Of a stretch of DNA of 64,000 bases, positions 1 to 64,000 are shown piece by piece. How positions within the stretch are numbered: position 1 is the stretch's first letter; each line of letters opens with the position of its first letter. The notes beneath the pieces are model-generated. The model was not told where the DNA came from and searched no databases. It worked only from the letters and a program-made list of their open reading frames with translations. The translations under genes were made by a program, and so were the position numbers. Source of the DNA: Rubripirellula sp. (GTDB taxonomy: Bacteria > Planctomycetota > Planctomycetia > Pirellulales > Pirellulaceae); contig OZ244207.1 in the NCBI GenBank assembly GCA_965216875.1, positions 3,648,001-3,712,000 of the forward strand. Direction: 5' to 3'.

Positions 1-204
1 GAAGCCGTCTACTTGCTCACCGATGGCAAACCAACGCGAGGCCAAGTGATCCGGCCCGCCGAGATCACTCGCGATATCATCCACCGCAACCGCTGGCGTC
101 ACCTCAATTTCAACACCATTGGCATCTCGGTTGGAGGGCAAACGGAGATCTTTCTCCGAAACCTCGCCGAAAACACCGGCGGCGAATTCCGCGCCGCAAA
201 CTAG
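1..204 (+). CDS. C-terminal fragment of a von Willebrand factor A (vWA) domain protein (5' truncated by window edge)
   Basis: Frame is open from base 1: EAVYLLTDGKP...NTIGISVG...FLRNLAENTGGEF. LLTDG and the LA..TGG.F end are typical of vWA domains. Confidence 0.8.
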   Translation, partial: EAVYLLTDGKPTRGQVIRPAEITRDIIHRNRWRHLNFNTIGISVGGQTEIFLRNLAENTGGEFRAAN

Positions 205-210
205 CGCCAA

Positions 211-306
211 GTGAGCCGCGATCGCGTGAGCGGCTGGGCCTTAATCGACTTCACACTCGCTGCGCGTCGGCAAGGGCCCGAGGCCTGACGGCCAGCGGCT
301 CACGGG
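211..306. repeat. REP-like palindromic element (GTGAGCCG...CGGCTCAC family)
   Basis: GTGAGCCGCGATCGCGTGAGCGGC at the left end and GGGCCCGAGGCC...GCGGCTCACGGG at the right end, between convergent genes. An inverted relative occurs at 25513-25654. Confidence 0.75.
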
Positions 307-368
307 CACTGCCCAAACTGCGCAAGAAGTTGCTCTGGTGGCACCAAGATTGCAATCCGCAGCACTAG

Positions 369-818
369 CTAGTGATAGCCTTCCGCTTGGGCAATCGCTT
401 GAGCAACCTCGTCACTCGACGGGTCACGGTCGAAATAGCGTGCAAACGGATACGGCCCTTCCTGCCCTTCGATCCATGTAATGCAAATCTCGGGCGTTTG
501 CCATTTGGATGAATCGTCCGAAGCTCTCCTCTCAGCGCAAACTAATCGACACCCCCCTGGCTGATCCAACAAGTCGGTTTGCACAAACCAAACGAATTCA
601 ACCTTGCCCGCAGGGTGTGAATGTCTTGATCCGGACTGAACGACTTCAATGATTGACGTACTCGGAATCTCGAGGTCGCGGCGCACGGAATCAACGTCGA
701 CGCGTGGCCAATAGAGGATGGCCAGAAGGGCAACGGCCACCCCCGCCGCGAGCAAGGCGGAAATACGAAGCCACGTTAGGCTAGAACTTTGCGATCCGCT
801 GCTATCTCGCCAAATCAT
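369..818 (-). CDS. Hypothetical protein with N-terminal membrane anchor
   Basis: 149-aa ORF from ATG with a hydrophobic segment WLRISALLAAGVAVALLAILYW. No family recognised. Confidence 0.55.
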   Translation of the reverse strand: MIWRDSSGSQSSSLTWLRISALLAAGVAVALLAILYWPRVDVDSVRRDLEIPSTSIIEVVQSGSRHSHPAGKVEFVWFVQTDLLDQPGGCRLVCAERRASDDSSKWQTPEICITWIEGQEGPYPFARYFDRDPSSDEVAQAIAQAEGYH

Positions 819-924
819 TGGGTGACACCCTCGTCACAAAGAGTTGGCCGTCGGACACGTTATGATCAAGTTCAGTTTACGACGCGAGCGGCGTCTCGTT
901 CAAACGACAGCACGGTTTACCCTC

Positions 925-1302
925 TTACGATTCCTCAAGTAGCCATTTGAGGGCCGCGACCTCGTCGCGAAAGATCTGGAATTCGTCGCCTGCATCGGCG
1001 ACCGAAATCCACATTCGCGCCATTCCAAAAACGACCGGACTGCTGACCAGCGTTGCCACACGCGTGCCGGAAATGCGTCGACGCAATTCGGACTGCCGAG
1101 ACACCAAGCGGCGCATTTCGTGAATTTGAAAACTGCCGACTTTCAGTTCCCGATGGTCGGCAAGAACGGGCAAGCCGGTCTCATACTCCGTTGACTCAAA
1201 GACAGATGCGAACCCCGCCTCAAGGGCGTCGACATTTGCAACGCCGCGTGTGCGGAGCCACATGAATTGCCCGCCGGTGTCCTTGTCGACCTCAAATTCC
1301 AT
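925..1302 (-). CDS. Small STAS/SEC14 (SpoIIAA-like) domain protein
   Basis: 125 aa with VLADHRE, RVATLVSSPVVFGMARMW and the C-terminal FQIFRDEVAALKWL pattern typical of this family. Confidence 0.65.
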   Translation of the reverse strand: MEFEVDKDTGGQFMWLRTRGVANVDALEAGFASVFESTEYETGLPVLADHRELKVGSFQIHEMRRLVSRQSELRRRISGTRVATLVSSPVVFGMARMWISVADAGDEFQIFRDEVAALKWLLEES

Positions 1303-1369
1303 CGTCTCAATCCGTTGGTCCTATCAACCGCCCCATCGCAGTCCCAAAGAAATATAGCGACATACGTAC

Positions 1370-1503
1370 CGGGAGGGCGAGACTGCAGCCCTGTCGGCGC
1401 CGTTTGGAGTACCGCCTTCAGGCGGATCGTGAGAAGATTCCGGCTAAAGCTCGGTACTACCAACCCAAACCGCAAATGGCTCCGCAGGAGCGTCGCCCTC
1501 CCG
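1370..1503. repeat. Nested REP-like elements
   Basis: Outer perfect 11-bp inverted repeat CGGGAGGGCGA/TCGCCCTCCCG encloses GGAGTACCGCCTTCAGGCGG...CCGGCTAAAGCTCGGTACTAC (1402-1464), which matches the element at 40059-40122. Confidence 0.7.
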
Positions 1504-1543
1504 CTATCTCGATCGCGGCTCATGTCAGATGAGCGAGACCACA

Positions 1544-2656
1544 CTAGCTGATGCCCCAACCCGCTTTCTTTTCGCTGAGGTAATCGTCGAAGCGGTCCTC
1601 TTCGATGGCGTCTCGGGCGCCCTGCATCACTCGCTGGTAGTAGGTCAGGTTATGAATCGACAACAGAATCGGCCCCAACATCTCGCCAGCAACGAACAGG
1701 TGCCTCAAGTACCCACGACTGTGGCGACAGGCCAAACAGGGGCAATCTTCTTCGAGTGGCCGGGTGTCTTCACGATGGATGGCGTTGCGCAGTTTGAGCG
1801 ATCCGCCATCAGTAAATGCCAAACCGTTTCGGCCATTGCGTGTGGGCATCACACAATCAAACAAGTCGATCCCTCGTTTGACGTTTTCCAATAGATCGAT
1901 TGGTCGACCGACGCCCATCAAGTAGCGAGGCTTGTTGACGGGAAGCTCGGGGCATGTCACACCGGTGATGCGATACATTTCGTCGGGCTCTTCGCCGACA
2001 CTCAATCCACCGACTGCGAAACCGCCGAATTCCATCGAGGCGAGTTCGCGGGCACAGTCAACGCGGAGCTGAGCGTCCAATCCACCCTGGACGATTGCAA
2101 ACAACGTTTGGTCGTCGCGTTTTGCAGCTTCCAAACAACGCTTGGCCCAACGGATCGACCGTTCGGTCGCATCGGCCACCGCATCCTTTTCGGCCGGGAG
2201 TGCGATCACATGATCCAAAACCATCGCCACGTCACTGCCAAGCGCCTCTTGGATCTCGATCGAACGCTCGGGCGTCAGCTTGATCACGGCACCGTCGATG
2301 TGACTCTTGAACGTCGCCGCCTCTTCAGTGACTTCGTTGATCGCATCGAGACTAAAAACTTGAAAGCCGCCACTGTCCGTTAGGATCGGGCCTTCCCAGC
2401 CCGACATCGCGTGGAGCCCACCGAGCTTGCGAACGGTGTCGGGCCCGGGCCGCAGTGCCAAGTGGTAGGTGTTGCCCAGGATCATGTGAGCGCCGGTTGC
2501 GCGCACTTGATCGATCGTCACGCCCTTGACGGTCCCTTGAGTCCCGACGGGCATGAAGCCTGGCGTTTGCACTTCGCCATGTGGCGTCAAAAAAAGACCG
2601 CGACGCGCCTCACAGGTCGCATCGCGGTGCTTGAGTTGGAATTCGAATCGGCTCAT
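1544..2656 (-). CDS. tgt: tRNA-guanine(34) transglycosylase (queuine tRNA-ribosyltransferase)
   Basis: Motifs [52 protein letters not shown] and zinc site CPCLAC...H. Confidence 0.97.
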
Positions 2657-2666
2657 CGAGAGAGGA

Positions 2667-3998
2667 TCAATCGCCTCGCATCTTCAACCCGAGGTCGGCA
2701 AGCTTTTCGCGAACTTCGTTCAAGCTTGTCACACCAAAGTTCTTGCACTCGAGCATGTCGTCACCCGTCTTGCGGATCAATTCGCCAATGGAATTAAGCT
2801 GCAAACGAGCCATGCACTTGCGAGCACGCACTGAGAGGTTCAGATCCGAGATGGGACGCTCCAGCAATGCCTGCTCGTCTGCCGACATATGGCTGGTGTC
2901 GATCGGTGGATCGCTGCTCTTCTTTTCGTGAGCGAACTGCCCAAGCGACAGCCCCTTGGACTGCAGCATTTCGCGGATTTCGAACAGGCTCGTCTCGCCA
3001 AAGTTCTTGCTGCTGAGCAATTCGGACTCGGTCGTTCGAGTCAGATCGCCGATGGTCTCGATGCCCATCTTGTGCAGACAATTGCGGCTGCGAACGCTCA
3101 GTTCGAAGTTGGTCACAGGCATGTTCAACGTCTGCGCCAAGCGGTCGTTGCGACGCTGAGCTTCTTCGTCGTAGTACATGTTGCCGTTGGCCGACGCGTC
3201 CTTCATGTAAAGAAGCGTCTGTGGATGATCGGGATGGCAATCCAGGATTCGCTTGTAGCACATCTGTGCCTTGTCGAATTGGTTGTTGTCCTCGTAGATC
3301 AAACCAAGGTTGATCAAGGCACCCAAACCGGTTGGGAAAGCTTTGGCAGCTCGTTCATACAGATTCAACGATTCTTCGTCGTTGCCCATGCGGTCGTATT
3401 CGAGAGCCAAACCAAACAAAGCACCCGCGTGGTTCTCGTCGGTCTGGACGGCGCGTTGGTAGAAGTTGATCGCTTCTTCCATGCGGCCACCAACCGCAGC
3501 GATGGTCGCCGCTCGTTGGTACATGTAATCGGCGGTTTGTTCGGCAGGCCCGAAGATGTTGTCGAGAATCGTCAACGCTTGCTCGACACGGCCCGCGTAG
3601 CGATGAGCTTCTGCGATGCCAATCTTGCATTGGTCTTCGTTGTAGCCCGATTTCTGAGCTTGCTCGTAAGCTCCAATCGACTCTTCGTACCGTCCCAACT
3701 CGAACTGGCAACGAGCTTGGTAGAACAAGGCCATCGCGCTGCCGTCGGCCGAACCGAGGGTTTCCAGCGAGTCCTTGAACTTGCCCAGCAAGAACTGGCA
3801 CACGCCCATTTTGGTCTTGCCCGCAGGACTGAGTGACATGTCGGCTTCCATTTCGCCAACCGCGTCACGCAATTCACCGAAGTGACCATAGTTTTCGGTA
3901 ATTGCAGATCGAATTGCCCCCACGTCTGCAGGGCCAAACGAATTATTTGAAAGAACCATTTCCTTCAAGTCGAGCACATCAAGTTCGACTTCGCTCAT
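2667..3998 (-). CDS. TPR-repeat protein with two tandem RNA polymerase alpha-subunit C-terminal (alpha-CTD) domains
   Basis: TPR helices over residues ~55-270, then two alpha-CTD-like repeats: [10 protein letters not shown]...[23 protein letters not shown] and [10 protein letters not shown]...[15 protein letters not shown]. There is no alpha N-terminal dimerisation domain. Confidence 0.88.
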
Positions 3999-4074
3999 CG
4001 AGATGAGTCTCCCGCCCCAAAGGGCAATCGAGTCAGTTTTTGCGAGGATTCGCAGTGTTTAGGCACACCTAAAA

Positions 4075-4148
4075 AGCCAGCGGCGGGATTTGAACCCGCA
4101 ACCCTCGCATTACGAATGCGATGCTCTGCCAATTGAAGCTACGCTGGC
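4075..4148 (-). tRNA. tRNA-Thr (CGT)
   Basis: Reverse complement GCCAGCGTAGCTTCAATTGGCAGAGCATCGCATTCGTAATGCGAGGGTTGCGGGTTCAAATCCCGCCGCTGGCT folds as a cloverleaf. Anticodon arm is TCGCA-TTCGTAA-TGCGA. CCA is not encoded. Confidence 0.95.
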
Positions 4149-4338
4149 GGCAGTGGGTTGTGGGAGCCGAGCGTCCGTACAATACGCGTGCCAAACTCCT
4201 ACACAATCCTCAAGAAAATACGTTTTCGATGGGAATATCGTCAAGAGGCAAGAGAATGGCCACTGATAGCAATTCAGCGATCGGGCCGGCTCCTGCAGGC
4301 GATTTTGCCGTCTTTTACGGGCTATCGCCTCGTTTTCA

Positions 4339-7224
4339 TCATGATCCAGACCCATTTTCTAGCAACTCGGTGATCGCCTTTTTCATTTCAGCGACCATTT
4401 TTGGGCCTCCGCCGACGTAAAGCCGAGCAATTTTCCCGTCAGGACCGACGATCACCATTTGAGGAATCGCTCGCGCCTCGTACCGATGAGCCGCCACGCC
4501 GTCGAGGTCCAGAGCGACCGGAACTTCCATCTCGTGACGCTCCATCACCGCTTTGACGTGGTCGGCCGGTTCTTCGAGATTGACCGAAACGAGTCGCACC
4601 ATCGCAGGATCGAACTCCGCAATCGCCTCTTCCACCAGAGGCATTGTCTGCATGCAGGGAGCACACCAGGTGGCCCAGAAATCCAAGACCACGATCTTGC
4701 CCTTCTGCTCACTCAATACGAATCGGTCACCGTCGAGCATGTCGAGCTTGATCTCGGGGGCCTCCTGACCAATCAACGTCGATTCCGAACCCACCGGTGG
4801 AGCCTCGCCGCCCGCGGAAGCGGAAGCCATCTTCGGTTCCACCGCAGAATGCAATACCCACTTGTTGTAGGGCAAGGACGAAACGGCTTGACCGATACCT
4901 TCGCCAAACAAAATTTGATCGACATCACGCAAGTCGAAGTTACAAAAGCCGACGACATCGCTGCGACCGGTGATCGCATCACCATCGACCGATTCAGGAT
5001 CAAAGGTTACCCGTTTGCCATCTCGCTTGAGGACCTGGGCCATATGCAAGAAGGGTGATTCCGTTTCGGGCTCTTTGTTTTCTTGAGCAGCCTTCTGCTG
5101 TTTCAACAAATCTTCGGGATGAAACCAAATGATTTGCGAGATACGACTTAGCGGAATGTCATATTCGTCTAGTTGCACTTCAACGCGAATCGAGTCATCA
5201 CGATAATTCAATAGTCGACACCGTAAGAAGTCGCCGTTTCGCGAACACAACAAATGGGTTGGTGGCGACGGTTTTTGCAAACGAGGCAACGTAAGCAGGC
5301 GTTCTTTTTTCGCCTCCTTCAGACTTGGCGGCGAGACGTTCACCACCCACTCGATCGCCTTGACCTTGTGATGCGGTACGACAGTGTTGTCGGCCCAAGA
5401 GGTTGAAAGATGCACGCCCTGTTCATCAATCGCTTGCACGAGGCAGGGAATCACATCACCCGAGCGAACATGCAAACGATGGGCATCGGGTCCGACGGGC
5501 GTCGCAGCGCTCTTGCTGTCGACCTTTTGCAAAAACAGCTTTCCGAAATTGAGTCCACGCTTTTGTTGTTGAACTCGAAGGCGTTGCATTTGAAGCGCGC
5601 GTTCGGCTGCCGCCGCGGACGAGGGGCTCGGCTTCGGAGGTGGGTCACGATAAACGATGCGGCCATCAGCCTCGTGTTTCAGGGTCGAGGCGCCAACGCA
5701 GCCAAAGCCTTGCCAACGAAACGTTGACATCCCTTTGTCGGCATCCTCGATCGCGGTCACTAACCGACCAGAAAGTTTGTGAGGGCCAAGTTCCAAACGC
5801 CCCGCGCGTCCGGTCGCTTCCGCATCCGCTCCGACCGGTTCACGTTGCATCACGATCAAAGTTCGCGCCATCTCGGCTGGCACGGAGATTTCGCCCTCAA
5901 CCTCATCACTTCGCATCACCCAATGTTTTTCGGTGACCCGTTGAACGCGTCCCGAAATACGAGTGCCATCATGCAAGAAAAGGCTCATCGGCAATTCGGA
6001 CGTTTCGTTCGGTTCGTGCGTCACCTTGACGGCGACCACATCGCCGATCGCGATGGGAACCTCTTCGGCTTCGCTGGTGACGATGAGGTTGCCCGCATCG
6101 ACGTCAAGTCTTACCGCATCGCCTGAGGTGATTGCACCATCGACGCGGGCGACGGCAATGTTCCCGCCCGATGTCGCTTTGGGAAGATTCCCCGACCAGC
6201 GAGAAATCCTGAGTCGTTCCAGCCGCACGGTGCCATGACGGTTGATCAGTCGAATGCCTCGGCCCAACTCGCGTTTGCCGACATCCTCTTTGGGCGGTGC
6301 CAGTTCGGCGAGTTTTGTGCCATCGGGTCGATAGATCATGATCTTGCCCGCTGACTGGTCGAGATACACCAGCAAACGAATCCCGGTTTTGTCCGCGAGC
6401 GAATCGACTTTTTCGACGTCAGCGGCTCGTTCATATTCACGCATGACCGCCAGCGTCTGGCCAAACGTTTCCAATCGCCAACCATCGGTGCGTTTGTCTT
6501 CGTCGCTGTCGTGATCGGCTGCGATCGCAACCATGAAATTGGGCTTTCCGACCCAAGAAAGCTCGATTTCGATCATCGCGCGATCGGGGACATCGAGATC
6601 GCCATTGATCGTCGCATCGTCCTTGTCGCTCCAGATCTGAGCACCGTCTTCTTGCCAGCCGACGGGATCCCAATTGGTTGTCGACCAGTCTTGAATACCG
6701 GCCAAACTTGCAAACACGAGCGTTGGGTTCTCTTCAAGGCGATACATCCGGCGAAGTGAGGCGGCTTTGACCTTCACCTTGCCAAACTGCTCCGATTGAA
6801 ACGTCAGCGTGGTATCGTCCCACGCGACCAAGTCACCCGACATCAAATCACCACTGACCAATTCAAAAGCGAACTGGCCTTGCTGTGTCATTCGCTGGCG
6901 GGCGGGTGGGAATTTGATCGACTTGATCGCATCGGTCAAAACTTGCATCGGCTCGACGAATGCATCGCCATGCCAAGTGATTGACTTTTCGGACGTCGAT
7001 ACACCGATTTCGCCTGCAATGGTGTTGCCATTGATCAGCGAAACGACGCCCGTCGTCTTCTCCGGAACGGGCTGAGCTTCGACGTCGCTCGTCTCTTCGC
7101 CCTTGTTCTCGGTCGTCGCCCCAAAATCCTCACCGATTCGGACGGCGCGAATTTGCTGCGCAGCCAAGCTGGCCGTCATCAGCAACAATATCGAAAACGG
7201 CAGCGTGAATCGAACCAGCTTCAT
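4339..7224 (-). CDS. Large exported protein with C-terminal TlpA/redoxin thiol-disulfide oxidoreductase domain
   Basis: Signal peptide MKLVRFTLPFSILLLMTASLAA (start reset to ATG 7224). C-terminal KGKIVVLDFWATWCAPC...IPQMVIVGPDG is a thioredoxin fold with CxxC and the cis-Pro. Confidence 0.85.
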   Translation of the reverse strand: MKLVRFTLPFSILLLMTASLAAQQIRAVRIGEDFGATTENKGEETSDVEAQPVPEKTTGVVSLINGNTIAGEIGVSTSEKSITWHGDAFVEPMQVLTDAIKSIKFPPARQRMTQQGQFAFELVSGDLMSGDLVAWDDTTLTFQSEQFGKVKVKAASLRRMYRLEENPTLVFASLAGIQDWSTTNWDPVGWQEDGAQIWSDKDDATINGDLDVPDRAMIEIELSWVGKPNFMVAIAADHDSDEDKRTDGWRLETFGQTLAVMREYERAADVEKVDSLADKTGIRLLVYLDQSAGKIMIYRPDGTKLAELAPPKEDVGKRELGRGIRLINRHGTVRLERLRISRWSGNLPKATSGGNIAVARVDGAITSGDAVRLDVDAGNLIVTSEAEEVPIAIGDVVAVKVTHEPNETSELPMSLFLHDGTRISGRVQRVTEKHWVMRSDEVEGEISVPAEMARTLIVMQREPVGADAEATGRAGRLELGPHKLSGRLVTAIEDADKGMSTFRWQGFGCVGASTLKHEADGRIVYRDPPPKPSPSSAAAAERALQMQRLRVQQQKRGLNFGKLFLQKVDSKSAATPVGPDAHRLHVRSGDVIPCLVQAIDEQGVHLSTSWADNTVVPHHKVKAIEWVVNVSPPSLKEAKKERLLTLPRLQKPSPPTHLLCSRNGDFLRCRLLNYRDDSIRVEVQLDEYDIPLSRISQIIWFHPEDLLKQQKAAQENKEPETESPFLHMAQVLKRDGKRVTFDPESVDGDAITGRSDVVGFCNFDLRDVDQILFGEGIGQAVSSLPYNKWVLHSAVEPKMASASAGGEAPPVGSESTLIGQEAPEIKLDMLDGDRFVLSEQKGKIVVLDFWATWCAPCMQTMPLVEEAIAEFDPAMVRLVSVNLEEPADHVKAVMERHEMEVPVALDLDGVAAHRYEARAIPQMVIVGPDGKIARLYVGGGPKMVAEMKKAITELLENGSGS

Positions 7225-7229
7225 CGCAA

Positions 7230-8276
7230 TCACCGCTCGTAAATGGGTAGGAAGCGATAGTTTACCGCTAGCGCCAAAAGCGAAAGCGTTGTCGACACAT
7301 AGGTGCCTTGATTCCCCTGCATGCTGCCATCGTCGTTTTGGACGTTCTTGAGCCGTCGCACAAGGAGCTTGTTCCATTTCTCCCAAGCATCAATGTCGCC
7401 TTGAAACAAGGCTTGGGCTTGGTAGTAACTTTGGTATTCGATACCGCCGTGGCCAGCACTGCCGCCGTTGATTTTGTTCTTCAAATACTGAAGCGTCGAA
7501 TCATATTGCTTCAGGTCTTTGCGACGAGAGATCGCGAACACGAGCGTTCCGATCGAGATGCGTGCTAGGGATTCGTCGAATCCGCCGATGCCACCCGAGT
7601 AGGCGACCTGGCCTGAGGGTGCCGTCATTTTCACAAAGTAGGAAATGGCTTTGTCCACCGCTTCATCGGGAACTTCGATGCCAGCATTGCGTGCAGCCAA
7701 CAACCCCATCAACACGGCGCCCGCAACGGACGTGTCAGCGTCATTGCCACTGGGACTGTAGCGCCAGGCCCCCATTGAGTTGTTCTTTTGGCTGGTAACC
7801 GCTGCGCGAACGGCAAGTTCGAGGGATTGGCCGATCGTTAGATTCTCGGCACTCGAACCCGACGGCCAAAGATTGCGATCGTCCACCGTCCCGTAGGCTT
7901 CGGCCAGTCCGAGCATGGCGAAACCGTGGTGGTACATGCTGTTTCCGAAGTAACCGGTGCCCTTGTCTTGGGTGCGGATCATGTTGCGCAAACAGCGGCG
8001 AATGTTACTGGCGTACAAACCAAAGTTGGGATCTTCGCCCGAGGCCAGGAAACACATCAGCGCCATGCCGCCAACACCTGGTCCTTGGTGACTCGATGGC
8101 CAACTGCCATCTTCTTTTTGCGTGCGCACCAAGAACTGCAAGCCGCGGTCGTACATCTCACGCACGTCACGTGGGACCGCATCACCGGTGCGAATCTCGA
8201 CCGCTTGCGCGTGCACGATTGACGGCAGCAACATCGGTAACAGAATCACCAACACCATAAAGATTCGAGAGCTCAT
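7230..8276 (-). CDS. Prenyltransferase/squalene-hopene cyclase repeat (alpha/alpha toroid) protein, exported
   Basis: QW-like repeats (FLVRTQKEDGSW, SQKNNSMGAWRY, VQNDDGSM) and a signal peptide. Start ATG 8276 overlaps the upstream stop (ATGA). Confidence 0.85.
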   Translation of the reverse strand: MSSRIFMVLVILLPMLLPSIVHAQAVEIRTGDAVPRDVREMYDRGLQFLVRTQKEDGSWPSSHQGPGVGGMALMCFLASGEDPNFGLYASNIRRCLRNMIRTQDKGTGYFGNSMYHHGFAMLGLAEAYGTVDDRNLWPSGSSAENLTIGQSLELAVRAAVTSQKNNSMGAWRYSPSGNDADTSVAGAVLMGLLAARNAGIEVPDEAVDKAISYFVKMTAPSGQVAYSGGIGGFDESLARISIGTLVFAISRRKDLKQYDSTLQYLKNKINGGSAGHGGIEYQSYYQAQALFQGDIDAWEKWNKLLVRRLKNVQNDDGSMQGNQGTYVSTTLSLLALAVNYRFLPIYER

Positions 8277-9061
8277 TCTTCCTCCTCGAACTGTGCCTGC
8301 AGGTGCGGCTCCATCGCTTTGCCCTGTTGGATCATCGCAGCGATGACCTTCCATTCGTCATCATTGAAGTAGGGACGCAGTTTTTCCGTCGGCACTTTGC
8401 TCATCTGCAAAAGTACCGCATAGAAATGCATACTCGACTGGCCGTAATACCTTGGCGGCTTGGTCTCATCGACGATCAATTCGATGATCGCGTCGCGTTG
8501 CTTCCGCGTCATCGGGACCTTGCGTTCAATCATCGAGAGCGTCATTCGAATGTTGTCGATGTAGATCGCCTTCTCGCGTTGGCGCTTCATCGCTTCGAAT
8601 TCGTGCTGTTGGTTTTCGTCCAAGATCGAATTAACTGTCTTGGCGAACAACGACTTGGGACCATGCAAACCGGCGTTGTACCGAGTTTGAAGTGGACGTG
8701 TCTTTTGCCAAACCTGCTGCCACTCGTCGCGTGGGATACCGCCAAAGGTCATGCCGCGTTTGACGCGTTCGTAGTCATTGAAGAAGCGGTGGATATCGCC
8801 ACTTCCAGCAAGTTCGAGTTTCTCGCGTTGGGCGTCCGTCAAATGCACCGCCATATCGACGAAATCGATCTGCACCTGCAGCGCTTCATCGGTTCGCTTC
8901 TTTGCAGCCGCGTGCGTGCGTTGATTGCCAAATATGTTTTGAACGAACGATTGCTCCGTAAACTGAATCAAGTCGTTGGCCATCACGACCTGCGCCGACG
9001 CTGGCTTCGCCACAGCGACGAGTGCCAAAAAACTGACTGCGATGATGAATCGAAGCTTCAT
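8273..9061 (-). CDS. Exported hypothetical helical protein
   Basis: 262 aa with signal peptide MKLRFIIAVSFLALVAVAKPASA. ATGA overlaps at both ends imply translational coupling. Confidence 0.8.
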   Translation of the reverse strand: MKLRFIIAVSFLALVAVAKPASAQVVMANDLIQFTEQSFVQNIFGNQRTHAAAKKRTDEALQVQIDFVDMAVHLTDAQREKLELAGSGDIHRFFNDYERVKRGMTFGGIPRDEWQQVWQKTRPLQTRYNAGLHGPKSLFAKTVNSILDENQQHEFEAMKRQREKAIYIDNIRMTLSMIERKVPMTRKQRDAIIELIVDETKPPRYYGQSSMHFYAVLLQMSKVPTEKLRPYFNDDEWKVIAAMIQQGKAMEPHLQAQFEEEE

Positions 9062-10041
9062 TGCTGAGCCTCCAATTCGGTCGTCTCCTCGGTCTCTGAC
9101 GCGGCCGCATCTGGCAGGTCCGCACTGGGTAGGTCCGCGTTGGGAGCTTCGGCGGTCCCATCATCACCAGCCTTTGGCTCGCTCTTTGGCTTCGGTTTTT
9201 CAAACGCCGGCAGTTCGACACCGAACGAAAACGAGTCTTGAACGCCAAGTTCCATCTGCCAACCAAAGTTGACTGACGTGTTGTTGTTGCGTTGTGTCCA
9301 AAGGGACTGCTGTCGATCGGTCAGGTGAGGTTTCAAGATGTAGGTTTCTGGGAGCCGGGCGTATTGGGGATACATGAACAGCCGGACTCCGGTTGACCAG
9401 CCCTTGCTCCATTTTTCGTTCAATTCGACCTTGATATCGTCATGCTGTTTGGGCGTTAGCAACAACGCGTCGTCGATGTGAACCAGCATGGTTCCGAGGG
9501 AAGCGTCTCGTTCGGCGGCGGCTCGCGCGGCCAACTCCTCTCCATAACGCTGAGCCACTTCGGCAGGCATGGTCTCTTTGATCACCGTTTCCAGCGCCGC
9601 GGTTATCTGGGGCTGAGGCTTGGGCCACTGGCTGGCGGCCTGGCGGATCTTTTGCAGGTCTTCGTAATGCTTCGAAAGGTGAGCGACAGCGAGTCGTCCA
9701 GCTCGATGAATCTCGTCAAATTGTTCGTCGTTGGGCTGGCAAACCTTTTTGACAAAATGCAATTCGACGGTAAGCACTTTGGACACAAATGGCGAATACA
9801 TGTTGGCAAAATCGCCATCCACGTTTTTGCGCACAAGCTCGGCCGGCTGAAGCGCCATGACCGGTACCGGCGCAGCCGGTCGAGCAGGCTTTCGCTCGCC
9901 ATTGATGAGATTGCCCAACACTTTCAAGACACCGCCTTCGTCTTGGGCATGAGTGCTCGACAGCATGCCCAGAACGATCGCGCTGACGACAGCAAGTCGT
10001 TTCACGCCGCAAAGGTGTTTCGTCAGTAAGCGATCAAACAT
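9058..10041 (-). CDS. Exported hypothetical helical protein
   Basis: Signal-like segment RLAVVSAIVLGMLSSTHA and acidic tail. ATG 10041 overlaps the upstream TGA (TGATG). Confidence 0.78.
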   Translation of the reverse strand: MFDRLLTKHLCGVKRLAVVSAIVLGMLSSTHAQDEGGVLKVLGNLINGERKPARPAAPVPVMALQPAELVRKNVDGDFANMYSPFVSKVLTVELHFVKKVCQPNDEQFDEIHRAGRLAVAHLSKHYEDLQKIRQAASQWPKPQPQITAALETVIKETMPAEVAQRYGEELAARAAAERDASLGTMLVHIDDALLLTPKQHDDIKVELNEKWSKGWSTGVRLFMYPQYARLPETYILKPHLTDRQQSLWTQRNNNTSVNFGWQMELGVQDSFSFGVELPAFEKPKPKSEPKAGDDGTAEAPNADLPSADLPDAAASETEETTELEAQQ

Positions 10042-13000
10042 CAGTCGTTCTGCCAACCCTCAAGCTGGTTGAAGTACTTGTCCAATCCAGTGCGGAACTC
10101 TTCGGGCAATGTCGCTCCGGCCGTTCCGGTCGACTGGCTGGATGCCGTCAAGTCTTCACGAACTTCCTTTTCATTCACTCCACTTCCGACCAACGCAAGT
10201 GCAGGTGTCTCGGTGTCGCCGCCACCGCCACCACCAGGACTTGCGCCACCACCGCCGCCACCGTTCGGGTTAAACCGCTTCGACTGCAGCAACAATTCGA
10301 TGATTTCAGTCTCCGCAGCAATCGCCGGTGCACCTGTCTCGGGACGTCGCAAAATGTCGACCGTCTCAAGCATGACATCTTCGACTTTCGACAGGAGCTT
10401 GATTTCCTTCGCGAATTGAGCTTGCGCGTCGGGCAACTCCTTGATTCGCTCGACGACTTTCTCCATTCGCACGCGGAACTCTTCTTGAGTTCCCGATAAC
10501 TTCTCGCCTGTCATCGTGTGTTCGGTATCGGTGACGGCAGGACGAGCCTGTTCGGCGACGCGTGTCTGCTCACGCAATTTCACTTCGCCTTCTAAGAGTT
10601 GCAAAACTTCCAATACGATCGATGGTGGCAAACTGCCAGCCGATTTGCAGCCCGGTCACAAACCGCCCTTGGTCACTTCAACCAGGTCTTCGGCCCAGCG
10701 ATCAAAGTTCTCACTCCAGTATTCCGCCTGTGAGATCGAAAGTCCGTTTTCTTTCTTCAAGTCATCACTCAGATGCCGAAGTCCCGCGGTCACGTCCTGA
10801 TCACGCATGTCATCCAACACCACTTTGAACCGCATGAAACGGCTGCGTTCGAAATAAGCAGCCATGTCGTCCATGATGTGCGAGGCTTCCTGGCTCGAAA
10901 CCGATTCGGTTTCAGACAGTTTCGCAAAGGTGTCTGCATTGCCTTCTTTCTGGCGGTTTGAGACCCCGAAAGTATCCGCGACCATCGAGCCGAGTTTCAT
11001 CGCAACTTGTTGCTGCTTTCGCGACGACGCCTTCAACCGCTTGACCAGAGTGCTGCCTTCAAGATTGGCAAGCACGTTGTTGAGTTCATCAACGATCTTT
11101 TCGAACTCGGCAAGCAGATCCTCTTGTTGCTCGACCGCTTCATCCACTTGTTCGTTCGCGGGTGGCGGTGGCTGATCACTCTTTTGGCCGCCGCCGGCAA
11201 GCATTGTTGTTGGCAACGTCAATCGTGGTTTCCCACCACTATCTTCTTGCGGTTCGCTTGGTTCCTTCGACTCAGGCTGATGATGCGACGATTCAACATC
11301 GCTGATTGTCGGAACCTTTGTGGGATCTTTTGGCTCGCCTGGCTTTTTGGGGTCAGCCGCGCCCGATTGAGTCAATCGGTTTTGCCCAGCCTTGGGAGCC
11401 TGGTTCTGTTGGCTCGGTGGACTTGACGGTTTCGCTGGAGCCTTTGATGCCTGCTTGAGCAGGTCGGCAACCGAAGGCATCCGGTTACCGCTAATGTCTT
11501 TAAGAACCTGCATCATCTCGGCCCACTTGTCCAAGTGCCCAACGCCGATCTCTGGATTCCGCATCGCCTCTTTGAGCAACATCTCGCCGAACGAGGTCAG
11601 GTTGGTGAGCCGACGCCCGTTGGCTCGTTCACCCTGGGCCTGCGAAGCGAGCAGGCGTCGGTTCTCGGGCCGATCGAGTTGCTCGGGCGACATGTCACGC
11701 AGTTGCTTGTTCGTTTCGTAAAGCTGCATCTCGCGATCGCGAACGTCCAATGACATGCGATGCCAGCGACTCAGCTCGGCCGTCACCCAAATCGCATGCT
11801 GTTCGGCGTTCAGTACGTTAAAGACGCAGGTCGGCGAATAGATGCGAGGTCGATCGGGAAAGTAGTCTTCGACAAACACGCGTACGGCCAACGGCTGTGG
11901 CGCGATCTCATTCTCTTTGGCCGAAAAGGTCGCGGCCAACTCGAGAAACTCGGCTTCGTAATCGCCGGCGCCGATCACCTTTTCGCCTTTGGCAAAACCT
12001 TGGACGGTTTCATCAAGTCCAACCCACTGAATCCCGACTCGTTTGACGCCAAAATCGTCGCGAGCTCGCACCTTGAACGTCAACACTTCGGTGTCGAGCA
12101 GAACCTTGCGGCGTGGCAGGTTTTCGCAAATCAACGTCGGCATTTCGTCATCGACGCCTTCGATGGTCAGTTCGAAGGGGCGTTTGCCGCTGAGCCCAAA
12201 CTGGTCCTCCCACTGCATCTCGATCTTTTCCGTTCCGTCAATCTTGACTGGTGGTGTCGAGAACTCGGAATCGGTTGTTGATTGAGGCTTGCCATTGACG
12301 AGCGCTGCCGATAGCTCTCGTGATGCGGTGGCCGTCAACGTGGTCTCGCTTCCTTTGACGACCGTCAAGGTCGCACCACGAATACTCTTTTCCAGCAACT
12401 TTTTGCGGCCGAGGTAATCGGGCAACTTCACTGCAGCCGACAAACCACTCAATTCGGGTCGCAACATCGGTTCGATTTTGGTTTCACCGGCAAAGTCACC
12501 GACGCGAACATTCAAATTGCTGTCGGCGATTTGCCCTGGAAGTTCAAAGTGATACTCGCTGTCGTCAGCAAGATCGGCCTCTTCGGCGGTGTGTCCTGCG
12601 AGGTTGACCGACGCCTTGGATGGTTTCCATTGCGTCGACTCTTGCAACTTGATCGCAACGTCGAACGATTCACCATGGGGCACGACGATCCGCTCGGGAA
12701 GTGGTTCGATCGCCGCGAACGTATAGCGAGGCGTCTCGCCCCAAGGCTTCAGGAAGCGTGCCCACGCGTTCTTTGCCGCAGCGGCGGTGAACAACAAGAG
12801 GGCAACGGCAACAAACCCGAGGAAGCCAACCGCGTACCCGCGTTGGATGTGTTGTGGATTGGGGATCGCGCCTCGCAGGTCTTGCTGCTCGACATTCTCG
12901 GCCACTTGCTTGATGGCCGCTTCGACCAGCTCGGGCGAGCGTGATTGCTCGGACGAATCTTCCGAGAGCTCGATCACACCAAGCAGTTGATCGCCAGCAC

Positions 13001-13349
13001 TTGGATGGGTTTGCGAAAGTAGACGCGCCAATTGGTCCATTCGCCTGCGTCGCCAGACCCAGCGTTCCAAACCGACCGGCACAAGCGCACACGCTGCGAT
13101 CGCGCCAAAGAAGATCACCGTACGAATGATCGCTGGCGTGTCAAAGAGACGATCAAGCGTATAGGTCAGCAGAAAGCCGACCAGAATGCCAATGACCGCG
13201 GCGGCGAACGCCTCGAACATCTTCAACCGCCAAACCCGCCCACGGAAATCGAGCAGTTTCGCTTTGAGCGATTCGGGGATCTGAAGTTGGTTATTCGACG
13301 TGACCTGCATGGGACCTTTTCTCCCAAGTGAAATAACTTGTGTTGTCAT
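10041..13349 (-). CDS. Large membrane-anchored coiled-coil protein of the MoxR/BatA operon (DUF4175-like architecture), ~1102 aa with one in-frame TGA at 10656-10658; candidate selenoprotein (UxxC)
   Basis: ORFs 10656-13349 and 10041-10631 share a frame: ...GAA GTG ACC AAG GGC GGT TTG TGA CCG GGC TGC AAA TCG GCT GGC AGT TTG CCA CCA = EVTKGGL*PGCKSAGSLPP. Three N-terminal hydrophobic helices and a SECIS-like hairpin downstream of the TGA. Confidence 0.78.
10624..10641 (-). promoter_or_regulatory. Candidate bacterial SECIS element (selenocysteine insertion hairpin)
   Basis: mRNA GG-C-UGGCA-GUU-UGCCA-CC begins 14 nt after the UGA. It has a bulged pyrimidine and a loop starting GU, resembling E. 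coli fdhF GGUUGCAGGUCUGCACC. Confidence 0.68.
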
Positions 13350-13478
13350 CTGGCGTTGCCGCCAGAATCGACCCGGTCTTTCGATGTGTGTTTATTGTTT
13401 CCTGTTCATCCAGCCACTGCTAGACACATTGTCTTGGCTGGGCAGAAATACCTGCCAGCCAACCGTCATTTGCTGATC

Positions 13479-15689
13479 CTAGATCAGTCCTACCGCTTTT
13501 CTCCAAACCCAAAAGATTCCCAAAAGCAGGACAATCAGGGCGAACGCCAGCGGGTGACTCCAAAGTTGCAAGCGTCGCACCGATGGCGGTGGCATCGGCA
13601 AATCAGCCAGCGCCGCGATCACTTGGTCGATCTCCTCGGGTCGAACCGACTGGCCCCGTGAAACCATCGACAACTCCTGCAGCACTTCGGGCCGAGCCGG
13701 CTTGCCGACTTGTTCAATCTGTTGGCCTTGCACGAAAAAGTTCGCCTGCAGCGTCGCGCCCGTTTGTCGGCAAGCTAACGTTACGTCATGTTTGCCTGGT
13801 TCCGTTGGCACGTAACGACCTTCGAAAACACCCCAGCGATCGCCTTCGGCAGTCAAACGAATCGTGTCCGAATTGCCCGAAGGCGCGATGATTCGGGCCG
13901 TCACATCACCCTTGGCCAGCGGTTCGCCGCCGTTGTCCATCACATGAGCATGGAAGGTAAGCGTGCGTCGCATTTCGGGTTGATCGGGCGTGTAGTAAAG
14001 ACGCATCGTTTCGCCCTTGGCCATGTTGCGTTGGTACGCCATCCAGCGCACCACCTGACCCCAAAAGCGATAGTGGTACTTGTCTTCGACACCTTTACGC
14101 CACCGCCATGCACCGTCGGTTCCCATGAACAGAACCTTGCCCGCGCCGTAAGTGCGCGTCGCCAGCAACGGCAAGCGACCGTACTTGTTTGACATCTCGC
14201 CATGAACCGCAAGGACTTCGCAACCGGCTTTGGCGCGAATCACTGGAGCGTACCACTGGAATCCAGGCAGGTCTTCCCAAACTTGAACGTTCTCCTGGCT
14301 GGTATCGGCAAGCTTGGTCAACAAACTGCTTCGCCCGCGTTCAGTCAATTCAAAGTGGCCGGGTGTTCGCGATCCCCAACCGCCAAGTTGGGCCTCGTCC
14401 AAGATCACGGGGCACAACTCCTTCAAACTCGTCTCCAACAAGCTGAATTGTCGCCCCTGCCAACCAGGCATGAAGACAAGACCGCTGGCCTGATGTTCGA
14501 CCAAGCCTTTGACCAGATCGCATTGCTCTTCGGTCAATTGGCCATCTTCAAGTCCAACGTCTCCGAGAAAGACAACGTCGTATTGCGAAAGATCTTCAAT
14601 CGCTTCAGGAAAGGCTTTGATGTAATCCTTTGATCCGCCACCCACCTTGTCCAATCCGGGATGAAACAGCAAGCAAGAGACATCGACACCGGGATCGCGC
14701 GACAACGCGTTTCGCAAATAGCGGTATTCCCACCGCGGGTACGACTCGACCAGTAGGACTTTCAGTTTCTCTTCGCGAATCGCAATTGGCGCCGATTGTT
14801 CGTTGTTGCCGGGGATCGTTTCGTCGGCATGTTTGGGGATCGTCAAAGTGACCGAGTAGTCGCCCGTGACTTGTGGCTTCCAATTGATTGCGTCGGTCGT
14901 GCGACCCATCGGGGCAATGCGTACATCTTTGGTAAGCGTTTCGCCATCGGAGGTTTTCAGAGACACCGTCGTTAGGAACTCTCGTGGCAGTGAGCTGTCG
15001 ACGGTAAATGGAATCCGCACCACCTTGCCCGCCGTTCCAAAGGTTGGCAGGTCAACACTGACCAATTCCAAATCGGGCAATCGTGTGGCGCTGCCCGAGG
15101 CCACGGTGAAAACGGGAACGCCTTTGGTGCGCAGTCGCGATGCCGCTTCCACGGGCGGTTTGCCTTGGTTCCAATCGCCATCGGAAATCAATACGATCCC
15201 CAGCAGTTGGTTGACGCGTGCCGCCACTTCCAACAAGGGTTCGTTCAAATCCGTGCCAATCGAATTCGCTTCACCCACCGACTCGGGCGAAGCAATCGGT
15301 TCGACAACCACGTTAAGTTTTTCATCGAGTGCGTTCCACGCGTCGGCTTTGGTCAGCGAATCGATCGCCTCGGCTCGGGTGATCGCGCCGACTTCGGCGT
15401 CGCCAGTGACAACATCACGTGTCTGCATGCTTGCCGATTGGTCCCACAAGACGGCAATGGTTGGCTTTGCGTCGGGACGGTATTCTTCGACCCACTCGGG
15501 TTGGTTCAACAGGATCGCCACCATGGCAACGATCACAACGCGAAGCGTTTCCAAGCCGGCCACCGACCGCGAATAGCCGCTTCGCTGCCACGCGAAAACA
15601 CCAAGCGCCGCGGTTGCCAACACAACCACAACCGCTGCGACGACCGAAAAGGTTGTCCCCATGAAGGTGAGCTGCTGAACGGAGTTCAT
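13479..15689 (-). CDS. Membrane protein with vWA domain and class I glutamine amidotransferase-like domain
   Basis: N-terminal TM helices, MIDAS-like VLWDQSASM and VLISDGDWNQG, KVLLVESYPRWEYRYLRNALSRD, GAGKVLFMGTDGAWRWR, and a C-terminal TM helix. Confidence 0.85.
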   Translation of the reverse strand: MNSVQQLTFMGTTFSVVAAVVVVLATAALGVFAWQRSGYSRSVAGLETLRVVIVAMVAILLNQPEWVEEYRPDAKPTIAVLWDQSASMQTRDVVTGDAEVGAITRAEAIDSLTKADAWNALDEKLNVVVEPIASPESVGEANSIGTDLNEPLLEVAARVNQLLGIVLISDGDWNQGKPPVEAASRLRTKGVPVFTVASGSATRLPDLELVSVDLPTFGTAGKVVRIPFTVDSSLPREFLTTVSLKTSDGETLTKDVRIAPMGRTTDAINWKPQVTGDYSVTLTIPKHADETIPGNNEQSAPIAIREEKLKVLLVESYPRWEYRYLRNALSRDPGVDVSCLLFHPGLDKVGGGSKDYIKAFPEAIEDLSQYDVVFLGDVGLEDGQLTEEQCDLVKGLVEHQASGLVFMPGWQGRQFSLLETSLKELCPVILDEAQLGGWGSRTPGHFELTERGRSSLLTKLADTSQENVQVWEDLPGFQWYAPVIRAKAGCEVLAVHGEMSNKYGRLPLLATRTYGAGKVLFMGTDGAWRWRKGVEDKYHYRFWGQVVRWMAYQRNMAKGETMRLYYTPDQPEMRRTLTFHAHVMDNGGEPLAKGDVTARIIAPSGNSDTIRLTAEGDRWGVFEGRYVPTEPGKHDVTLACRQTGATLQANFFVQGQQIEQVGKPARPEVLQELSMVSRGQSVRPEEIDQVIAALADLPMPPPSVRRLQLWSHPLAFALIVLLLGIFWVWRKAVGLI

Positions 15690-17701
15690 GATGCTGCTCC
15701 TTCATTGGCGAACATTGGCCCCGATCCCTTCGTCACCTTGCGTGGGATGCACAACGCTGCCTCGAGCACGAGTGCAACGAGCATGATGACTAAGAAGAGC
15801 CGCCAGATCTCCTGGATCAACGACGTGCCACTTCCTGCGCTGTCGTCGACACGGTCAAAGTCGAGCTGTTCGAATAGCCCCGCCACACGATCTTGAGAAA
15901 CGACCGCTGCGACGTCTTCGTCAGCGCTGCGATTGATGGCGAGCAATCGATCCTCTTCGCGGTAGATCCCAGCGTGCGACGCGAACTCACTTGACAACGC
16001 ATCGACCTCGCCAGCGAGTTGCCGCCATTGGGCCGTGTCGGTGGTCGCCAGGGCGCCAGCCGAAACTTGTCGTGTGTTGCCCAGTGACTTGGCACCTTCG
16101 GAAAGGGCTCGTTGAATCATCGCGTAAAGCACCACCCCATCTCGAGCGAGCGACGAATCCGACTGCAGCGCCGTCGTGCTGCAGAAGTAGATGTTGCGAG
16201 CATCGGTGACCGCCTGGGCAAGCAGTGCCGCACCACCGTCAAGTGTGGCGAGAGTCAGCCGTTCTCCCTCGAGCTCGCAGTAGCGATGAACCTTCCACTG
16301 TCCCACGGGAAGGGACGCACCACTTCGCACTTTTGCCAACAAGCCTTGATCACCCGACCAAGTCGAAACCTGAAACGTTTGTTCCTTGTCTTGCCAGTCT
16401 GCCCAGGAAACACCAGCAAACGAATCGGTCGAAGGCGTTGTGGGAGGAAAAAAGATGACCTGACCGCCCCGATCCAAGAATGCATTGAGCTGTCCGCCAA
16501 GGCTGTCGGCGGCGTCGCCACTGGGCAAGTCTGATTGCCAAAGCACGAGCGAAACCTCGTTCCAGTTCACGCCGATCAATTGATCGGGTGAAACCGAAAT
16601 CGCTTCGCAGCGAATCTCCTGTGACGGCGAAATCGAAGCTGCAAACTCGAGCGGCCGGGTTGCGTCGGGATCATCACTGACAATCACGGTCTTTCGCACG
16701 ACCGCTTCGTCGTAAACAAAAAAGAACTCATTGTCCGCGGGACTGGTGTCGGTTGGAATCGAAACGCGTCCCCAACCTCGCGTCTTGCCGCCGTCGAGTT
16801 CAAAGGGAATGTTCTTCAGATCAACTTCCGTCCCGGTGATCTCAGCCGAGAACTCGCTCCGCGCGCCGTCGAGTTCCAACGTGATCGGAATCGTCTGAGT
16901 CGATTCCGCCGGCGTCATCTGTTCGATGCGCAGCGAAAGCAACAGTTCGGGACCGTCCTCGCCGACCACGCGACGCGCATCGGTCACACGTATCGAACGG
17001 TTGGTGGGATCCACATCGGTGTAGGCCAACAAATGGAAACGCACCATTTGCGGCAGTTCCTGCAGTGACTTGCGAACCGCCGTCCAGCGTCCGCTCTCAT
17101 CTTTCCAGTCGTTCCGGCGGACGTCGCTGCAGATCCAGATTTCACAGCGACTCGGGCGATTGGCCCGAATGTACTCGTCGGCAACCTCCAACATCGTTGG
17201 CACATCTGCCGACGCACTCACCGCCCCAGTCTCGGGCAGGTCCTGCAGTACCTCGGGCGATTCAATTTCGACGGCTCGCTCATTCACACTATCGATGAGG
17301 ACGTAGCGATTCGATTCGAGCAAGCTTAGCGAGCGGACCAGTTGGTCGACGCCCGACTGTAATTTGGTTCGGCCACCGGGACCACTCTGCGTCATACTTG
17401 CCGATCGATCGAGCAGGATGATCGTCGTGTCGACCTTGCTGCCAGCCGCGACGCCGATCCAACCACTGGCAAGTGGTCGTGCAATCGCAAACAGCAATCC
17501 TGCGATGGCAAGCGTTCGCGCGGCAAGGATCAACCATTGTCGCAACCGAGCGTAACCGCGCGACATTCGATTGGCCTGCAACAAAAAGGCCATTGCCGCC
17601 CACTGCACGGTTTGAAACCGGCGTTGGTTGATCAAGTGAATGATGATCGGTAGCGCGATTACTGGAATCGCAAACAGCATTGCAGGCTGAATGAAACTCA
17701 T
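15686..17701 (-). CDS. BatA (aerotolerance regulator) N-terminal domain and vWA domain protein
   Basis: MSFIQPAMLFAIPVIALPIIIHLINQRR...WAAMAFL...LFAIARP is the BatA double-TM signature. Also LLDRSASM and a C-terminal IWRLFLVIMLVALVLE helix. Confidence 0.88.
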   Translation of the reverse strand: MSFIQPAMLFAIPVIALPIIIHLINQRRFQTVQWAAMAFLLQANRMSRGYARLRQWLILAARTLAIAGLLFAIARPLASGWIGVAAGSKVDTTIILLDRSASMTQSGPGGRTKLQSGVDQLVRSLSLLESNRYVLIDSVNERAVEIESPEVLQDLPETGAVSASADVPTMLEVADEYIRANRPSRCEIWICSDVRRNDWKDESGRWTAVRKSLQELPQMVRFHLLAYTDVDPTNRSIRVTDARRVVGEDGPELLLSLRIEQMTPAESTQTIPITLELDGARSEFSAEITGTEVDLKNIPFELDGGKTRGWGRVSIPTDTSPADNEFFFVYDEAVVRKTVIVSDDPDATRPLEFAASISPSQEIRCEAISVSPDQLIGVNWNEVSLVLWQSDLPSGDAADSLGGQLNAFLDRGGQVIFFPPTTPSTDSFAGVSWADWQDKEQTFQVSTWSGDQGLLAKVRSGASLPVGQWKVHRYCELEGERLTLATLDGGAALLAQAVTDARNIYFCSTTALQSDSSLARDGVVLYAMIQRALSEGAKSLGNTRQVSAGALATTDTAQWRQLAGEVDALSSEFASHAGIYREEDRLLAINRSADEDVAAVVSQDRVAGLFEQLDFDRVDDSAGSGTSLIQEIWRLFLVIMLVALVLEAALCIPRKVTKGSGPMFANEGAAS

Positions 17702-18609
17702 CGAATCCCCCGCGACTTGGTTCGGCCGGCCAGGAACCGCAGCAACACCTGCTCGTACGCTTCATCCACGCTGATTCGGTGATAGTCGATCGCCGACTCA
17801 AGCACGATCGATTTGATTTGATCCAAATAGGTGTGCAGCGCCTTTTGATACCGATCAACAATTTCGGTAGGTTCAGCAAAGATCGACGTGCCCCCTTCCA
17901 TGTCAACAAACCGCGTCGGCCGTCGAAACTCGAAGCCCAGTTCTTGAGGGTCGAGCAAATGAAAGACCGCCACGTCATGTTTGCGAAAACGAAGGTGGTC
18001 AAACGCTTCACGCAGCTGTTCGGGATCGACGAACAAATCAGACATAATCACGACAAGTGCGCGCTGCCGCGTCGTTTCGGCAAACTCGTGCAATCGGTTG
18101 ACCAATTGCGTGTCGCCCGCCGCGTCGGAATGCTCGAGCACATCGAAGATGCCTCGCAAGTGCGACGGCGTTCGTCGGGGTGGAATCGTGCGAACGATTT
18201 CCTCGGCAATGCAGGTCAAACCGACCGCATCGCCTTGCTGGACGGCCAAGTAGGCGAGCGAACCGGCCAACCGCCGAGCGTATTCAATTTTGGTCACGTC
18301 GCCGGAACCAAAGTTCATGGAACCGCTCGTGTCGAGCACCATGCAGCAGCGCAGGTTCGTGTCCGCTTCGAACTCTTTGACGTAGAAACGATCGGTGCGA
18401 CCATAGGCGCGCCAATCGAGACGCCGCAAATCATCACCAGGGACATAGCGTCGGTATTCTGCAAACTCGACGCTGGCACCGCGATGTGGGCTCGCGTGCA
18501 TCCCCGAGACACTTCCGACCATCGCCCGTCGCGCGAACAACGGCACCGCCGCAAGTCGTGCCAACGCCTGCGGGTCAAGGAAGCTGCGATTGTTATCGTC
18601 GGGGAGCAT
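17698..18609 (-). CDS. DUF58 domain-containing protein (MoxR-associated)
   Basis: GASVEFAEYRRYVPGDDLRRLDWRAYGRTDRFYVKEFE, VLDTSGSM and VVIMSDLF. Confidence 0.92.
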   Translation of the reverse strand: MLPDDNNRSFLDPQALARLAAVPLFARRAMVGSVSGMHASPHRGASVEFAEYRRYVPGDDLRRLDWRAYGRTDRFYVKEFEADTNLRCCMVLDTSGSMNFGSGDVTKIEYARRLAGSLAYLAVQQGDAVGLTCIAEEIVRTIPPRRTPSHLRGIFDVLEHSDAAGDTQLVNRLHEFAETTRQRALVVIMSDLFVDPEQLREAFDHLRFRKHDVAVFHLLDPQELGFEFRRPTRFVDMEGGTSIFAEPTEIVDRYQKALHTYLDQIKSIVLESAIDYHRISVDEAYEQVLLRFLAGRTKSRGIR

Positions 18610-18657
18610 GGTGGTTTGTACCGACCGCGGTTTGGCGGCGGCTTTGGTGGTTGCAAG

Positions 18658-20628
18658 TTAGTTGGGTGTCGCGTAGATCAACCATTTTCCGTCGGGGCTG
18701 AAACAAACGGAGGTCACCGCTCGCTCTTCACCCACTTCTTTCATCCGAATCGGCGTGCCGTCGCCCTCGGGCGAAAACTCGTAAAGCAACGCCTTTTTCT
18801 TTTCAGGTGTGTTGAGGTTGAACACAATCCGCTTGCCATCGGGGGACCAAGCCAAATCGGCGCCAATTTGTCGGTCGGTTGCGTGGTAGGTCTTCAAATC
18901 GGGGGCGCCAGTCATATTAACGATTGCCAACTGCTGTTTGTTAGGCAAACGCCCCTTAAACACCATCCGCTTGCTGTCAGGCGACCAAGCCATGTTCCAG
19001 AAGATGTACTGGTACGGGTGCTCGCCCTTGGCCAACACGACCCGCGTCTCTTCCGAATCGACATCGTAGACGCGCAGGGAATTGTCATTGGTGTAGGCAA
19101 TCGACTTTCCATCAGGTGACCATTGGGCAGCCCAACCGTCAGCGATTCGCTTTTCAGGTGTCCCGTCGGCCTTCATGATCCAAATGCCACTGCCACCCTC
19201 GTAGCGTGAACAGGCAAAACGTTCCCCATCAATCGACCAACTCGGCATCAAGCCATCTGTCAGGTTGTGCACATTCTTGCCGTCAGGCGTCATCTTCAAG
19301 ATGCGCGCCTTGCTGATGCCTTGGCTCGGCGTGACGTCAAACGCGATCCACTTGCCGTCGTTTGAAACGGCCGGAGAACCGCAGGTCGGGAACTCGCGCC
19401 GCCGATAAACTTCGCGAGACACGCCGTCTTCGAGCGAAATCATAACGAGCGAATGAATCGCTTTGCTCTTGAATTCGAATTCGTCGGCCGACAGCTTGTT
19501 GTCACGATCCAGGTCGTGACGGTGAAAATAGAAACGACGATGCAATTGAAAGAGACTGCGTTTGTTTGAAAAGACAAACTCTTCAAATGAAAGAAACGAG
19601 TCATCGTTGTCGTCTTTCGGGATCGATCCCCACGAATAGTTATGGTTGCCGAGCATCGATAGACGAAACTCGCTGAGCGAGAGTTTGCCGTCGCCATTTT
19701 CGTCAAATCCCGATAGTGATGACGAAATCAAACTCTGGCGAAACCCTGGCGTCGAATCACGCAACTCATGCTTGTCCAACAACGCATCAAAGTTCGTGTC
19801 GGCTTTGCGAAAATCTTCGATCGGATCAACGATGTTGGGTCCATCGACTCGAGTGAACTCACGGAGTGTGATCCGCCCATCGTTATCACGATCCGCCGCC
19901 TCAAAGTCAGCTTCGGCCGTTTGAGGACGCCACCAAGTTTCGATGAATTCCTGTTTCGAAATCACGTCGTCGGAGTTGGCGTCGCTGCGCAGAAACCGCG
20001 CAAAGTTCACCACGCGTCCATTTTCCAAACGCAGTTTGTTACCGGTCGTCCAACGGATCCCAAGTTGGATCTCAAGAAAACGCTTCGCCTCTTCGCGGGT
20101 CACCGAATGATCACCGTTCGGATCAGCCTGAGCAACGATTTCGCGTTCGAGCCGACGACGGTTGTCCGTCGACAATGAGGCTGCAAAGTTGATCGCAAAG
20201 AACGTGCTGTTCATTTGCTCGGTGGTTCGATTGTTCCAACCATCGTAGGCTTCATCCAAAGCCTCGATCGCTTGCTCGAGCAAACCGTCATAAGGGTCAG
20301 GCATCGGACCGCGCTGACGTGGCTTGCCGCTGCTCGGAGTCATGTCGAATTCGCTTTGCGAAAGCTTTTTGTCGCCGTTGAAATCGAAAAGCTTGAAGTC
20401 ACGACGCAAAACGCGAGCATCACCGCCCCGTTTAAGGTACTCCTCCTCGCTCAGTTGCCGATCTGCGTCCTGGTCGAGGACGGTGAACGCCGCGCGGCGT
20501 AACTGAGCAAGGCGTTCGGCGGAATCTTGGCCCAGGAGCGTCTGACAGGGCAAGGCAAGAACCATCAACAGCGCAGCGGTGATCGCCGCGACTGCATGAT
20601 TGTTCATCAAGCCCGACAAAGTCCGCAT
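18658..20628 (-). CDS. Exported EF-hand repeat protein with C-terminal TolB-like (PD40/WD40) beta-propeller
   Basis: Signal peptide, about ten DxDxDGxxSxxE-type loops (DFNGDKKLSQSEF, DRDNDGRITLREF, DENGDGKLSLSEF), then WSPDGK repeats. Confidence 0.85.
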   Translation of the reverse strand: MRTLSGLMNNHAVAAITAALLMVLALPCQTLLGQDSAERLAQLRRAAFTVLDQDADRQLSEEEYLKRGGDARVLRRDFKLFDFNGDKKLSQSEFDMTPSSGKPRQRGPMPDPYDGLLEQAIEALDEAYDGWNNRTTEQMNSTFFAINFAASLSTDNRRRLEREIVAQADPNGDHSVTREEAKRFLEIQLGIRWTTGNKLRLENGRVVNFARFLRSDANSDDVISKQEFIETWWRPQTAEADFEAADRDNDGRITLREFTRVDGPNIVDPIEDFRKADTNFDALLDKHELRDSTPGFRQSLISSSLSGFDENGDGKLSLSEFRLSMLGNHNYSWGSIPKDDNDDSFLSFEEFVFSNKRSLFQLHRRFYFHRHDLDRDNKLSADEFEFKSKAIHSLVMISLEDGVSREVYRRREFPTCGSPAVSNDGKWIAFDVTPSQGISKARILKMTPDGKNVHNLTDGLMPSWSIDGERFACSRYEGGSGIWIMKADGTPEKRIADGWAAQWSPDGKSIAYTNDNSLRVYDVDSEETRVVLAKGEHPYQYIFWNMAWSPDSKRMVFKGRLPNKQQLAIVNMTGAPDLKTYHATDRQIGADLAWSPDGKRIVFNLNTPEKKKALLYEFSPEGDGTPIRMKEVGEERAVTSVCFSPDGKWLIYATPN

Positions 20629-20631
20629 CCA

Positions 20632-21756
20632 TTAACCCCGCGCTGCCGAAGCCGATGCGCCACTATCGATCCCACCTTCGACCGTTTCCTTGACCAGACG
20701 ACGCACGATTTGGCGCGCGTCAACGCCTTCACTTTGTGCTGCAAAGGTCGTGATCATGCGGTGCGTCAACACGGGCTCGGCAACCGCTTCGATGTCTTCG
20801 AGTCGCACCATGTATTGCCCGGCAAGCGCCGCACGTGTCTTGCCACCTAGAATCAAATACTGAACCGCACGCGGACCAGCCCCCCAAGAAACAAGCGGCT
20901 TGAGCCAATCAGGGGCGACGTCTTCGCGGGGACGAGTCTTGCGAACAAGCTTGACCGCAAATTGGTAAATGTGATCCGGCACAGGAACGCGACGCGCCAA
21001 GTGTTGGAACGCCAAGATGTCTTCGGCATGCAACAGCGCGTCGAGTTTGGGCAATTGATCACCCGTCGTTGTTCGCGCGATCTGAATCTCTTCGGCTTCC
21101 GATGGATAGTCGAGCTCGATCAGGAACATGAATCGGTCAAGCTGCGCCTCAGGCAACGGATACGTTCCTTCCTGCTCGACCGGGTTTTGGGTGGCAAGAA
21201 CCAAGAAAGGTTCGTCCAAATCGTACGGCTTGCCGAGCACCGTGACGCGATGCTCTTGCATCGCTTCCAACATGGCAGCTTGGGTCTTTGGTGGAGCTCG
21301 GTTGATCTCGTCGGCCAAAACGATGTTGGCAAACACTGGTCCAGGCACGAACTGAAACTCACGACGTCCCTCGGCCGTGTCTTGCAGGATGTCGGTGCCG
21401 GTGATGTCCATCGGCATCAGGTCGGGTGTGAACTGAACACGCGAAAAATCGAGCGACATCGTTTCGGCGACCTTGCTGACCAAAAGCGTTTTGGCCAAAC
21501 CAGGCACCCCCATCAACAAGGCGTGACCGCGAGCAAACAGACAGATCAATAATTGCTCGATCACCTCCGATTGACCGACAATCACCTTGCCCAATTCTTG
21601 CTTCAGCTTTGCGTGGCACTCCTGCAACCGTTCGATGTGCTGGACATCATCCGAACTGAGCTCTTCAGACGTGCCAGCACTTGCCTGCGAAGGGGAATCA
21701 TTCATCGAACGGGGATGCTCCGAAGTCAACGGGGAAAAACCAGGTGATGGGTCCAC
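20632..21756 (-). CDS. moxR: MoxR family AAA+ ATPase
   Basis: Walker A GVPGLAKT, RVQFTPDLMPMDITG, Walker B VLADEINRAPPKTQAAMLEAM, and ATQNPVEQEGTYPLPEAQLDRF. The true start may be slightly downstream (MNDSPS). Confidence 0.95.
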   Translation of the reverse strand: MDPSPGFSPLTSEHPRSMNDSPSQASAGTSEELSSDDVQHIERLQECHAKLKQELGKVIVGQSEVIEQLLICLFARGHALLMGVPGLAKTLLVSKVAETMSLDFSRVQFTPDLMPMDITGTDILQDTAEGRREFQFVPGPVFANIVLADEINRAPPKTQAAMLEAMQEHRVTVLGKPYDLDEPFLVLATQNPVEQEGTYPLPEAQLDRFMFLIELDYPSEAEEIQIARTTTGDQLPKLDALLHAEDILAFQHLARRVPVPDHIYQFAVKLVRKTRPREDVAPDWLKPLVSWGAGPRAVQYLILGGKTRAALAGQYMVRLEDIEAVAEPVLTHRMITTFAAQSEGVDARQIVRRLVKETVEGGIDSGASASAARG

Positions 21757-21929
21757 TTTCAGTTGTCACGCTTCATGACATTTTGGAATGGACGGAGTAA
21801 CTGAGGCAGAAAACAGACTATCCGTCTGTAGGCGGGAAGGCAAATCTGCCAGCCTCCGGAGGCGGGAGTTTTTTCAGCGTTTCACGGCTATCGGCCGCCA
21901 CCTCACGGCCCGATGGATCGTACTTCCTA

Positions 21930-23171
21930 TCAATCCAACCACTTTAACTCAGCCGCGGACCGGGTGCCGAGCGAGCCCCACAAACCGTAAGGGCTTTCCG
22001 TCGCAGGTGGCGACTTGCTTCCAAGATACACCGTGGCGCTGTTTTCGTCCCCCGCGTCGATACCATCGGTGACAAAATGAATGCTCCCATCGGCAAAACA
22101 GACGTTCACTCCACCCTGATGCCGACTGCTGGCCGTCACCACGCCGGAGGACACTTCAAGATCTTCGCTCAGGGTGATCTCGCGGTTGGGCGCAAGGATC
22201 GTGTTGAACCCCGTGTACAACGGCATTCCATCGGCCCATCGCTGCCCGCGGCCAATACCCTGGCTTGCCTGAAGCACCGTGCCTCCGGCACCCGCCTTCC
22301 AAAACATTGGGCGTTCCATGTCGAGCAGCTCAGCAGACCTCGCCCAAGTCGGCTCGTCTCGAAGGACGTCTTCGCCCGGACCGGCAACGGGATCGGTTCG
22401 CATATCACGATCCCCCAGGTCGGTCGCAATTTCACCGATCATGAAGGTCGATGACAGTCCATCGCTGACGTCACTCAATCGGGTGATCGCGCGAGGAACG
22501 AACATCCCCCGCATCGAGACTTCAATTTGGGCAGCAAGATCGGCATCCACGACAAACCTTCCGGCAACCTCCTTCATCGGCCCCGTCGCCGCTCCGACCA
22601 AACCATCCCCCAAACAAGCTGCGTAGTTCGTTCGCCCCATCGCTGGCAATCCCACCCCCGGATCGCTGGGACAACGCAGCACCGGAATCTCAGTCATCCA
22701 AGGTTCGTATGAGCGGTTGGTCGGACTTGGACCACCAATCACGAACAAATCTTCTTGCGCCGCGTCATCCTCATCAGCCGACTCGCCAAACTCGTCATAG
22801 GGATCCATCCCGTACATCTCGGACATCCCGTACATGGGGCTTTGAGGTTGCCCGATTCTCTCGTGCAAATTCCCTTTGTCCATAAAGGGCAACAACGCAA
22901 CAAAGATGCTCAGGCGACGATCATTATCAAGATCGGCCACCGTGCTCCCATCAGTGCCCGACAACTGAACGGGCAACTGATCAAACACACTGTGGTAGCT
23001 GTGAATCGCCTGCCCCACCTGAAGCAAGTTGTTGCTACAGCTGGTGCGTCGCGCCATTTCGCGCGCCGACTGAACCGCCGGTAGCAACATCCAAATCAAC
23101 ACCATGATGATCAGGATCACCGCAAACAATTCGATCACGGTAAACGCACAGCGGCGCGGCGATGAACTCAT
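21930..23171 (-). CDS. DUF1559 domain prepilin-type N-terminal cleavage/methylation protein
   Basis: AFTVIELFAVILII...LLPAVQSAREMARRTSCSNNL, CPSDP, DGLSST, and SRHQGGVNVCFADGS (H-X9-DG motif). Confidence 0.92.
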   Translation of the reverse strand: MSSSPRRCAFTVIELFAVILIIMVLIWMLLPAVQSAREMARRTSCSNNLLQVGQAIHSYHSVFDQLPVQLSGTDGSTVADLDNDRRLSIFVALLPFMDKGNLHERIGQPQSPMYGMSEMYGMDPYDEFGESADEDDAAQEDLFVIGGPSPTNRSYEPWMTEIPVLRCPSDPGVGLPAMGRTNYAACLGDGLVGAATGPMKEVAGRFVVDADLAAQIEVSMRGMFVPRAITRLSDVSDGLSSTFMIGEIATDLGDRDMRTDPVAGPGEDVLRDEPTWARSAELLDMERPMFWKAGAGGTVLQASQGIGRGQRWADGMPLYTGFNTILAPNREITLSEDLEVSSGVVTASSRHQGGVNVCFADGSIHFVTDGIDAGDENSATVYLGSKSPPATESPYGLWGSLGTRSAAELKWLD

Positions 23172-23318
23172 GAAGGTCCCCGATGGGAGAGGTCGAGAAG
23201 CAGGTCGAGAACAGGACCGGTGCCCCCGACGTTGGCCAGCTTAGCAGAAATCAGCACCAAACAAGACATTGTGTCTCGAATTTTATTCGATTGTTTGGTT
23301 TCGTAGCTAGCTGGCTTC

Positions 23319-23385
23319 GTAGCTACCTTCGCCAGAAGGTGGTTTACCGCTCGCTATCACACCACGCGTTGGCAAGCGTAGCGAC
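23319..23385. repeat. REP-like doublet (GTAGCTAC family)
   Basis: GTAGCTACCTTCGCCAGAAGGTGG ... CCACGCGTTGGCAAGCGTAGCGAC. The same family occurs at 27494-27630, 52278 and 63339. Confidence 0.8.
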
Positions 23386-23421
23386 AGCGAACAAGACCCA
23401 TCGCGGCTCAACGAGACACGG

Positions 23422-24588
23422 CTAGGGGCTGAGCATTTCGGCGGCGACAGCGTCGGCGAAGAGCACGCCTTGATGCGTCAGACGCAATCGGCCCGCCTCG
23501 AACGTCGCATTGCCGAGCCGACAAACCTCGTCGATCGAATCGGCCAGCAAGGTATTGACGTCAACGCCCGTCCGGTCAGCGATCTCGGAGAGGTCGACTC
23601 CTTCCATCATCCGCACTCCAAACGCCGCGAGTTCGCGTGCGTAGCCAACCGGGTCGAGCGATTCGACTTCGGCAACGGGTAAATCCCCCGACTGAATACG
23701 CTTCAAATAAGTCGTCGGACTGCGGTGGTTGGTTTCGCGGCGCCCGTCCACAAACCGGGCCGCCCCCGGGCCTGCAGCGAACCAACCCAACCCTCGCCAA
23801 TACGCTTGGTTGTGCCGACAGCGAAAACCTAGCCGAGCGAAATTGGAGACCTCGTACTGCTCGATTCCCGCCGCTTCCGTCATCGACCGAGCAAGCTGGT
23901 ACATGTCCACTTCAGTCTCTTCTTCGACCGCACAGAGCTGGCCGCGGCGACGCCGACTCCAAAACGACGTTCCTTTTTCGAAGGTTAGCGCGTACGTGGA
24001 GAGGTGTTTGACGGGCAAGTCGATTGCGGTCTGCAAATCTCGGCGCCAGTCGTCAACCGATTCGCCTGGTGCAGCAAAGATCAAATCAAGCGAAACGACA
24101 GGAAGTGTCTCGGCGGCCATCTCAATCGCGGTGGCTGCGTGGGCGCCACTGTGCCCACGTTCAAGCTGTGCGAGCTTTCGGGAATCAAACGATTGAACGC
24201 CAAGACTGATTCGATTGACGCCATGCCCCGCAAGCAGCTGAAGCTTCTCTTGATCAATGTCTTCGGGGTTCGCTTCGACGCTCCATTCACAGTCCGCCGC
24301 AAGTTGAAACCTGCTGGAAACGGTTTCGAGCAATCGATTGAGCTGATGCGGCGGCAGATGGGTTGGCGTTCCGCCGCCAATGAAAACCGAATCGACCTCG
24401 GGACGATCAAGTCGGCTGAGTTCGCTTTCGATCGCATCCACAAACGCATCGATCAGTTCATCTCGTCCGGCGACAACGCTGAAGTTGCAATAACCGCAGC
24501 GATGCCGACAGAACGGAACATGGATGTAGACGGCACGCGGTACGGGCCAAATCGAATCGTCCGCTCGATCGATGTCGTCTACAACCAC
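23422..24588 (-). CDS. hemW: Radical SAM heme chaperone HemW (HemN-like)
   Basis: [16 protein letters not shown] (CxxxCxxC), [21 protein letters not shown] and YEVSNFA...HNQAYW. Confidence 0.9.
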
Positions 24589-25418
24589 AACTTCATACGG
24601 CCGTCGAGCATGTCCGGAAGCGCTTTGTCAACGAAACGCTTGACTTGCGAATCGTTGTACCGCGTGCTCAGGTGCGACGCGATCACGAGTTCGTTTTCGA
24701 ATCGATCGGCTCGCTTGATGTAGTCGTCCACGTGCATGTGACCATGCTTGTGAATCTTTTCCTTGCGATGCTCGGGTGCCACGAAGGTCAATTCACTAAT
24801 CAGGATCTTGGCCTCATAAAACACCGGATTGTCGTCCAGCCCTGGCGGTGACGTGTCGCCGGTGTAGGCAAAAATCGGCACCCGCACCTCGGTCGTTACC
24901 TCTTTGCCAGACAGCTTCAGGTCGCGAATCTGATCACCAGGCAAACCCTGGAATTCTTCCTTGAGCTTGTGGCGACGCTGGTGAACGACAAAGCCGACCG
25001 AATCGATGGTGTGCCGCGTGGGAAGGGCGGTCACAACATGCTCGCGACTGATATCGGTTTCATCTCCAGGAAGCAATCCGATCAATTCGCAGGGCATCGC
25101 ACCGCGATCAAGTTTGCGAAAGGTTTGCAGCATGTTCCACGCCGCATCGACAGCCGAATCGGGCAGATAGATCACCGGAGGATCCATCTTCATCATCCGC
25201 CGCCGCGAAACATACGCCGGAAGTGCAGCGATGTGATCGAGGTGTGCATGCGAGATGAACATCGTGGACGTGCCCATGAAGTCCCAGGGCTGCACGCCGA
25301 CATCGAACAAGAGTTTCAGTTCATTGACGCGCCAGCACGTTTGGACTGCCGCGCGCGAATAGCCCTCGATGGTCAAGCCATCGTGATGGTGGGACAGGAC
25401 GGGAACGTTTTCGATCAT
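24579..25418 (-). CDS. MBL-fold metallo-hydrolase, RNase Z-like
   Basis: ISHAHLDHI (HxHxDH), AYTGDT and ILISELTF. Start set at ATG 25418. Confidence 0.85.
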
Positions 25419-25512
25419 CTTGATCAATCCGGTGTTATCTCAATTTCCTCTGAAAAACTAACCGAGGATGGGTAAATCGACCAGGAGAGACGGGGGCAAG
25501 GTTCGCGCTGCA

Positions 25513-25654
25513 CCCGTGAGCCGCAGGCGCTAGCCTCGGGCCCTTACTGCCGGCCGTGAGGCCTCGGGCTCTTGCCGCCGGCCGTGAGGCCTAGGGCATT
25601 GCCGCAGTTTTCGAGAAGTGCACGGGCGCAGCCGCTTGCGCGATCGCGGCTCAC
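25513..25654. repeat. REP-like element (GTGAGCCG family) with internal 28-bp duplication
   Basis: Both ends are inverted near-copies of the ends of 211-306. GCCGGCCGTGAGGCCT(C/A)GGGC occurs twice inside. Confidence 0.75.
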
Positions 25655-25663
25655 AGAATCCGC

Positions 25664-26854
25664 CTACGACTCGCTCCAAGCCCTCTCGGCTGCACGCCGG
25701 ACTTCCGCGACGGTCGTTTGGTTCGAAGCGGCCAGTTGCCTCGCGTCGTCGTCTTCGACTTTGAACCGCGATTGGCCGGAGGGCAGCAACACCACCTTTC
25801 CTCGAACCGGCCCGAAATCGGTTTCCACCGTTTCGGCTCGCCGCACTAACTTGTGACGATCAACGGTGTGACGGCGAATGCCAATCGAGGACGAGTGTTC
25901 GAATACGATTTGCTCGAGCAGTCCAACGCGGGTGGCTGGCGAGACCACGGTAAGAACGGTTGCTGCGCGTCCTTTCTTCATCACGCACGGCGATTGAAAC
26001 ACGTCGAGCGCACCGGCCGCCATCAGGCGACTGGCACAATCCGCCATCTGCTCGGCGGTCGAGTCGTCAACGTTCGTTTCGAGCACAACGACGCGGTCTG
26101 ATTCCAACGTCGCCGAACCTCTCGCCGGTTCTTCCGACTCGCCCAATAACACCCGCAGCACATTGGCTTGGCCCTCCAGGTCCTTGTTTCCAGCGCCATA
26201 CCCGACTCCCGAAATGGTCATCGCCGGGACGGGCCCGAACGCTTCGGAAGTTGCTTTCAAGATCGCCGCCCCGGTGGGCGTTGTCAGCTCGGCTTCGACG
26301 TCGCACGGAGCGATTGGAATGCCGCAAAGAATCTCGGCGGTCGCCGGAGCCGGAATCGACACCCGGCCGTGGGCAATGGTGATCGCCCCCGTTCCGGTCG
26401 GAACCGGCGAAGCGACGACCTTTTCGATCCCCAGCTCGGTCATCGCGACAGCAGAACCGACAATGTCGGCGATCGAATCAATCGCTCCGACTTCGTGGAA
26501 ATGCACCTTTTCCAGGGTCGTGCCGTGAACCTTCGCTTCGGCCACAGCGACTTCTTGGAAGATGCGATGAGCCAGATCCTTTGCCGCCGAATCGATCTCA
26601 TTCGACGAATCGATCATGTCCGTGATGTGGTGGAGGTGCCGATGAGCGTGTTCGGGGGGGTGGTCGATTTGCACCGAGATGGCTCGAAACCCACACTTTT
26701 TGACCGTTGACGACGAAATCGAAAGCTCAGGCAGCCCCATCGATCGGACGGCCGATTGGATGGATGCCGCTTCGACGCCGAGGTCGATCAGAGCTCCCAG
26801 GGTCATGTCTCCGCTGATTCCGCTGAGACAGTCAAAATAGGCGACTTTGGTCAT
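25664..26854 (-). CDS. larC: Nickel pincer cofactor biosynthesis protein LarC (nickel insertase)
   Basis: YFDCLSGISGDMTLGALIDLG, HAHRHLHHI, VHFHEVGAIDSIADIVG, ELTTPTGAA, LETNVDD and MKKGR. Confidence 0.93.
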   Translation of the reverse strand: MTKVAYFDCLSGISGDMTLGALIDLGVEAASIQSAVRSMGLPELSISSSTVKKCGFRAISVQIDHPPEHAHRHLHHITDMIDSSNEIDSAAKDLAHRIFQEVAVAEAKVHGTTLEKVHFHEVGAIDSIADIVGSAVAMTELGIEKVVASPVPTGTGAITIAHGRVSIPAPATAEILCGIPIAPCDVEAELTTPTGAAILKATSEAFGPVPAMTISGVGYGAGNKDLEGQANVLRVLLGESEEPARGSATLESDRVVVLETNVDDSTAEQMADCASRLMAAGALDVFQSPCVMKKGRAATVLTVVSPATRVGLLEQIVFEHSSSIGIRRHTVDRHKLVRRAETVETDFGPVRGKVVLLPSGQSRFKVEDDDARQLAASNQTTVAEVRRAAERAWSES

Positions 26855-27042
26855 GTGTCTCCGTCCAAGTCAATTCACTGTGGATGAGGCCCCCAAAGGG
26901 ACGATTTTCCACAAATCACGGGTGGTTTTCGGGGTTCTGGCCAGTTGGCGTTGAAGGATCCAGTTGACTCGCTATACTCCGACCCTTCCAAACCGATCAA
27001 GAAAAAACAAACCTATACGATACGTTCGACGAGATCGATCCG

Positions 27043-27195
27043 ATGAAAGTAGTCAGCAGCATTGGCGCGTTGAAATACCGCCACCCCGATTGCCAAGTCG
27101 TCAAACGACGTGGCCGAATCTACGTGATTTGCAAAAGCAATCCACGTTTCAAAGTCCGCCAGGGCGGAGCGAAGGTCAAAAAGGCCCGCCGCTAG
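27043..27195 (+). CDS. rpmJ: 50S ribosomal protein bL36, type B (zinc-ribbon-lacking); below the ORF-track length cut-off
   Basis: Manual translation [51 protein letters not shown] candidate TTGAAG-N16-TATACT promoter lies at 26951-26978. Confidence 0.95.
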
Positions 27196-27261
27196 CCTAT
27201 GGCTCAGCCATGGTTAGCCCATGGCTGAACCGGCAATCCAATTGCCGGCCAAAAAACCACG

Positions 27262-27295
27262 ACGGTCGAGCGAAACTATCGCTCGACCGTTTTTT
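27262..27295 (+). terminator. Rho-independent terminator after rpmJ
   Basis: ACGGTCGAGCGA-AACTA-TCGCTCGACCGT followed by a T run. Confidence 0.8.
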
Positions 27296-27312
27296 CATGC
27301 GCGGTCTCCTTT

Positions 27313-27666
27313 GCCGCCCTCGTTACCCCGCTCTGCCGCCCTCCCGCCCTCGTTACCCCGCTCTGCCGCCCTCCCGCCCTCGTTACCCCGCTCCGCGTGG
27401 TAACGCACTCTCGGACGCTCCGCGTCCTCCGCATTGGGCACCAGATGCAGTCGTGGGCGGATGCCCGGCCGCTTACGCGACCGCGGCTCACGACCACGCT
27501 CTGGCGAGCGTAGCTACGAAGACCAAAGCCCGACGCTAGCGCGTTCGGCTCACGTAGCTACCTTCGCCAGAAGGTGGAAGGTGCTGGGAGGCCGTTTTCA
27601 ACCACCCCACGCTCTGGCGAGCGTAGCTACGAAGACCAAAGCCCGACGCTAGCGCGTTCGGCTCAC
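27313..27666. repeat. Composite repeat cluster between rpmJ and tig
   Basis: 30-bp tandem unit GCCGCCCTCCCGCCCTCGTTACCCCGCTCT (~2.5 copies), hairpin CGTTACC...GGTAACG, an exact 60-bp direct repeat at 27494-27553 and 27607-27666, and GTAGCTAC and CGGCTCAC units. Confidence 0.85.
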
Positions 27667-27671
27667 CAAAC

Positions 27672-27704
27672 AAAAAACCTCGCGAATATTCGATTCGCGA
27701 GGTT
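27672..27704 (-). terminator. Rho-independent terminator after tig
   Basis: Stem AACCTCGCGAAT/ATTCGCGAGGTT with a T run on the minus strand. Confidence 0.78.
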
Positions 27705-27737
27705 CCTTGATTTGAGTCATATGAAGACCGATTCAAC

Positions 27738-29231
27738 TCAGTCTTCTTTCTCTTTCTCAGCACCCTTGGGAGTGTTGTCCTCGTACTTGGCTTCGGGAAT
27801 GGCATCCTCTTCCTTGGTCGCCAAGACGCTGTGGTAAATCGCGAACTCTTTGTCTTCGTCGCCAGCTTTGTTTTCGACCTTCTCTTCGGTCACCTTGGCG
27901 GCTTCGACGATCATGTCGATCACTTTTCGTTCGACAATTTGGTTTCGCAGAGCATCCATCTGGCCCTGCTTTTCCAATCGAGCACGAACGCGGCGTTCGG
28001 GCATATCGCTCTGCTCGGCGATCAAGCGAACTTCTTCGTCGTAATCGGCTGGATCGGCATCGACTTCCGATTCCTCGGCGATCTTTTCGAGAATGAAGTG
28101 CTCACGCAGTGCCGACTCGGTGCTTGCTTGCGCGTTTTGCTTTGACGCGTTGACGAATCGACGAATGTTGTCTTCGTCGAAACCGCTGCGACGCAATTCA
28201 AGGACCTTGCGTTCGATTTCACGCATCGTTTGGCGTTTGACCAATTCGGCCGGAAGTTCGAAGTCGGCGCCACCGGCGAGCTTTTCGATTACCGATTGCC
28301 GAAGAGCCTGTTGGGTTCGGTAGTCGGCTTGGCGAGTGAGCGAGTCGCGAACGAAACCACGCAGCTCATCTTCCGATTCGAAATCGCCGAGCTCTTCGAG
28401 GAACTTGTCGGTCAACTCGGGCAGTTCCATCGTTTGTACTTCGACGACGTGGAACGAAGCATCAAGTTCTTTGCCTTGCAATTCTTCGTTGTCGGCGCCT
28501 TCAGCGACTTTGACTTTGCCTTCGCGGGTTTCGCCTTCTTTGACATCCTTCATCAGTTTGCCAAAGTCTTCGCAAACGCCATCGGAAAAGCTCAGACGCT
28601 CGGTCAACGTGACGCGTTCTTCGTCCATTTCCGACAGCTGTTTTCCATCGTGGCTGAAGGTCGCCGTGACCAACAAGCGATCGCCTTCGGAGGCGGGTTG
28701 GTCGGTTGCTTCGAGCGAGCCGTAGCGAGCGAGAACGCGTTCGAGCGATTCTTGAACGTCGTCATCGCTGACTTCTTCAACGGGCTTGGATAGTTCGAGA
28801 CCTTTCCAATCAGGCGTGTCGAATTCGGGACGAACTTCGACCGAGAATTGGTACTTGAAGTCGCCCTCTTCGGGCAATTCGATCGAGTTGTAGTCGAAGT
28901 CGGGTTCGCTGATGGCCGAGAAATCTTCGGCATCGGTCACCTGCGAGAGGCTGTCCATCAACAGCGAGCCTTTGACTTGCTCGACAACACGATCTTTAAA
29001 TTGTTTTTCAACCAGCTTGCGCGGTGCGCGACCACTACGGAAACCTGGCACCTGTGCTTCAGGAACCAATTCGTCGTAGGCGTCTTTCAAATAACGCTGC
29101 ACTTCAGCCTGTGGGATGGTGACGATCACCTGTCGCAAACAGGCAGCTGGGCTCTCGACCTTCACGTCTAGCTCAATCGGCTTTTTCTCTTCAGCGACGT
29201 CGACGTTTTCGGTGTCAGTGGAGGTGGACAT
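27738..29231 (-). CDS. tig: Trigger factor
   Basis: Ribosome-binding signature VPGFRSGRAP, FKBP-like middle domain and helical C-terminal domain. Confidence 0.95.
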   Translation of the reverse strand: MSTSTDTENVDVAEEKKPIELDVKVESPAACLRQVIVTIPQAEVQRYLKDAYDELVPEAQVPGFRSGRAPRKLVEKQFKDRVVEQVKGSLLMDSLSQVTDAEDFSAISEPDFDYNSIELPEEGDFKYQFSVEVRPEFDTPDWKGLELSKPVEEVSDDDVQESLERVLARYGSLEATDQPASEGDRLLVTATFSHDGKQLSEMDEERVTLTERLSFSDGVCEDFGKLMKDVKEGETREGKVKVAEGADNEELQGKELDASFHVVEVQTMELPELTDKFLEELGDFESEDELRGFVRDSLTRQADYRTQQALRQSVIEKLAGGADFELPAELVKRQTMREIERKVLELRRSGFDEDNIRRFVNASKQNAQASTESALREHFILEKIAEESEVDADPADYDEEVRLIAEQSDMPERRVRARLEKQGQMDALRNQIVERKVIDMIVEAAKVTEEKVENKAGDEDKEFAIYHSVLATKEEDAIPEAKYEDNTPKGAEKEKED

Positions 29232-29612
29232 CCTATGAGAGACCTCGGATTTCAGGTTGTCTTGTTAATCGGGGCAGTTGCTTTCCCGGGTCGACCAGCA
29301 CCATCGGCCCATCACGATTGGGTCTTGGAGGCCCACAATGATTGGAGCTGAGGGAGGTCGGGAATGTTGGCCGACCGCTTCCTCGGATGGTCCTGCCCGG
29401 CGGTTCGCCCGGCACAAGCGGGTAAGTCTATCCAAAACGGGCAAAAAACGACAAGCGGGTTGAGGACGCAGAGCGAGCGAATTCGCCAGAAACCGTAAGC
29501 TTCATCATCACGCTCGCGGACACCCTATCGCTCAACCCGTTGCAACTGCTACGACCCAAACCGACAAGTCGTCGTTCTGATCGACCTTCTTGCCGAGAGT
29601 CCAAATCAGGCC

Positions 29613-29640
29613 TTGATGCCAAACCGGCCGAGCCTATAAT
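29613..29640 (+). promoter_or_regulatory. Sigma70-type promoter of tRNA-Gly
   Basis: TTGATG-N16-TATAAT, 20 bp upstream of the tRNA. Confidence 0.6.
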
Positions 29641-29660
29641 TTGCGACTCGTCAACCGAAT

Positions 29661-29733
29661 GCGGCTGTAGCTCAGTTGGCAGAGCATCACGTTGCCAACG
29701 TGATTGTCGTGGGTTCGAATCCCATCAGCCGCT
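29661..29733 (+). tRNA. tRNA-Gly (GCC)
   Basis: GCGGCTGTAGCTCAGTTGGCAGAGCATCACGTTGCCAACGTGATTGTCGTGGGTTCGAATCCCATCAGCCGCT, with anticodon arm TCACG-TTGCCAA-CGTGA. Confidence 0.96.
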
Positions 29734-29741
29734 CTTATTCG

Positions 29742-29776
29742 AAGGGCTGTCCACCATCGTGGGCAGCCCTTTTTTC
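29742..29776 (+). terminator. Rho-independent terminator after tRNA-Gly
   Basis: AAGGGCTGTCCAC-CATC-GTGGGCAGCCCTT followed by a T run. Confidence 0.8.
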
Positions 29777-29937
29777 GTTTCCAAACCGCACGCCTCGAGT
29801 TTCCTGCCTCGGGTTTCCAATCGAGAACAGCACTCCGATCGCTGCGGCGCAAACGCGCTGCCCTTTTTCGCTTCTCCCCCATCGGGGGACATCAAAAAAA
29901 CTTGCGAGGCTCGGCAGAGCGTTGGCCGGTTTCACGA

Positions 29938-30006
29938 CGTCTGTGGCAGAAGCCCAAAACCGTCTGTGGCAAAAGCCTGGAACCATCTGTCGCAGAAGCC
30001 AAGAAC
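29938..30006. repeat. Three imperfect 23-bp tandem repeats
   Basis: CGTCTGTGGCAGAAGCCCAAAAC / CGTCTGTGGCAAAAGCCTGGAAC / CATCTGTCGCAGAAGCCAAGAAC. Confidence 0.75.
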
Positions 30007-30205
30007 CCGACCGACGGTATCCGCTAAGTCTACCCACGGTATGCATTGGGGCATGGTTTCCTTTACAAATGCTTCTTGCCCGAGGGTGCCTTTGTGGGCT
30101 ACCCTTCGTGCCTTGCAGGGCATCACCCCTGCCACAATTGACTCGAGTCTTTGCTGCTGATCGCTGACAAAGCTCTGCCCCATTCCTCAAAGCGTCTGAC
30201 AAACT

Positions 30206-31231
30206 GTGCCGCATGCTCAACTTGGGCCGATCGCTGTGCATCTCCCCGCACAGGTCGAGACCAATCAGATGTTACGGGAGCAGTTTCCCCGCTGGGACGT
30301 CGACCTTATCGAGGAAAAGACGGGAATTCGTCAGCGGCACATCGCGGCCGAAGGGGAAACCGCAAGCGATCTCGCCGTCGCGGCATCGGAAAAGTTGTTT
30401 GCCGAACACGACATCGATCGATCGACCATCGATTTTGTGTTGCTCTGCACACAAACCCCCGACTACCCACTGCCAACGACAAGCTGCCTGATCCAGGACC
30501 GCTTGGGCCTCAAGACGGGCTGTGGAGCACTCGACTTTAACCTCGGCTGCAGTGGTTACGTTTATGGCTTGGCACTGGCCGACGGGTTGATCCAGAGTGG
30601 CGCAGCAAGCCGGATCCTGCTGCTAACCGCCGAGACCTACACCAAATACATCGACTCGGACGACCGCTCGCTGCGAACCATTTTTGGTGACGGAGCGGCT
30701 GCCACACTGGTCACCGCCGCCGAAAAACCGTCGCTTTGGGGTTTCCAATTCGGCAGTGATGGCAGCGGCGGCGACATGCTGCTGGTTGGCGAAGGAGGCG
30801 GCCGCCGAGAGGAAGATGCGATTCGTCCGCGTCACCGCAAGCGATGGAAAAGCCGGCTCTACATGGACGGGCCAAGCCTGATCAATTTCACCGTCGAGGC
30901 GATTCCACGTCTGATCGACGAGATTTTGGAGGCCAACTCGCTCTCGGATAGTGACATTGGTCACTACCTGATGCACCAGGCAACCTGGAAAATGCTTGAC
31001 CAGCTTGCCAGTCGGATGGGCGTGGACCAATCGCGCGTGCCGATCGACTTGGCCGATGTCGGCAATACCGTTTCCTGTACACTACCGATCCTGATTTCGA
31101 ATATGCGAAATCGTCGCGATCTTGCCCCAGAATCAGTTAATATGCTGGTTGGATTCGGAGTCGGATTATCGTGGGCGGGCTGTTTGTGGCGCGACGACTA
31201 TTTCAACGGCGGCGATGACTCAGCAGCTTAA
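30206..31231 (+). CDS. fabH: 3-oxoacyl-ACP synthase III family protein (FabH-like)
   Basis: Cys-His-Asn triad in DFNLGCSGYVYGL, MHQA and VGNT, plus TIFGDGAAA and GFGVGLSW. Confidence 0.88.
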   Translation: MPHAQLGPIAVHLPAQVETNQMLREQFPRWDVDLIEEKTGIRQRHIAAEGETASDLAVAASEKLFAEHDIDRSTIDFVLLCTQTPDYPLPTTSCLIQDRLGLKTGCGALDFNLGCSGYVYGLALADGLIQSGAASRILLLTAETYTKYIDSDDRSLRTIFGDGAAATLVTAAEKPSLWGFQFGSDGSGGDMLLVGEGGGRREEDAIRPRHRKRWKSRLYMDGPSLINFTVEAIPRLIDEILEANSLSDSDIGHYLMHQATWKMLDQLASRMGVDQSRVPIDLADVGNTVSCTLPILISNMRNRRDLAPESVNMLVGFGVGLSWAGCLWRDDYFNGGDDSAA

Positions 31232-31260
31232 GTCTTATTTCAACTAGGGGGGAGCCAATC

Positions 31261-31935
31261 ATGACGAAGAATTTGTCGGGGCGACTTCTCATCGCGTCTC
31301 CCTACCTGACCGATGGCAACTTCATGCGGTCAGTGGTCTTCATCATCCGACATGATGTGGAAGGTGCGTTCGGACTCTCGATCAATCGCCCCACCGGTCG
31401 ACGCTTTCGTGAATTGGTCGACACGAGCGACCTGAGTGGGAAACTCCGCGAAGACGATTTCATCTTTCTCGGTGGACCTGTCGATGGCCCCCTGCTTGCC
31501 CTTCATGATCTGGCCGGCGTCGGGGAACCATGCAGTCCCTTTGATCCCTACGCCGATGAACTGCTGGCTCCCGGCGAAACGACTGCCAAGGGTTCCAAGC
31601 ACACGTTGCACGATCACCCGGCCGAACCTTGGGGATCGATGTCGATCGAACTTGGAAACCCGCCCGCATGGATCACCGGCGACGACGATCACTTGAGAAT
31701 CTTGTTGCGACGACCTGACGCACGCGTTCGGTACGTTGCCGATTACAGTGGATGGGGCCCAGGGCAGCTCGATGAAGAGCTTCGTGTCGGCGGCTGGCTT
31801 GTTGGCGATGCCGATCCCGAGATCCTGTTCGGTGACCCCGACGAGATTTGGGAAATGGCAGTCAAACAATGTGGGCACGACATCCTCCACGAACTTGCAC
31901 CAGGCGTTCAGTTTGGAGACCCCAACCTGAACTAA
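31261..31935 (+). CDS. YqgE/AlgH family protein
   Basis: GRLLIASPYL.DGNF.RSVV, GAFGLSINRP, FLGGPV and YSGWGPGQLDEEL..GGW. Confidence 0.88.
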   Translation: MTKNLSGRLLIASPYLTDGNFMRSVVFIIRHDVEGAFGLSINRPTGRRFRELVDTSDLSGKLREDDFIFLGGPVDGPLLALHDLAGVGEPCSPFDPYADELLAPGETTAKGSKHTLHDHPAEPWGSMSIELGNPPAWITGDDDHLRILLRRPDARVRYVADYSGWGPGQLDEELRVGGWLVGDADPEILFGDPDEIWEMAVKQCGHDILHELAPGVQFGDPNLN

Positions 31936-32042
31936 CGTTGCAAGTTCGAACAACATCTTCGAGCACCGATTGGGGACCGGTGCCGAAAAAGGCGGACACG
32001 GTTTCTGGGGTTTCTGAGTTCCATCACAGTTTTTGACAGTCC

Positions 32043-32882
32043 ATGCGACGCTTTGTTATCGGTGACATCCATGGTTGTTCCAAAGCGCTTCGCGCTTTGG
32101 TCGAAGCCATCGACCCGACTGCCGAAGATGAACTTGTCTTTTTGGGCGACTACATCGACCGTGGACCTGACAGTCGTGATGTGATCGATCAACTGATCGC
32201 TCTCCGCGATCGCTGCAATGTGGTCACCCTTCGTGGCAATCACGAAATCATGTTGCTCGGGGTTGCCCTGCACAATCTTGATCCCGATCCATGGTTACGA
32301 AGCGGAGGGCAAGCGACCGTCACAAGCTACGGCGGGTCACTCGACAAAATCCCAGCCGACCACCTCGCCTTCTTCCAAGACCTGCGTCCCTTCTACGAAA
32401 CGTCCGATGCCATCTTTGTGCACGCCGGTTACCAACCCGACGTGCAGATGACGGAGCAAGATGACGCGACCACCTATTGGGGACACCTCCCGATTCCGCC
32501 ACCACCCCCGCACAGCAGCGGCAAACGTGTCTTCGTTGGACACACTCCGCAACCGTCCGGCAACGTGCTTGATGTTGGGCACCTGATTTGTGTCGACACC
32601 TACTGCTTTGGCGGCGGTTTCCTCACCGCTCTCAACCCCGAGTCGTACGAGATCATTCAGGCGAACTGGCACGGACATCTGCGCCGCGCTCCACTGGCCG
32701 GATTGATCGAACGTGTCGGCAAGCTGCGGCAGTTCTTCGCCGCCAAACTCGCTGCAAAGAAACAGACGTCCGGCAAGAAACAATCCCCGCCGTCTGACAT
32801 GAAGGCGACCCAGCCCCAATCGGACCTGTCCGAAGCTGCGCCCGAAGATTCTGAATTGGCCACCGCGAGCCAAAACTCCTAG
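32043..32882 (+). CDS. Calcineurin-like metallophosphoesterase (Ser/Thr protein phosphatase family)
   Basis: GDIHG, GDYIDRGPDS, LRGNHE, FVHAG and VGHTP. Confidence 0.92.
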   Translation: MRRFVIGDIHGCSKALRALVEAIDPTAEDELVFLGDYIDRGPDSRDVIDQLIALRDRCNVVTLRGNHEIMLLGVALHNLDPDPWLRSGGQATVTSYGGSLDKIPADHLAFFQDLRPFYETSDAIFVHAGYQPDVQMTEQDDATTYWGHLPIPPPPPHSSGKRVFVGHTPQPSGNVLDVGHLICVDTYCFGGGFLTALNPESYEIIQANWHGHLRRAPLAGLIERVGKLRQFFAAKLAAKKQTSGKKQSPPSDMKATQPQSDLSEAAPEDSELATASQNS

Positions 32883-33045
32883 TCCGCGCACGCGGCCATC
32901 GCCCCTGCAACCGACAGCGTGGCGAACGCTCGCGGCCCGCCGATGTGAAACTATTCCGGCGGCCCCGGTTTTGTCGTTGATCTTGGTACCAACGGTTCGA
33001 TGAAAGGAGATGCAAGGCGGACATTCAATCGGCGGGAGGCCCGCG

Positions 33046-33246
33046 ATGAGTAAGAAACCAACGACGCCCGAAGAGCTGGTTTGCCAGATGAGCCAGTCGG
33101 AGCTGATCGAACTGCTTGACGAGCTCGGCATGGAAGCATCACCGAGGATGGCCGACGGCATCAAGAATCTGACCCGCGCTCTCGGGTCCCTCGAAAGGGC
33201 AATCGACGCCATGGGCGGCCATCCCATGATGCGAAAAGCTGCCTAG
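33046..33246 (+). CDS. Small hypothetical protein
   Basis: ATG with an upstream GGGAGG RBS and a 66-aa helical product (MSKKPTTPEELV...RKAA). Confidence 0.6.
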   Translation: MSKKPTTPEELVCQMSQSELIELLDELGMEASPRMADGIKNLTRALGSLERAIDAMGGHPMMRKAA

Positions 33247-33303
33247 TCGGCAAAGTCTCACGCTGGAACCGGCGCGCCGGGCTTCTTTCGTACGTGGGTC
33301 TTA

Positions 33304-33417
33304 TGAGCCGAACGCGCTAGCGTCGGGCCTCACACCACTTTGCGACACCTCTTTGCGACGCGTTTTTGCGACGCGTTTTTGCCGGCGAAGGGCCCGACGC
33401 TAGCGCGTACGGCTAAC
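33304..33417. repeat. REP-like inverted pair with internal 13-bp tandem repeats
   Basis: TGAGCCGAACGCGCTAGCGTCGGGCC ... GGCCCGACGCTAGCGCGTACGGCTAA, with TTTGCGAC(A/G)C three times inside. The arm matches the unit at 27528-27553. Confidence 0.8.
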
Positions 33418-33424
33418 GCAGCAA

Positions 33425-33808
33425 TTACCCGGCGGGGCGCCAATCGTAGACGTCGGCCAGGGCACCACAGACCAGGTCGGTCAATTGAGCCAGGCGGATT
33501 GGCTTGCTGAGAACTTGGTAGGCCTTCATGCGTGCCGCTTCGCGACGGATTTCGTCGTCAAGTTGAGCCGACATCAGCACACATGGGGGGCCAGCAATCT
33601 TGGAAACGTGGCGGATGACATCCAACCCGGTGACCCGCGGCATGTGCACATCGACGACAGCGAGATGCACCTCGTAGCGTTCAATCTTCTCGATGGCCTC
33701 TTCACCATCCGACGCTTCGGTAACCCGAAATCCACGGCGCGACAGCCCTTCGCACAACACTGCGCGAAATGCTGAGTCATCGTCGGTGATCAACAGGTTC
33801 GGTGTCAT
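33425..33808 (-). CDS. Single-domain response regulator (receiver)
   Basis: LLITDDD, VVDVHMPRVTG (phospho-acceptor Asp), LMSA and LSKPI. Confidence 0.9.
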   Translation of the reverse strand: MTPNLLITDDDSAFRAVLCEGLSRRGFRVTEASDGEEAIEKIERYEVHLAVVDVHMPRVTGLDVIRHVSKIAGPPCVLMSAQLDDEIRREAARMKAYQVLSKPIRLAQLTDLVCGALADVYDWRPAG

Positions 33809-34061
33809 CGGTACGTCATCCTGGCAGCCACTTTGCCAAAAAACAGTTGCTTCTTGAGAACGATAGCCCGTAAGTACCCCATCGGCTCGGCCAACAAGGC
33901 AGTCAGCAACCGATTATCATTATAGGTGCAATTGCGATGCCGATCGGATGGCAATTTGTTCCCATTTTGCCAGTTGTGACGATGAGCCGAGCGTTCGAGC
34001 GTCGCGATCGCAAGCTTGTCTGACGCCCCAATCTCTTTCTCGCTCTCATATCTGGACGTCG

Positions 34062-35096
34062 ATGAATCAACCCGCTCGCCCCGAAGCTCCTCCTGTTGCC
34101 AAACAGCCGAAAGCTTCGGCCGCCGGTCCGTCAGGTTCCGCAGCCGCCTCCTCGGCTGCCGTCAGCGAACTTGCCAAACGAATCATTGGCAATGTTGAAA
34201 ACGCCATCGTTGGCAAACGCAAACAGTTGGTCCTGTCGCTTGTCACCTGGCTCAGCGGTGGCCACATCCTGCTTGAGGATGTTCCCGGTGTCGCGAAGAC
34301 CATGTTGGCACGTGCGCTGGCCAGAAGTGTTGGTTGTCACTTCAAACGGATTCAATGCACGCCCGACTTGTTGCCAACCGATGTGACGGGCACATCCATC
34401 TTCAACCAGAAGACGACCCAGTTCGAATTCCGAGCTGGCCCCGTTTTCACTCAGATCCTGTTGGCAGACGAAATCAACCGAGCGACCCCGCGAACACAAG
34501 CATCGTTGCTCGAGGCGATGGCGGAAACGCGCGTGACTGTCGACGGAACGACGCACAATCTAGATGCCCCGTTCATCGTGATCGCCACTCAAAACCCAGT
34601 CGATCATGAAGGAACATTCCCGCTTCCCGAAGCACAGCTCGACCGTTTCATGATGCGTTTCTCGCTCGGCTATCCGTCGATGGAAGAGGAAATGCGGATG
34701 CTCGACCTGCTGCAACACAAACACCCCGTCGATCAATTGCAAAGCGTCGCCGAGGCCGAAGAAGTTGTCCAGGCGCAAGCAGCCGTTCGAAATGTTCATG
34801 TCGACCCACGAGTACGCAGTTACTTGCTGCAAATCGTTTCCGAGACCCGCAAGCACGATGACCTCGCTCTAGGCGGCAGTCCTCGTGCCTCGATTGCACT
34901 GTTTCGTTGTTCGCAAGCGATGGCGGCCATCCGTGGTCGAGCCTTCGTGTTGCCTGACGATGTCAAAAAGATCGTCGCACCGGTGATGAACCACCGCTTG
35001 ATCGTCAAACCGGAAAGCCGCCTTCGTAAGGTTGCAGCCGAACATGTGATCGATCAAATCGTCGGTGAGATCGCCGTGCCGACGATCGAAGCCTAG
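34062..35096 (+). CDS. moxR: MoxR family AAA+ ATPase (second copy)
   Basis: EDVPGVAKT, RIQCTPDLLPTDVTG, LADEINRATPRTQ and ATQNPVDHEGTFPLPEAQLDRF. Start set at ATG 34062. Confidence 0.93.
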   Translation: MNQPARPEAPPVAKQPKASAAGPSGSAAASSAAVSELAKRIIGNVENAIVGKRKQLVLSLVTWLSGGHILLEDVPGVAKTMLARALARSVGCHFKRIQCTPDLLPTDVTGTSIFNQKTTQFEFRAGPVFTQILLADEINRATPRTQASLLEAMAETRVTVDGTTHNLDAPFIVIATQNPVDHEGTFPLPEAQLDRFMMRFSLGYPSMEEEMRMLDLLQHKHPVDQLQSVAEAEEVVQAQAAVRNVHVDPRVRSYLLQIVSETRKHDDLALGGSPRASIALFRCSQAMAAIRGRAFVLPDDVKKIVAPVMNHRLIVKPESRLRKVAAEHVIDQIVGEIAVPTIEA

Positions 35097-35149
35097 CCCC
35101 AAAAACGTCTTTTCGATTTCTGTTCGTTGGACCCGACATTGCTTGTCTG

Positions 35150-36583
35150 ATGGCGCGACGCGGTTCCCCAGTCGATGCAACGACCACCCAAGACGACGCG
35201 TTGCTTGGAGTCAATCCCGCTGCGCTTCAGCGTGTCAAACAGAAGGCCGATGCCGAAGCGGCGAGCACACCCCGCTTGTCCGTGATGGCTGGCATCAGTG
35301 CATTGCTACTGCTGGGCATGCTCTTCGGCGCATCCCTTTGGGTGCTTGCTGCCTTTGTTGCCGCGATGCTGCTGGGCGTGAATTGGTACCTTGCAAAAAC
35401 CTGGGCCAACTGCACCATCGCAACCCGACTTGGCGGCGACGAAGAGCTCAAGATTGGATCGCTGGTTCGTGTCGAAATCAAACTGACCAACACCAGTAAG
35501 ATTCCGGTGTTGTGGTTGCTGGCCGAAGACCTCGTGCCACGTTGGGCAACGACTAGTGACCCACCGACGCTCAAACTTCAGGGCGCGCGCCTCCGCGTCA
35601 TGCTGCTGTGGGGACACGAAACAAAGAAAGTGATCTACGAGGTCAAATGTCATCGCCGCGGGTACCTACAAATCGGCCCCACGGTTCTGGAAACTGGCGA
35701 CATGATGGGACTCTATCGCCGTTACCGGGTTGGCACCGAACCTCAATACATCACTGTGCTGCCTGAAGTCATGCCGCTAACCGGTTACGAAATCGGTTCG
35801 CGGCGCCCGATCGGCGAAATCCGCATGCGCGAAAATGTGATGGATGACCCGACTCGTTTGCGCGGCATCCGTCAGTGGCAACCAGGCGACCCGATGCGCA
35901 GCGTGCATTGGGCGGCAACCGCGCGCACCGGCACGCTGCACAGCAAGGTTTACGAGCCGAGTTCGATTGTGGGCGCGACGCTGGTCCTCGACTTGCACGA
36001 AGCGACCAACCCAAAATCGAATGAACCGATTCGCGGCGATCTTGCAGCCACCGCCGCGGCATCGATCGCAGCCTCGTTGCACGATTCCAATGAACCGATC
36101 GGGCTGCTCACGAATGGGCGCGATGCGGCCGATCGAATTCGCCGTGAAGGTTGGGTGGGTGACCACCGGGTGCGTGGCGAGGCCAAGAAAGCAGCCGCGA
36201 TGTTGACCGAAAGTGATCGCCTGCGTCCCGTCGTGCTGCCTGCGCTGCGTGGCCCAATTCATTTGAAAGAAATCACGCGCACGCTCGCGCGTCTCGAGCG
36301 CACGGACGGACTGACGTTGCCGCAACTGTTGGTCGAAGCCGAGGGACAAGTATCGAACGAGACGACGCTGCTGGTGATCCTGCAGACATGCACGCCCGAA
36401 TCGGCCGCAGCTTTGATCGGGCTTGCCCGGCGTGGTTGGGCCGTTGCCGTGATCATCAACACTCACGATATCAACGACTATAGCGAATCGGCTGGACCGT
36501 TGATTGCCAATCGAATCCCAACCTTCCACCTGTCGGGCAAAGACGCGATCGCCGACGTCTGCAGGCAAACGCTGCTTCGCTAG
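35150..36583 (+). CDS. DUF58 domain membrane protein
   Basis: Two N-terminal TM helices, RRGYLQIGP and GIRQWQPGDPMRSVHWAATARTGTLHSKVYE. Start uncertain. Confidence 0.88.
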   Translation: MARRGSPVDATTTQDDALLGVNPAALQRVKQKADAEAASTPRLSVMAGISALLLLGMLFGASLWVLAAFVAAMLLGVNWYLAKTWANCTIATRLGGDEELKIGSLVRVEIKLTNTSKIPVLWLLAEDLVPRWATTSDPPTLKLQGARLRVMLLWGHETKKVIYEVKCHRRGYLQIGPTVLETGDMMGLYRRYRVGTEPQYITVLPEVMPLTGYEIGSRRPIGEIRMRENVMDDPTRLRGIRQWQPGDPMRSVHWAATARTGTLHSKVYEPSSIVGATLVLDLHEATNPKSNEPIRGDLAATAAASIAASLHDSNEPIGLLTNGRDAADRIRREGWVGDHRVRGEAKKAAAMLTESDRLRPVVLPALRGPIHLKEITRTLARLERTDGLTLPQLLVEAEGQVSNETTLLVILQTCTPESAAALIGLARRGWAVAVIINTHDINDYSESAGPLIANRIPTFHLSGKDAIADVCRQTLLR

Positions 36584-36592
36584 AAGCCTACC

Positions 36593-37261
36593 TCACTCGT
36601 CGCCCCAGCGCGTCATGAGGTCATTGTCGACCTCAAGTTGGTCGAGAATCCGCGACACAACAAAGTCGACCATGTCATCCAAACAGGTGACGTCGTGATA
36701 CCATCCCGGCATCGCCGGTAACATCACCGCCCCGGCAGCCGAAAGGCGATGCATGTTCTCAAGTTGGATCGTGCTCAAGGGTGTCTCTCGCGGAACCAAA
36801 ACCAACTTGCGTCGTTCTTTCAAATGCACTTCGGCGGCTCGTTGAATCAGGTTCGAGCCGGCCGCGCGCGAGATTCCGCTCAAGGTGCTACCGCTGCAGG
36901 GACAAATGACCATTGCGCCGGTACGGAACGAACCGCTCGCAATCGGCGTCATGTAGTCTTGATAGAAATGGTAGTGCAGTCTCGCATCAAACGACTCGCA
37001 CGCCGAATCTGCTAAGCGTTTGCGTGATGGCGAGGACCAATCGGGCACGTATCCGATCAACTCGGCCAGGTTTGGTTTTTTGAGATCAACCTCGAGCCCC
37101 ATTTCTTGGCCGATGACAGCCACACCACTCGGACTGATCGTCAAATGAATCTCACGTGGCTGGTGACAGAGCACTTGCAGCAAGCGAACCGCGTACATCG
37201 CACCACTTGCACCTGTGATTGCGACCACCAAGGGCAATTCTATTTGGTTCGGCTCGGCCAC
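36593..37261 (-). CDS. ubiX: Flavin prenyltransferase UbiX
   Basis: VVAITGASGA, IASGSF, PCSGSTL, KERRKLVLVPRETP and PAMPGWY. Start set at GTG 37261. Confidence 0.92.
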   Translation of the reverse strand: MAEPNQIELPLVVAITGASGAMYAVRLLQVLCHQPREIHLTISPSGVAVIGQEMGLEVDLKKPNLAELIGYVPDWSSPSRKRLADSACESFDARLHYHFYQDYMTPIASGSFRTGAMVICPCSGSTLSGISRAAGSNLIQRAAEVHLKERRKLVLVPRETPLSTIQLENMHRLSAAGAVMLPAMPGWYHDVTCLDDMVDFVVSRILDQLEVDNDLMTRWGDE

Positions 37262-37268
37262 GATGAAT

Positions 37269-38033
37269 TCAACTCTCGGGAGATGCGACTGGCTTCGTTC
37301 CTTCGTAAATCGTTGCAACGCCGCACGTCAACGACGTGAACTTGACATCGGTCAATCCGGCGGCCGTCATACGATCGGCCAAAGCTTGGCCATCGGGGAA
37401 TTGCCCGACCGACTCAGGCAAATACTTGTAGGCTGATTTGTCGTTACGCGCCATCCATTGTCCGATCTTGGGAAGGATGTGCGAGAAGTAGAAACCATAC
37501 GCTTGCCGCAAACCGATGATCCGCGGCCGCGAAAACTCAAGCACCATCACTTGGCCGCCCGGACGACAGACGCGCGTCATCTCTCGCAGCCCCAAGTCGG
37601 TGTCAGCGACATTACGAAGACCAAACGCCACCGAGACGACTTGAAACTTGTCATCGCTGAAGGGCAGTGCTTGTGAGTCGGCTTCAAGGAAGTCGATATT
37701 CCGATCTTGGAAAGCCGATGTCTTTCGTTTGTCGCGAGCGATCTCCAACATCGCATGGCAAAAGTCACTGCCAACGACGTCGACCGAATCGGGACTTTTC
37801 TTGGCAACTGCAAGGGCAAGATCGCCGGTCCCCGTACAGGTGTCCAAGACGGGATGCCCTGGCTCGATTTTCATTCTTCGAACGGCACGCCAACGCCAAT
37901 AGCGATCGACGTTCAGCGATAACAGATGATTCATCAAGTCGTAGCGAGGTGCGATTTGACGAAACATCTCCTGGACGCGAGAGTTGCTTTTGTCAACTTG
38001 GGTCGCGGGAGCCGCTTCGGTGGCCGTCTGCAT
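37269..38033 (-). CDS. ubiE: Demethylmenaquinone methyltransferase UbiE/MenG
   Basis: [35 protein letters not shown] and AYKYLPESV. Start set at ATG 38033. Confidence 0.93.
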
Positions 38034-38191
38034 TGAGAAATCGTATCGAGGAAACGGATTGGAAAGTCGTCGGTTGTGCCACGCAGATTGTATTCGCCCG
38101 CCAACCGACCTTAAAAGGACAGGCAATTCGAAGTCGCCACCGTCCGAGGGCGGGTGAAGACGTTTCGCCGACGAGGTGTACAATTCCCGCC

Positions 38192-38878
38192 ATGAGGATC
38201 CTGCTTTTCGATATCGATGGAACGCTCCTGTGGACCGGTGGAGGGGGCAAAACCGCGCTGCAAAAGGCGTTGGAGCGAGAATTTGACCTCGTCGAGGCTT
38301 GCACCGATGTCTCGTTCTCGGGCCGAACCGACCACGCCCTGTTCGGGGAACTTCTCGATCGGAATGGAATTCCCCGCACACCACAGAATCGCCAGCGACT
38401 CACCAACGCCTACCTACAACGGCTTCCCGCCGTTTTGGACGACGCCGACGGCCGCCTTCTGCCTGGGGTCGGCGAACTGATTGCACGACTACGTAACGTC
38501 CAGGGCGTGTTCCTCTACGCAATGACCGGCAACCTGCACGCCTCGGCAACACACAAACTTGACCATTTCGGTTTGCTTCAGCCGATGGATGGGATTTTTG
38601 GTGGTGACCATGACTCATGCCGCGACGATCTTGCTCGCCGCTCGATGTCTCAGCTACGCGAGACTCACGGCAATGCGATCGAGGGCCAAGTCGTTGTGAT
38701 CGGCGACACGCCCGCCGATATCAAGTGCGCCCATGCGATTGGCGCCGACGCGTTGGCGGTCTGCACTGGCTATTTCGATCGCAACCAGCTTGCCGAACTC
38801 GAGCCGATGTACCTGTTCGATGACCTTTCGGATGTCGAAACGATCGTGAACCTCCTTGTCGGTGACTTGGTGAAATGA
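38192..38878 (+). CDS. HAD-superfamily hydrolase
   Basis: [12 protein letters not shown] (DxD), MTGN and [12 protein letters not shown]. Confidence 0.9.
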
Positions 38879-40050
38879 TCTTGCACATCGACATGGACGC
38901 GTTCTACGCAGCGATCGAACAACGCGACCGTCCCGAATTGCGAGGCAAACCGGTGGTGGTTGGCGGCGGGTCCGGACGCGGTGTCGTCGCAGCCGCAAGT
39001 TACGAGGCGCGACGTTTTGGAATCCACAGCGCCATGCCAGGCCGCCGAGCGAAAGAGCTTTGTCCCGATGCGGTCTTCCTGCGTGGCAACATGAGTCACT
39101 ATGCAGATGTTGGGCGAAGCGTCCGCGAGATCTTTCATCGCTACACACCACTCGTCCAACCCCTCTCGCTCGACGAAGCTTTCTTGGATGTCGCCGGCAG
39201 TCGACGCTTACACGGTGACGCCGCCTCGATTGGCCGAACCATCAAAGAAGCCATTCGCAATGAGCTCGACCTCACCGCCAGCGTCGGCGTCGCTCCGCTC
39301 AAGTTTGTCGCAAAGATCGCAAGCGACTTGAACAAACCGGACGGGTTTGTCGAAGTATCCAGCGACGGAGTGATCGACTTTCTCGATCCACTTCCCGTGT
39401 CACGTTTGTGGGGCGTGGGACGCGTCGGACAAGAAAAACTGAAAACACTCGGCCTCCACCGAATCGGCGACCTCCGCACATTCGACCCTGAGTTGCTGAA
39501 GCACAAGTTTGGCAGTTGGGGCCAACATCTTTGGCGGTTGGCCAACGGAATCGACAATCGAAAAGTCGTTCCCGATCGCAACGCAAAACAAATCAGTCAC
39601 GAGCGAACGTTCGGCGATGACCTCGCGGACGAAGACGCACTGCGCGGCGTCGTGAGTTACTTATGCGAACAGGTGGCACGTCGCCTCAGGCGGCATCACC
39701 GAATGGCGCGCACCATCTCGATCAAATACCGCCGTGAAGACTTTCGCACGTTCGCCCGATCACACACGCTCGGCGAACCCACCGACTGCACCAATGTGAT
39801 CTTCGAAAATGCGTCAACGCTGCTCGCCACGATGAGGTCACGTCAGCCTCGCCCCGTACGATTGATCGGCGTCGGTGTTGGCTCGTTGACCAACAAACAC
39901 GCACCGAAACAACTCTCCTTGTTTGACTTGCGCGAAGGCGAGACGAGCCAAAAAAAGGTGGATGAAGTGGTCGATCAGCTCGCCGACCAACTGGGCGACA
40001 AGGCGGTCTATCGCGGCACCAGTCATAGCTGGATCCGCCGCAAGTCGTAG
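38875..40050 (+). CDS. dinB: DNA polymerase IV
   Basis: [49 protein letters not shown] and LWGVG. Confidence 0.95.
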   Translation: MILHIDMDAFYAAIEQRDRPELRGKPVVVGGGSGRGVVAAASYEARRFGIHSAMPGRRAKELCPDAVFLRGNMSHYADVGRSVREIFHRYTPLVQPLSLDEAFLDVAGSRRLHGDAASIGRTIKEAIRNELDLTASVGVAPLKFVAKIASDLNKPDGFVEVSSDGVIDFLDPLPVSRLWGVGRVGQEKLKTLGLHRIGDLRTFDPELLKHKFGSWGQHLWRLANGIDNRKVVPDRNAKQISHERTFGDDLADEDALRGVVSYLCEQVARRLRRHHRMARTISIKYRREDFRTFARSHTLGEPTDCTNVIFENASTLLATMRSRQPRPVRLIGVGVGSLTNKHAPKQLSLFDLREGETSQKKVDEVVDQLADQLGDKAVYRGTSHSWIRRKS

Positions 40051-40058
40051 CGACACGT

Positions 40059-40122
40059 GTTCGTAGTCCCGCCTTTAGGCGGAAAGAGGCGGAAGAATCC
40101 GGCTGAAGCCGGTACTACGAAC
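40059..40122. repeat. REP-like doublet (GTAGTCCC/GGTACTAC family)
   Basis: GTTCGTAGTCCCGCCTTTAGGCGG ... CCGGCTGAAGCCGGTACTACGAAC, with relatives at 1402-1464 and 63429-63450. Confidence 0.8.
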
Positions 40123-40142
40123 GGACGATCGAGGGCAGCTAC

Positions 40143-40173
40143 AAAAAACGAGCCCGGCAGTTTACCGGGCTCG
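40143..40173 (-). terminator. Rho-independent terminator after the beta-propeller gene
   Basis: CGAGCCCGG/CCGGGCTCG stem followed by T6 on the minus strand. Confidence 0.75.
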
Positions 40174-40203
40174 CTGAAAATGGATTCGATTCGTTCGCAC
40201 AAA

Positions 40204-41244
40204 CTATTGGTTGGCCAAGAATCGCTTGTTCAGCTTCAGGACTTTGCCCGATGGCTTCTCGGAACCGTCTGGCTTGGTACCGATGACCGTGACGTACATG
40301 TGGCCGTCTTTGTCAAAGGTCAACGCCGTTGGCTTGTCGAGGTCGACGATCTTCTTCGTATCGACACCATCATCACCAACTGTCAGTTCGTAGAGTGCAC
40401 CTTTGGACGTATCGATCCATGAAAAATCGGTCGCGTAAAGTTTGCCAGTCGCGGGGCTGTAACCCAATCCGGTGATGTCGTTCAAACCAGTTTCGTGATT
40501 CGATTTCAGCTCGCCCGTCTTTGGATCGTACACCGAAAGCAGACCATCACCAGGAACGGTGATCTCGCCCATTTGCCCAACAACCAAGTCGCCGTCGGGA
40601 TTAACCGTGATGGCAACAGGTGCATCAACTTCAACAGCTTCTTTGGTTGCAATGAAACGCTCGAGGTTGGACGGATGACCGTGGTCGTCGAGTTTGGCGC
40701 GAACGATCCATCCCTTGGTGTCATCACCATTGGCGGTTGCAAAAACATAGCCGGCGGTCACGGCCACACCGTAGTAGTTGCCTTCTGCCTTCAGCTCATC
40801 GTTGCTCTCGAGCGGCCCGAGAGTGATCTCGGTCTCTTTGGCTGGGATTGGCTTCTCAGCTGGCTTTGAGTGAATCTCGTAAACACGAATCACTTCGTCG
40901 GTGTCCACTTGGCTTCCATCGCCAACAACAAGATGCTCGTCATCGATGAATGCGATACCGAGTGGACCGATGTCGTAAATCGGGCCCTTGCCATACTTGT
41001 CGCCGGGAAAACGGTTCACTTCCATGAACCGACGTTTCTTTCCATCTTCGGGCTTCGAAGCAAGGAAGCGAACGATGCCACGACGCTCGGCAACGATGAT
41101 GTCACCTGTTTTTGGATGAATCGCAACTCCGGTGGGATTATCCAAACCCGAACCAACTTGGCGCGGGCCACCTTTTTTGTCTTGAGCCTCGGAGGTGCTG
41201 GCCAGCATGACGATGGCCAGAGAAAACATCAGTAAGTAACGCAT
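40204..41244 (-). CDS. Exported beta-propeller protein (NHL/SMP-30-like repeats)
   Basis: Signal peptide and blade motifs GLDNPTGVAI, GPLGIAF, DAPVAITV, GLNDITGLGY and LDKPTALTFD. Confidence 0.8.
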   Translation of the reverse strand: MRYLLMFSLAIVMLASTSEAQDKKGGPRQVGSGLDNPTGVAIHPKTGDIIVAERRGIVRFLASKPEDGKKRRFMEVNRFPGDKYGKGPIYDIGPLGIAFIDDEHLVVGDGSQVDTDEVIRVYEIHSKPAEKPIPAKETEITLGPLESNDELKAEGNYYGVAVTAGYVFATANGDDTKGWIVRAKLDDHGHPSNLERFIATKEAVEVDAPVAITVNPDGDLVVGQMGEITVPGDGLLSVYDPKTGELKSNHETGLNDITGLGYSPATGKLYATDFSWIDTSKGALYELTVGDDGVDTKKIVDLDKPTALTFDKDGHMYVTVIGTKPDGSEKPSGKVLKLNKRFLANQ

Positions 41245-41333
41245 GGGGTGCTTTCCGTGGTAAGCGTGGGGTGCAAAGGTTGTTGGAACAAAACGTTGTG
41301 CTACGGTGCGACGTACTCAGAAATGGCGTCGTC

Positions 41334-42332
41334 CTATTTTGGCAGTTTTGGTGGCTCGTGGTTGGGATAATCATCACTGGCGAGCGCTTCTTTCATGAAC
41401 GTGACCAGTGCCGCCTGCTCTTCGTCACTCAGTTTGAGTTTGAAGATTTCTTCATCAAGGTAAGGATTGTCGGTGCCGCCCTTGACGTAATGCTCAACGA
41501 CCTCTTCGAGTGTCGCCATACTGCCATCGTGCATGTAGGGGCCGGAGCGGTCAATTTCACGCAACGTCGGTGTCTTGAACGCACCGCGATCTCCGTCGAG
41601 ACCGCTGATCGCAAAACGTCCTTCGTCGCGGTTTTCGACGTCCCAGCTTACGCCGATGTTGTGAAAGCCGTTATCTGTAAAGTTCGCACCCGAGTGGCAT
41701 GCGCTACAGTTGGCTTTGCCAAAGAACAGCTTGCGACCCTGTTCGGCCGCTTCCGAAAGTGCCTCTTTATCGCCGGCCTTATAACGGTCGTACGGTGCGT
41801 TGCCAGAAAGTGCCGTACGTTCGTAGGCAGCAATCGCCTTTGCGATCCCTTCCGAGGTCACATCGGTGCCGAAGACGGCTTGGAACTGGCGGCGATACCC
41901 TGAGATCGCGTTCAGCTTTTTGACCACGGCGTCGAGCGTCATGTTCATTTCGATCGGATTTTGGATTGGACCAAGCGCCTGCTCCTCAAGGCTGCCGGCG
42001 CGTCCATCCCAGAATTGGAAGTACTGGTACGCCGAATTGATCACCGTCGGCGAATTGCGTCCCCCTTTTTGGCCCTCAACCCCGGTCGCAAACATTTCGC
42101 CGTTGCTCCAGCCCTTGGCCGGATCATGGCAACTCGCACACGAAACCTTGTTGTCCGATGAGAGTCGCCCATCGAAATAGAGCTGTTTGCCGAGTGCGAT
42201 CTTCGCCTCGGTCGGTTGATTGTCTTTGGGATACCGAATCTTTTTCAATCCGGCTGGGACGTCTTGGGCGTCGGCTGGCGGGGCAACCAGCATGAACGCG
42301 GTAACGAAAGCGGCTACTGAACGGCGAATCAT
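41334..42332 (-). CDS. Di-heme cytochrome c peroxidase / MauG family protein
   Basis: Signal peptide, LGKQLYFDGRLS, two heme motifs (CASCH, CSACH), FWDGRA and FKTPTLR...PYMHDG. Start set at ATG 42332. Confidence 0.93.
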   Translation of the reverse strand: MIRRSVAAFVTAFMLVAPPADAQDVPAGLKKIRYPKDNQPTEAKIALGKQLYFDGRLSSDNKVSCASCHDPAKGWSNGEMFATGVEGQKGGRNSPTVINSAYQYFQFWDGRAGSLEEQALGPIQNPIEMNMTLDAVVKKLNAISGYRRQFQAVFGTDVTSEGIAKAIAAYERTALSGNAPYDRYKAGDKEALSEAAEQGRKLFFGKANCSACHSGANFTDNGFHNIGVSWDVENRDEGRFAISGLDGDRGAFKTPTLREIDRSGPYMHDGSMATLEEVVEHYVKGGTDNPYLDEEIFKLKLSDEEQAALVTFMKEALASDDYPNHEPPKLPK

Positions 42333-42821
42333 GGAAGAACTTAGAGCGAGGCAAAGGGAAATTCGGGCACCAACGAAGTCACATCGTCGCATCATTTGAT
42401 GCGGCTATGCGGATCGCTTCAACCACGCGTTGTTTTGGCTCATTCGCATGCTCGAGTGCGATCGACTTACGTCGAATTGCTGCACGATCACAGTTACCGG
42501 GCGGCAAGGGGTGAGGCATTTTTCAGGGCGGGCACGTAAGTAGGGCGGGGCACCTCTTTGCGTAGACCCAGGATCCAGAACGATGGGGCGTTACACAAAA
42601 GGAGGCCTCAGGATAGCCAGAAAACCGGGGCGATGTCCCGTCGATCCCCTAAGAATTGGGCTGATCGCCTAAGAATCCAGATTCTGCGTCGTTGACTCGT
42701 TACTAGCACGTTACAAATCGCAAGCAAACGAGCCCCTAGAATGACTTCCGCGACGCTCGCTGCTGGCGTCGCAAATGCTCGATTGCACCTTTTCTGAGAC
42801 GTCGTTCAAGGAGCCAAAACG

Positions 42822-45800
42822 ATGCGGTCCCTTTTGACCAATTCCCTGTGCGTCTGCCTGTTGTGGGTCGCCGTCGGTTCGTCCGCCACAGCACAATCCG
42901 ATGCGGAAATCGCACTGGGAAAAGCGCGTCTCGCCTTTGATGCGAAGAATTTTTCGCAAGCCCGCGACCTGCTCGTCACGGCATCGCAAACCGACGGCCG
43001 AAACCCCGACATCTTCCTTTTGCTCGGACGAGCCCATTATCAGTTGGGGGATGTTGCCGAGGCGATCGATGCCTGGAACCAGACGCTCAAGCTGGCGCCC
43101 AACCAAGCCTACGCCCGCAGCATGGTCGAAAAGTTGCAGGGCAGGGTGGATGACTTTGATACTCAACTCGCAGTCGTCGCCTCGCTGATCCGCCAACGTG
43201 TCTTTGATCAAGCCAATTCTGAAATCACGAAACTCTCCCGTGCCGTCCTGACACCGAGCCAGCGTGACAAACTGCTCATCACCCACGCCGAACTCTTCGT
43301 CGAAATGGGATTGGGCAACCAAGCACTGGCAAACCTTGAAAAAATGCTCGCGCGGCAACCCGACCAAAGGGACACCCCGCAGGTCCTGCTGATCCAGGCG
43401 CGGTCACTGTTGTTGATGGACGATGATGCGGTTAATCGTGGCCTTGCGATCTTGTCCGAACTGAAGACCGCCGAAACAGCCGAAGGCCACTCTGCTGAGC
43501 TTGCTTTGCTCATCTTTCAGATCCGGCAGGGCACAAACTCCGTCGCGGAACTTTCCGATTGGATGGCCAACCATTCCGAGCATCGCGACCTTCCTGTCGC
43601 CAGACTTGCGATGGTCGAAGCGGTCTCACTATTCGTTCATTCAGCTCAAGGTCAACCTGCTCCGGATCCCGAGGATGACCTAACGGAATTCGACATCGCT
43701 GCAATCGATGCCGCATCGCACGCGTTGGCAAATATCAAGACAGCCAACCAAGCGTTGCAAATCGTTCACCATGTTTCGCAAATGATCGAAGGCCGATGGA
43801 TCGGCCACAAAGCCTTCAAAGGCGCGGATGCTGCGATCGCAAGGCTTTCGCAATGGAATGTGCCCCAATCGAGTCGAGACGCAATTCAAAGGCTCGCGGA
43901 AAAGTCGACAAGTGCTGCGGCTTCGTCCGAGCTGTCCGAGACGATCAATCGATACGGCAATGGTGACCTGGTCGCCGAGTCGCTGACCGAATGGCTCGAA
44001 AAACACGGCGACCACTCACGTTCGCTCGAGGCGCGACGAATCCTCGCTGCAGCCTTGTTGCAAGAATCGATGCTGCAAATGCCGCCTGGTACGCCGACCG
44101 AACTGGCCCCCTCAGATGTGGCAGCCATTGGCGTTCTTGGTGAAATGATCGTGTCCGATGAAACCGACGCAAACATCGGCACCACGCTGCAAATGATCCT
44201 GCAGCATCTCGAAAACCACTACGTCTCGCGAAGTGCCCCTGCTCCCGCGATCACCGGCTACACCCATCTTCTTTCGCTCGACCTGCCGCGACCAACGCAA
44301 TTGAAGCTTCAGTTGTCGCTGGTCGACTCGCAGATCGAGCTTGCGTTCATGGGTCTCGATGGCGCCCTCGCACGCGGAACGTTTGAGCCGGGGCCGATGC
44401 CCGAATCGTTCAAGCAAGTCCTCGAAACACTCAGCAAGACTCGTGACGCTCACCCAGCCCAGCCGGCATGGAACAAACAGGCAGCAGTCGCGACGCGGCT
44501 CAATTCAATGAGCGATCGGTTGCCTTGGCCAGCCACGATCGAGCAACTGAAATCAACCGACAACTGGGCCATCGAAATTGCCTTGCCGCTGATCACCGCC
44601 AACGAACAACCCGACGAGACCCAGAAGATGGTCGCGTTGATGGAAAAGATCATCCAACCCCTCGCTGGCACACAGCAGGCTTCGGCGATCGAGTTGGCGG
44701 CAAGCACTCACCGACGCTTGCTAAGTGCGATCGAAGCCGATCACAAACTTTGGCCGCAAGTCGTGCTACGCCAAATCAGCTTGCGCGATCAAGTCGACCA
44801 ATTCGTTTTTGCCAAGAACCAACAACTCGGCAAAAACGCGACCAATGCTACGCTTGGTGACCTCGAAAAAGGGATGCTGTCTTTGGGAAGCGATCTGATC
44901 ACGAAGCAACCGAGCCACGCCGCGGGTGTGGTTACTGCTCTGCAACCGATGATCCAACGTCGCTTGTCGGCCGGCCACGAGGAGGCGTCGGAAGAGGCGT
45001 ACGCAACGCTCGAACAAGGGTTGCCTCCGATACAGCTTCGCGAAGTCCAATTGGCAGTCGCGAACAGTTGGATCAACCGTGCGACCACAACACACGCCAA
45101 AATGCTGAGCGACGGCTTTCAACCTCCCAAGGAACTCGACCCACTTTTCCAACGAGCGCTCGAGCGTTGTTATCAGCTACAGGCCCCGCTTCGCGCCGAT
45201 CACGAGTTTGTCGTCCGCGTTCAAGCTCTGCGCTCAGTCGTCGTGGCACATTATCGCAACCTCGGCAATTTCGAAGCGGCCAGAGCGGCGATCAAGATCA
45301 AGGGAGAACCAGCGGTTAGCTGGATCGATGCACAACAAGAATACGAACTCGCTGGACTGAACTTGAGCATCGCTTTGGATGACCTTGCCAAGCAAACGCA
45401 GAAGTTCCAGGGACGCGAGAACATTGCGATGACGCCCGCAATCAACGAGGCGATCGCAGGATTTCAATCATTTGTGACCGAGCGTCCAAACGATCCTCTC
45501 GTCCCGCGAGCGATCGGTCGTTTAATGAATGTCGGCAAAGCATTTGAGCAGTACGAAAAGTACGACATTGCTGCAACGCACTATCGCAAACTTGAAACGT
45601 TCGCCGCTGGGATCGAATCGCTTGCACAGGCGCCAGCCGGTTCGCTGACCGTTGCACAACGCGTTGCCCATTCGGCTGCCGCTGCACTTCACGTCAAAGC
45701 AACCAAAGCACTTGATGGTCGGGAAAAATCGCCCGACGGGTCACCGCTTCCGCCAACGGAATTGAGCCCCGAGTTCATTGCGGCGATCACCGCCTACAAC

Positions 45801-48764
45801 GACCTGTTGACGAAATACCCCGAGAGCACGCTGGTCAGCACCTCGATCGGCAAGTTGATGGAGATTGCTCTTCAACATGCCAACGCCGATGCCTGGGATG
45901 TCGCTGCAAAGGTCTACGCCGACCTTCAAGCGTTGCAGCTTCCTCTTCGCCAGCCAGAACGGATCGACCTTGCACAAGCTCTTTGCGAAATGGGCAAAGT
46001 GATTCCCGATCACGCTCGTCAAATGCTTGCCGCGATCACGCTGTGGGAACGTGACGCGGCAAAGCATGACGACATGACCTCGATGCTTGCCGTCAACGGT
46101 CACCCCGGCCAAAAGAGGCCTCAACCAGGTTTCGGCGGGGGCGGCGGCTTTGGTGGCTTCGGATCTGACGGCGCCGTGAACGAAGAGGAGTTTATGCTCG
46201 AAGCCAAAGAAATGTCAGACATGTTGGCCAAGCCGGCTGGAAGCATCGCCGCCGCCGAAATGCCCCAATCGGAATCGGCCATGGGCGCGATGGCGATGGG
46301 CCTGGGCACTGCGGGCATGACCGTCAAACGCGAACTCGATGCCGTGGCGCGCTTTGGCGACGAACGTGCCGCGCGCGAAAAGAATCTCTTGGCGACCGTT
46401 CGACAACGCCAATCCGCGATGGCAAGTCAGATCGCCATGCTTCGCGACAGCGAAATCCAAAACAACGCTCCGGCACAATCACGCGGCCAACAACAAGAAT
46501 CGGGCCAGCAAGCCGCACAACAGGGCCAAATCGCGCTGCCGACCCCGGTCCTTAGCGAGAACGAAATCAAACGACGTCGCACCATCCTCGAAGTCGCTTA
46601 CCAAAAGTTGCAAGCGATTCGCGAGACCTACGCCGACTCGAACACCGCTGGCGAGGCCCGTGCCCAGATCATGGTGATCGTGAACCATTGGCGCAGCATC
46701 CGGCGCTGGGAAGATTCTGCGAAACTCGTCAAGCGATTCCTCGATGACAACCCAGATGACATTGGGCTTCCGAAATTGCGTCACGAAATCGCTCGTGACT
46801 ACTTGGCCTGGGCAGCCGGAGCCGTCAAACCCGACACGCCCAAACAGGAACTTCTTGACGAAGTCAATCGCCGCTACTCACTTGCTCGTGAAGAACTTTC
46901 GGGAATCATCGCCGCGTTCGCCGATGACCAACAGTTGAAACATCAGGCACAGTGGGATATCGCGACAAGCCACTTGTCCCAAGCACGCGTGGTCGCTGGA
47001 ATCAGCTCGACGCTTGCCCGCGGACAATACGTTCGAGCTTCGACCGAACTGTTGGCCACCGCGGACCTGTATCACGACCATCCCAAGATCAATGAATTGC
47101 CGCAGATGCTTTGGGGGATTTCGCAAGAGTTGACGGCGCGTCGATTTTTCGAGGAAGCGATCACGGTATGGACGGAAATGACCCTCCACTACCCCGGCAA
47201 CCCGCTGGCCGAGCAGGCAGCGATGCAGATCGCAACCACGTATGAAAGTCAATTACGCCTGCCGCTGCGTGCCGTCGAATCGTATCTCGAATTGAATTTC
47301 GCCCGAGGTGGCAACGACACCGCACTGCAAGATTCCATCTTCCGCATCGCTTCCCAACTGATGAACGAAAAGCGTTGGGTCGAAGCGCTGCATGTGCTTG
47401 AAACCTTTATCGACAGCTTCCCAAATCACGCCAGCGCCGGACAAGCGTTGACGAAGATCGGCCAAGTACACCAGACCAACGAAGTTTGGGAAGACGCGAT
47501 CGCCGCCTACCGCCGCGTGATCATGGAATACGACCAAGGCAATTGGGCCCAGCAATCAAAGTGGTCAATCGCTGAATGCACCATCAACCTGAGCCGTTGG
47601 GAAGAAGCGCAAGGCGCCTATCTGGAATACAAAAAGTCGTACCCGGAAGATGGCAAGGTTGCCGAGGCAACATCGCGCATCGAAATCCTTAAGGACCTTG
47701 CGCGATTCCAAAAAGTGGTTGACGAACAGGGTCAACGCAAGGCATTTGACGCCCAGTACCAAATCGCAGCCATCGTCCGCAACAAACTCGCCAATCCTGT
47801 CAAAGCGATCATCGAATACCGCAAGGTCGCCAGTAATTGGCCGGAAAGTCACCTCGCCGACGACTCGCTATTCCAGGTGGGCATGATCTACATGCAACTC
47901 GGACAAACCGAAAACGCTCGGGACGCTTTCCTCGCAACGGCTCAAAGGTATCCGACCAGCCCACTGGCCGACGACGCGTTGTTCCAAGTCGGTGCAAGCT
48001 TCGAGAACGAGGCGCAACAACTGGTCGGCGTCACACGAGGTCGTGCCAGCAAGATTGCAAACGAAGTCGCGCAGCGCCAAGCCTATGCGGTCTCCCAAGA
48101 GAATCGAAAATTCCGGCGTGAGCAAAACCAGGGTCAGATCCAGCAACTTCGTAAGGCCGGCAAAGCGGACGAAGCCGACAACAAAGCGGCGTTTCAGGCT
48201 GCTTTGAATGTCGCCTTTGACCAAGCCAATGCGGCTGTCTTCGCCAACTGGGCGGCTCAACAAGAAGAGGCGCTCACGACCGCTCAACTTGCCGATCGCC
48301 AAGACAAAATCAACGCGGCATTGCGCAAGGCGGTCGACAGTTTCCGCAAGGCTGCCAGCGTCGCGTCGGCGGACAAAGCTGATGACGCTTTGCTACGCAT
48401 GGCTCAGATCTACGACCAACGACTCAAGGACAGCGAAGCCGCCATGGCAACCTGGCTGGAAATCGTCCGTCAATACAGCGGCACGGCCGTCGCCGAAGAC
48501 GCGTCGTGGAAAATCGCTCAATACTACGAAACCCATGAAAAGTACGCCGACGCGATCTCGGCCTATAACTCCTTCCTGCGAAACTATCGCCGCAGTCCCA
48601 AAGCAAGCGAAGCGCAAGCCGCGATCGCTGAAAACCACGAACAACTTGGCAACTGGGTCGAAGCGATGGACGCCTACACCAATTACATCAACAACTACCC
48701 CGAAGGCGCGTTGGCAGGAAAAGCCAAAGAGCAAATCGCCTGGATCAAAACCTATCGCCTCTAA
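42822..48764 (+). CDS. Very large exported tetratricopeptide-repeat protein (1980 aa)
   Basis: Signal peptide, N-terminal TPRs, and many C-terminal BamD/YbgF-type repeats (YPTSPLADDALFQVG, WPESHLADDSLFQVG, YPGNPLAEQA). Confidence 0.88.
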   Translation: MRSLLTNSLCVCLLWVAVGSSATAQSDAEIALGKARLAFDAKNFSQARDLLVTASQTDGRNPDIFLLLGRAHYQLGDVAEAIDAWNQTLKLAPNQAYARSMVEKLQGRVDDFDTQLAVVASLIRQRVFDQANSEITKLSRAVLTPSQRDKLLITHAELFVEMGLGNQALANLEKMLARQPDQRDTPQVLLIQARSLLLMDDDAVNRGLAILSELKTAETAEGHSAELALLIFQIRQGTNSVAELSDWMANHSEHRDLPVARLAMVEAVSLFVHSAQGQPAPDPEDDLTEFDIAAIDAASHALANIKTANQALQIVHHVSQMIEGRWIGHKAFKGADAAIARLSQWNVPQSSRDAIQRLAEKSTSAAASSELSETINRYGNGDLVAESLTEWLEKHGDHSRSLEARRILAAALLQESMLQMPPGTPTELAPSDVAAIGVLGEMIVSDETDANIGTTLQMILQHLENHYVSRSAPAPAITGYTHLLSLDLPRPTQLKLQLSLVDSQIELAFMGLDGALARGTFEPGPMPESFKQVLETLSKTRDAHPAQPAWNKQAAVATRLNSMSDRLPWPATIEQLKSTDNWAIEIALPLITANEQPDETQKMVALMEKIIQPLAGTQQASAIELAASTHRRLLSAIEADHKLWPQVVLRQISLRDQVDQFVFAKNQQLGKNATNATLGDLEKGMLSLGSDLITKQPSHAAGVVTALQPMIQRRLSAGHEEASEEAYATLEQGLPPIQLREVQLAVANSWINRATTTHAKMLSDGFQPPKELDPLFQRALERCYQLQAPLRADHEFVVRVQALRSVVVAHYRNLGNFEAARAAIKIKGEPAVSWIDAQQEYELAGLNLSIALDDLAKQTQKFQGRENIAMTPAINEAIAGFQSFVTERPNDPLVPRAIGRLMNVGKAFEQYEKYDIAATHYRKLETFAAGIESLAQAPAGSLTVAQRVAHSAAAALHVKATKALDGREKSPDGSPLPPTELSPEFIAAITAYNDLLTKYPESTLVSTSIGKLMEIALQHANADAWDVAAKVYADLQALQLPLRQPERIDLAQALCEMGKVIPDHARQMLAAITLWERDAAKHDDMTSMLAVNGHPGQKRPQPGFGGGGGFGGFGSDGAVNEEEFMLEAKEMSDMLAKPAGSIAAAEMPQSESAMGAMAMGLGTAGMTVKRELDAVARFGDERAAREKNLLATVRQRQSAMASQIAMLRDSEIQNNAPAQSRGQQQESGQQAAQQGQIALPTPVLSENEIKRRRTILEVAYQKLQAIRETYADSNTAGEARAQIMVIVNHWRSIRRWEDSAKLVKRFLDDNPDDIGLPKLRHEIARDYLAWAAGAVKPDTPKQELLDEVNRRYSLAREELSGIIAAFADDQQLKHQAQWDIATSHLSQARVVAGISSTLARGQYVRASTELLATADLYHDHPKINELPQMLWGISQELTARRFFEEAITVWTEMTLHYPGNPLAEQAAMQIATTYESQLRLPLRAVESYLELNFARGGNDTALQDSIFRIASQLMNEKRWVEALHVLETFIDSFPNHASAGQALTKIGQVHQTNEVWEDAIAAYRRVIMEYDQGNWAQQSKWSIAECTINLSRWEEAQGAYLEYKKSYPEDGKVAEATSRIEILKDLARFQKVVDEQGQRKAFDAQYQIAAIVRNKLANPVKAIIEYRKVASNWPESHLADDSLFQVGMIYMQLGQTENARDAFLATAQRYPTSPLADDALFQVGASFENEAQQLVGVTRGRASKIANEVAQRQAYAVSQENRKFRREQNQGQIQQLRKAGKADEADNKAAFQAALNVAFDQANAAVFANWAAQQEEALTTAQLADRQDKINAALRKAVDSFRKAASVASADKADDALLRMAQIYDQRLKDSEAAMATWLEIVRQYSGTAVAEDASWKIAQYYETHEKYADAISAYNSFLRNYRRSPKASEAQAAIAENHEQLGNWVEAMDAYTNYINNYPEGALAGKAKEQIAWIKTYRL

Positions 48765-48772
48765 CAATACCC

Positions 48773-48826
48773 GCAGTGGACGAGGCAACGAGTCCCAATT
48801 TCGTAGTGGACGAGGCAACGAGTCCC
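48773..48826. repeat. Two direct copies of a 24-bp REP-like unit
   Basis: G(C/T)AGTGGACGAGGCAACGAGTCCC at 48773-48796 and 48803-48826. Confidence 0.8.
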
Positions 48827-48900
48827 TCACCCCCCACACCACAACCTTCACTCAAGCTCGTGGCCACAGCCACCTCAGCCAGCACCCTAATCGTGAACCC

Positions 48901-50277
48901 ATGAGAATGACGATGTTTGCAAACCGACTTTTTGCCACATTGATTCTTTCGACCGTCCTCTTCTCTTCGAGCCTCCCTGCCGACGAAGAAGGCGCAGCGG
49001 CCGAGCAGCCCAATGCAACCGCCCAACCCGCGAACACCGAGCCCGCAAAGGCGGAACCCGAAGCGGCAGAGCTGTTTCAACAGGGTCGCAAGGCACTCTT
49101 TCAGGGACGCTACGACGACGCCGTCACGTTGCTACAAAAAGCCGTTACCGCAGATCCCACCGGCGAGAAGACCATCTATCGATTGCATCTTGCACGAGCC
49201 TTTCGCTACTCCAACCAACCTGGCGAATCAGAAAAGCTGCTTCGGGCGATCTTGAAGCAGTCGCCGGATCATGTCGAAGCGGGCCAGCTACTCGCCGAGG
49301 TTCTTTACACAGCAGAGCGTTGGGAAGACCTCGAAGGCGTGCTCGAACCGCTGCTTGAGTTCCGCCACGATTACCCCACGTACCACATGTTGGCCGAAGC
49401 AACGTTCAACCTGGATAAGTACGAAGACGCTCGAAACTACTACAAAGAAGCGATCAAGCTGAATCCGCAGAGCGCGCCCGATCAATACCAACTTGCCAAC
49501 ATCTACCTTGCCGAAAACCGCTTCGCGTTGGCCGCGGACGCTTACGAAAAAGCGTTGCGACTTGGCCTCGATAGCACGGTGCTGCATTACAAACTCGCGT
49601 CGGCCTACTTCAACCTTCGCAACTATTTCGGCCGAGTCGCCGTGGTCACCGTTGCCTCGGGCAAGGTTGGCGAGATCAGTGGCAACTGGTACTTGATCGA
49701 AACGGTCGCCGGCAAAAAAGATGCATTTCGTGCCGCCCCAAGAAAGTCAGCGATCTACCAAATCGCGACCGCGATCGACGGTGGGATGGAAGCCACATCC
49801 GACGTACAAATGCTGTTGGCCAACATCTATCTCAATGGCCGTCGCTACGAAAAGGCGTACGCAATCTACCAACAACTCGGACAACAGGTCGCCGACGAAG
49901 ACCGCGCGCTCCACCGCTATTACTTCGCCCAAAGCGCCCTGGGAGTTGGCAAATACGACGAATACTTGACCCACCTGCAAGAAGCGGTCGACCTTGATCC
50001 GGAAGGGTACGAATCAGCGCTTGTCGACGCCTACCTCGCCGTCGCGGACAAGTACAACCAAGCTGGAAAGTTGGACAGGTATATCGAATACCTGTCCAAA
50101 GCGGTTCAGCAAAATCCCCAAACCGCTTCGCTGCACCTGCGTCTGGCGAGCGCCCTGGAAGAAGCCAAGCACTACGACAAAGCGGTCGAGCAATGGCGAA
50201 TGGTGCTCGATCTCGAGCCCGACCATCCGCAACGAACCGACTTGCTCAACCAGATCAAGCGTCACGCCGGTTCGTGA
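48901..50277 (+). CDS. Exported tetratricopeptide-repeat protein
   Basis: Signal peptide (MFANRLFATLILSTVLFSSSLPA) followed by TPR motifs. Start is at ATG 48901, 48907 or 48913. Confidence 0.87.
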   Translation: MRMTMFANRLFATLILSTVLFSSSLPADEEGAAAEQPNATAQPANTEPAKAEPEAAELFQQGRKALFQGRYDDAVTLLQKAVTADPTGEKTIYRLHLARAFRYSNQPGESEKLLRAILKQSPDHVEAGQLLAEVLYTAERWEDLEGVLEPLLEFRHDYPTYHMLAEATFNLDKYEDARNYYKEAIKLNPQSAPDQYQLANIYLAENRFALAADAYEKALRLGLDSTVLHYKLASAYFNLRNYFGRVAVVTVASGKVGEISGNWYLIETVAGKKDAFRAAPRKSAIYQIATAIDGGMEATSDVQMLLANIYLNGRRYEKAYAIYQQLGQQVADEDRALHRYYFAQSALGVGKYDEYLTHLQEAVDLDPEGYESALVDAYLAVADKYNQAGKLDRYIEYLSKAVQQNPQTASLHLRLASALEEAKHYDKAVEQWRMVLDLEPDHPQRTDLLNQIKRHAGS

Positions 50278-50308
50278 CCACATCCTATCGGTCGATCAGA
50301 CTCAGCCG

Positions 50309-51586
50309 CTAGTTTTGGTTCGGCTGTTCGTTCGTGCCGTATTCTTCGTTCGTTCGGTCGTAGATCGCTTGCACCTCGGCAGTCACGTCCAGGTTCTTTT
50401 CAGTGATCCAATCAGACGTGTACTTGGTGATCGAACGATCCACTGGCGGTGGTGCCTGAGGCGCAGGTGGTGGCCACATGTCTTCGTTGATCGCCGCCAT
50501 GCGCACGCGAATCGAATCTTTGGTCACATTCCAAACCATGTAGTCTTCGGCAAGCGAGAGCGGACCGTCATAAGTCGATCGAATACCTTCAAGGATCGGC
50601 GGAGCGGTATCCGGATCATTGAAGAAGTGATAAGCGATCGCGTGCCTCGGTTGGATTCGGCTCATCACTTTCCCAAACGCTTCGGGCGCGGTGTGAATTT
50701 GCGTTCCAACCTCCAATGCGTTCGAAACCGAGAAACCGAATTTCTCGATCATGTTCGGCACGTCGATAAAACATTCGTGAATGGCGACATCGGCATCACG
50801 CGCGTACTCGTCGAACCATTGATTGGGATAGGTGTCGCCACCAAAAACGAATTTCAATCCGTTCCACTCCAGCGCATAGCTGACCGAACCATCGATCACA
50901 TGGTTTGCTGGCCACGAACGAATCTTGACGCCGTTCTTGTCGTACACAACCTGATTCGGCTTCGAAAAATCAAACTCGTTGACAAAGACCTTGCCGCCCG
51001 ATGCAGGTAGCCGTCCCGCGCGCCCTTCAACATCCCAACTGAGCGCCTTTTCCCAATGCTCGATCGCGTACTTCGTCCCAAGCTCAGGGCGTGATCCCGA
51101 TGGTCCATAAACGTGCAAAGGCCCCTGGCGTCCGCCGACCCAACCGCCAATGAAGTAGGCAGCGAAATCACCAAAATGGTCTGTGTGCAAGTGACTGATA
51201 AAGATTTTGTTGAGGTAGTCGTAGGGGATGCGCATGCTGGCAACACGTTCGGCCGATCCCGTACCCGCGTCAAAGAGAAACTTGTCACCATTTCCCAGTT
51301 CGACCAACCAACAGGACGCGGCTTGAGAGGCGCGCGCGGTGGGCATTCCGGTTCCACAAGCAACGATCCGCATCTCGTCAGGCTTGAGCTCTTCCGTTCC
51401 TGGGAAATAAACGCTCGAGTCGGGCACTTTTCCCGTGGCCGTGATTTTCGGCGGTTGGGGTGAGGCGGCATCCGCTTTCTGCGCGGCGACGGCCGTCGCA
51501 CCCGGTTCGTGACTTGTGCTGCCGATGATGTAACCGCAAGCGCCGACCAATAGCGCTGCGACAAAAAGTGAAGCTGTGCGTTTCAT
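50309..51586 (-). CDS. Exported MBL-fold hydrolase (RNase Z/arylsulfatase AtsA-like, GntH-like)
   Basis: Signal peptide, CGTGMP, FDAGTG, ISHLHTDH, GGDT, IHECF and IHTAPE. Start set at ATG 51586. Confidence 0.85.
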   Translation of the reverse strand: MKRTASLFVAALLVGACGYIIGSTSHEPGATAVAAQKADAASPQPPKITATGKVPDSSVYFPGTEELKPDEMRIVACGTGMPTARASQAASCWLVELGNGDKFLFDAGTGSAERVASMRIPYDYLNKIFISHLHTDHFGDFAAYFIGGWVGGRQGPLHVYGPSGSRPELGTKYAIEHWEKALSWDVEGRAGRLPASGGKVFVNEFDFSKPNQVVYDKNGVKIRSWPANHVIDGSVSYALEWNGLKFVFGGDTYPNQWFDEYARDADVAIHECFIDVPNMIEKFGFSVSNALEVGTQIHTAPEAFGKVMSRIQPRHAIAYHFFNDPDTAPPILEGIRSTYDGPLSLAEDYMVWNVTKDSIRVRMAAINEDMWPPPAPQAPPPVDRSITKYTSDWITEKNLDVTAEVQAIYDRTNEEYGTNEQPNQN

Positions 51587-51648
51587 CGCGTGAGTCTCCC
51601 GTACGAATAGCGAGCGATTGAGTCTGCATCGCACCGATGGTAAAGTCA

Positions 51649-51662
51649 ATACGGTGGCGTAT
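51649..51662. promoter_or_regulatory. Candidate TetR operator
   Basis: Palindrome ATACG-GTGG-CGTAT in the divergent gap, abutting a minus-strand TTGACT -35 box (51644-51649). Confidence 0.5.
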
Positions 51663-51688
51663 GGAAAAGTCTCTTTGCGGAGGAGCAT

Positions 51689-52258
51689 GTGAACGCACGC
51701 TCAGCAGCCGAACAGAAACTCAGTCGAGACGCTTGGCTCCAGCGAGGACTCGAAGTCCTGCGTGACGAAGGCATTTTTGGCGTTCGAGTCGAACGATTGG
51801 CCCGTGACCTAGGAGTGACCAAAGGCAGTTTCTATTGGCACTTTGACAACCGGGACGACTTGTTCGAAAGCTTGCTCGAATTCTGGGTTCGCGCGTACAA
51901 CGATCCCGTCATCCTTCACGAATCGTTCGGGGAACTTGCACCCGACCAAGGATTGGTTGCGTTGACGATGATGATTCGCGAGCAGCGGTTGGACCGCTTC
52001 GAATTGGCGATGCGTTCGTGGGCCGATCACGACGATCGCGCCGCGGGTGCGGTGAAAAGGGTGTACGAACAGCGTCAAGCATTCATCCGCGGGTTCTTCA
52101 CACGCCTTGGATTTCGAGGGGGCGAAGCCGATGCGAGGACACGATTGATGCTCTGCTATCTCAGTTGGGACCCTGGCATTGGAGCAACGGAAACGATGAC
52201 GCAAAGCAAGGCCAACGTGCGAAAGGCAATCGCAGTGCTCGTTGGGAAGCCGTTGTAA
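51689..52258 (+). CDS. TetR/AcrR family transcriptional regulator
   Basis: HTH motif VRVERLARDLGVTKGSFYWHFDNRDDL. Confidence 0.93.
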   Translation: MNARSAAEQKLSRDAWLQRGLEVLRDEGIFGVRVERLARDLGVTKGSFYWHFDNRDDLFESLLEFWVRAYNDPVILHESFGELAPDQGLVALTMMIREQRLDRFELAMRSWADHDDRAAGAVKRVYEQRQAFIRGFFTRLGFRGGEADARTRLMLCYLSWDPGIGATETMTQSKANVRKAIAVLVGKPL

Positions 52259-52277
52259 ACGAAAGCCCCCCTGGCCC

Positions 52278-52345
52278 GTAGCTACCTTGGCCAGAAGGTG
52301 GTTGCCGCAGGTCGACCATTCACCGCGATCACCACGCGTAGCGAC
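52278..52345. repeat. REP-like doublet (GTAGCTAC family, right arm truncated)
   Basis: GTAGCTACCTTGGCCAGAAGGTGG...GGTCGACCATT...GCGATCACCACGCGTAGCGAC. The spacer resembles that at 63339. Confidence 0.75.
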
Positions 52346-52381
52346 GCTTGGTTTCAGGCCTGACGCCGATTCACCAAAGAT

Positions 52382-54220
52382 CTACTTGCGTTTCTTAAAG
52401 AACTTTGCTCGCAGCGATTCAATCTTTTGCTGCCGAATTTCAGGATCGAGGTCCTTTCCGTTGACCTGAATCTTTTCGATTTGAGACTTGTATTTCTCAA
52501 ACATTTTGACTCGCATTGCCATGCTTTCTTCGTCGTCTCGTTGCATGAAGCTCCAATCGACGTTTTGCCACGATGACTTGTCGCTCTTTCGCGAAGCAAG
52601 TTGTTCGCGTCTCTCAGACTCGGCTCGAGCCGCTTGCTCTTTCGCCTCACGTTCACGATCGCGAGTGTCGACCCGAGCGACCGTCTGTGGTCCATCTTCG
52701 CTGGGCTCGGGAGGCTTGCCGTCAAGCAAATCGCCTTGCGGCGTCACCATCAAGCTCCAACGATGCAACATTCCAAACCGGTCACTTCGCGTGCCGCGAA
52801 TCACCAACTGCCAAACGCCTTTGATGCTCTTTCCATTGAAATGCCCCAGGCCTGGCTGACGCTTGACCAAACCCTCGGGCATGAACGTTCCCTTGAACGG
52901 TGGACGTGCCTTGACGATCGGGTACCGCGACTGATCATCAAAGATCGTGTCTTCAAAATGGTCGTCATGGGCACCGACTTCGGTAAAGAGCTCGATCCGT
53001 TGACCATCTGGTCCGGTCAAAAAGGCATCCAAGTGCGACGTATGCGTATGTGTGATCGAAAGCTGAACATTCAGGTCGCCAATCAGAAAATCATCAGGAA
53101 CATCAATTTCTGAAATGATCGTTTTGCGTGGTGCCAACACCTCGGCATCGGTGTTGCTATAGGTTCCACCAACCATGGCATTCGCACGGAGTACTTCCTG
53201 AGTGGTCAGCAAGCCGTCGCCGTTGATGTCGAGACTGGTGAATTCAGCGAGCTTCTCGTCGCTCCACTCCTCCGTGAATTCAGTCATCGCAACTTGTTGG
53301 TCGCGGTTGGCGTCGAGTTCATAAAACCAGCCCGGAATCGCTTCGTCGGCACCACCCGATTGCTCTTGGATATCAACAAAATAGGCCTCGAGTTCATCGC
53401 GGCTCAGTTCACCATTCCTGTCCGCGTCGATCTGACCCATTGGGATGCCGAGCTTCAAGGTTTCGTCCGCTTCGAGCCGCCCGTTCTTGTTTCGGTCAAA
53501 ACGGCCAAGGATCGTCGCCGTGAGGTAGTAGCGTGTGCCACCGCGCCGCCAATAACGACTCGAATCTTCTCGTGGCTGCTCTTCAGGTCGCGAAGACCGA
53601 ATCCCGTTGCCGGTCCGCCATGCCTTTCGCACGAGTTCGCCCGAAGCACCTTCCAGTAGTCGCCGCCGCGCGTACCGCTGAACCATCTCCATCCGGCTCA
53701 GTCGCCCGTCATTGTCAAGGTCATCATCGAACGGATTGCGGTGCGTCCATTCATGCCGAGCCGCTTCGCGCCGATCGATGTAGCCATCTTTGTTTTCATC
53801 GTGGCTGCGCATGGTTCGCGCAACGAACCTTAGGTCATCCTGAGTGTAGGGGTACTTCATTTCGCCGATACCAAACTCAGGCACGAGCGCGTCATCGCGC
53901 TGAGGCGTGAACCCTTTCAGTTTTGCCTCACCTTCGGGGTCAACGTCTTTACCTTGAACACCGTTCTTGTTCGCGTAGTAAATCCGCGCCGCCTCTTGCC
54001 AACGATCAACCGGATTGGGCCGATCAAGCGACATTCGCCTCACTCGCGCAACGCGTTCAAGGTAGGGACGTGCAAGCGGCGTGATCTCATCCGGATCGAT
54101 GTTTCCGTTCTGATTTCGATCCAGTTTCTCGAGCGACTCGCGCAGGCCAGACTGGGCTCGGGCAGTTGATCCGACCAGCAATACCAGCGCCGTCGCAATC
54201 GTTGCAATTCTTCCGTTCAT
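52382..54220 (-). CDS. Exported EF-hand repeat protein with proprotein-convertase P-domain
   Basis: Signal peptide, EF loops (DRNQNGNIDPDE, DENKDGYIDRRE, DINGDGLLTTQE), and P-domain motifs LNVQLSITHTHTSHLDAFLTGPDG and GVWQLVI...GMLHRWSL. Confidence 0.82.
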   Translation of the reverse strand: MNGRIATIATALVLLVGSTARAQSGLRESLEKLDRNQNGNIDPDEITPLARPYLERVARVRRMSLDRPNPVDRWQEAARIYYANKNGVQGKDVDPEGEAKLKGFTPQRDDALVPEFGIGEMKYPYTQDDLRFVARTMRSHDENKDGYIDRREAARHEWTHRNPFDDDLDNDGRLSRMEMVQRYARRRLLEGASGELVRKAWRTGNGIRSSRPEEQPREDSSRYWRRGGTRYYLTATILGRFDRNKNGRLEADETLKLGIPMGQIDADRNGELSRDELEAYFVDIQEQSGGADEAIPGWFYELDANRDQQVAMTEFTEEWSDEKLAEFTSLDINGDGLLTTQEVLRANAMVGGTYSNTDAEVLAPRKTIISEIDVPDDFLIGDLNVQLSITHTHTSHLDAFLTGPDGQRIELFTEVGAHDDHFEDTIFDDQSRYPIVKARPPFKGTFMPEGLVKRQPGLGHFNGKSIKGVWQLVIRGTRSDRFGMLHRWSLMVTPQGDLLDGKPPEPSEDGPQTVARVDTRDREREAKEQAARAESERREQLASRKSDKSSWQNVDWSFMQRDDEESMAMRVKMFEKYKSQIEKIQVNGKDLDPEIRQQKIESLRAKFFKKRK

Positions 54221-54223
54221 TGC

Positions 54224-56884
54224 TTACCTGTTGCCTTTGGGCTGCTGAGGTCGCGGTGCTGGATTGGCAGCCGTTCGCGATCCTGATTCGCGTCGATTCG
54301 ATGTCGCAGCTTCTTGGAGCAGAATCTGCTGCAAGACGGCTTCCATCAGCTCGCCGTTAAGCGGTGCCACCACTTCGACCTGTTGCTCGCCGCGTCGGTC
54401 GATCGACAGGGCAAGTGCTTCGACCTCTTTGAAAAGCTGCTCGGGTGCCGTGACGATCAACGAATTGCTCGGTTCGTGCACGGCGATAGTGATCTTGGGT
54501 TCCAAACTGCGAGTCGCCCGCGCCTGTGGTTGAGGTTGGTTGCCTTTCTTTTTCTTGTCGTCATCACCGCCTTCGCCACGTGCTTTTGCCGCGGCCAGCG
54601 CGGCCGCTTCGCCACCACCACGTTGCCCCTGACCACCGGGTTGACCACCCGCTACGCCCTGCGCGCCAGCCGTCACACGGCCTGCGAATGCTTGACGAAT
54701 CGCGTCGGCAACATCGGTCGCTCGACTGTTGACCAAGTTGATCACGTGCGCCGTTCCATAAGTCTCTATCGCCGTGATGCTGTTGTCTTTGTCAACGATC
54801 TTCAAATACTCTTCGATCCGTTCGATATCGGTCGATGTTCCTTGAGCAATCAATCGGTTCAACCGAGTGTCGGCCAAAATGGTCATCGTGTCCGATGTCA
54901 AAGTCATCGTTCCGTCTCGCGTCGTGATCAGGCTGCCAAGCAGCGAAGGGCCTGATGAGACGTAACCATTGACGAGTGTCCCCGCCTCGAATTCTTCGGC
55001 CGCGTCGCCGCCATCAAGCAATTCCGCCAACATCTTCAAGGCATCGTCGGCCTTGGTGTATTTGAGATAGAAAACGATCGGGGGCGAGGGCGATGTGTCG
55101 ACCGGCCCAGCAATCACGCGGACGTGCGTTTCGAACGCATCAAGTGCTTGGCGATCATCCGATTGAAGAAGAACGCCTCTCGGGGTGACTTGGCAACGAA
55201 TGGCCGGTGCCGTGCTCGCCGAATTCGACGTGAGCCATCGCTGGTTGGAAAGGTCACCGCTGGGTTCATTGTTGGCCGTCAACGTTCGATTGGGAAAAGC
55301 ATCCGAAACCACGCGTTCGGTCATGACCGATTCAGGCTCGGTCGACGATCGATAGACGATCACCGGGTTGTCACCACGCCAAAAGCGAACCGCCGTCTCA
55401 AGAATCTGTTCGGCTTGTTTCCCTTTGAGCGGCAGAATGCGGAACGCTTCTTCCGACGAACGGGGCGCAGTACTCGAATCGTCCAAACCCTCAACGATCT
55501 TTTTGATCTGTTCGATCTGGGCCTTTTTGGCACGAACAAACAAACGGCTGTTGCCTGGATCCGCGTCGATCTTTGGTGCATCGGGATCGATGTCTTCGGG
55601 ATCATCCAACGGATCGGGCAGGTCAAGCATTTCTTCAAGCAATGTGACCGCGAAATAAGGGTCGACCGTCTCGAGTGGGATGACCGCAAACTCGGCGTCA
55701 GCGCCCTGCAACTCCGCCACTGTCTTCTCGATCTCGGCGTGTACCGATGGCGGGGCGAGTGCGACCACCGTGCCGGCCTCTTCGTCCATGGATAACCGAA
55801 TCTCACGATCAGCCAGCAGCGTCACAAGAACGTTATAGGCCGTTTCAACGCTGCCGTTATTCACCGCGTGGGCTTTCAGGACCATGTCGCCTTGTTCGGC
55901 GATGCTCCCCTTTTTCGGTTTGTCGACCGCAGCAACAAGACGCTCGATCAACTTCACTTTGTCTTCCACGCCGGTAACGAAAATGTTCTTGCCTTTGACA
56001 TCGGCGGAAACACTCACATCGATCCCGATCATCTCGCCGGTGGCCAGCCCAAGGTGAGGACGAGCGACTTCGAGCACATCTTCGGCAGTGACGTGCTCGA
56101 GCACAAAGCTTTCGACCACCGTCCCGTTGTCCATCTCATCGGGCTTGAAGGCATCCAGAATGACCTTCGCGTTGCGAAGCTTGCCAACCGTGTCTGTGAT
56201 CATCAGTTGCTTGGTCTTTGAAAAAACCGAAGGGTTGGTCATCAAGTTGAGGGCCGTCAGCTCTTGCACGGCCTCTTCGGCTTCCAGTTCGCCCAACGGG
56301 AAAATACATTTGACGACATCGTGGCTCGCACGAGTTTCGAGATCCTGCAGATTGACAAGTGGAGCGATCGCATCAAGCTGCTGCATGCTGCGAGGGTCAC
56401 TCAAGTTGATCACCGACAACAAATGCCCACTGCGAACAAGCGAATAACCTTGCGGCAACAAGAAGAGGTTCACGCGGTCGATCGCCGCTTGATGCGTGTA
56501 GGCCTGCGGGTCGCTATAGGTAAAACTGCCCGTCGGAACGCTATCGACATGCAGCGCCAATTCGCCCTCTTCGGCCAACCACTCAATGACTTCTCGCCAG
56601 GGCGTCCCCGAGAACGCAAAACGAATCTCGTCACTCTTGGCAGGCTGCTTTGCTCCAACCGCAGCGATGAACTCTTCAAGACTGTCTTGCGCGCTCGCAT
56701 CACTGTCTTGCGCGTTCGCATCGGAATCGCTCGAGGCCCCAGGTTGGATGAGCTCGGGCTGGCGCTGGGTGGGCGTTGGAACTGCCCCCTCTTCTTGCGC
56801 CGGAAGCTGATTGCCCGTCAGGGCAAACGCCAAGGTGATGGGAAGTGCTGCCGACCGAAAACGTCGAGACCGATCAGTGGACAT
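54224..56884 (-). CDS. Secretin N-terminal (N0/N-domain repeat) protein lacking a recognisable C-terminal barrel
   Basis: FAFSGTPWREVIEWLA, IDADPGNSRLFVRA, ILADTRLNRLIAQGT and VHEPSNSLIVTAPEQLFKEVEALALSID are GspD-like N-domain motifs. Confidence 0.75.
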   Translation of the reverse strand: MSTDRSRRFRSAALPITLAFALTGNQLPAQEEGAVPTPTQRQPELIQPGASSDSDANAQDSDASAQDSLEEFIAAVGAKQPAKSDEIRFAFSGTPWREVIEWLAEEGELALHVDSVPTGSFTYSDPQAYTHQAAIDRVNLFLLPQGYSLVRSGHLLSVINLSDPRSMQQLDAIAPLVNLQDLETRASHDVVKCIFPLGELEAEEAVQELTALNLMTNPSVFSKTKQLMITDTVGKLRNAKVILDAFKPDEMDNGTVVESFVLEHVTAEDVLEVARPHLGLATGEMIGIDVSVSADVKGKNIFVTGVEDKVKLIERLVAAVDKPKKGSIAEQGDMVLKAHAVNNGSVETAYNVLVTLLADREIRLSMDEEAGTVVALAPPSVHAEIEKTVAELQGADAEFAVIPLETVDPYFAVTLLEEMLDLPDPLDDPEDIDPDAPKIDADPGNSRLFVRAKKAQIEQIKKIVEGLDDSSTAPRSSEEAFRILPLKGKQAEQILETAVRFWRGDNPVIVYRSSTEPESVMTERVVSDAFPNRTLTANNEPSGDLSNQRWLTSNSASTAPAIRCQVTPRGVLLQSDDRQALDAFETHVRVIAGPVDTSPSPPIVFYLKYTKADDALKMLAELLDGGDAAEEFEAGTLVNGYVSSGPSLLGSLITTRDGTMTLTSDTMTILADTRLNRLIAQGTSTDIERIEEYLKIVDKDNSITAIETYGTAHVINLVNSRATDVADAIRQAFAGRVTAGAQGVAGGQPGGQGQRGGGEAAALAAAKARGEGGDDDKKKKGNQPQPQARATRSLEPKITIAVHEPSNSLIVTAPEQLFKEVEALALSIDRRGEQQVEVVAPLNGELMEAVLQQILLQEAATSNRRESGSRTAANPAPRPQQPKGNR

Positions 56885-57278
56885 ACTTTGGTAGGGTTCG
56901 AGAGGTTGATGGAGGTGAGGTGACGGGCGTCACTCTCGCGAAGCGGCCGACGGTCAGGCCCAGGCAAATTGGTTACAGGGAATAACCGATCACGAGGGCT
57001 TTTTGGCTCGCTTGGGGTGGGTAGGACGGCTGGGGACCAAGAGCAGTTGGTTTGTGTTAAGTCAAAATGCCCTTTGGGGATTGGATAACGCCGCAGACTT
57101 TACGGTACCCAAATCCCCCCAAAAGTCAATCTCTGACTGTATCAGCCATGTATCGAAAACCACGCAAAAGACGAGGTTTTTCACATCTGGTGGCCCATCC
57201 GGTCTCGATCCCAGTGAGCCGCCAACGGACCATTCCCCTGAATGATCTCCAAAGCACCAAGCCGTACCCCGGTGAGCA

Positions 57279-60209
57279 CTATCGCCGCTCGATACTGAGC
57301 AACCCGTTTCGATTGATCCGAATGCGATCGGCTGTCACGGTGTTCCCTTGAGTGTCGTCCAAGCGAATTTGTGCGTCGCCTTCAAACAGAAGGCCTGCTT
57401 CGGTCGCACGCAAAACCGCATTGTTGCTACGTGCCTCGAGCGACCGATGACGAATCTGGGTCACCCCTTTCGCTTCAAGGGAAAGATGACGCTCCCCTTG
57501 TTCGTCCACGTCCAAAGCAAGCAGCACTTCGTCGGCCCTCACCTCGGAACCGTCATTCGTTGAAACCTTGGTGCGCCCCGTACAACGAATCCTTACCAAG
57601 TCGTCGCCCGAATCGGCTGGCATCGCAACCTCCAGTTCGGATGTGGTGAGCGAGACGAGTGGTTCACCCTTTTCGGTGTCCATGCATTCCATAAGAACTT
57701 GATCAGCTTGCACAGAGATCTCTCGCCCCTGCTGATTGTGACGAACAACCAAATCAGCGAGGCCGGTCGTTTGAACCGTCAACCCATGCTGGCCGATCAG
57801 TCGGTTGGCTGCCTCTGGTAGTTTTTCCCATCGAGTGCCCGTCTGCGAAGCTCGATTCGCGCGCGATCGTTGAACATCGGGAAAACCTTCAATACGGACC
57901 ATCTTGTGCTTGGCTGACGAATCCAAGGCGGGAATCCAATCCTTCGGTCCGCCCGCTTGATTGGTGCAGGTGATGGCGAGGACAACGAAGTCGCGTTGAT
58001 CATCCGAGGATGGTCGGCCATCTCGGTTGGGGCGAATCGATCCCAACAGCACCGTTTGGCCCGAATTCGTTTCAAACATCGTGGCAACCGTCTCTCGCAC
58101 GACGCTTGGCGACTGTACGGCAATCGAATCATGATGAGCTGTCGACAGGCGAAGTTCGTTGACGTCGCTCACACTTGACGTGGTCCAGGTTGTCGCAATG
58201 CGCAGGCGCTGCTGGGCTACGCGTCGAGCAAATAGGCCGAGTTCGAAACCGTCATACAGCACATCATGATTCGGGTTGAGTTCCGAAGCGTCACCGTCGC
58301 CAGAGGAGACGCCCACAACAAAGGGCTTGGAAACGCCCGAGTGAATCAACGCTTGTTGACCTTCGAACAGAGTGACTCTGGGAGCCCCGGTATCCGATTT
58401 ACCGTTTGCCGAGAGTCGTTGCTTTACCGTTTCCCATTGCTGCGGTGAAAGCACGGCGGCGAACAATGGCACATGCTCTTCCTGCTCGCGTCTGACGCGT
58501 GCCGACCAGGGAGCTACTGATGCCAAGTGCCGGCTTTCGATCACATCGCCAAGTCCTGCCGGCGTCCCCAGTCCCGCGGCATCACTTGGCATCAAGAACC
58601 ATTCAAGCGACAAATCTGAAAGTGCCTGTTTGGCTTGCCGGTATTGGCATCGGAACATACGCGAATTCACGCTGATCGTTGCGCGGTCTTCGGATCGCAA
58701 ACGCTCGATGATTTTCGCAATGGTCCCTTGCTCGGTCTCCGTGGCAAAGACGTGAAGCGTTTCGCCGGTCCATGCAAGCCGACGCTGGTCTTCGTAGGAA
58801 AGGGAAAGCCAACCGCGCAGGTCCGACTCAAAGTGCTTGCGTAATTGATCGACATTCTCGGCGCCGTCGGCATACCGCTCGAACATGTCTGATAGGTCGT
58901 AGGTCTTTGCGACGATCGGCCCGTCGCTGAGAGACTCGTCGCTGAGAGACTCGTCGCTGAGAGAATTGTCGCGCGGCTCAATCGTTTTTGAGTCGACGGG
59001 TTTGGTCGGTGGCGTGCTGTTTGCTTGGCCAGGCCAAACCGCGGCAGCAACCATCGCGATCGCGACCAAACGTGAGCAGCGCCAGATTCTGGCTTCCTTT
59101 TTCGTCGTCATGATTCGCTCCATTCGAATCCGAGTAAACTCTTTCGATCCCATTCCCAAGACGAGCGGAGGCCGCCGGCGGGACGGTTCACCCGCCGCAG
59201 CATCCGCAATGATTCGCATTGCATCGATCAGATGTCGCGCGTAGTTGGCGGGAGCCTCGCCGGTCGCCAAAACAACATCGTGGTCGCATTGAATCTCAAT
59301 GGACCGGCTCAGACGCTTTGAAACGATCCAAGCCAGTGGATGAAACCACCAGAGCGTGGTCACTGCAAACTGCAGCCATCCAGTCCAGCTGTCGCGGCGC
59401 CGAACGTGCATCAACTCGTGAGCAAAGGTCGCGTCCAAAATCCCTGAGCGTTCCAGTTGCTTGGTCATTGCGGCGGGGATCGCAACGGTCGGACGAATGA
59501 TGCCCCAAACGATTGGGTCGCTGCACTTGTCCGATACGATTAACTGAACGCTCGACCGAATGCCAAGTCGATAACGCATGGCTTCAAAACGGTCCTGAAC
59601 TTCCGCCGGGACGCTAAACGAGTTCCGGCGCAGCCGGTTGAGGTGGCGCAAAACTAACGCCATTCGGTACACAAAAACGGTCAACATGCCCGCCGCCCAT
59701 ACCAACAAAAGAATGGGAACCAAACCAACGATTGAATTGGTTGCCGCATGTCCCGAAAGCGAGGTCACGGCGCGAGAGGCGCTGACTTCACGTCGTTCTT
59801 GGGTCGCCACGTGAATACCGGGAGCCGGCAGATCGCATTGATCGACCGTGGCATTCGTTTCCAAGCTTGCTTCGCTCTGTGGATGCAACGTGGAAGCGTG
59901 CTGTGCTTGAGCGTGTTGCAAATCGCCAGGCCAAGTTGGCGCGACATTCGAAGGGATGACGTTGGGTTTCGGATCGGCCTCGTGAGAGCCTGTGCTCGCG
60001 GTGCGAAACGGACTCGAATCGAACATACTGATGGGGCCAGTTAGCGTTGGCGGCACAAGGAACTTGACCAAGACAACAAACCACAACGCGTGAACAGCCT
60101 TTGGATAGCGGTTCCCAACAACTCGCGCGATAACAAGTGTCAGTAGCGCGAGCGTCGTGACCTGAAAGATCTGATCACCCGCCATGTTGATGATGTCACC
60201 GGTACTCAT
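57279..60209 (-). CDS. BlaR1/MecR1-type M56 metallopeptidase with a secretin-like C-terminal region
   Basis: TM helices, AHELMHVRRRD (HExxH), WWFHPLAW and IEIQCD, then APRVTLFEGQQALI...PFVVGV and TMFETNSGQTVLLG. Confidence 0.85.
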   Translation of the reverse strand: MSTGDIINMAGDQIFQVTTLALLTLVIARVVGNRYPKAVHALWFVVLVKFLVPPTLTGPISMFDSSPFRTASTGSHEADPKPNVIPSNVAPTWPGDLQHAQAQHASTLHPQSEASLETNATVDQCDLPAPGIHVATQERREVSASRAVTSLSGHAATNSIVGLVPILLLVWAAGMLTVFVYRMALVLRHLNRLRRNSFSVPAEVQDRFEAMRYRLGIRSSVQLIVSDKCSDPIVWGIIRPTVAIPAAMTKQLERSGILDATFAHELMHVRRRDSWTGWLQFAVTTLWWFHPLAWIVSKRLSRSIEIQCDHDVVLATGEAPANYARHLIDAMRIIADAAAGEPSRRRPPLVLGMGSKEFTRIRMERIMTTKKEARIWRCSRLVAIAMVAAAVWPGQANSTPPTKPVDSKTIEPRDNSLSDESLSDESLSDGPIVAKTYDLSDMFERYADGAENVDQLRKHFESDLRGWLSLSYEDQRRLAWTGETLHVFATETEQGTIAKIIERLRSEDRATISVNSRMFRCQYRQAKQALSDLSLEWFLMPSDAAGLGTPAGLGDVIESRHLASVAPWSARVRREQEEHVPLFAAVLSPQQWETVKQRLSANGKSDTGAPRVTLFEGQQALIHSGVSKPFVVGVSSGDGDASELNPNHDVLYDGFELGLFARRVAQQRLRIATTWTTSSVSDVNELRLSTAHHDSIAVQSPSVVRETVATMFETNSGQTVLLGSIRPNRDGRPSSDDQRDFVVLAITCTNQAGGPKDWIPALDSSAKHKMVRIEGFPDVQRSRANRASQTGTRWEKLPEAANRLIGQHGLTVQTTGLADLVVRHNQQGREISVQADQVLMECMDTEKGEPLVSLTTSELEVAMPADSGDDLVRIRCTGRTKVSTNDGSEVRADEVLLALDVDEQGERHLSLEAKGVTQIRHRSLEARSNNAVLRATEAGLLFEGDAQIRLDDTQGNTVTADRIRINRNGLLSIERR
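58922..58966. repeat. In-frame 15-bp tandem repeat (x3) in the M56 gene linker
   Basis: CGTCGCTGAGAGA(C/A)T three times, encoding SLSDE-SLSDE-SLSDG. Confidence 0.85.
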
Positions 60210-60586
60210 GATTCGTCCTCCATGCGGTCGATCAGATTCTTGAGTTCGTCAAGTTCGTCGGGCGAGATGCGTCGATCTTCAATGAGATGACGTACAAGTG
60301 GCAGCGAATCACCGTCGAACAATCGATCGACAAGATCGTCGACCGTCTCGCGGATCACCGTCCTGGGCTTGACTTTTGCACGGTAAACCCGCGTGCGACC
60401 ATCGAGCTTGGCGGTGACGTATCCCTTGGCTTCCAACCGGCGCAGGTACGTTTGCACGGTGCTGAATTCCCAGCTGCAATCCGCTGCGAGGGCTTCGTGC
60501 ACTTGGCGGACGCTGGCATTGCCGAGCTTCCAAAGCGCTCGGGCAACGTCAAGCTCGCCTTTGGAAAGACTGGGGCGATCAACCAC
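60206..60586 (-). CDS. BlaI/MecI/CopY family transcriptional repressor
   Basis: LSKGELDVARALW, STVQTYLRRLEAKGYV and LVDRLFDG. ATGA overlap with the M56 gene. Confidence 0.93.
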   Translation of the reverse strand: MVDRPSLSKGELDVARALWKLGNASVRQVHEALAADCSWEFSTVQTYLRRLEAKGYVTAKLDGRTRVYRAKVKPRTVIRETVDDLVDRLFDGDSLPLVRHLIEDRRISPDELDELKNLIDRMEDES

Positions 60587-60605
60587 GTTTCGGGACTCCT
60601 TTCTT

Positions 60606-60651
60606 TCAATGACAAATGTACGTGCAAATCTATGCGTACATTTGTCATTGA
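60606..60651. promoter_or_regulatory. Double BlaI-type operator (perfect 17-bp inverted repeat)
   Basis: TCAATGACAAATGTACG-N12-CGTACATTTGTCATTGA. Each arm contains a TACA-NN-TGTA-like box (GACAAATGTA, TACATTTGTC). Confidence 0.8.
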
Positions 60652-60726
60652 GTCAATCCCGCTTTTTCTCGGGTGTCGCCCAGATCTGTGCAAAGTCGTC
60701 CGAGGGAAATGGCCCCGCCAGAATCA

Positions 60727-60788
60727 ATGTGCAGATTTTTCTGCATATTTTGATTGACGACGGGGATCATGTGCAGTAAAAACTGCAC
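60727..60788. promoter_or_regulatory. Two palindromic operators (TGCAG-N6-CTGCA) flanking a TTGACG -35 box
   Basis: ATGTGCAGATTTTTCTGCATAT (60727-60748) and GTGCAGTAAAAACTGCAC (60771-60788), with TTGACG at 60754-60759. Confidence 0.72.
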
Positions 60789-60831
60789 TTATGGCTTTGA
60801 AGAAGCGAGCCGACGCAGCAGCGGGTATTCA

Positions 60832-61209
60832 ATGACGCAACGACTAACGCCAGCCGAACTCGAAGTGATGCGTGTGCTCTGGGATCGGGGTGAATTGAAG
60901 CCCGCCGAGATCCAGCGTCACTTTCGACGCGAAATCAAGAATCCCGCACTGAGGTCGATCTTGGGGATCTTGGTCGACAAGGGGCACGTGCTTCGACGCA
61001 AAGAAGGCAAAGCCTTTTTCTACAAAGCCAAAACGCGGCGTCACTCCGTGCTTCGCTCGACGCTACGCGAAGCGGCTGACATTTTTTGCAAAGGCTCCTC
61101 CGAGTCTCTGCTGATGCACCTGATCAAGTCGCAAAAGCTCAGTGAAGAAGAACTGATCGAGCTGAAGCGACTTGCTGACCAATCCGATTCAAGTCGAAAC
61201 TCAAAGTGA
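60832..61209 (+). CDS. BlaI/MecI/CopY family transcriptional repressor (second)
   Basis: LTPAELEVMRVLW, LRSILGILVDKGHV.R.KEGKAFFY and LSEEELIELK. Start set at ATG 60832. Confidence 0.9.
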   Translation: MTQRLTPAELEVMRVLWDRGELKPAEIQRHFRREIKNPALRSILGILVDKGHVLRRKEGKAFFYKAKTRRHSVLRSTLREAADIFCKGSSESLLMHLIKSQKLSEEELIELKRLADQSDSSRNSK

Positions 61210-61219
61210 GGGTTTGGAG

Positions 61220-63265
61220 ATGGAGACGGCATTGCAGTGGTTTGACATGTCGAATATGTCCGTTGGCGCAGTGGTGTTGACCAAAGCCACGTTCGTGTTG
61301 TTGCTGCTCTGGGTTTGCCATGCGTTGCTTGGCCAAGCAAACCCGCGTTGGCGACGGCTGGTTTGGCGATCGGGCGTGGTGGCCTTGGCCGTGACTGGAC
61401 TGCTGCACCTCGCCGCACCAACGATGGGTGTCAATGCGTCGGTGGTCGTGCAAGCCATTGCGCCGATTGAAACGCCGCTTGGAGGGCCGGCAGCAAGCGA
61501 GGTTTCGAACGCGTCTGTGGATTTGCCGGTTGTCGTCCCGGCTACGATTGCGAGCGAATCCGAAAAAGAGATGCACTCCGTTTCACCCTCCCCACAGGCA
61601 TTCGATCGCGCGTCCGCGATTCGGTTCGCCTACTTGTGTGGGCTGCTATGGGGTGTACTTCGGCTCGCCTCTGGGCAAATCCATATCACACAACTTTTAC
61701 GCCGGTCGCTGGCGGCACCAGGTGCAATCACAGAGTCGTTTGAAGCGACAGCTCGAGAGATGGCAGTAGCTCGATGTCGGATTCGAGTGAGTGAGGAAGT
61801 GGCAACGCCAACCCTGTGTGGCGTGTTTCATCCCACGCTGTTGGTTCCTACTTCGCTTCTCGATCCTGGGCAAACCGATCGTTGGAAATCAGTCTTTTCA
61901 CATGAGCTATCCCATGTGCGAAGCAACGACTTGCGATGGAATCATGCGATGCATTGGTTGGGATGCTTGCTTTGGTTTCACCCATTGGCTTGGCGGATTC
62001 GATCAGCCCACGCCGATGCGTGTGAGTTGGCGAGCGATGCGGATGCGGCGGACCAAGTCGGATGCGTCGACACCTACTCTGGCGTCTTAGCAAGAATCGC
62101 GGTCGAGGCGTCGACATCGCCTGAGTTCGCGATGGGCATGGCTCGCACGCCCGACGTCACGCGTCGCATCAAGGCTCTGAAGAAACAGGTTCACTCCGCT
62201 GAGGTTTCCCCACGACGAAAAGCGATCTTATTCGTTTTGGCGGTTGCCGTTTCGGTGCTCACGGGCGTTTCCAAGTTTGCCGTCGCGGCACCACAAGTCC
62301 ACTCCAAGGAGGATGTTGCCGCGGACGCAACAGCGATCGATGCCCAAACCACCGCGGCACTGCACAAAGCGTTCACCTTCCTTGCTTCACGCCAGCGCGC
62401 CGATGGAGCCTTTGGAAGCGACGACCGCGCGGCCGAACGTCTCGCGATCACGGCTCTCTGCGGAACGGCTCTCTTGGATGCCGGCAACAAACCTGGCGAA
62501 GGGCCATTCGGAGATCAATTGCAAGCGTGTGTCGACTTCGTCACCTCGCACGTTCAGGACGACGGGTTGATTTCGGAAAAGCGGCAAGGAGCGTTGATGT
62601 ACATTCACGCCTACTCGCTTCAATTCCTTGCTCGTTGTCAAATCGCAGCTCCAGACGCACAGCGCGGCGTCGCGATCGAGAATGCGGTCAAACTGGTTGT
62701 GGACAGTCAAAACCGACAAGATGGTTGGCGCTACATCCCGACCTCCCAAGACGCTGACAGCTCGGTCACTTCATGCCAGCTCGTCGCGTTGTTACTTGCT
62801 CGCAAAGCGGGCGCGAACGTGCCGGACGAAACGATTCGACGTGGTATCGACTATCTCGTGCGATGCCAACGCGATGATGGCGGGTTCAACTACATCGCCT
62901 CCTTTGCGGGACAAGCTGGAAAAGGCCAAGCTGCTTTGCCTCGCTCGGCTGCCGCAGCCGCGGTGCTCTGTTTGGCCGAACACAGTGGCCACGTCAAAGA
63001 CCAAGCTTGCAAGTTTGTTGCCGAACATGCGAGCCGAATCGAACCAGCTGGCCCCCACCATGGCTATGCCGTTCACTACCTTGCCGTAGCGATGCCAAGG
63101 ATGGACCGTAGCGACTTTGATCGTTGGTACAACGCAACTCGCAAGGAGCTGTTGCAACGGCAGGGCGCCGATGGCCAATGGAGCGATGCTGCGTTGGGTA
63201 CCGACTATGGCACGGCGATCGCCTGCATCGCACTCCTGTCGCCTCAGCATTTGCCCAGCAAGTAG
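61220..63265 (+). CDS. M56 metallopeptidase fused to a prenyltransferase/squalene-cyclase repeat domain
   Basis: TM helices, SHELSHVRSND, LWFHPLAW and CELASD, then FLASRQRADGAF, SQNRQDGWRY, CQRDDGGFNY and RQGADGQW. Start set at ATG 61220 with a GGAG RBS. Confidence 0.87.
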   Translation: METALQWFDMSNMSVGAVVLTKATFVLLLLWVCHALLGQANPRWRRLVWRSGVVALAVTGLLHLAAPTMGVNASVVVQAIAPIETPLGGPAASEVSNASVDLPVVVPATIASESEKEMHSVSPSPQAFDRASAIRFAYLCGLLWGVLRLASGQIHITQLLRRSLAAPGAITESFEATAREMAVARCRIRVSEEVATPTLCGVFHPTLLVPTSLLDPGQTDRWKSVFSHELSHVRSNDLRWNHAMHWLGCLLWFHPLAWRIRSAHADACELASDADAADQVGCVDTYSGVLARIAVEASTSPEFAMGMARTPDVTRRIKALKKQVHSAEVSPRRKAILFVLAVAVSVLTGVSKFAVAAPQVHSKEDVAADATAIDAQTTAALHKAFTFLASRQRADGAFGSDDRAAERLAITALCGTALLDAGNKPGEGPFGDQLQACVDFVTSHVQDDGLISEKRQGALMYIHAYSLQFLARCQIAAPDAQRGVAIENAVKLVVDSQNRQDGWRYIPTSQDADSSVTSCQLVALLLARKAGANVPDETIRRGIDYLVRCQRDDGGFNYIASFAGQAGKGQAALPRSAAAAAVLCLAEHSGHVKDQACKFVAEHASRIEPAGPHHGYAVHYLAVAMPRMDRSDFDRWYNATRKELLQRQGADGQWSDAALGTDYGTAIACIALLSPQHLPSK

Positions 63266-63338
63266 CTTTGCGTTCAAGAGTCGCCTTTCGCTCCGCGAAA
63301 GTTGCATCCACCAAAGCACCGCATCCTCTTCATAGACC

Positions 63339-63450
63339 GTAGCCACCTTCGCCAGAAGGTGGTTTTCAATGGTCGACCATTTTCTGCGATCACCACGCTC
63401 TGGCGAGCGTAGCTACGAAGCGTGGCGAGCTAAAGCCCGGTACTACGAAC
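63339..63450. repeat. REP-like doublet (GTAGCTAC family) plus a half GGTACTAC unit
   Basis: GTAGCCACCTTCGCCAGAAGGTGG...CCACGCTCTGGCGAGCGTAGCTAC, then GCTAAAGCCCGGTACTACGAAC. Confidence 0.8.
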
Positions 63451-63490
63451 GGGTGGTTCACCAATCGATCGCAGCCGCATCATCATTGGG

Positions 63491-64000
63491 CTAGGTCTCG
63501 TCTCGGGCTCGGACAAGCAGGTCAATCCATGGGCCGACATAGTGCCCGTTGTCGTGGAAGGTTCGGCCGCTGACGAGGTTCCGGTCAATCACGCAGGGCT
63601 CGTCGACAAAGATCCCACCGCAGACTTCGAGATCGAATTTGCACTTCGCAACGGTCGCCATTTTGCGACCACGAACGCAGTCGGCATAGGCGGGAATTTC
63701 GACTCCGTGACAGACACTCGCAATCGGCTTGTCGGTTTCGAAAAAGTGCTTGGTAATCCGAACCAGATCCTTGTCATAGCGAATGTATTCGGGCGCGCGG
63801 CCTCCGGAGAACATGATTCCGGCATAGTCGTCTTCGTTGACTTCGCAAAAAGGAACATCGCACTCAATCGTGTAGCCTTCCCACTCTTTTGTGATCGTCC
63901 AGCCCGCTTTCACCTCGTGCAACACCATCTGGTACGTGCGTTTTTCGGGAGCCGTCACGACGGGCTCGAAACCGGCCTCTTGCAGTCGGTAGTAGGGGTA
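63491..64000 (-). CDS. DJ-1/PfpI family protein (5' truncated by window edge)
   Basis: SGGRAPEYIR, nucleophile elbow ASVCHG and IDRNLVSGRT. The frame stays open to the window end (YPYYRLQEAGFEPVV). Confidence 0.9.
   Translation of the reverse strand, partial: YPYYRLQEAGFEPVVTAPEKRTYQMVLHEVKAGWTITKEWEGYTIECDVPFCEVNEDDYAGIMFSGGRAPEYIRYDKDLVRITKHFFETDKPIASVCHGVEIPAYADCVRGRKMATVAKCKFDLEVCGGIFVDEPCVIDRNLVSGRTFHDNGHYVGPWIDLLVRARDET

Follow-up and report, generated by a model that had tools for sequence, protein, structure and literature searches.

Introduction

In SECIS elements of the E. coli fdhF type, a stem-loop within the coding region follows shortly after the UGA that encodes selenocysteine (Sec) and presents a G and a U in its apical loop about 20 nt downstream. 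Many families of bacterial proteins are now known to contain Sec. Table 1 of PMC13188914 (2026) lists 119 prokaryotic selenoprotein families and subfamilies, nearly all of which are tied to a domain identifier from Pfam, NCBIfam or another source, and it includes the families of PMC12013261. According to the accessible portions of PMC12013277 and PMC13188914, such families are recognized by homologues with Cys opposite the UGA, orthologues with TGA, a downstream hairpin and the presence of sel genes. A "hypothetical" selenoprotein candidate of planctomycete P1 in S9 Table of PMC4807772 resembles the gene studied here in its annotation as two ORFs, in the Cys of its closest Rhodopirellula homologue and in a predicted SECIS; the likeness extends as far as the description, since the table gives neither sequence, length nor context. 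The neighborhood of our gene resembles the Bat/MoxR-VWA "aerotolerance" operons, which the accessible portions of PMC3557215 and PMC5700661 place in Bacteroides and spirochaetes.

Reading frame and internal UGA

The window, a 64,000-nucleotide stretch of DNA from Rubripirellula sp., contains two minus-strand ORFs of 897 aa (10656..13349, ATG start) and 196 aa (10041..10631, TTG start). As the preliminary description had claimed and the ORF list and translation confirm, they share a common frame and are divided by a single TGA at 10658-10656. Reading through this codon gives a product of 1102 residues, ...EVTKGGL-U-PGCKSAGSLPPSIVLE..., with U at position 898 and a Cys at 901. Comparative evidence makes it very probable that the TGA at 10656-10658 is a Sec codon read via SelB, Sec-tRNA(UCA) and the downstream hairpin, and that the gene therefore encodes one 1102-residue protein rather than separate 897-aa and 196-aa proteins. 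The proposal of Sec at about residue 898 of a membrane protein of about 1100 aa is thus strongly supported by comparison. TGA was also said to be an ordinary stop elsewhere in the window, and this is the case, as the same gene is itself terminated by TGA (10043-10041). Coordinates of the main features are collected in Table 1.

Table 1. Features of the putative selenoprotein gene and its neighborhood. Positions are those of the window.
Feature	Position	Strand	Basis or remark
Predicted read-through coding sequence	10041..13349	-	1102 residues plus TGA terminator, one internal UGA (putative Sec898)
UGA as putative Sec codon, residue 898, motif GGL-U-PGC	10656..10658	-	aligned with Cys of homologues
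Cys901 codon TGC, +3 Cys of UPGC	10647..10649	-	confined to the query's genus
SECIS-like hairpin over codons S-A-G-S-L-P-P	10624..10641	-	alignment, pairing, covariation
N-terminal membrane anchor, three hydrophobic helices (~45-66, 72-95, 171-193)	12771..13217	-	hydropathy scan
C-terminal all-helical region, residues 731-1102	10044..11159	-	predicted models
MoxR AAA_3 ATPase	20632-21756	-	Pfam, AAA_3 208 bits
EF-hand/beta-propeller protein	18658-20628	-	Pfam
DUF58 protein	17698-18609	-	Pfam, 157 bits
BatA N-terminal-domain protein	15686-17701	-	Pfam, BatA 64 bits
VWA-like protein	13479-15689	-	Pfam VWA, E = 0.0064, below cut-off
Thioredoxin-fold domain of the 1015-aa protein, WCAPC	4372-4773 (residues ~872-1005)	-	C-terminal

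A contig from an independent metagenome (run X5) covers positions 10300-11000 with eight differences, of which seven could be placed and the eighth could not. All seven placed differences are at third codon positions, four of them downstream of the TGA, and none falls in the TGA itself. The base check called for in the preliminary description therefore agrees with the assembly, and an assembly slip is not the source of the TGA.

UGA and Cys forms among homologues

Homologues run uninterrupted across the junction with lengths of about 1085-1090 aa, and in 22 aligned homologues the TGA column is occupied by Cys (18) or Ser (4), with genome loci giving a similar picture. Continuous homologues with Cys at this position, as had been anticipated, are therefore what is found. 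Typical motifs of the Cys forms are KCGA-C-PGC and DPAC.G.C-PG. Among 61 relatives, 10 of 19 strong orthologue matches contain exactly one in-frame TGA; orthologue matches with exactly one TGA cover query residues 1-1102. The TGA form was also detected in 15 of 106 matching genomes within a set of 401 genomes of the order, and three further genomes with it were found in a set of 401 genomes of the phylum. TGA occupies the query's column in 21 genomes with five family codes and a neighboring Cys column in four genomes (GPG-U-P as opposed to GPGCP), and these counts overstate independence because the compared genomes are related. An identical alignment column in 20 other genomes places this TGA far beyond chance, and the expected conservation of TGA among orthologues is thus confirmed. 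Every interruption at the two Cys columns is a TGA, and no homologue is split there by another stop. Scanning species genomes with a sequence pattern yielded 97 matches; of the 80 that were listed, 75 belong to this gene. One of the genomes with the TGA form is that of Stieleria marina K23_9, where the motif reads GGT-U-PGG. At least 13 changes between Sec and Cys are needed on the tree, in which sister pairs of Sec and Cys forms are well supported.

The frame beyond the TGA stays open for 198-205 codons in all eight TGA-form relatives compared. Between genomes G000 and G002, codons past the TGA show 84 synonymous and 28 non-synonymous differences, and the 200 codons upstream of it show 90 and 23. 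The frame past the TGA is under purifying selection of the same strength as upstream. One could still consider a pseudogene or an assembly error in which a Cys codon, TGC or TGT, became TGA by a nonsense change: a single base separates TGC from TGA, and the aligned residue of homologues is indeed Cys. Such an accident would not be expected to recur as the same TGA in 21 genomes that span five family codes, to account for 75 of the 80 pattern matches listed, to be free of any placed difference in the X5 contig or to leave the frame open in every relative compared, and we regard it as extremely improbable.

The preliminary description also proposed a UxxC motif. This is correct for the query's genus, to which a Cys at +3 from the putative Sec is confined (UPGC), and does not extend to the family: among 74 other TGA forms, Gly (41), Ser (27) or Ala (6) occupies position +3, and Cys never does. 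In a first sample of 18 TGA forms, a Cys occurs 23 residues upstream (AQCE) in 16, and the remaining two have the +3 Cys. In the wider sample, a nearby Cys is absent from 15 of 74 TGA forms, which speaks against a simple selenenyl-sulfide pair within the molecule. The AQCE Cys is also about 20 helical residues away from the Sec loop in the predicted model, and a fixed partner Cys was dropped as a candidate on these two grounds. The loop lacks Cys altogether in six of 49 family members, and the core function of the family can therefore do without this residue.

Sec machinery and downstream hairpin

All components of the Sec system for which a search had been suggested (selA, selB, selD and tRNA-Sec) are present in the genome. 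SelA (412.9 bits) is adjacent to a SelB wing domain, SelD (249.3 bits) is next to both, and the tRNA-Sec (71.5 bits) has the anticodon tca (UCA). SelA at 350 bits or more was detected in 21 of 22 genomes with the TGA form versus 16 of 58 others, the single exception among the former being a genome that is only 71% complete. Cys or Ser forms are kept in 16 SelA-positive genomes.

The SECIS-like hairpin extends from 14 to 32 nt past the UGA, with its stem beginning at 14 nt and its loop at 22 nt. Its arms, 5' GG(C)UGGCA and 3' UGCCACC, enclose the loop GUU (10633-10631) around a core of GGCA-GUU-UGCC. Paired cells make up 96.5% of the alignment, and the covariation score was reached by no shuffle. 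The outer pair, on which our search pattern set no condition on either side, covaries and is standard in all 74 rows (CG 60, UA 8, GC 3, UG 2, AU 1). The core stem is paired in 19 of 20 TGA forms, G024 being the one without a canonical stem, versus 5 of 39 Cys forms. Codons of the stem are almost invariant in TGA forms (GGC 19/20, AGT 20/20, TTG 19/20), while the corresponding codons of Cys forms vary (AGC 23 and AGT 8; CTG 18 and TTG 14), showing that synonymous sites under the stem are frozen in TGA forms only. A downstream stem-loop kept by selection, as looked for in selenoprotein genes, is thus found in this UGA-linked hairpin.

Like fdhF-type SECIS elements, the hairpin is within the coding region and has G and U in an apical loop about 20 nt past the UGA; unlike them, it is short, with 5-7 bp and a 3-nt loop, GUU. 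It overlies the conserved peptide GSLPP. Folding of an 86-nt segment was not unusually stable (z = +1.20; 175 of 200 shuffles equal or better), and a scan of positions 10300-10900 against Rfam, which has no usable general bacterial SECIS model, gave two noise hits at E <= 10 and nothing above noise. The hairpin stands out by its conservation and covariation and not by its stability. An alternative 10-bp stem formed by GGGCGGCAAA with UUUGCCGCCC was rejected, as it has no compensatory change, its 85% pairing equals that of shuffles and it is broken in the query. Hairpins with GU in their loops (CGUGA, GGUCG and GUU) also occur, with the loops 20-25 nt past the UGA, in three other ORFs of the genome that have an AhpC/TSA domain and an in-frame TGA. 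In lineages with the putative Sec in the neighboring column, the hairpin is of another type: longer, rich in G and 8-10 nt past the UGA.

Since the inserted residue cannot be distinguished by sequence comparison, a near-cognate or suppressor tRNA for Trp or Cys could in principle read this UGA instead of Sec-tRNA. This would leave unexplained the complete Sec system of the genome, the presence of SelA in all but one of the TGA-form genomes, a hairpin linked to the UGA with constrained synonymous sites and the use of TGA to terminate the very same gene, and it appears highly unlikely.

In bacteria, release factor 2 competes with the insertion of Sec, which can be inefficient. The UGA might accordingly act mostly as a terminator giving an 897-aa product, with the downstream 196-204 codons translated separately from the TTG eight codons past the UGA or only occasionally, in which case this would be a split gene or a minor, facultative use of Sec. 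The TTG (10631-10629) encodes the Leu of the invariant GSLPP. It is buried within the hairpin (G10641-C10624), as the preliminary description had noticed. Termination as the main outcome also fits poorly with homologues that are never split at this site by a stop other than TGA, with selection as strong past the TGA as before it and with a TGA whose presence tracks SelA; we consider it improbable. At the level of comparison, we find a single gene, pairing of UGA with Cys, a UGA-linked hairpin and the machinery in place, all of which favor the reading of this UGA as Sec.

Protein architecture and gene neighborhood

The 1102-residue protein has no match to any Pfam or NCBIfam model. Its earlier designation as "DUF4175-like" is not backed by our data: none of 23 family members matches Pfam DUF4175 (PF13779) at E <= 1. 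Papers that mention DUF4175 are unrelated, judging by their titles and abstracts. The term DUF4175 appears in one source's name for one homologue (P0070) only.

Three N-terminal hydrophobic helices were located by hydropathy, and the AlphaFold model has helices at residues 26-68, 73-99 and 167-200. Stretches rich in Arg and Lys precede TM1 and separate TM2 from TM3. By the positive-inside rule, hydropathy and charge predict that residues 194-1102 are outside the cytoplasm, in agreement with the suggestion that the Sec motif could be extracytoplasmic. The large non-membrane part is modeled as Ig-like beta domains, long helices, a disordered linker and two four-helix bundles. In the predicted C-terminal region a Gly-rich Sec loop lies between the two bundles, followed by poly-Gly and a terminal helix, and the loop has pLDDT below 50, consistent with flexibility. 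At the position of this loop, Cys homologues have from one to four clustered cysteines (C-x3-C-x2-C). No function was suggested by Foldseek, which matched the full model to tandem Ig-like domains only, or by a wide VIA-align search with the C-terminal domain, which found generic four-helix bundles at Z ~13, equal to the background of helical models.

The setting in a MoxR/BatA operon is confirmed by AAA_3, DUF58 and BatA matches in a same-strand block upstream of the Sec gene (13479..21756, minus strand), with the VWA match below the Pfam cut-off. Based on the accessible parts of the Bat literature, the locus is like Bat/MoxR-VWA operons in having MoxR AAA_3, DUF58, BatA N-terminal and VWA-like genes upstream on the same strand, and unlike them in adding an 1100-aa Sec/Cys protein and a thioredoxin-fold protein. 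A same-strand block downstream (4339..10056, minus strand) contains four genes for proteins of 332, 262, 374 and 1015 aa, the last with a signal-peptide-like N-terminus and the thioredoxin-fold domain of Table 1. This downstream gene order is kept behind the Sec or Cys gene in five of five relatives examined. A search combining selenoproteins with MoxR, BatA and aerotolerance returned nothing relevant, and the accessible parts of that literature describe no such selenoprotein or Cys-cluster protein in these operons.

Proposed role and significance

We infer that selenium is inserted into the 1102-residue protein. In the proposed mechanism, SelB with Sec-tRNA(UCA) would be directed to the UGA by the short intra-coding hairpin with its apical loop GUU. 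Sec898 would then be placed in a flexible Gly-rich loop between two bundles, on the predicted periplasmic face. There is perhaps an even chance that this loop is a redox-reactive site for thiol/selenol exchange or peroxide sensing. Such a reactive loop would work for the MoxR-DUF58-BatA-VWA module of the upstream genes; the thioredoxin-fold protein, whose gene lies four genes downstream, might recycle it. The main alternative to a redox role is binding of a metal, a possibility that we hold only tentatively. A broader and still more doubtful proposal is that the Sec/Cys-cluster loop provides the planctomycete MoxR-DUF58-BatA-VWA machine with its sensing or reactive element in the periplasm, either a selenium-dependent redox switch or a metal trap at the flexible inter-bundle hinge, reset by the operon's thioredoxin-fold protein.

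Our gene is like listed bacterial selenoproteins in the exchange of UGA with Cys, the TGA orthologues in other Sec users, the hairpin and the full sel set. Unlike them, it appears to encode a membrane-anchored protein of about 1100 aa with a mostly non-enzymatic look and no thioredoxin-fold oxidoreductase, and the Sec site seems to be one or the other of two neighboring Cys columns, depending on the lineage. By Pfam and NCBIfam models, the protein fits no entry among the 119 families of PMC13188914 (Table 1), in line with the earlier remark that this family is not recognized among described bacterial selenoproteins. Our literature search likewise found no paper describing it as a selenoprotein. 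With its TGA almost certainly a true Sec codon, this large planctomycete protein represents a selenoprotein family that is absent from current inventories.

In every Sec-using planctomycete that bears it, gene callers break this gene up into a pair of hypothetical ORFs; our scan puts the number of affected species genomes at 75 or more, and the whole family is therefore mis-annotated. The bacterial selenoproteome would gain a family from a phylum that the accessible portion of PMC13188914 does not mention, and the Sec carrier would be a large envelope protein instead of a small oxidoreductase. The frequent exchange of Sec, Cys and Ser, together with two Sec columns, offers a natural experiment on what selenium contributes at this site. 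It would also trace the chemical reactivity of a conserved and functionally obscure MoxR/BatA/VWA operon to one short loop. If the loop does act in sensing, it would be a case of Sec acting in a structural or signaling protein and not in the active site of an enzyme, and it would provide the first chemical handle on what the Bat/MoxR-VWA "aerotolerance" systems respond to.

One reading frame across the TGA

The preliminary description had proposed that two ORFs in a single frame, split only by a TGA, form one gene with selenocysteine (Sec) near residue 898. Frame reading bears this out: the sole separator of the 897-aa and 196-aa ORFs is the TGA at 10658-10656 on the minus strand, and the read-through product has 1102 residues, the U of ...EVTKGGL-U-PGCKSAGSLPPSIVLE... 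being residue 898. The apparent TTG start of the 196-aa ORF is a Leu codon within the peptide GSLPP. TGA is not generally reassigned, since this gene (the Sec/Cys gene) also terminates in TGA.

Features of the Sec/Cys gene, its surroundings and the Sec system of the query genome
Feature	Position	Strand	Remarks
897-aa ORF	10656..13349	-	same frame as 196-aa ORF
196-aa ORF	10041..10631	-	same frame as 897-aa ORF
Hairpin GG(C)UGGCA-GUU-UGCCACC	G10641-C10624	-	stem from 14 nt, loop from 22 nt past UGA
Gene preceding the 374-aa ORF	8273-9061	-	
374-aa ORF	7230-8354	-	
1015-aa protein	4339-7386	-	signal-peptide-like start; C-terminal thioredoxin/TlpA-like domain, WCAPC
SelA (query genome)	327405-328478	-	412.9 bits
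SelB wing domain (query genome)	328768-328902	-	adjoins SelA and SelD
SelD (query genome)	325282-326163	-	249.3 bits; adjoins SelA
tRNA-Sec (query genome)			71.5 bits; ARAGORN anticodon tca
AhpC/TSA-domain ORF	G000:C1:6090313-6090681	-	FTGG-U-TKEC
AhpC/TSA-domain ORF	G000:C1:1772056-1772424	+	AHW-U-PHC
AhpC/TSA-domain ORF	G000:C1:4481535-4481927	-	CLT-U-PPF

A search with residues 760-1103, in which 8000 candidates were scored, returned 1544 proteins at E <= 0.001, and nearly all of the best 120 were continuous proteins of ~1080-1100 aa spanning the junction. When the query was aligned with 22 homologs, the column under the TGA held Cys in 18 and Ser in four, in motifs such as KCGA-C-PGC, DPAC.G.-C-PG and GGA-S-PGG.

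The 203 codons past the TGA carry 84 synonymous and 28 non-synonymous codon differences between the query genome and genome G002 (nucleotide differences by codon position 25/11/104), and the 200 codons before it carry 90 and 23 (27/9/98). An open frame of 198-205 codons follows the TGA in all eight TGA-form relatives compared. Contigs from four public runs were compared over 10300-11000; two were identical and may be the source. The contig of X5, an independent metagenome run from another study, has eight differences in this interval, seven of which were placed: none lies in the TGA, all seven fall at third codon positions, and four are downstream of the TGA.

Conservation of the TGA and Sec/Cys exchange

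Orthologs were searched in genomes by reading through stops and counting them. Among 61 relatives, 19 gave a strong match, and ten of these, query included, had exactly one TGA. A set of 401 genomes of the order gave 106 matches at E <= 1e-20, of which 15 were TGA forms after their contexts were read; G148, whose TGA lies elsewhere, was counted as a Cys form. A set of 401 genomes of the phylum gave 15 matches, with one TGA in three besides the query. Translated contexts split the TGA forms into two classes by column. In 21 genomes with five family codes (f1, f5, f6, f11, f12) the TGA occupies the query column ([GD]G.-U-[PR]G[CSG]K), and in four (G010, G485, G450 and G819) it occupies a neighboring Cys column (GPG-U-P/Q), where the nearest Cys relatives read GPGCP. 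The TGA of G204 stands at the query column. Frameshifts follow the Sec region in two TGA forms, one right after PGG (locus L082 of G204) and one soon after the region, giving a second stop (L014 of G001); these are likely draft-genome assembly errors.

Scanning one genome per GTDB species for the TGA plus hairpin core gave 97 matches, a search biased in that only forms with the hairpin can be found. Among the 80 matches listed, 75 were in the Sec/Cys gene and the other five were unrelated chance matches. Nearly all matches were labeled as planctomycetes, including the complete Stieleria marina K23_9 genome. Four loci (L113, L135, L143, L161) have the planctomycete-type gene with its TGA on contigs of MAGs labeled Deltaproteobacteria, Alcaligenaceae, Candidatus Kuenenia and Verrucomicrobiia; these contigs may be mis-binned or the bins mislabeled.

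For a quick maximum-likelihood tree, 72 C-terminal segments were used after masking the motif. Excluded were L014 and L020, too short because of a frameshift or a contig end; L082, which is frameshifted; L029 and L030, which lack the anchor motif; and the duplicates L055 and L061. The tree calls for 13 or more switches into or out of the Sec state, a rough figure given that many deeper branches are weak; repeated Sec/Cys exchange itself is clear. Well-supported Sec/Cys sister pairs are G348/G321 (100) and G024/G406 (97), and the sister of the query's genus consists of two Ser forms (support 99). The sisters G348 and G321 belong to one genus: G348 (L071) combines the TGA with a true SelA, and G321 (L085) has TGC, a GGCAGCUUGCC hairpin that is still paired and no true SelA, its SelA-like match being weak (115 bits). 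In G321, Sec seems to have given way to Cys recently, along with loss of the Sec system.

A hairpin linked to the UGA

Twenty TGA forms sharing the query column (19 distinct rows) were aligned over the hairpin. Counting the 5-bp core and one outer pair, 96.5% of cells are paired, the observed covariation score was reached by none of 500 shuffles, and every slid control was far lower. RNAalifold selects the same core stem. The informative pair is at A2 columns 27-39 (CG 14, GC 3, UA 1, UG 1); most pairs do not vary. In the wider scan, whose pattern left both outer-pair partners free, both being third codon positions, this outer pair is standard in 74/74 rows (CG 60, UA 8, GC 3, UG 2, AU 1). A longer alternative stem was without compensatory support.

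Synonymous sites beneath the stem are frozen in TGA forms only. The codon count excluded L082 for its frameshift, L023 for its use of the other Sec column, and L061 and L055, each a second locus from a genome already included. The Gly codon is GGC in 19/20 TGA forms and mixed in Cys forms; Ser is AGT in 20/20 against AGC 23, AGT 8 and others 8; Leu is TTG in 19/20 against CTG 18, TTG 14 and others 7. The core stem is fully paired in 19/20 TGA forms and in 5/39 Cys forms, and some of these five, such as G321, are nearest relatives of TGA forms. In the TGA form of G024 (L016) the canonical stem is broken (GAC AGU CUG), and an alternative small hairpin, GCUCG-AAGU-CGAGC, lies nearer the UGA. The G024 assembly measures 14 Mb with two SelA copies and may be a mix of two genomes. 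Each of the four other-column forms has its own hairpin 8-10 nt past the UGA, 5 bp long in G010 and a G-rich one of 7-9 bp in G485, G450 and G819; these hairpins vary in sequence by lineage but are alike in place and shape.

Sec machinery

The query genome, a single contig of 8.26 Mb, has SelA, SelB, SelD and tRNA-Sec. We searched for SelA in 80 genomes, 22 with TGA forms and 58 others (G148 among them). At a threshold of 350 bits, which we set ourselves, it was found in 21/22 and 16/58, respectively, and at the looser E <= 1e-30 in 21/22 and 26/58; since the genomes are related, this co-occurrence is given as an association rather than as a statistical test. The one TGA-form genome without a SelA match, G231, is 71% complete. 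Three AhpC/TSA-domain ORFs of the query genome, outside the window, each have one in-frame TGA and a hairpin with its loop (CGUGA, GGUCG and GUU, respectively) beginning 20-25 nt past it, and are probably further candidate selenoproteins.

Protein architecture and gene neighborhood

The 1102-residue protein matched no Pfam or NCBIfam model. The label "DUF4175-like" in the preliminary description did not hold up, as the Pfam DUF4175 model matches none of 23 members at E <= 1. Hydropathy indicates three membrane helices (about 45-66, 72-95 and 171-193). Because Arg/Lys-rich stretches precede the first and sit between the second and third, the positive-inside rule would place residues 194-1102 outside the cytoplasm, in line with the extracytoplasmic motif and three N-terminal helices suggested previously. 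The AlphaFold2 model (77 sequences, mean pLDDT 80.4) predicts these helices with a helical cytoplasmic insert, beta-sandwich domains (220-513), long helices (515-636), a disordered Pro/Gln-rich linker (639-726) and an all-helical C-terminal region (731-1021). The Sec loop (895-901, pLDDT < 50) links helices 871-894 and 909-934. Residues 731-1102 modeled on their own gave a structure in agreement with the full-length model, and fold searches with the predicted models returned tandem Ig-like domains and generic four-helix bundles, nothing else.

Upstream on the same strand are genes for a MoxR AAA_3 ATPase, an EF-hand/beta-propeller protein, a DUF58 protein, a BatA N-terminal-domain protein and a VWA-like protein. 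Downstream are four genes, the last encoding the 1015-aa protein, and all four trail the Sec/Cys gene in each of the five relatives that were looked at, of which three are TGA forms and two, including one from another order, are Cys forms. The 374-aa ORF and the gene before it share 82 nt; relatives match this ORF only from about residue 27-50 on, so its true start is probably further downstream.

A probable selenoprotein family and its possible role

Sequence comparison shows that this is one gene, that its UGA pairs with Cys, that selection acts on a hairpin linked to the UGA, that the Sec system is complete and that TGA forms occur together with SelA. That the TGA is a genuine selenocysteine codon is well supported, and the evidence to which the preliminary description had pointed (homologs, a conserved TGA, other reads, Sec genes) agrees with it. 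The family, which that description did not recognize among known bacterial selenoproteins, is indeed absent from all 119 families and subfamilies in Table 1 of a 2026 review (PMC13188914). It is not named in the portions covered of BSepDB (PMC13326102), deep-Sep (PMC12013277), PMC5029168 and PMC4807772, and our literature search found nothing linking a selenoprotein with MoxR, BatA or DUF4175. Among the entries of S9 Table in PMC4807772 is a single planctomycete candidate, unnamed and given as "hypothetical", for which a Rhodopirellula homolog has Cys; this candidate may be the Sec/Cys gene. As judged from sequence, this is a selenoprotein family unlisted in current inventories.

SelB would deliver Sec-tRNA to UGA898, and the periplasmic loop would then bear a selenol where relatives bear a thiol cluster. 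Cys homologs have one to four loop cysteines in 43/49 cases and zero in 6/49, and the other loop cysteines are nearly always lost in TGA forms (73/74 are without any). Metal binding by a C-x3-C-x2-C loop is a possible but rather doubtful role. Nearby Cys is absent altogether in 15/74 TGA forms, which argues against a fixed intramolecular partner for Sec. Because Sec/Cys exchange is typical of redox sites and a thioredoxin-fold protein is encoded nearby, the most likely role, on which we are about evenly divided, is that the Sec loop may be redox-reactive.

Follow-up and report, generated by a model that had tools for sequence, protein, structure and literature searches.

In E. coli fdhF, the SECIS element follows UGA after an 11-nt spacer and carries a bulged U and a GU in its loop, the loop G-U being located at positions 23-24 from UGA. 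The hairpin described here lies downstream of an in-frame UGA on the minus strand of the window (the whole 64,000-nt stretch of Rubripirellula DNA that was analysed). It resembles the fdhF element in its short G+C-rich stem, the C-G and A-U pairs near the loop, its small G-U loop and, in the window copy, the single bulged pyrimidine in the 5' arm; in relatives with two UGA codons the loop G-U is likewise found at positions 23-24. It differs from the fdhF element by its GUU triloop, a spacer of 14 nt instead of 11 nt and a bulged C, which is not conserved. This bulge is possible only with Ser-Ala-Gly codons (15/39 Sec forms) and is absent from 14 short-spacer forms, nine of which show a fully paired 7-bp stem and five a stem with a mismatch.

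For bacterial SECIS elements, the bSECISearch consensus (Zhang and Gladyshev model, as given in a 2026 review, PMC13188914) comprises a loop of 3-9 nt, an upper stem of 4-16 bp, a G within the first two loop positions, a UGA-loop distance of 16-37 nt and a minimum free energy (MFE) of -7.5 kcal/mol or lower. The window hairpin agrees with four of these points in the review's wording, namely loop length (3 nt), stem length (5-7 bp in the upper stem, 7 with the bulged C), the G in the first two loop positions (first base G, then U) and spacing (22 nt). It is also placed in the coding region directly 3' of UGA, in a genome with tRNA-Sec, SelA, SelB and SelD. An earlier note on this DNA had taken spacing and bulge as a possible planctomycete variant. 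The spacing of 22 nt falls within the 16-37 nt range that the review cites (PMC13188914), and as the bulged C is not conserved, no special planctomycete variant is indicated by it either.

The in-frame UGA and the hairpin downstream of it

Under ordinary annotation the locus appears as two ORFs of 897 codons (10656..13349) and 196 codons (10041..10631), which share one frame and are joined by UGA codon 898 (10656..10658, minus strand), the predicted Sec codon. Reading this UGA as Sec yields a gene of 1102 sense codons including Sec898 (10041..13349, minus strand, terminal TGA at 10043-10041), and a 1102-residue protein conserved throughout Pirellulaceae-like planctomycetes. Full-length homologs of about 1090 aa from the protein database (n=120) cross the ORF junction. 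In the column aligned with residue 898, 94 of these 120 sequences have Cys and the other 26 have Ser, and the reading frame after UGA898 corresponds to sequence that is highly conserved among them. The sequence context G-G-L-U-P-G-C-K represents a UxxC motif, with Cys901 (UGC, 10647..10649, minus strand) as possible resolving or partner Cys. In protein and genomic homologs this partner position is occupied by Cys, Gly, Ser or Ala; the partner is therefore not conserved.

The putative SECIS upper hairpin (10624..10641, minus strand) spans 18 nt with 2 bp, the bulged C, 5 bp and the apical loop GUU (10631..10633, minus strand), and is encoded by the last base of a Ser codon together with the codons for Ala-Gly-Ser-Leu-Pro-Pro. 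It begins 14 nt after UGA 10658-10656; the UGA-loop distance is 22 nt, and the loop G and U occupy positions 26 and 27 when the U of UGA is counted as the first. The mRNA UGA, the 14-nt offset, the C bulge and the stem with GUU loop read exactly as the earlier note had claimed, and the hairpin belongs to the MFE structure calculated by RNAfold as well as to the centroid. A possible, weakly supported lower stem AUCG/CGAU (10618..10644, minus strand) is present in the MFE of a 49-nt stretch (-11.1 kcal/mol), and 89.9% of its cells are paired in Sec forms. We do not count it as shown because its changes are one-sided only and its bases lie within constrained Lys-Ser and Ser-Ile codons. The folding energy of the five contiguous base pairs is -4.5 kcal/mol and that of the 18-nt hairpin with bulged extension -6.7 kcal/mol. 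In this respect the element may depart from the consensus quoted in the review (PMC13188914), since the contiguous core is weaker than -7.5 kcal/mol and the threshold is reached only when the poorly supported lower stem is included. Comparable hairpins were defined by a loop of at most 5 nt starting with GU, located 19-26 nt past UGA and with dG <= -4. When 6000 TGA triplets were drawn at random from this genome, only 39 (0.65%) were followed by such a hairpin.

The genome encodes a tRNA-Sec (71.5 bits; ARAGORN call SeC, anticodon tca) as well as selA (507.5 bits), selB (343.5 bits) and selD (249.3 bits), the three proteins all scoring above their curated cut-offs. The earlier note had suggested a comparison with other UGA genes of this genome. 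In three further genes, TGA stands where the redox Cys of an AhpC/TSA-family domain is normally encoded, and each of them possesses a downstream hairpin with GU in the loop, within positions 25-30 as counted from the U of UGA. Among the molybdopterin (formate-dehydrogenase-type) genes of the genome, none of four domain matches contains an internal TGA.

Conservation of the hairpin in Sec and non-Sec homologs

A search of 201 genomes of the same family provided 81 readable homolog loci, 39 with and 42 without an in-frame TGA. The TGA is found at this site only in 27 loci, at this site and a second site 5-6 codons upstream in 11, and upstream only in one. Hence 38 loci from 36 genomes carry TGA at the codon aligned with 898, and among them identity over the query region falls to about 40-45%. 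A motif filter had dropped nine of 90 fetched loci (L056, L069, L070, L089, L096, L099, L103, L106 and L107). Re-reading seven dropped loci identified L096 and L099 as Sec forms with hairpin and L056, L069, L103 and L107 as non-Sec forms without it; L106 (spurious match only), L070 and L089 carry no Sec/non-Sec class. Among the 37 genomes that have a TGA form, the selA gene was detected in 35; the other two genomes are 86% and 82% complete. It was detected in 17 of 41 genomes with only non-TGA forms. On a tree calculated without two short rows (L078 and L104), Sec and non-Sec states changed at least 11 times, and six of these changes are forced by well-supported branches. Across six independent pairs, the hairpin changed in the same direction as the Sec state in about five and in the opposite direction in none (sign test p=0.0625).

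TGA forms retain the hairpin in 38 of 39 loci, non-TGA forms in 3 of 42 (2 of 25 in genomes without selA), which argues for the functional SECIS that the earlier note had deduced from the single sequence. All 39 Sec forms use AGU for the Ser and 38 of 39 use UUG for the Leu, compared with 12/42 and 18/42 in non-Sec forms, where the same peptide is encoded by mixed codons. For another Leu seven codons downstream, the same Sec forms use six different codons. By the fixation of Ser AGU and Leu UUG the hairpin is kept in TGA forms. The loop reads GUU in 38 Sec forms and GUC in one, and the 24-nt segment has a mean dG of -9.2 kcal/mol in one Sec class and -9.7 kcal/mol in the other, compared with -2.75 kcal/mol for the non-Sec forms.

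These codon data bear on the idea that the hairpin is a by-product of the conserved Gly-Ser-Leu-Pro-Pro codons and functionless in itself. GGN and CCN codons are inherently complementary, the stem is built of Gly (GGC) and Pro (CCN) codons, and the peptide is near-invariant in all homologs. Moreover, the folding energy of this single sequence does not surpass that of its dinucleotide shuffles (z-scores of +1.31 with 81 nt and +0.59 with 49 nt), although such z-scores are uninformative for so short a hairpin, and the Cys forms L061, L065 and L080, plus L146 (outside the 42), contain a similar hairpin-like stretch. Against this idea, loci with an identical GSLPP peptide have the hairpin in 32 of 32 Sec and only 1 of 8 non-Sec cases, and it is only alongside TGA that the Ser and Leu codons are fixed as AGU and UUG. 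Within the Sec forms, 95.7% of the cells of the 5-bp core are paired, with a covariation score reached by none of 500 shuffles. Pair 27-39 occurs in all four Watson-Crick types (C-G 20, U-A 11, G-C 3, A-U 1), and where Pro has been replaced by Ser in the paralogs L096 and L099, the hairpin contains compensating bases. Covariation is limited to this one stem pair, the other pairs being invariant or located in constrained codons. In non-Sec forms 48% of the cells are paired, which is no better than in shuffled columns (267/500 shuffles reach it). We regard the by-product explanation as largely refuted by these sequence comparisons and as very improbable.

RNAalifold with default settings predicted no pairs for all 39 Sec forms together. 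On the first 10-25 rows it predicted the 5-bp core, which was gone at row 26, the third in which pair 29-37 is mismatched. Such mismatches are due to Asp GAC (5 rows) or Val GUC (1 row) in place of Gly GGC. Setting the non-compatibility penalty to 0 resulted in a 7-bp helix at -10.3, and evaluation of the helix on all 39 rows gave -5.2 kcal/mol for 5 bp and -9.8 kcal/mol for 7 bp. A search of Rfam, including its SECIS models, revealed no SECIS match; the sole match at E <= 10 was noise (NEAT1_1, E=6.3).

Downstream structures promote stop-codon read-through in other systems, and the UGA might accordingly be recoded by a near-cognate tRNA for Trp or Cys, with the hairpin as read-through stimulator or pause site. 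The occurrence of TGA forms, however, goes with that of selA, the hairpin and its GU loop agree with the SelB-type consensus, homologs have Cys, which is the residue that usually replaces Sec, at the recoded position, and the three other TGA genes of the genome combine redox-Cys positions with GU-loop hairpins; recoding to another amino acid thus appears highly unlikely. There is equally little to be said for a plain stop, whether pseudogene, sequencing error or a real split into proteins of 897 and 196 aa with a hairpin that is incidental or serves coupling or termination: table 11 does give two ORFs, the second opening at TTG 10631, but this candidate start sits within the hairpin, TGA recurs at the same aligned codon in 38 loci of 36 genomes, 35 of 37 TGA-form genomes have selA, and the aligned residue is Cys in 94/120 homologs with conservation continuous over the junction.

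The retention of the hairpin with TGA, the co-occurrence with selA and the Sec/non-Sec interchange together point to an ordinary bacterial SECIS by the published consensus, and hairpin 10641-10624 is very probably the SECIS element for UGA 10658-10656. In the mechanism that we propose, SelB with GTP and Sec-tRNASec would bind the hairpin apex, where the loop starting with GU is closed by A-U and C-G. With UGA-898 in the A site, the distance from this codon would be 14 nt to the base of the hairpin and 22 nt to its loop, which would position the structure at the mRNA entrance. SelB would deliver Sec-tRNASec in place of release factor 2. The ribosome would then melt the hairpin and decode Ala-Gly-Ser-Leu-Pro-Pro. 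The predicted product is a membrane-anchored protein of 1102 residues with Sec in an exposed loop (U-P-G-C). SelB binding and Sec insertion at residue 898 are suggested here by sequence comparison, and the Sec loop may have a redox or metal-binding role.

Spacing between UGA and hairpin in one-UGA and two-UGA forms

The distance between UGA and the AGU-UUG hairpin is 22 nt in 25 loci and 19 nt in 13 loci. In the 11 two-UGA loci the hairpin follows the upstream UGA by 34-37 nt. Sec loci with the upstream site only have kept the hairpin in all five cases, at 37 nt in L083, L141, L142 and L099 and at 40 nt in L096. For a separate hairpin at the upstream UGA of two-UGA forms the folds gave no usable evidence; the G+C-rich stretch folds differently from locus to locus, often with the second UGA in a loop, and shows no consistent structure. 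We tentatively suggest that one short hairpin serves UGAs whose distances from it vary widely, and in certain relatives a pair of UGAs together, a reading to which we assign somewhat less than even chances.

Compared with the UGA-loop range of 16-37 nt in the consensus as reported by the review (PMC13188914), the spacings of the relatives (19, 22, 34, 37 and once 40 nt) reach the upper limit and once pass it. If the shared use of one hairpin is true, this SelB/SECIS pair would tolerate spacing at and past the published limit. The five distances would then constitute a natural series with which to ask how SelB, tethered to a SECIS, gets to the A site, a question of long standing. They also bear on the strictness of the UGA-SECIS distance outside E. 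coli.

The protein, its gene neighbourhood and known selenoprotein families

In the AlphaFold2 model of the read-through protein (mean pLDDT 79.3), the N-terminal part is predicted to contain helices, among them transmembrane ones; three Ig-like beta domains follow, then long helices and, at the C-terminus, a helical bundle. Sec898 is predicted to be located on an exposed, flexible loop between two long helices of this bundle. Searches with the read-through protein at E <= 1 revealed no Pfam model, apart from weak transmembrane-type noise, and no NCBIfam family except for noise (NF040584, E=0.21). The family models of Haft and Tolstoy 2025 are reportedly part of NCBIfam. An identity as DUF4175, taken from the UniRef name of one homolog (P0071), was discarded, no Pfam DUF4175 match being found at E <= 1. 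A Foldseek comparison of the full-length model with the PDB returned generic tandem Ig-like matches in the middle region only, and none for the Sec-bearing helical domain.

Upstream on the same strand, Pfam domains define a Bat/MoxR-type gene row (13479..21756, minus strand). It comprises genes for a MoxR AAA+ ATPase (20632-21756), an EF-hand/WD40 protein (18658-20628), a DUF58 protein (17698-18609), a protein with BatA N-terminal domain (15686-17701) and a GATase1-like/Filamin protein (13479-15689), all on the minus strand. Selenium chemistry would thereby be placed in a MoxR/DUF58/BatA "aerotolerance-type" gene row, which is itself poorly understood. If our reading is true, the locus would stand for a selenoprotein family that is new, its members being Bat/MoxR-operon membrane proteins in which a loop holds one Sec or two. 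Through its switches, at least 11 in number and tied to gain or loss of the hairpin, the family offers a natural data set on Sec/Cys exchange, in which SECIS determinants can be read straight from synonymous-site conservation.

In a text search of the literature the family was not found, save for one possible unnamed candidate in Table S9 of Kim et al. 2016 (PMC4807772), a study of the planctomycetes P1 and P2. This P1 'hypothetical' candidate is annotated as two genes, its closest match is a Cys form in Rhodopirellula sallentina, and its SECIS was detected by bSECISearch. It could be a member of this family; PMC4807772 gives neither its sequence nor a description, and does not describe the family, its SECIS or the two-Sec forms. 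The family is also absent from Table 1 of the 2026 review (PMC13188914), which lists 119 prokaryotic selenoprotein families. None of these is a membrane protein of about 1100 residues that belongs to a MoxR/DUF58/BatA row, and, in contrast to a thioredoxin fold, the AlphaFold2 model places Sec in a flexible loop between two long helices. With the listed families, which include UxxU and UxxxxU types, it shares a UxxC-type motif, Cys homologs, a scattered pattern of Sec/Cys exchange and the occurrence of two Sec residues in a minority of its members.

In-frame UGA and selenium machinery

The minus strand of the window carries an ORF of 897 codons (13349..10656, terminal TGA at 10658-10656), followed in the same frame by an ORF of 196 codons (10631..10041). 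Read-through of both results in a single 1102-residue protein that reads ...VTKGGL-U-PGCKSAGSLPPSIVLEVLQ... around the junction, U being residue 898 (Sec898). The UGA is followed by a 14-nt spacer and an 18-nt hairpin (10641-10624), in which a bulged C separates 2 bp from 5 bp and the G and U of the GUU loop occupy positions 26-27 from the UGA. The mRNA 3' of the UGA matches exactly the sequence in which the earlier note had recognised an fdhF-like SECIS, and RNAfold returned the hairpin in the MFE and centroid structures alike. Taken by itself, the hairpin is unimpressive. Its energy is -4.5 kcal/mol for the core and -6.7 with the bulge, and single-sequence folding against shuffled sequences gave z-scores of +1.31 and +0.59. 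Hairpins of this particular type (loop of up to 5 nt starting with GU, 19-26 nt past the UGA, dG <= -4) are rare, occurring after only 39 of 6000 TGA triplets drawn at random from the genome. No Rfam family matched it.

The genome (8.26 Mb) holds a tRNA-Sec (71.5 bits; ARAGORN: SeC, anticodon tca), selA (507.5 bits), selB (343.5 bits) and selD (249.3 bits), the three sel genes adjoining in a minus-strand cluster (C1:325282-330621; loci L009, L017 and L020). Judging by these genes, the organism should be able to make selenoproteins. The selD match sits in an open frame of 749 aa (the model has 311 positions), so SelD may carry a fused additional domain. One more hit of the tRNA-Sec model (L002; C1:4264107-4264192, plus strand) scored 48.3 bits, just above the cut-off of 47; rather than a second tRNA-Sec, it may represent a tRNA with a long arm (Ser or Leu). 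Three more genes with AhpC/TSA-family domains have an in-frame TGA at the position of a redox Cys (C1:6090313-6090681, minus; C1:1772056-1772424, plus; C1:4481535-4481927, minus; loci L114, L123 and L136), in the contexts T-G-G-U, W-U-P-H-C and C-L-T-U. In all three, a hairpin 3' of the TGA presents GU in its loop (positions 25-30, counted from the UGA), and one hairpin has the A-GUU-U apex of the window hairpin; the three genes are likely to encode further selenoproteins of this genome.

Hairpin in homologs with and without TGA

A protein search with residues 780-1103 gave 1239 matches. Among the 120 matches listed, nearly all have about 1090 residues, all extend across the junction, and the source names, where given, are Rubripirellula, Rhodopirellula or Planctomycetaceae; the column aligned to Sec contains Cys in 94 and Ser in 26, usually in the context C-G-x-C-P-G-C. 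Because gene callers truncate Sec forms, such a set is biased to non-Sec forms, and whole genomes were therefore searched in six frames. Among the 201 genomes searched, all from the window's taxonomic family and including its own genome, 87 had a homolog, with one or two internal TGAs in many matches. A motif filter recognised 81 of the 90 loci read: 27 with a TGA only at the window's codon, 11 with an additional TGA 5-6 codons upstream (G-P-G-U-x4/5-U-P-G), one with a TGA at the upstream site only (L083) and 42 with no TGA. In a phylum sample of 301 genomes, ten had a homolog at E <= 1e-20, namely the window's genome, one other of its family (without TGA), 6 of 15 genomes of a second family (no TGA) and both genomes of a third (with TGA).

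The hairpin, counted as present with at least four of five core pairs and a loop starting with GU, was found in 38 of 39 Sec forms versus 3 of 42 non-Sec forms, so that TGA homologs keep it and the others mostly lack it. Mean dG of the 24-nt segment was -9.2 and -9.7 kcal/mol for the two Sec classes and -2.75 kcal/mol for non-Sec forms. The Ser codon is AGU in all 39 Sec forms (non-Sec: 12/42) and the Leu codon UUG in 38 (non-Sec: 18/42). Seven codons downstream, a Leu is encoded by six different codons in these Sec forms, which indicates saturation of the other synonymous sites. The alternative that the earlier note had named as refuting its proposal, a hairpin that is a by-product of the GSLPP codons, is very improbable: among loci encoding the same peptide it is present in 32/32 Sec but only 1/8 non-Sec forms. 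Hairpin-like stretches occur in 2 of the 25 non-Sec loci from genomes without selA. Four Cys forms (L061, L065, L080 and L146) retain a hairpin-like AGU-UUG stretch; L080, nested among the two-Sec forms on the tree, may have changed from Sec to Cys recently and so retain a SECIS as a relic.

Among Sec forms, 95.7% of the cells of the five core pairs are paired, pair 27-39 occurring as C-G (20), U-A (11), G-C (3), A-U (1) or unpaired (2). Not one of 500 column shuffles attained their covariation score, and pairing fell to 17%-62% when the 3' partner was shifted by 1-3 columns. In non-Sec forms, 48% of the cells at these columns are paired, a level that shuffling gives as well (267/500 shuffles reach it). 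Only one stem pair truly covaries, and the lower stem AUCG/CGAU changes on one side only. RNAalifold with default settings predicted zero pairs for all 39 Sec rows. It predicted the 5-bp core for the first 10-25 rows, lost it on entry of the third row mismatched at pair 29-37 (Asp GAC or Val GUC replacing Gly GGC), and gave a 7-bp helix (-10.3) once incompatible pairs were no longer penalised.

A quick maximum-likelihood tree built from 79 C-terminal sequences (LG+G4, SH-aLRT support only, two short rows dropped, trait column kept in the alignment) implied at least 11 Sec/non-Sec changes, six of them forced by well-supported branches. In about five of six independent pairs, hairpin and Sec state changed in the same direction, and in no pair in opposite directions (p = 0.0625, the limit attainable with six pairs). 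Loss of the hairpin is also seen in L025, the non-Sec form (Ser) closest to the window's own gene, whose genome has selA. At E <= 1e-60, selA was detected in 149 of 201 same-family genomes, in 35 of 37 with a TGA form (completeness of the two exceptions: 86% and 82%) and in 17 of 41 with non-TGA forms only. As the hairpin tracks the TGA and selA co-occurs, the proposal that it is a functional SECIS is supported and very probably correct.

One hairpin at several distances

A UGA at the window's site lies 22 nt from the loop in 25 loci with a long spacer and 19 nt in 13 loci with a short one; the upstream UGA of the two-UGA forms (L086, L088, L092-L095, L097, L098, L109-L111) lies at 34 nt (4 loci) or 37 nt (7 loci). 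The AGU-UUG hairpin is retained in two-UGA and upstream-only loci alike, 34-40 nt from the upstream UGA. Five loci with Sec at the upstream site only keep it, at 37 nt in L083, L099 and, from a different family of the same phylum, L141 and L142, and at 40 nt in L096. In L096 and L099 the first Pro codon became Ser (UCN) with matching changes in the 5' arm, L099 having an A-U pair where the Gly-Asp type has an A.C mismatch. A consistent second hairpin for the upstream UGA was not found in the two-UGA forms. On the simplest reading, one SECIS would serve both UGAs and function at up to 37-40 nt. The Sec/Cys switches and UGA-SECIS distances of the family form a natural series that is unusually informative.

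Host protein and comparison with known selenoproteins

The read-through protein matched no Pfam or NCBIfam family. In an AlphaFold2 model from 57 sequences (mean pLDDT 79.3), N-terminal helices span residues 26-200 and three Ig-like beta domains residues 220-513. A disordered segment (639-727) then separates long helices (515-636) from a helical bundle (731-1021), and a Gly-rich segment (1031-1078) is likewise disordered. Foldseek returned generic tandem-Ig matches only. Two runs of six Gly (GGGGGGASPGGGGGG; window 10161-10205, minus strand; residues ~1031-1045) are near-invariant in 57 homologs, yet predicted to be disordered. Sec898 lies in a low-confidence loop (895-901) flanked by two long helices. 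Homologs show C-x2-C-x2-C, C-x5-C, U-x2-C or U-x4/5-U in this loop, all Cys having been lost in some, and its likeliest role would be redox or metal-binding.

The gene is last-but-three of a same-strand row, preceded by genes for a MoxR AAA+ ATPase, EF-hand/WD40, DUF58, BatA-N and GATase1-like proteins and followed by three minus-strand genes without significant Pfam match (9058-10056, 8273-9061 and 7230-8354). The first of these starts with TTG at 10056 and shares 16 nt (10041-10056) with the 3' end of the selenoprotein gene, which suggests translational coupling. Further downstream in the row lies a 1015-residue protein (4339-7386, minus) with a C-terminal AhpC/TSA (thioredoxin-fold) domain, the first ~870 residues of which have no match. 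A 443-residue protein (2667-3998, minus) combines TPR repeats with two RNA polymerase alpha C-terminal domains, an unusual combination.

A full-text literature search yielded no paper joining selenoprotein with DUF4175 or selenocysteine with Pirellulaceae, and a term search found planctomycetes unmentioned in the available text of BSepDB, deep-Sep and ISME J 2016. In the available part of Kim et al. 2016 (PMC4807772), one unnamed 'hypothetical' candidate of planctomycete P1 has a Cys homolog in Rhodopirellula sallentina and may or may not belong to the window's family. This family fits none of the 119 prokaryotic selenoprotein families tabulated in a 2026 review (PMC13188914, Table 1), and the host gene appears to represent an undescribed selenoprotein family.

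The suggestion of a planctomycete variant of bulge and spacing was not supported. A C can bulge only where the codons are of the Ser-Ala-Gly type (15/39 Sec forms), and the irregularity is shifted in the Ser-Arg-Gly type. In the 14 Sec forms whose spacer is shorter by one codon the bulge is absent, and nine of them have a 7-bp stem paired throughout. Conservation thus does not mark the bulge as a determinant. The spacing lies inside the published bacterial consensus, which in the available text of PMC13188914 specifies a loop of 3-9 nt, a stem of 4-16 bp, a G in the first two loop positions, a spacing of 16-37 nt and MFE <= -7.5 kcal/mol. The window hairpin agrees with this consensus in everything except, arguably, energy, and is an ordinary bacterial SECIS, no special variant.
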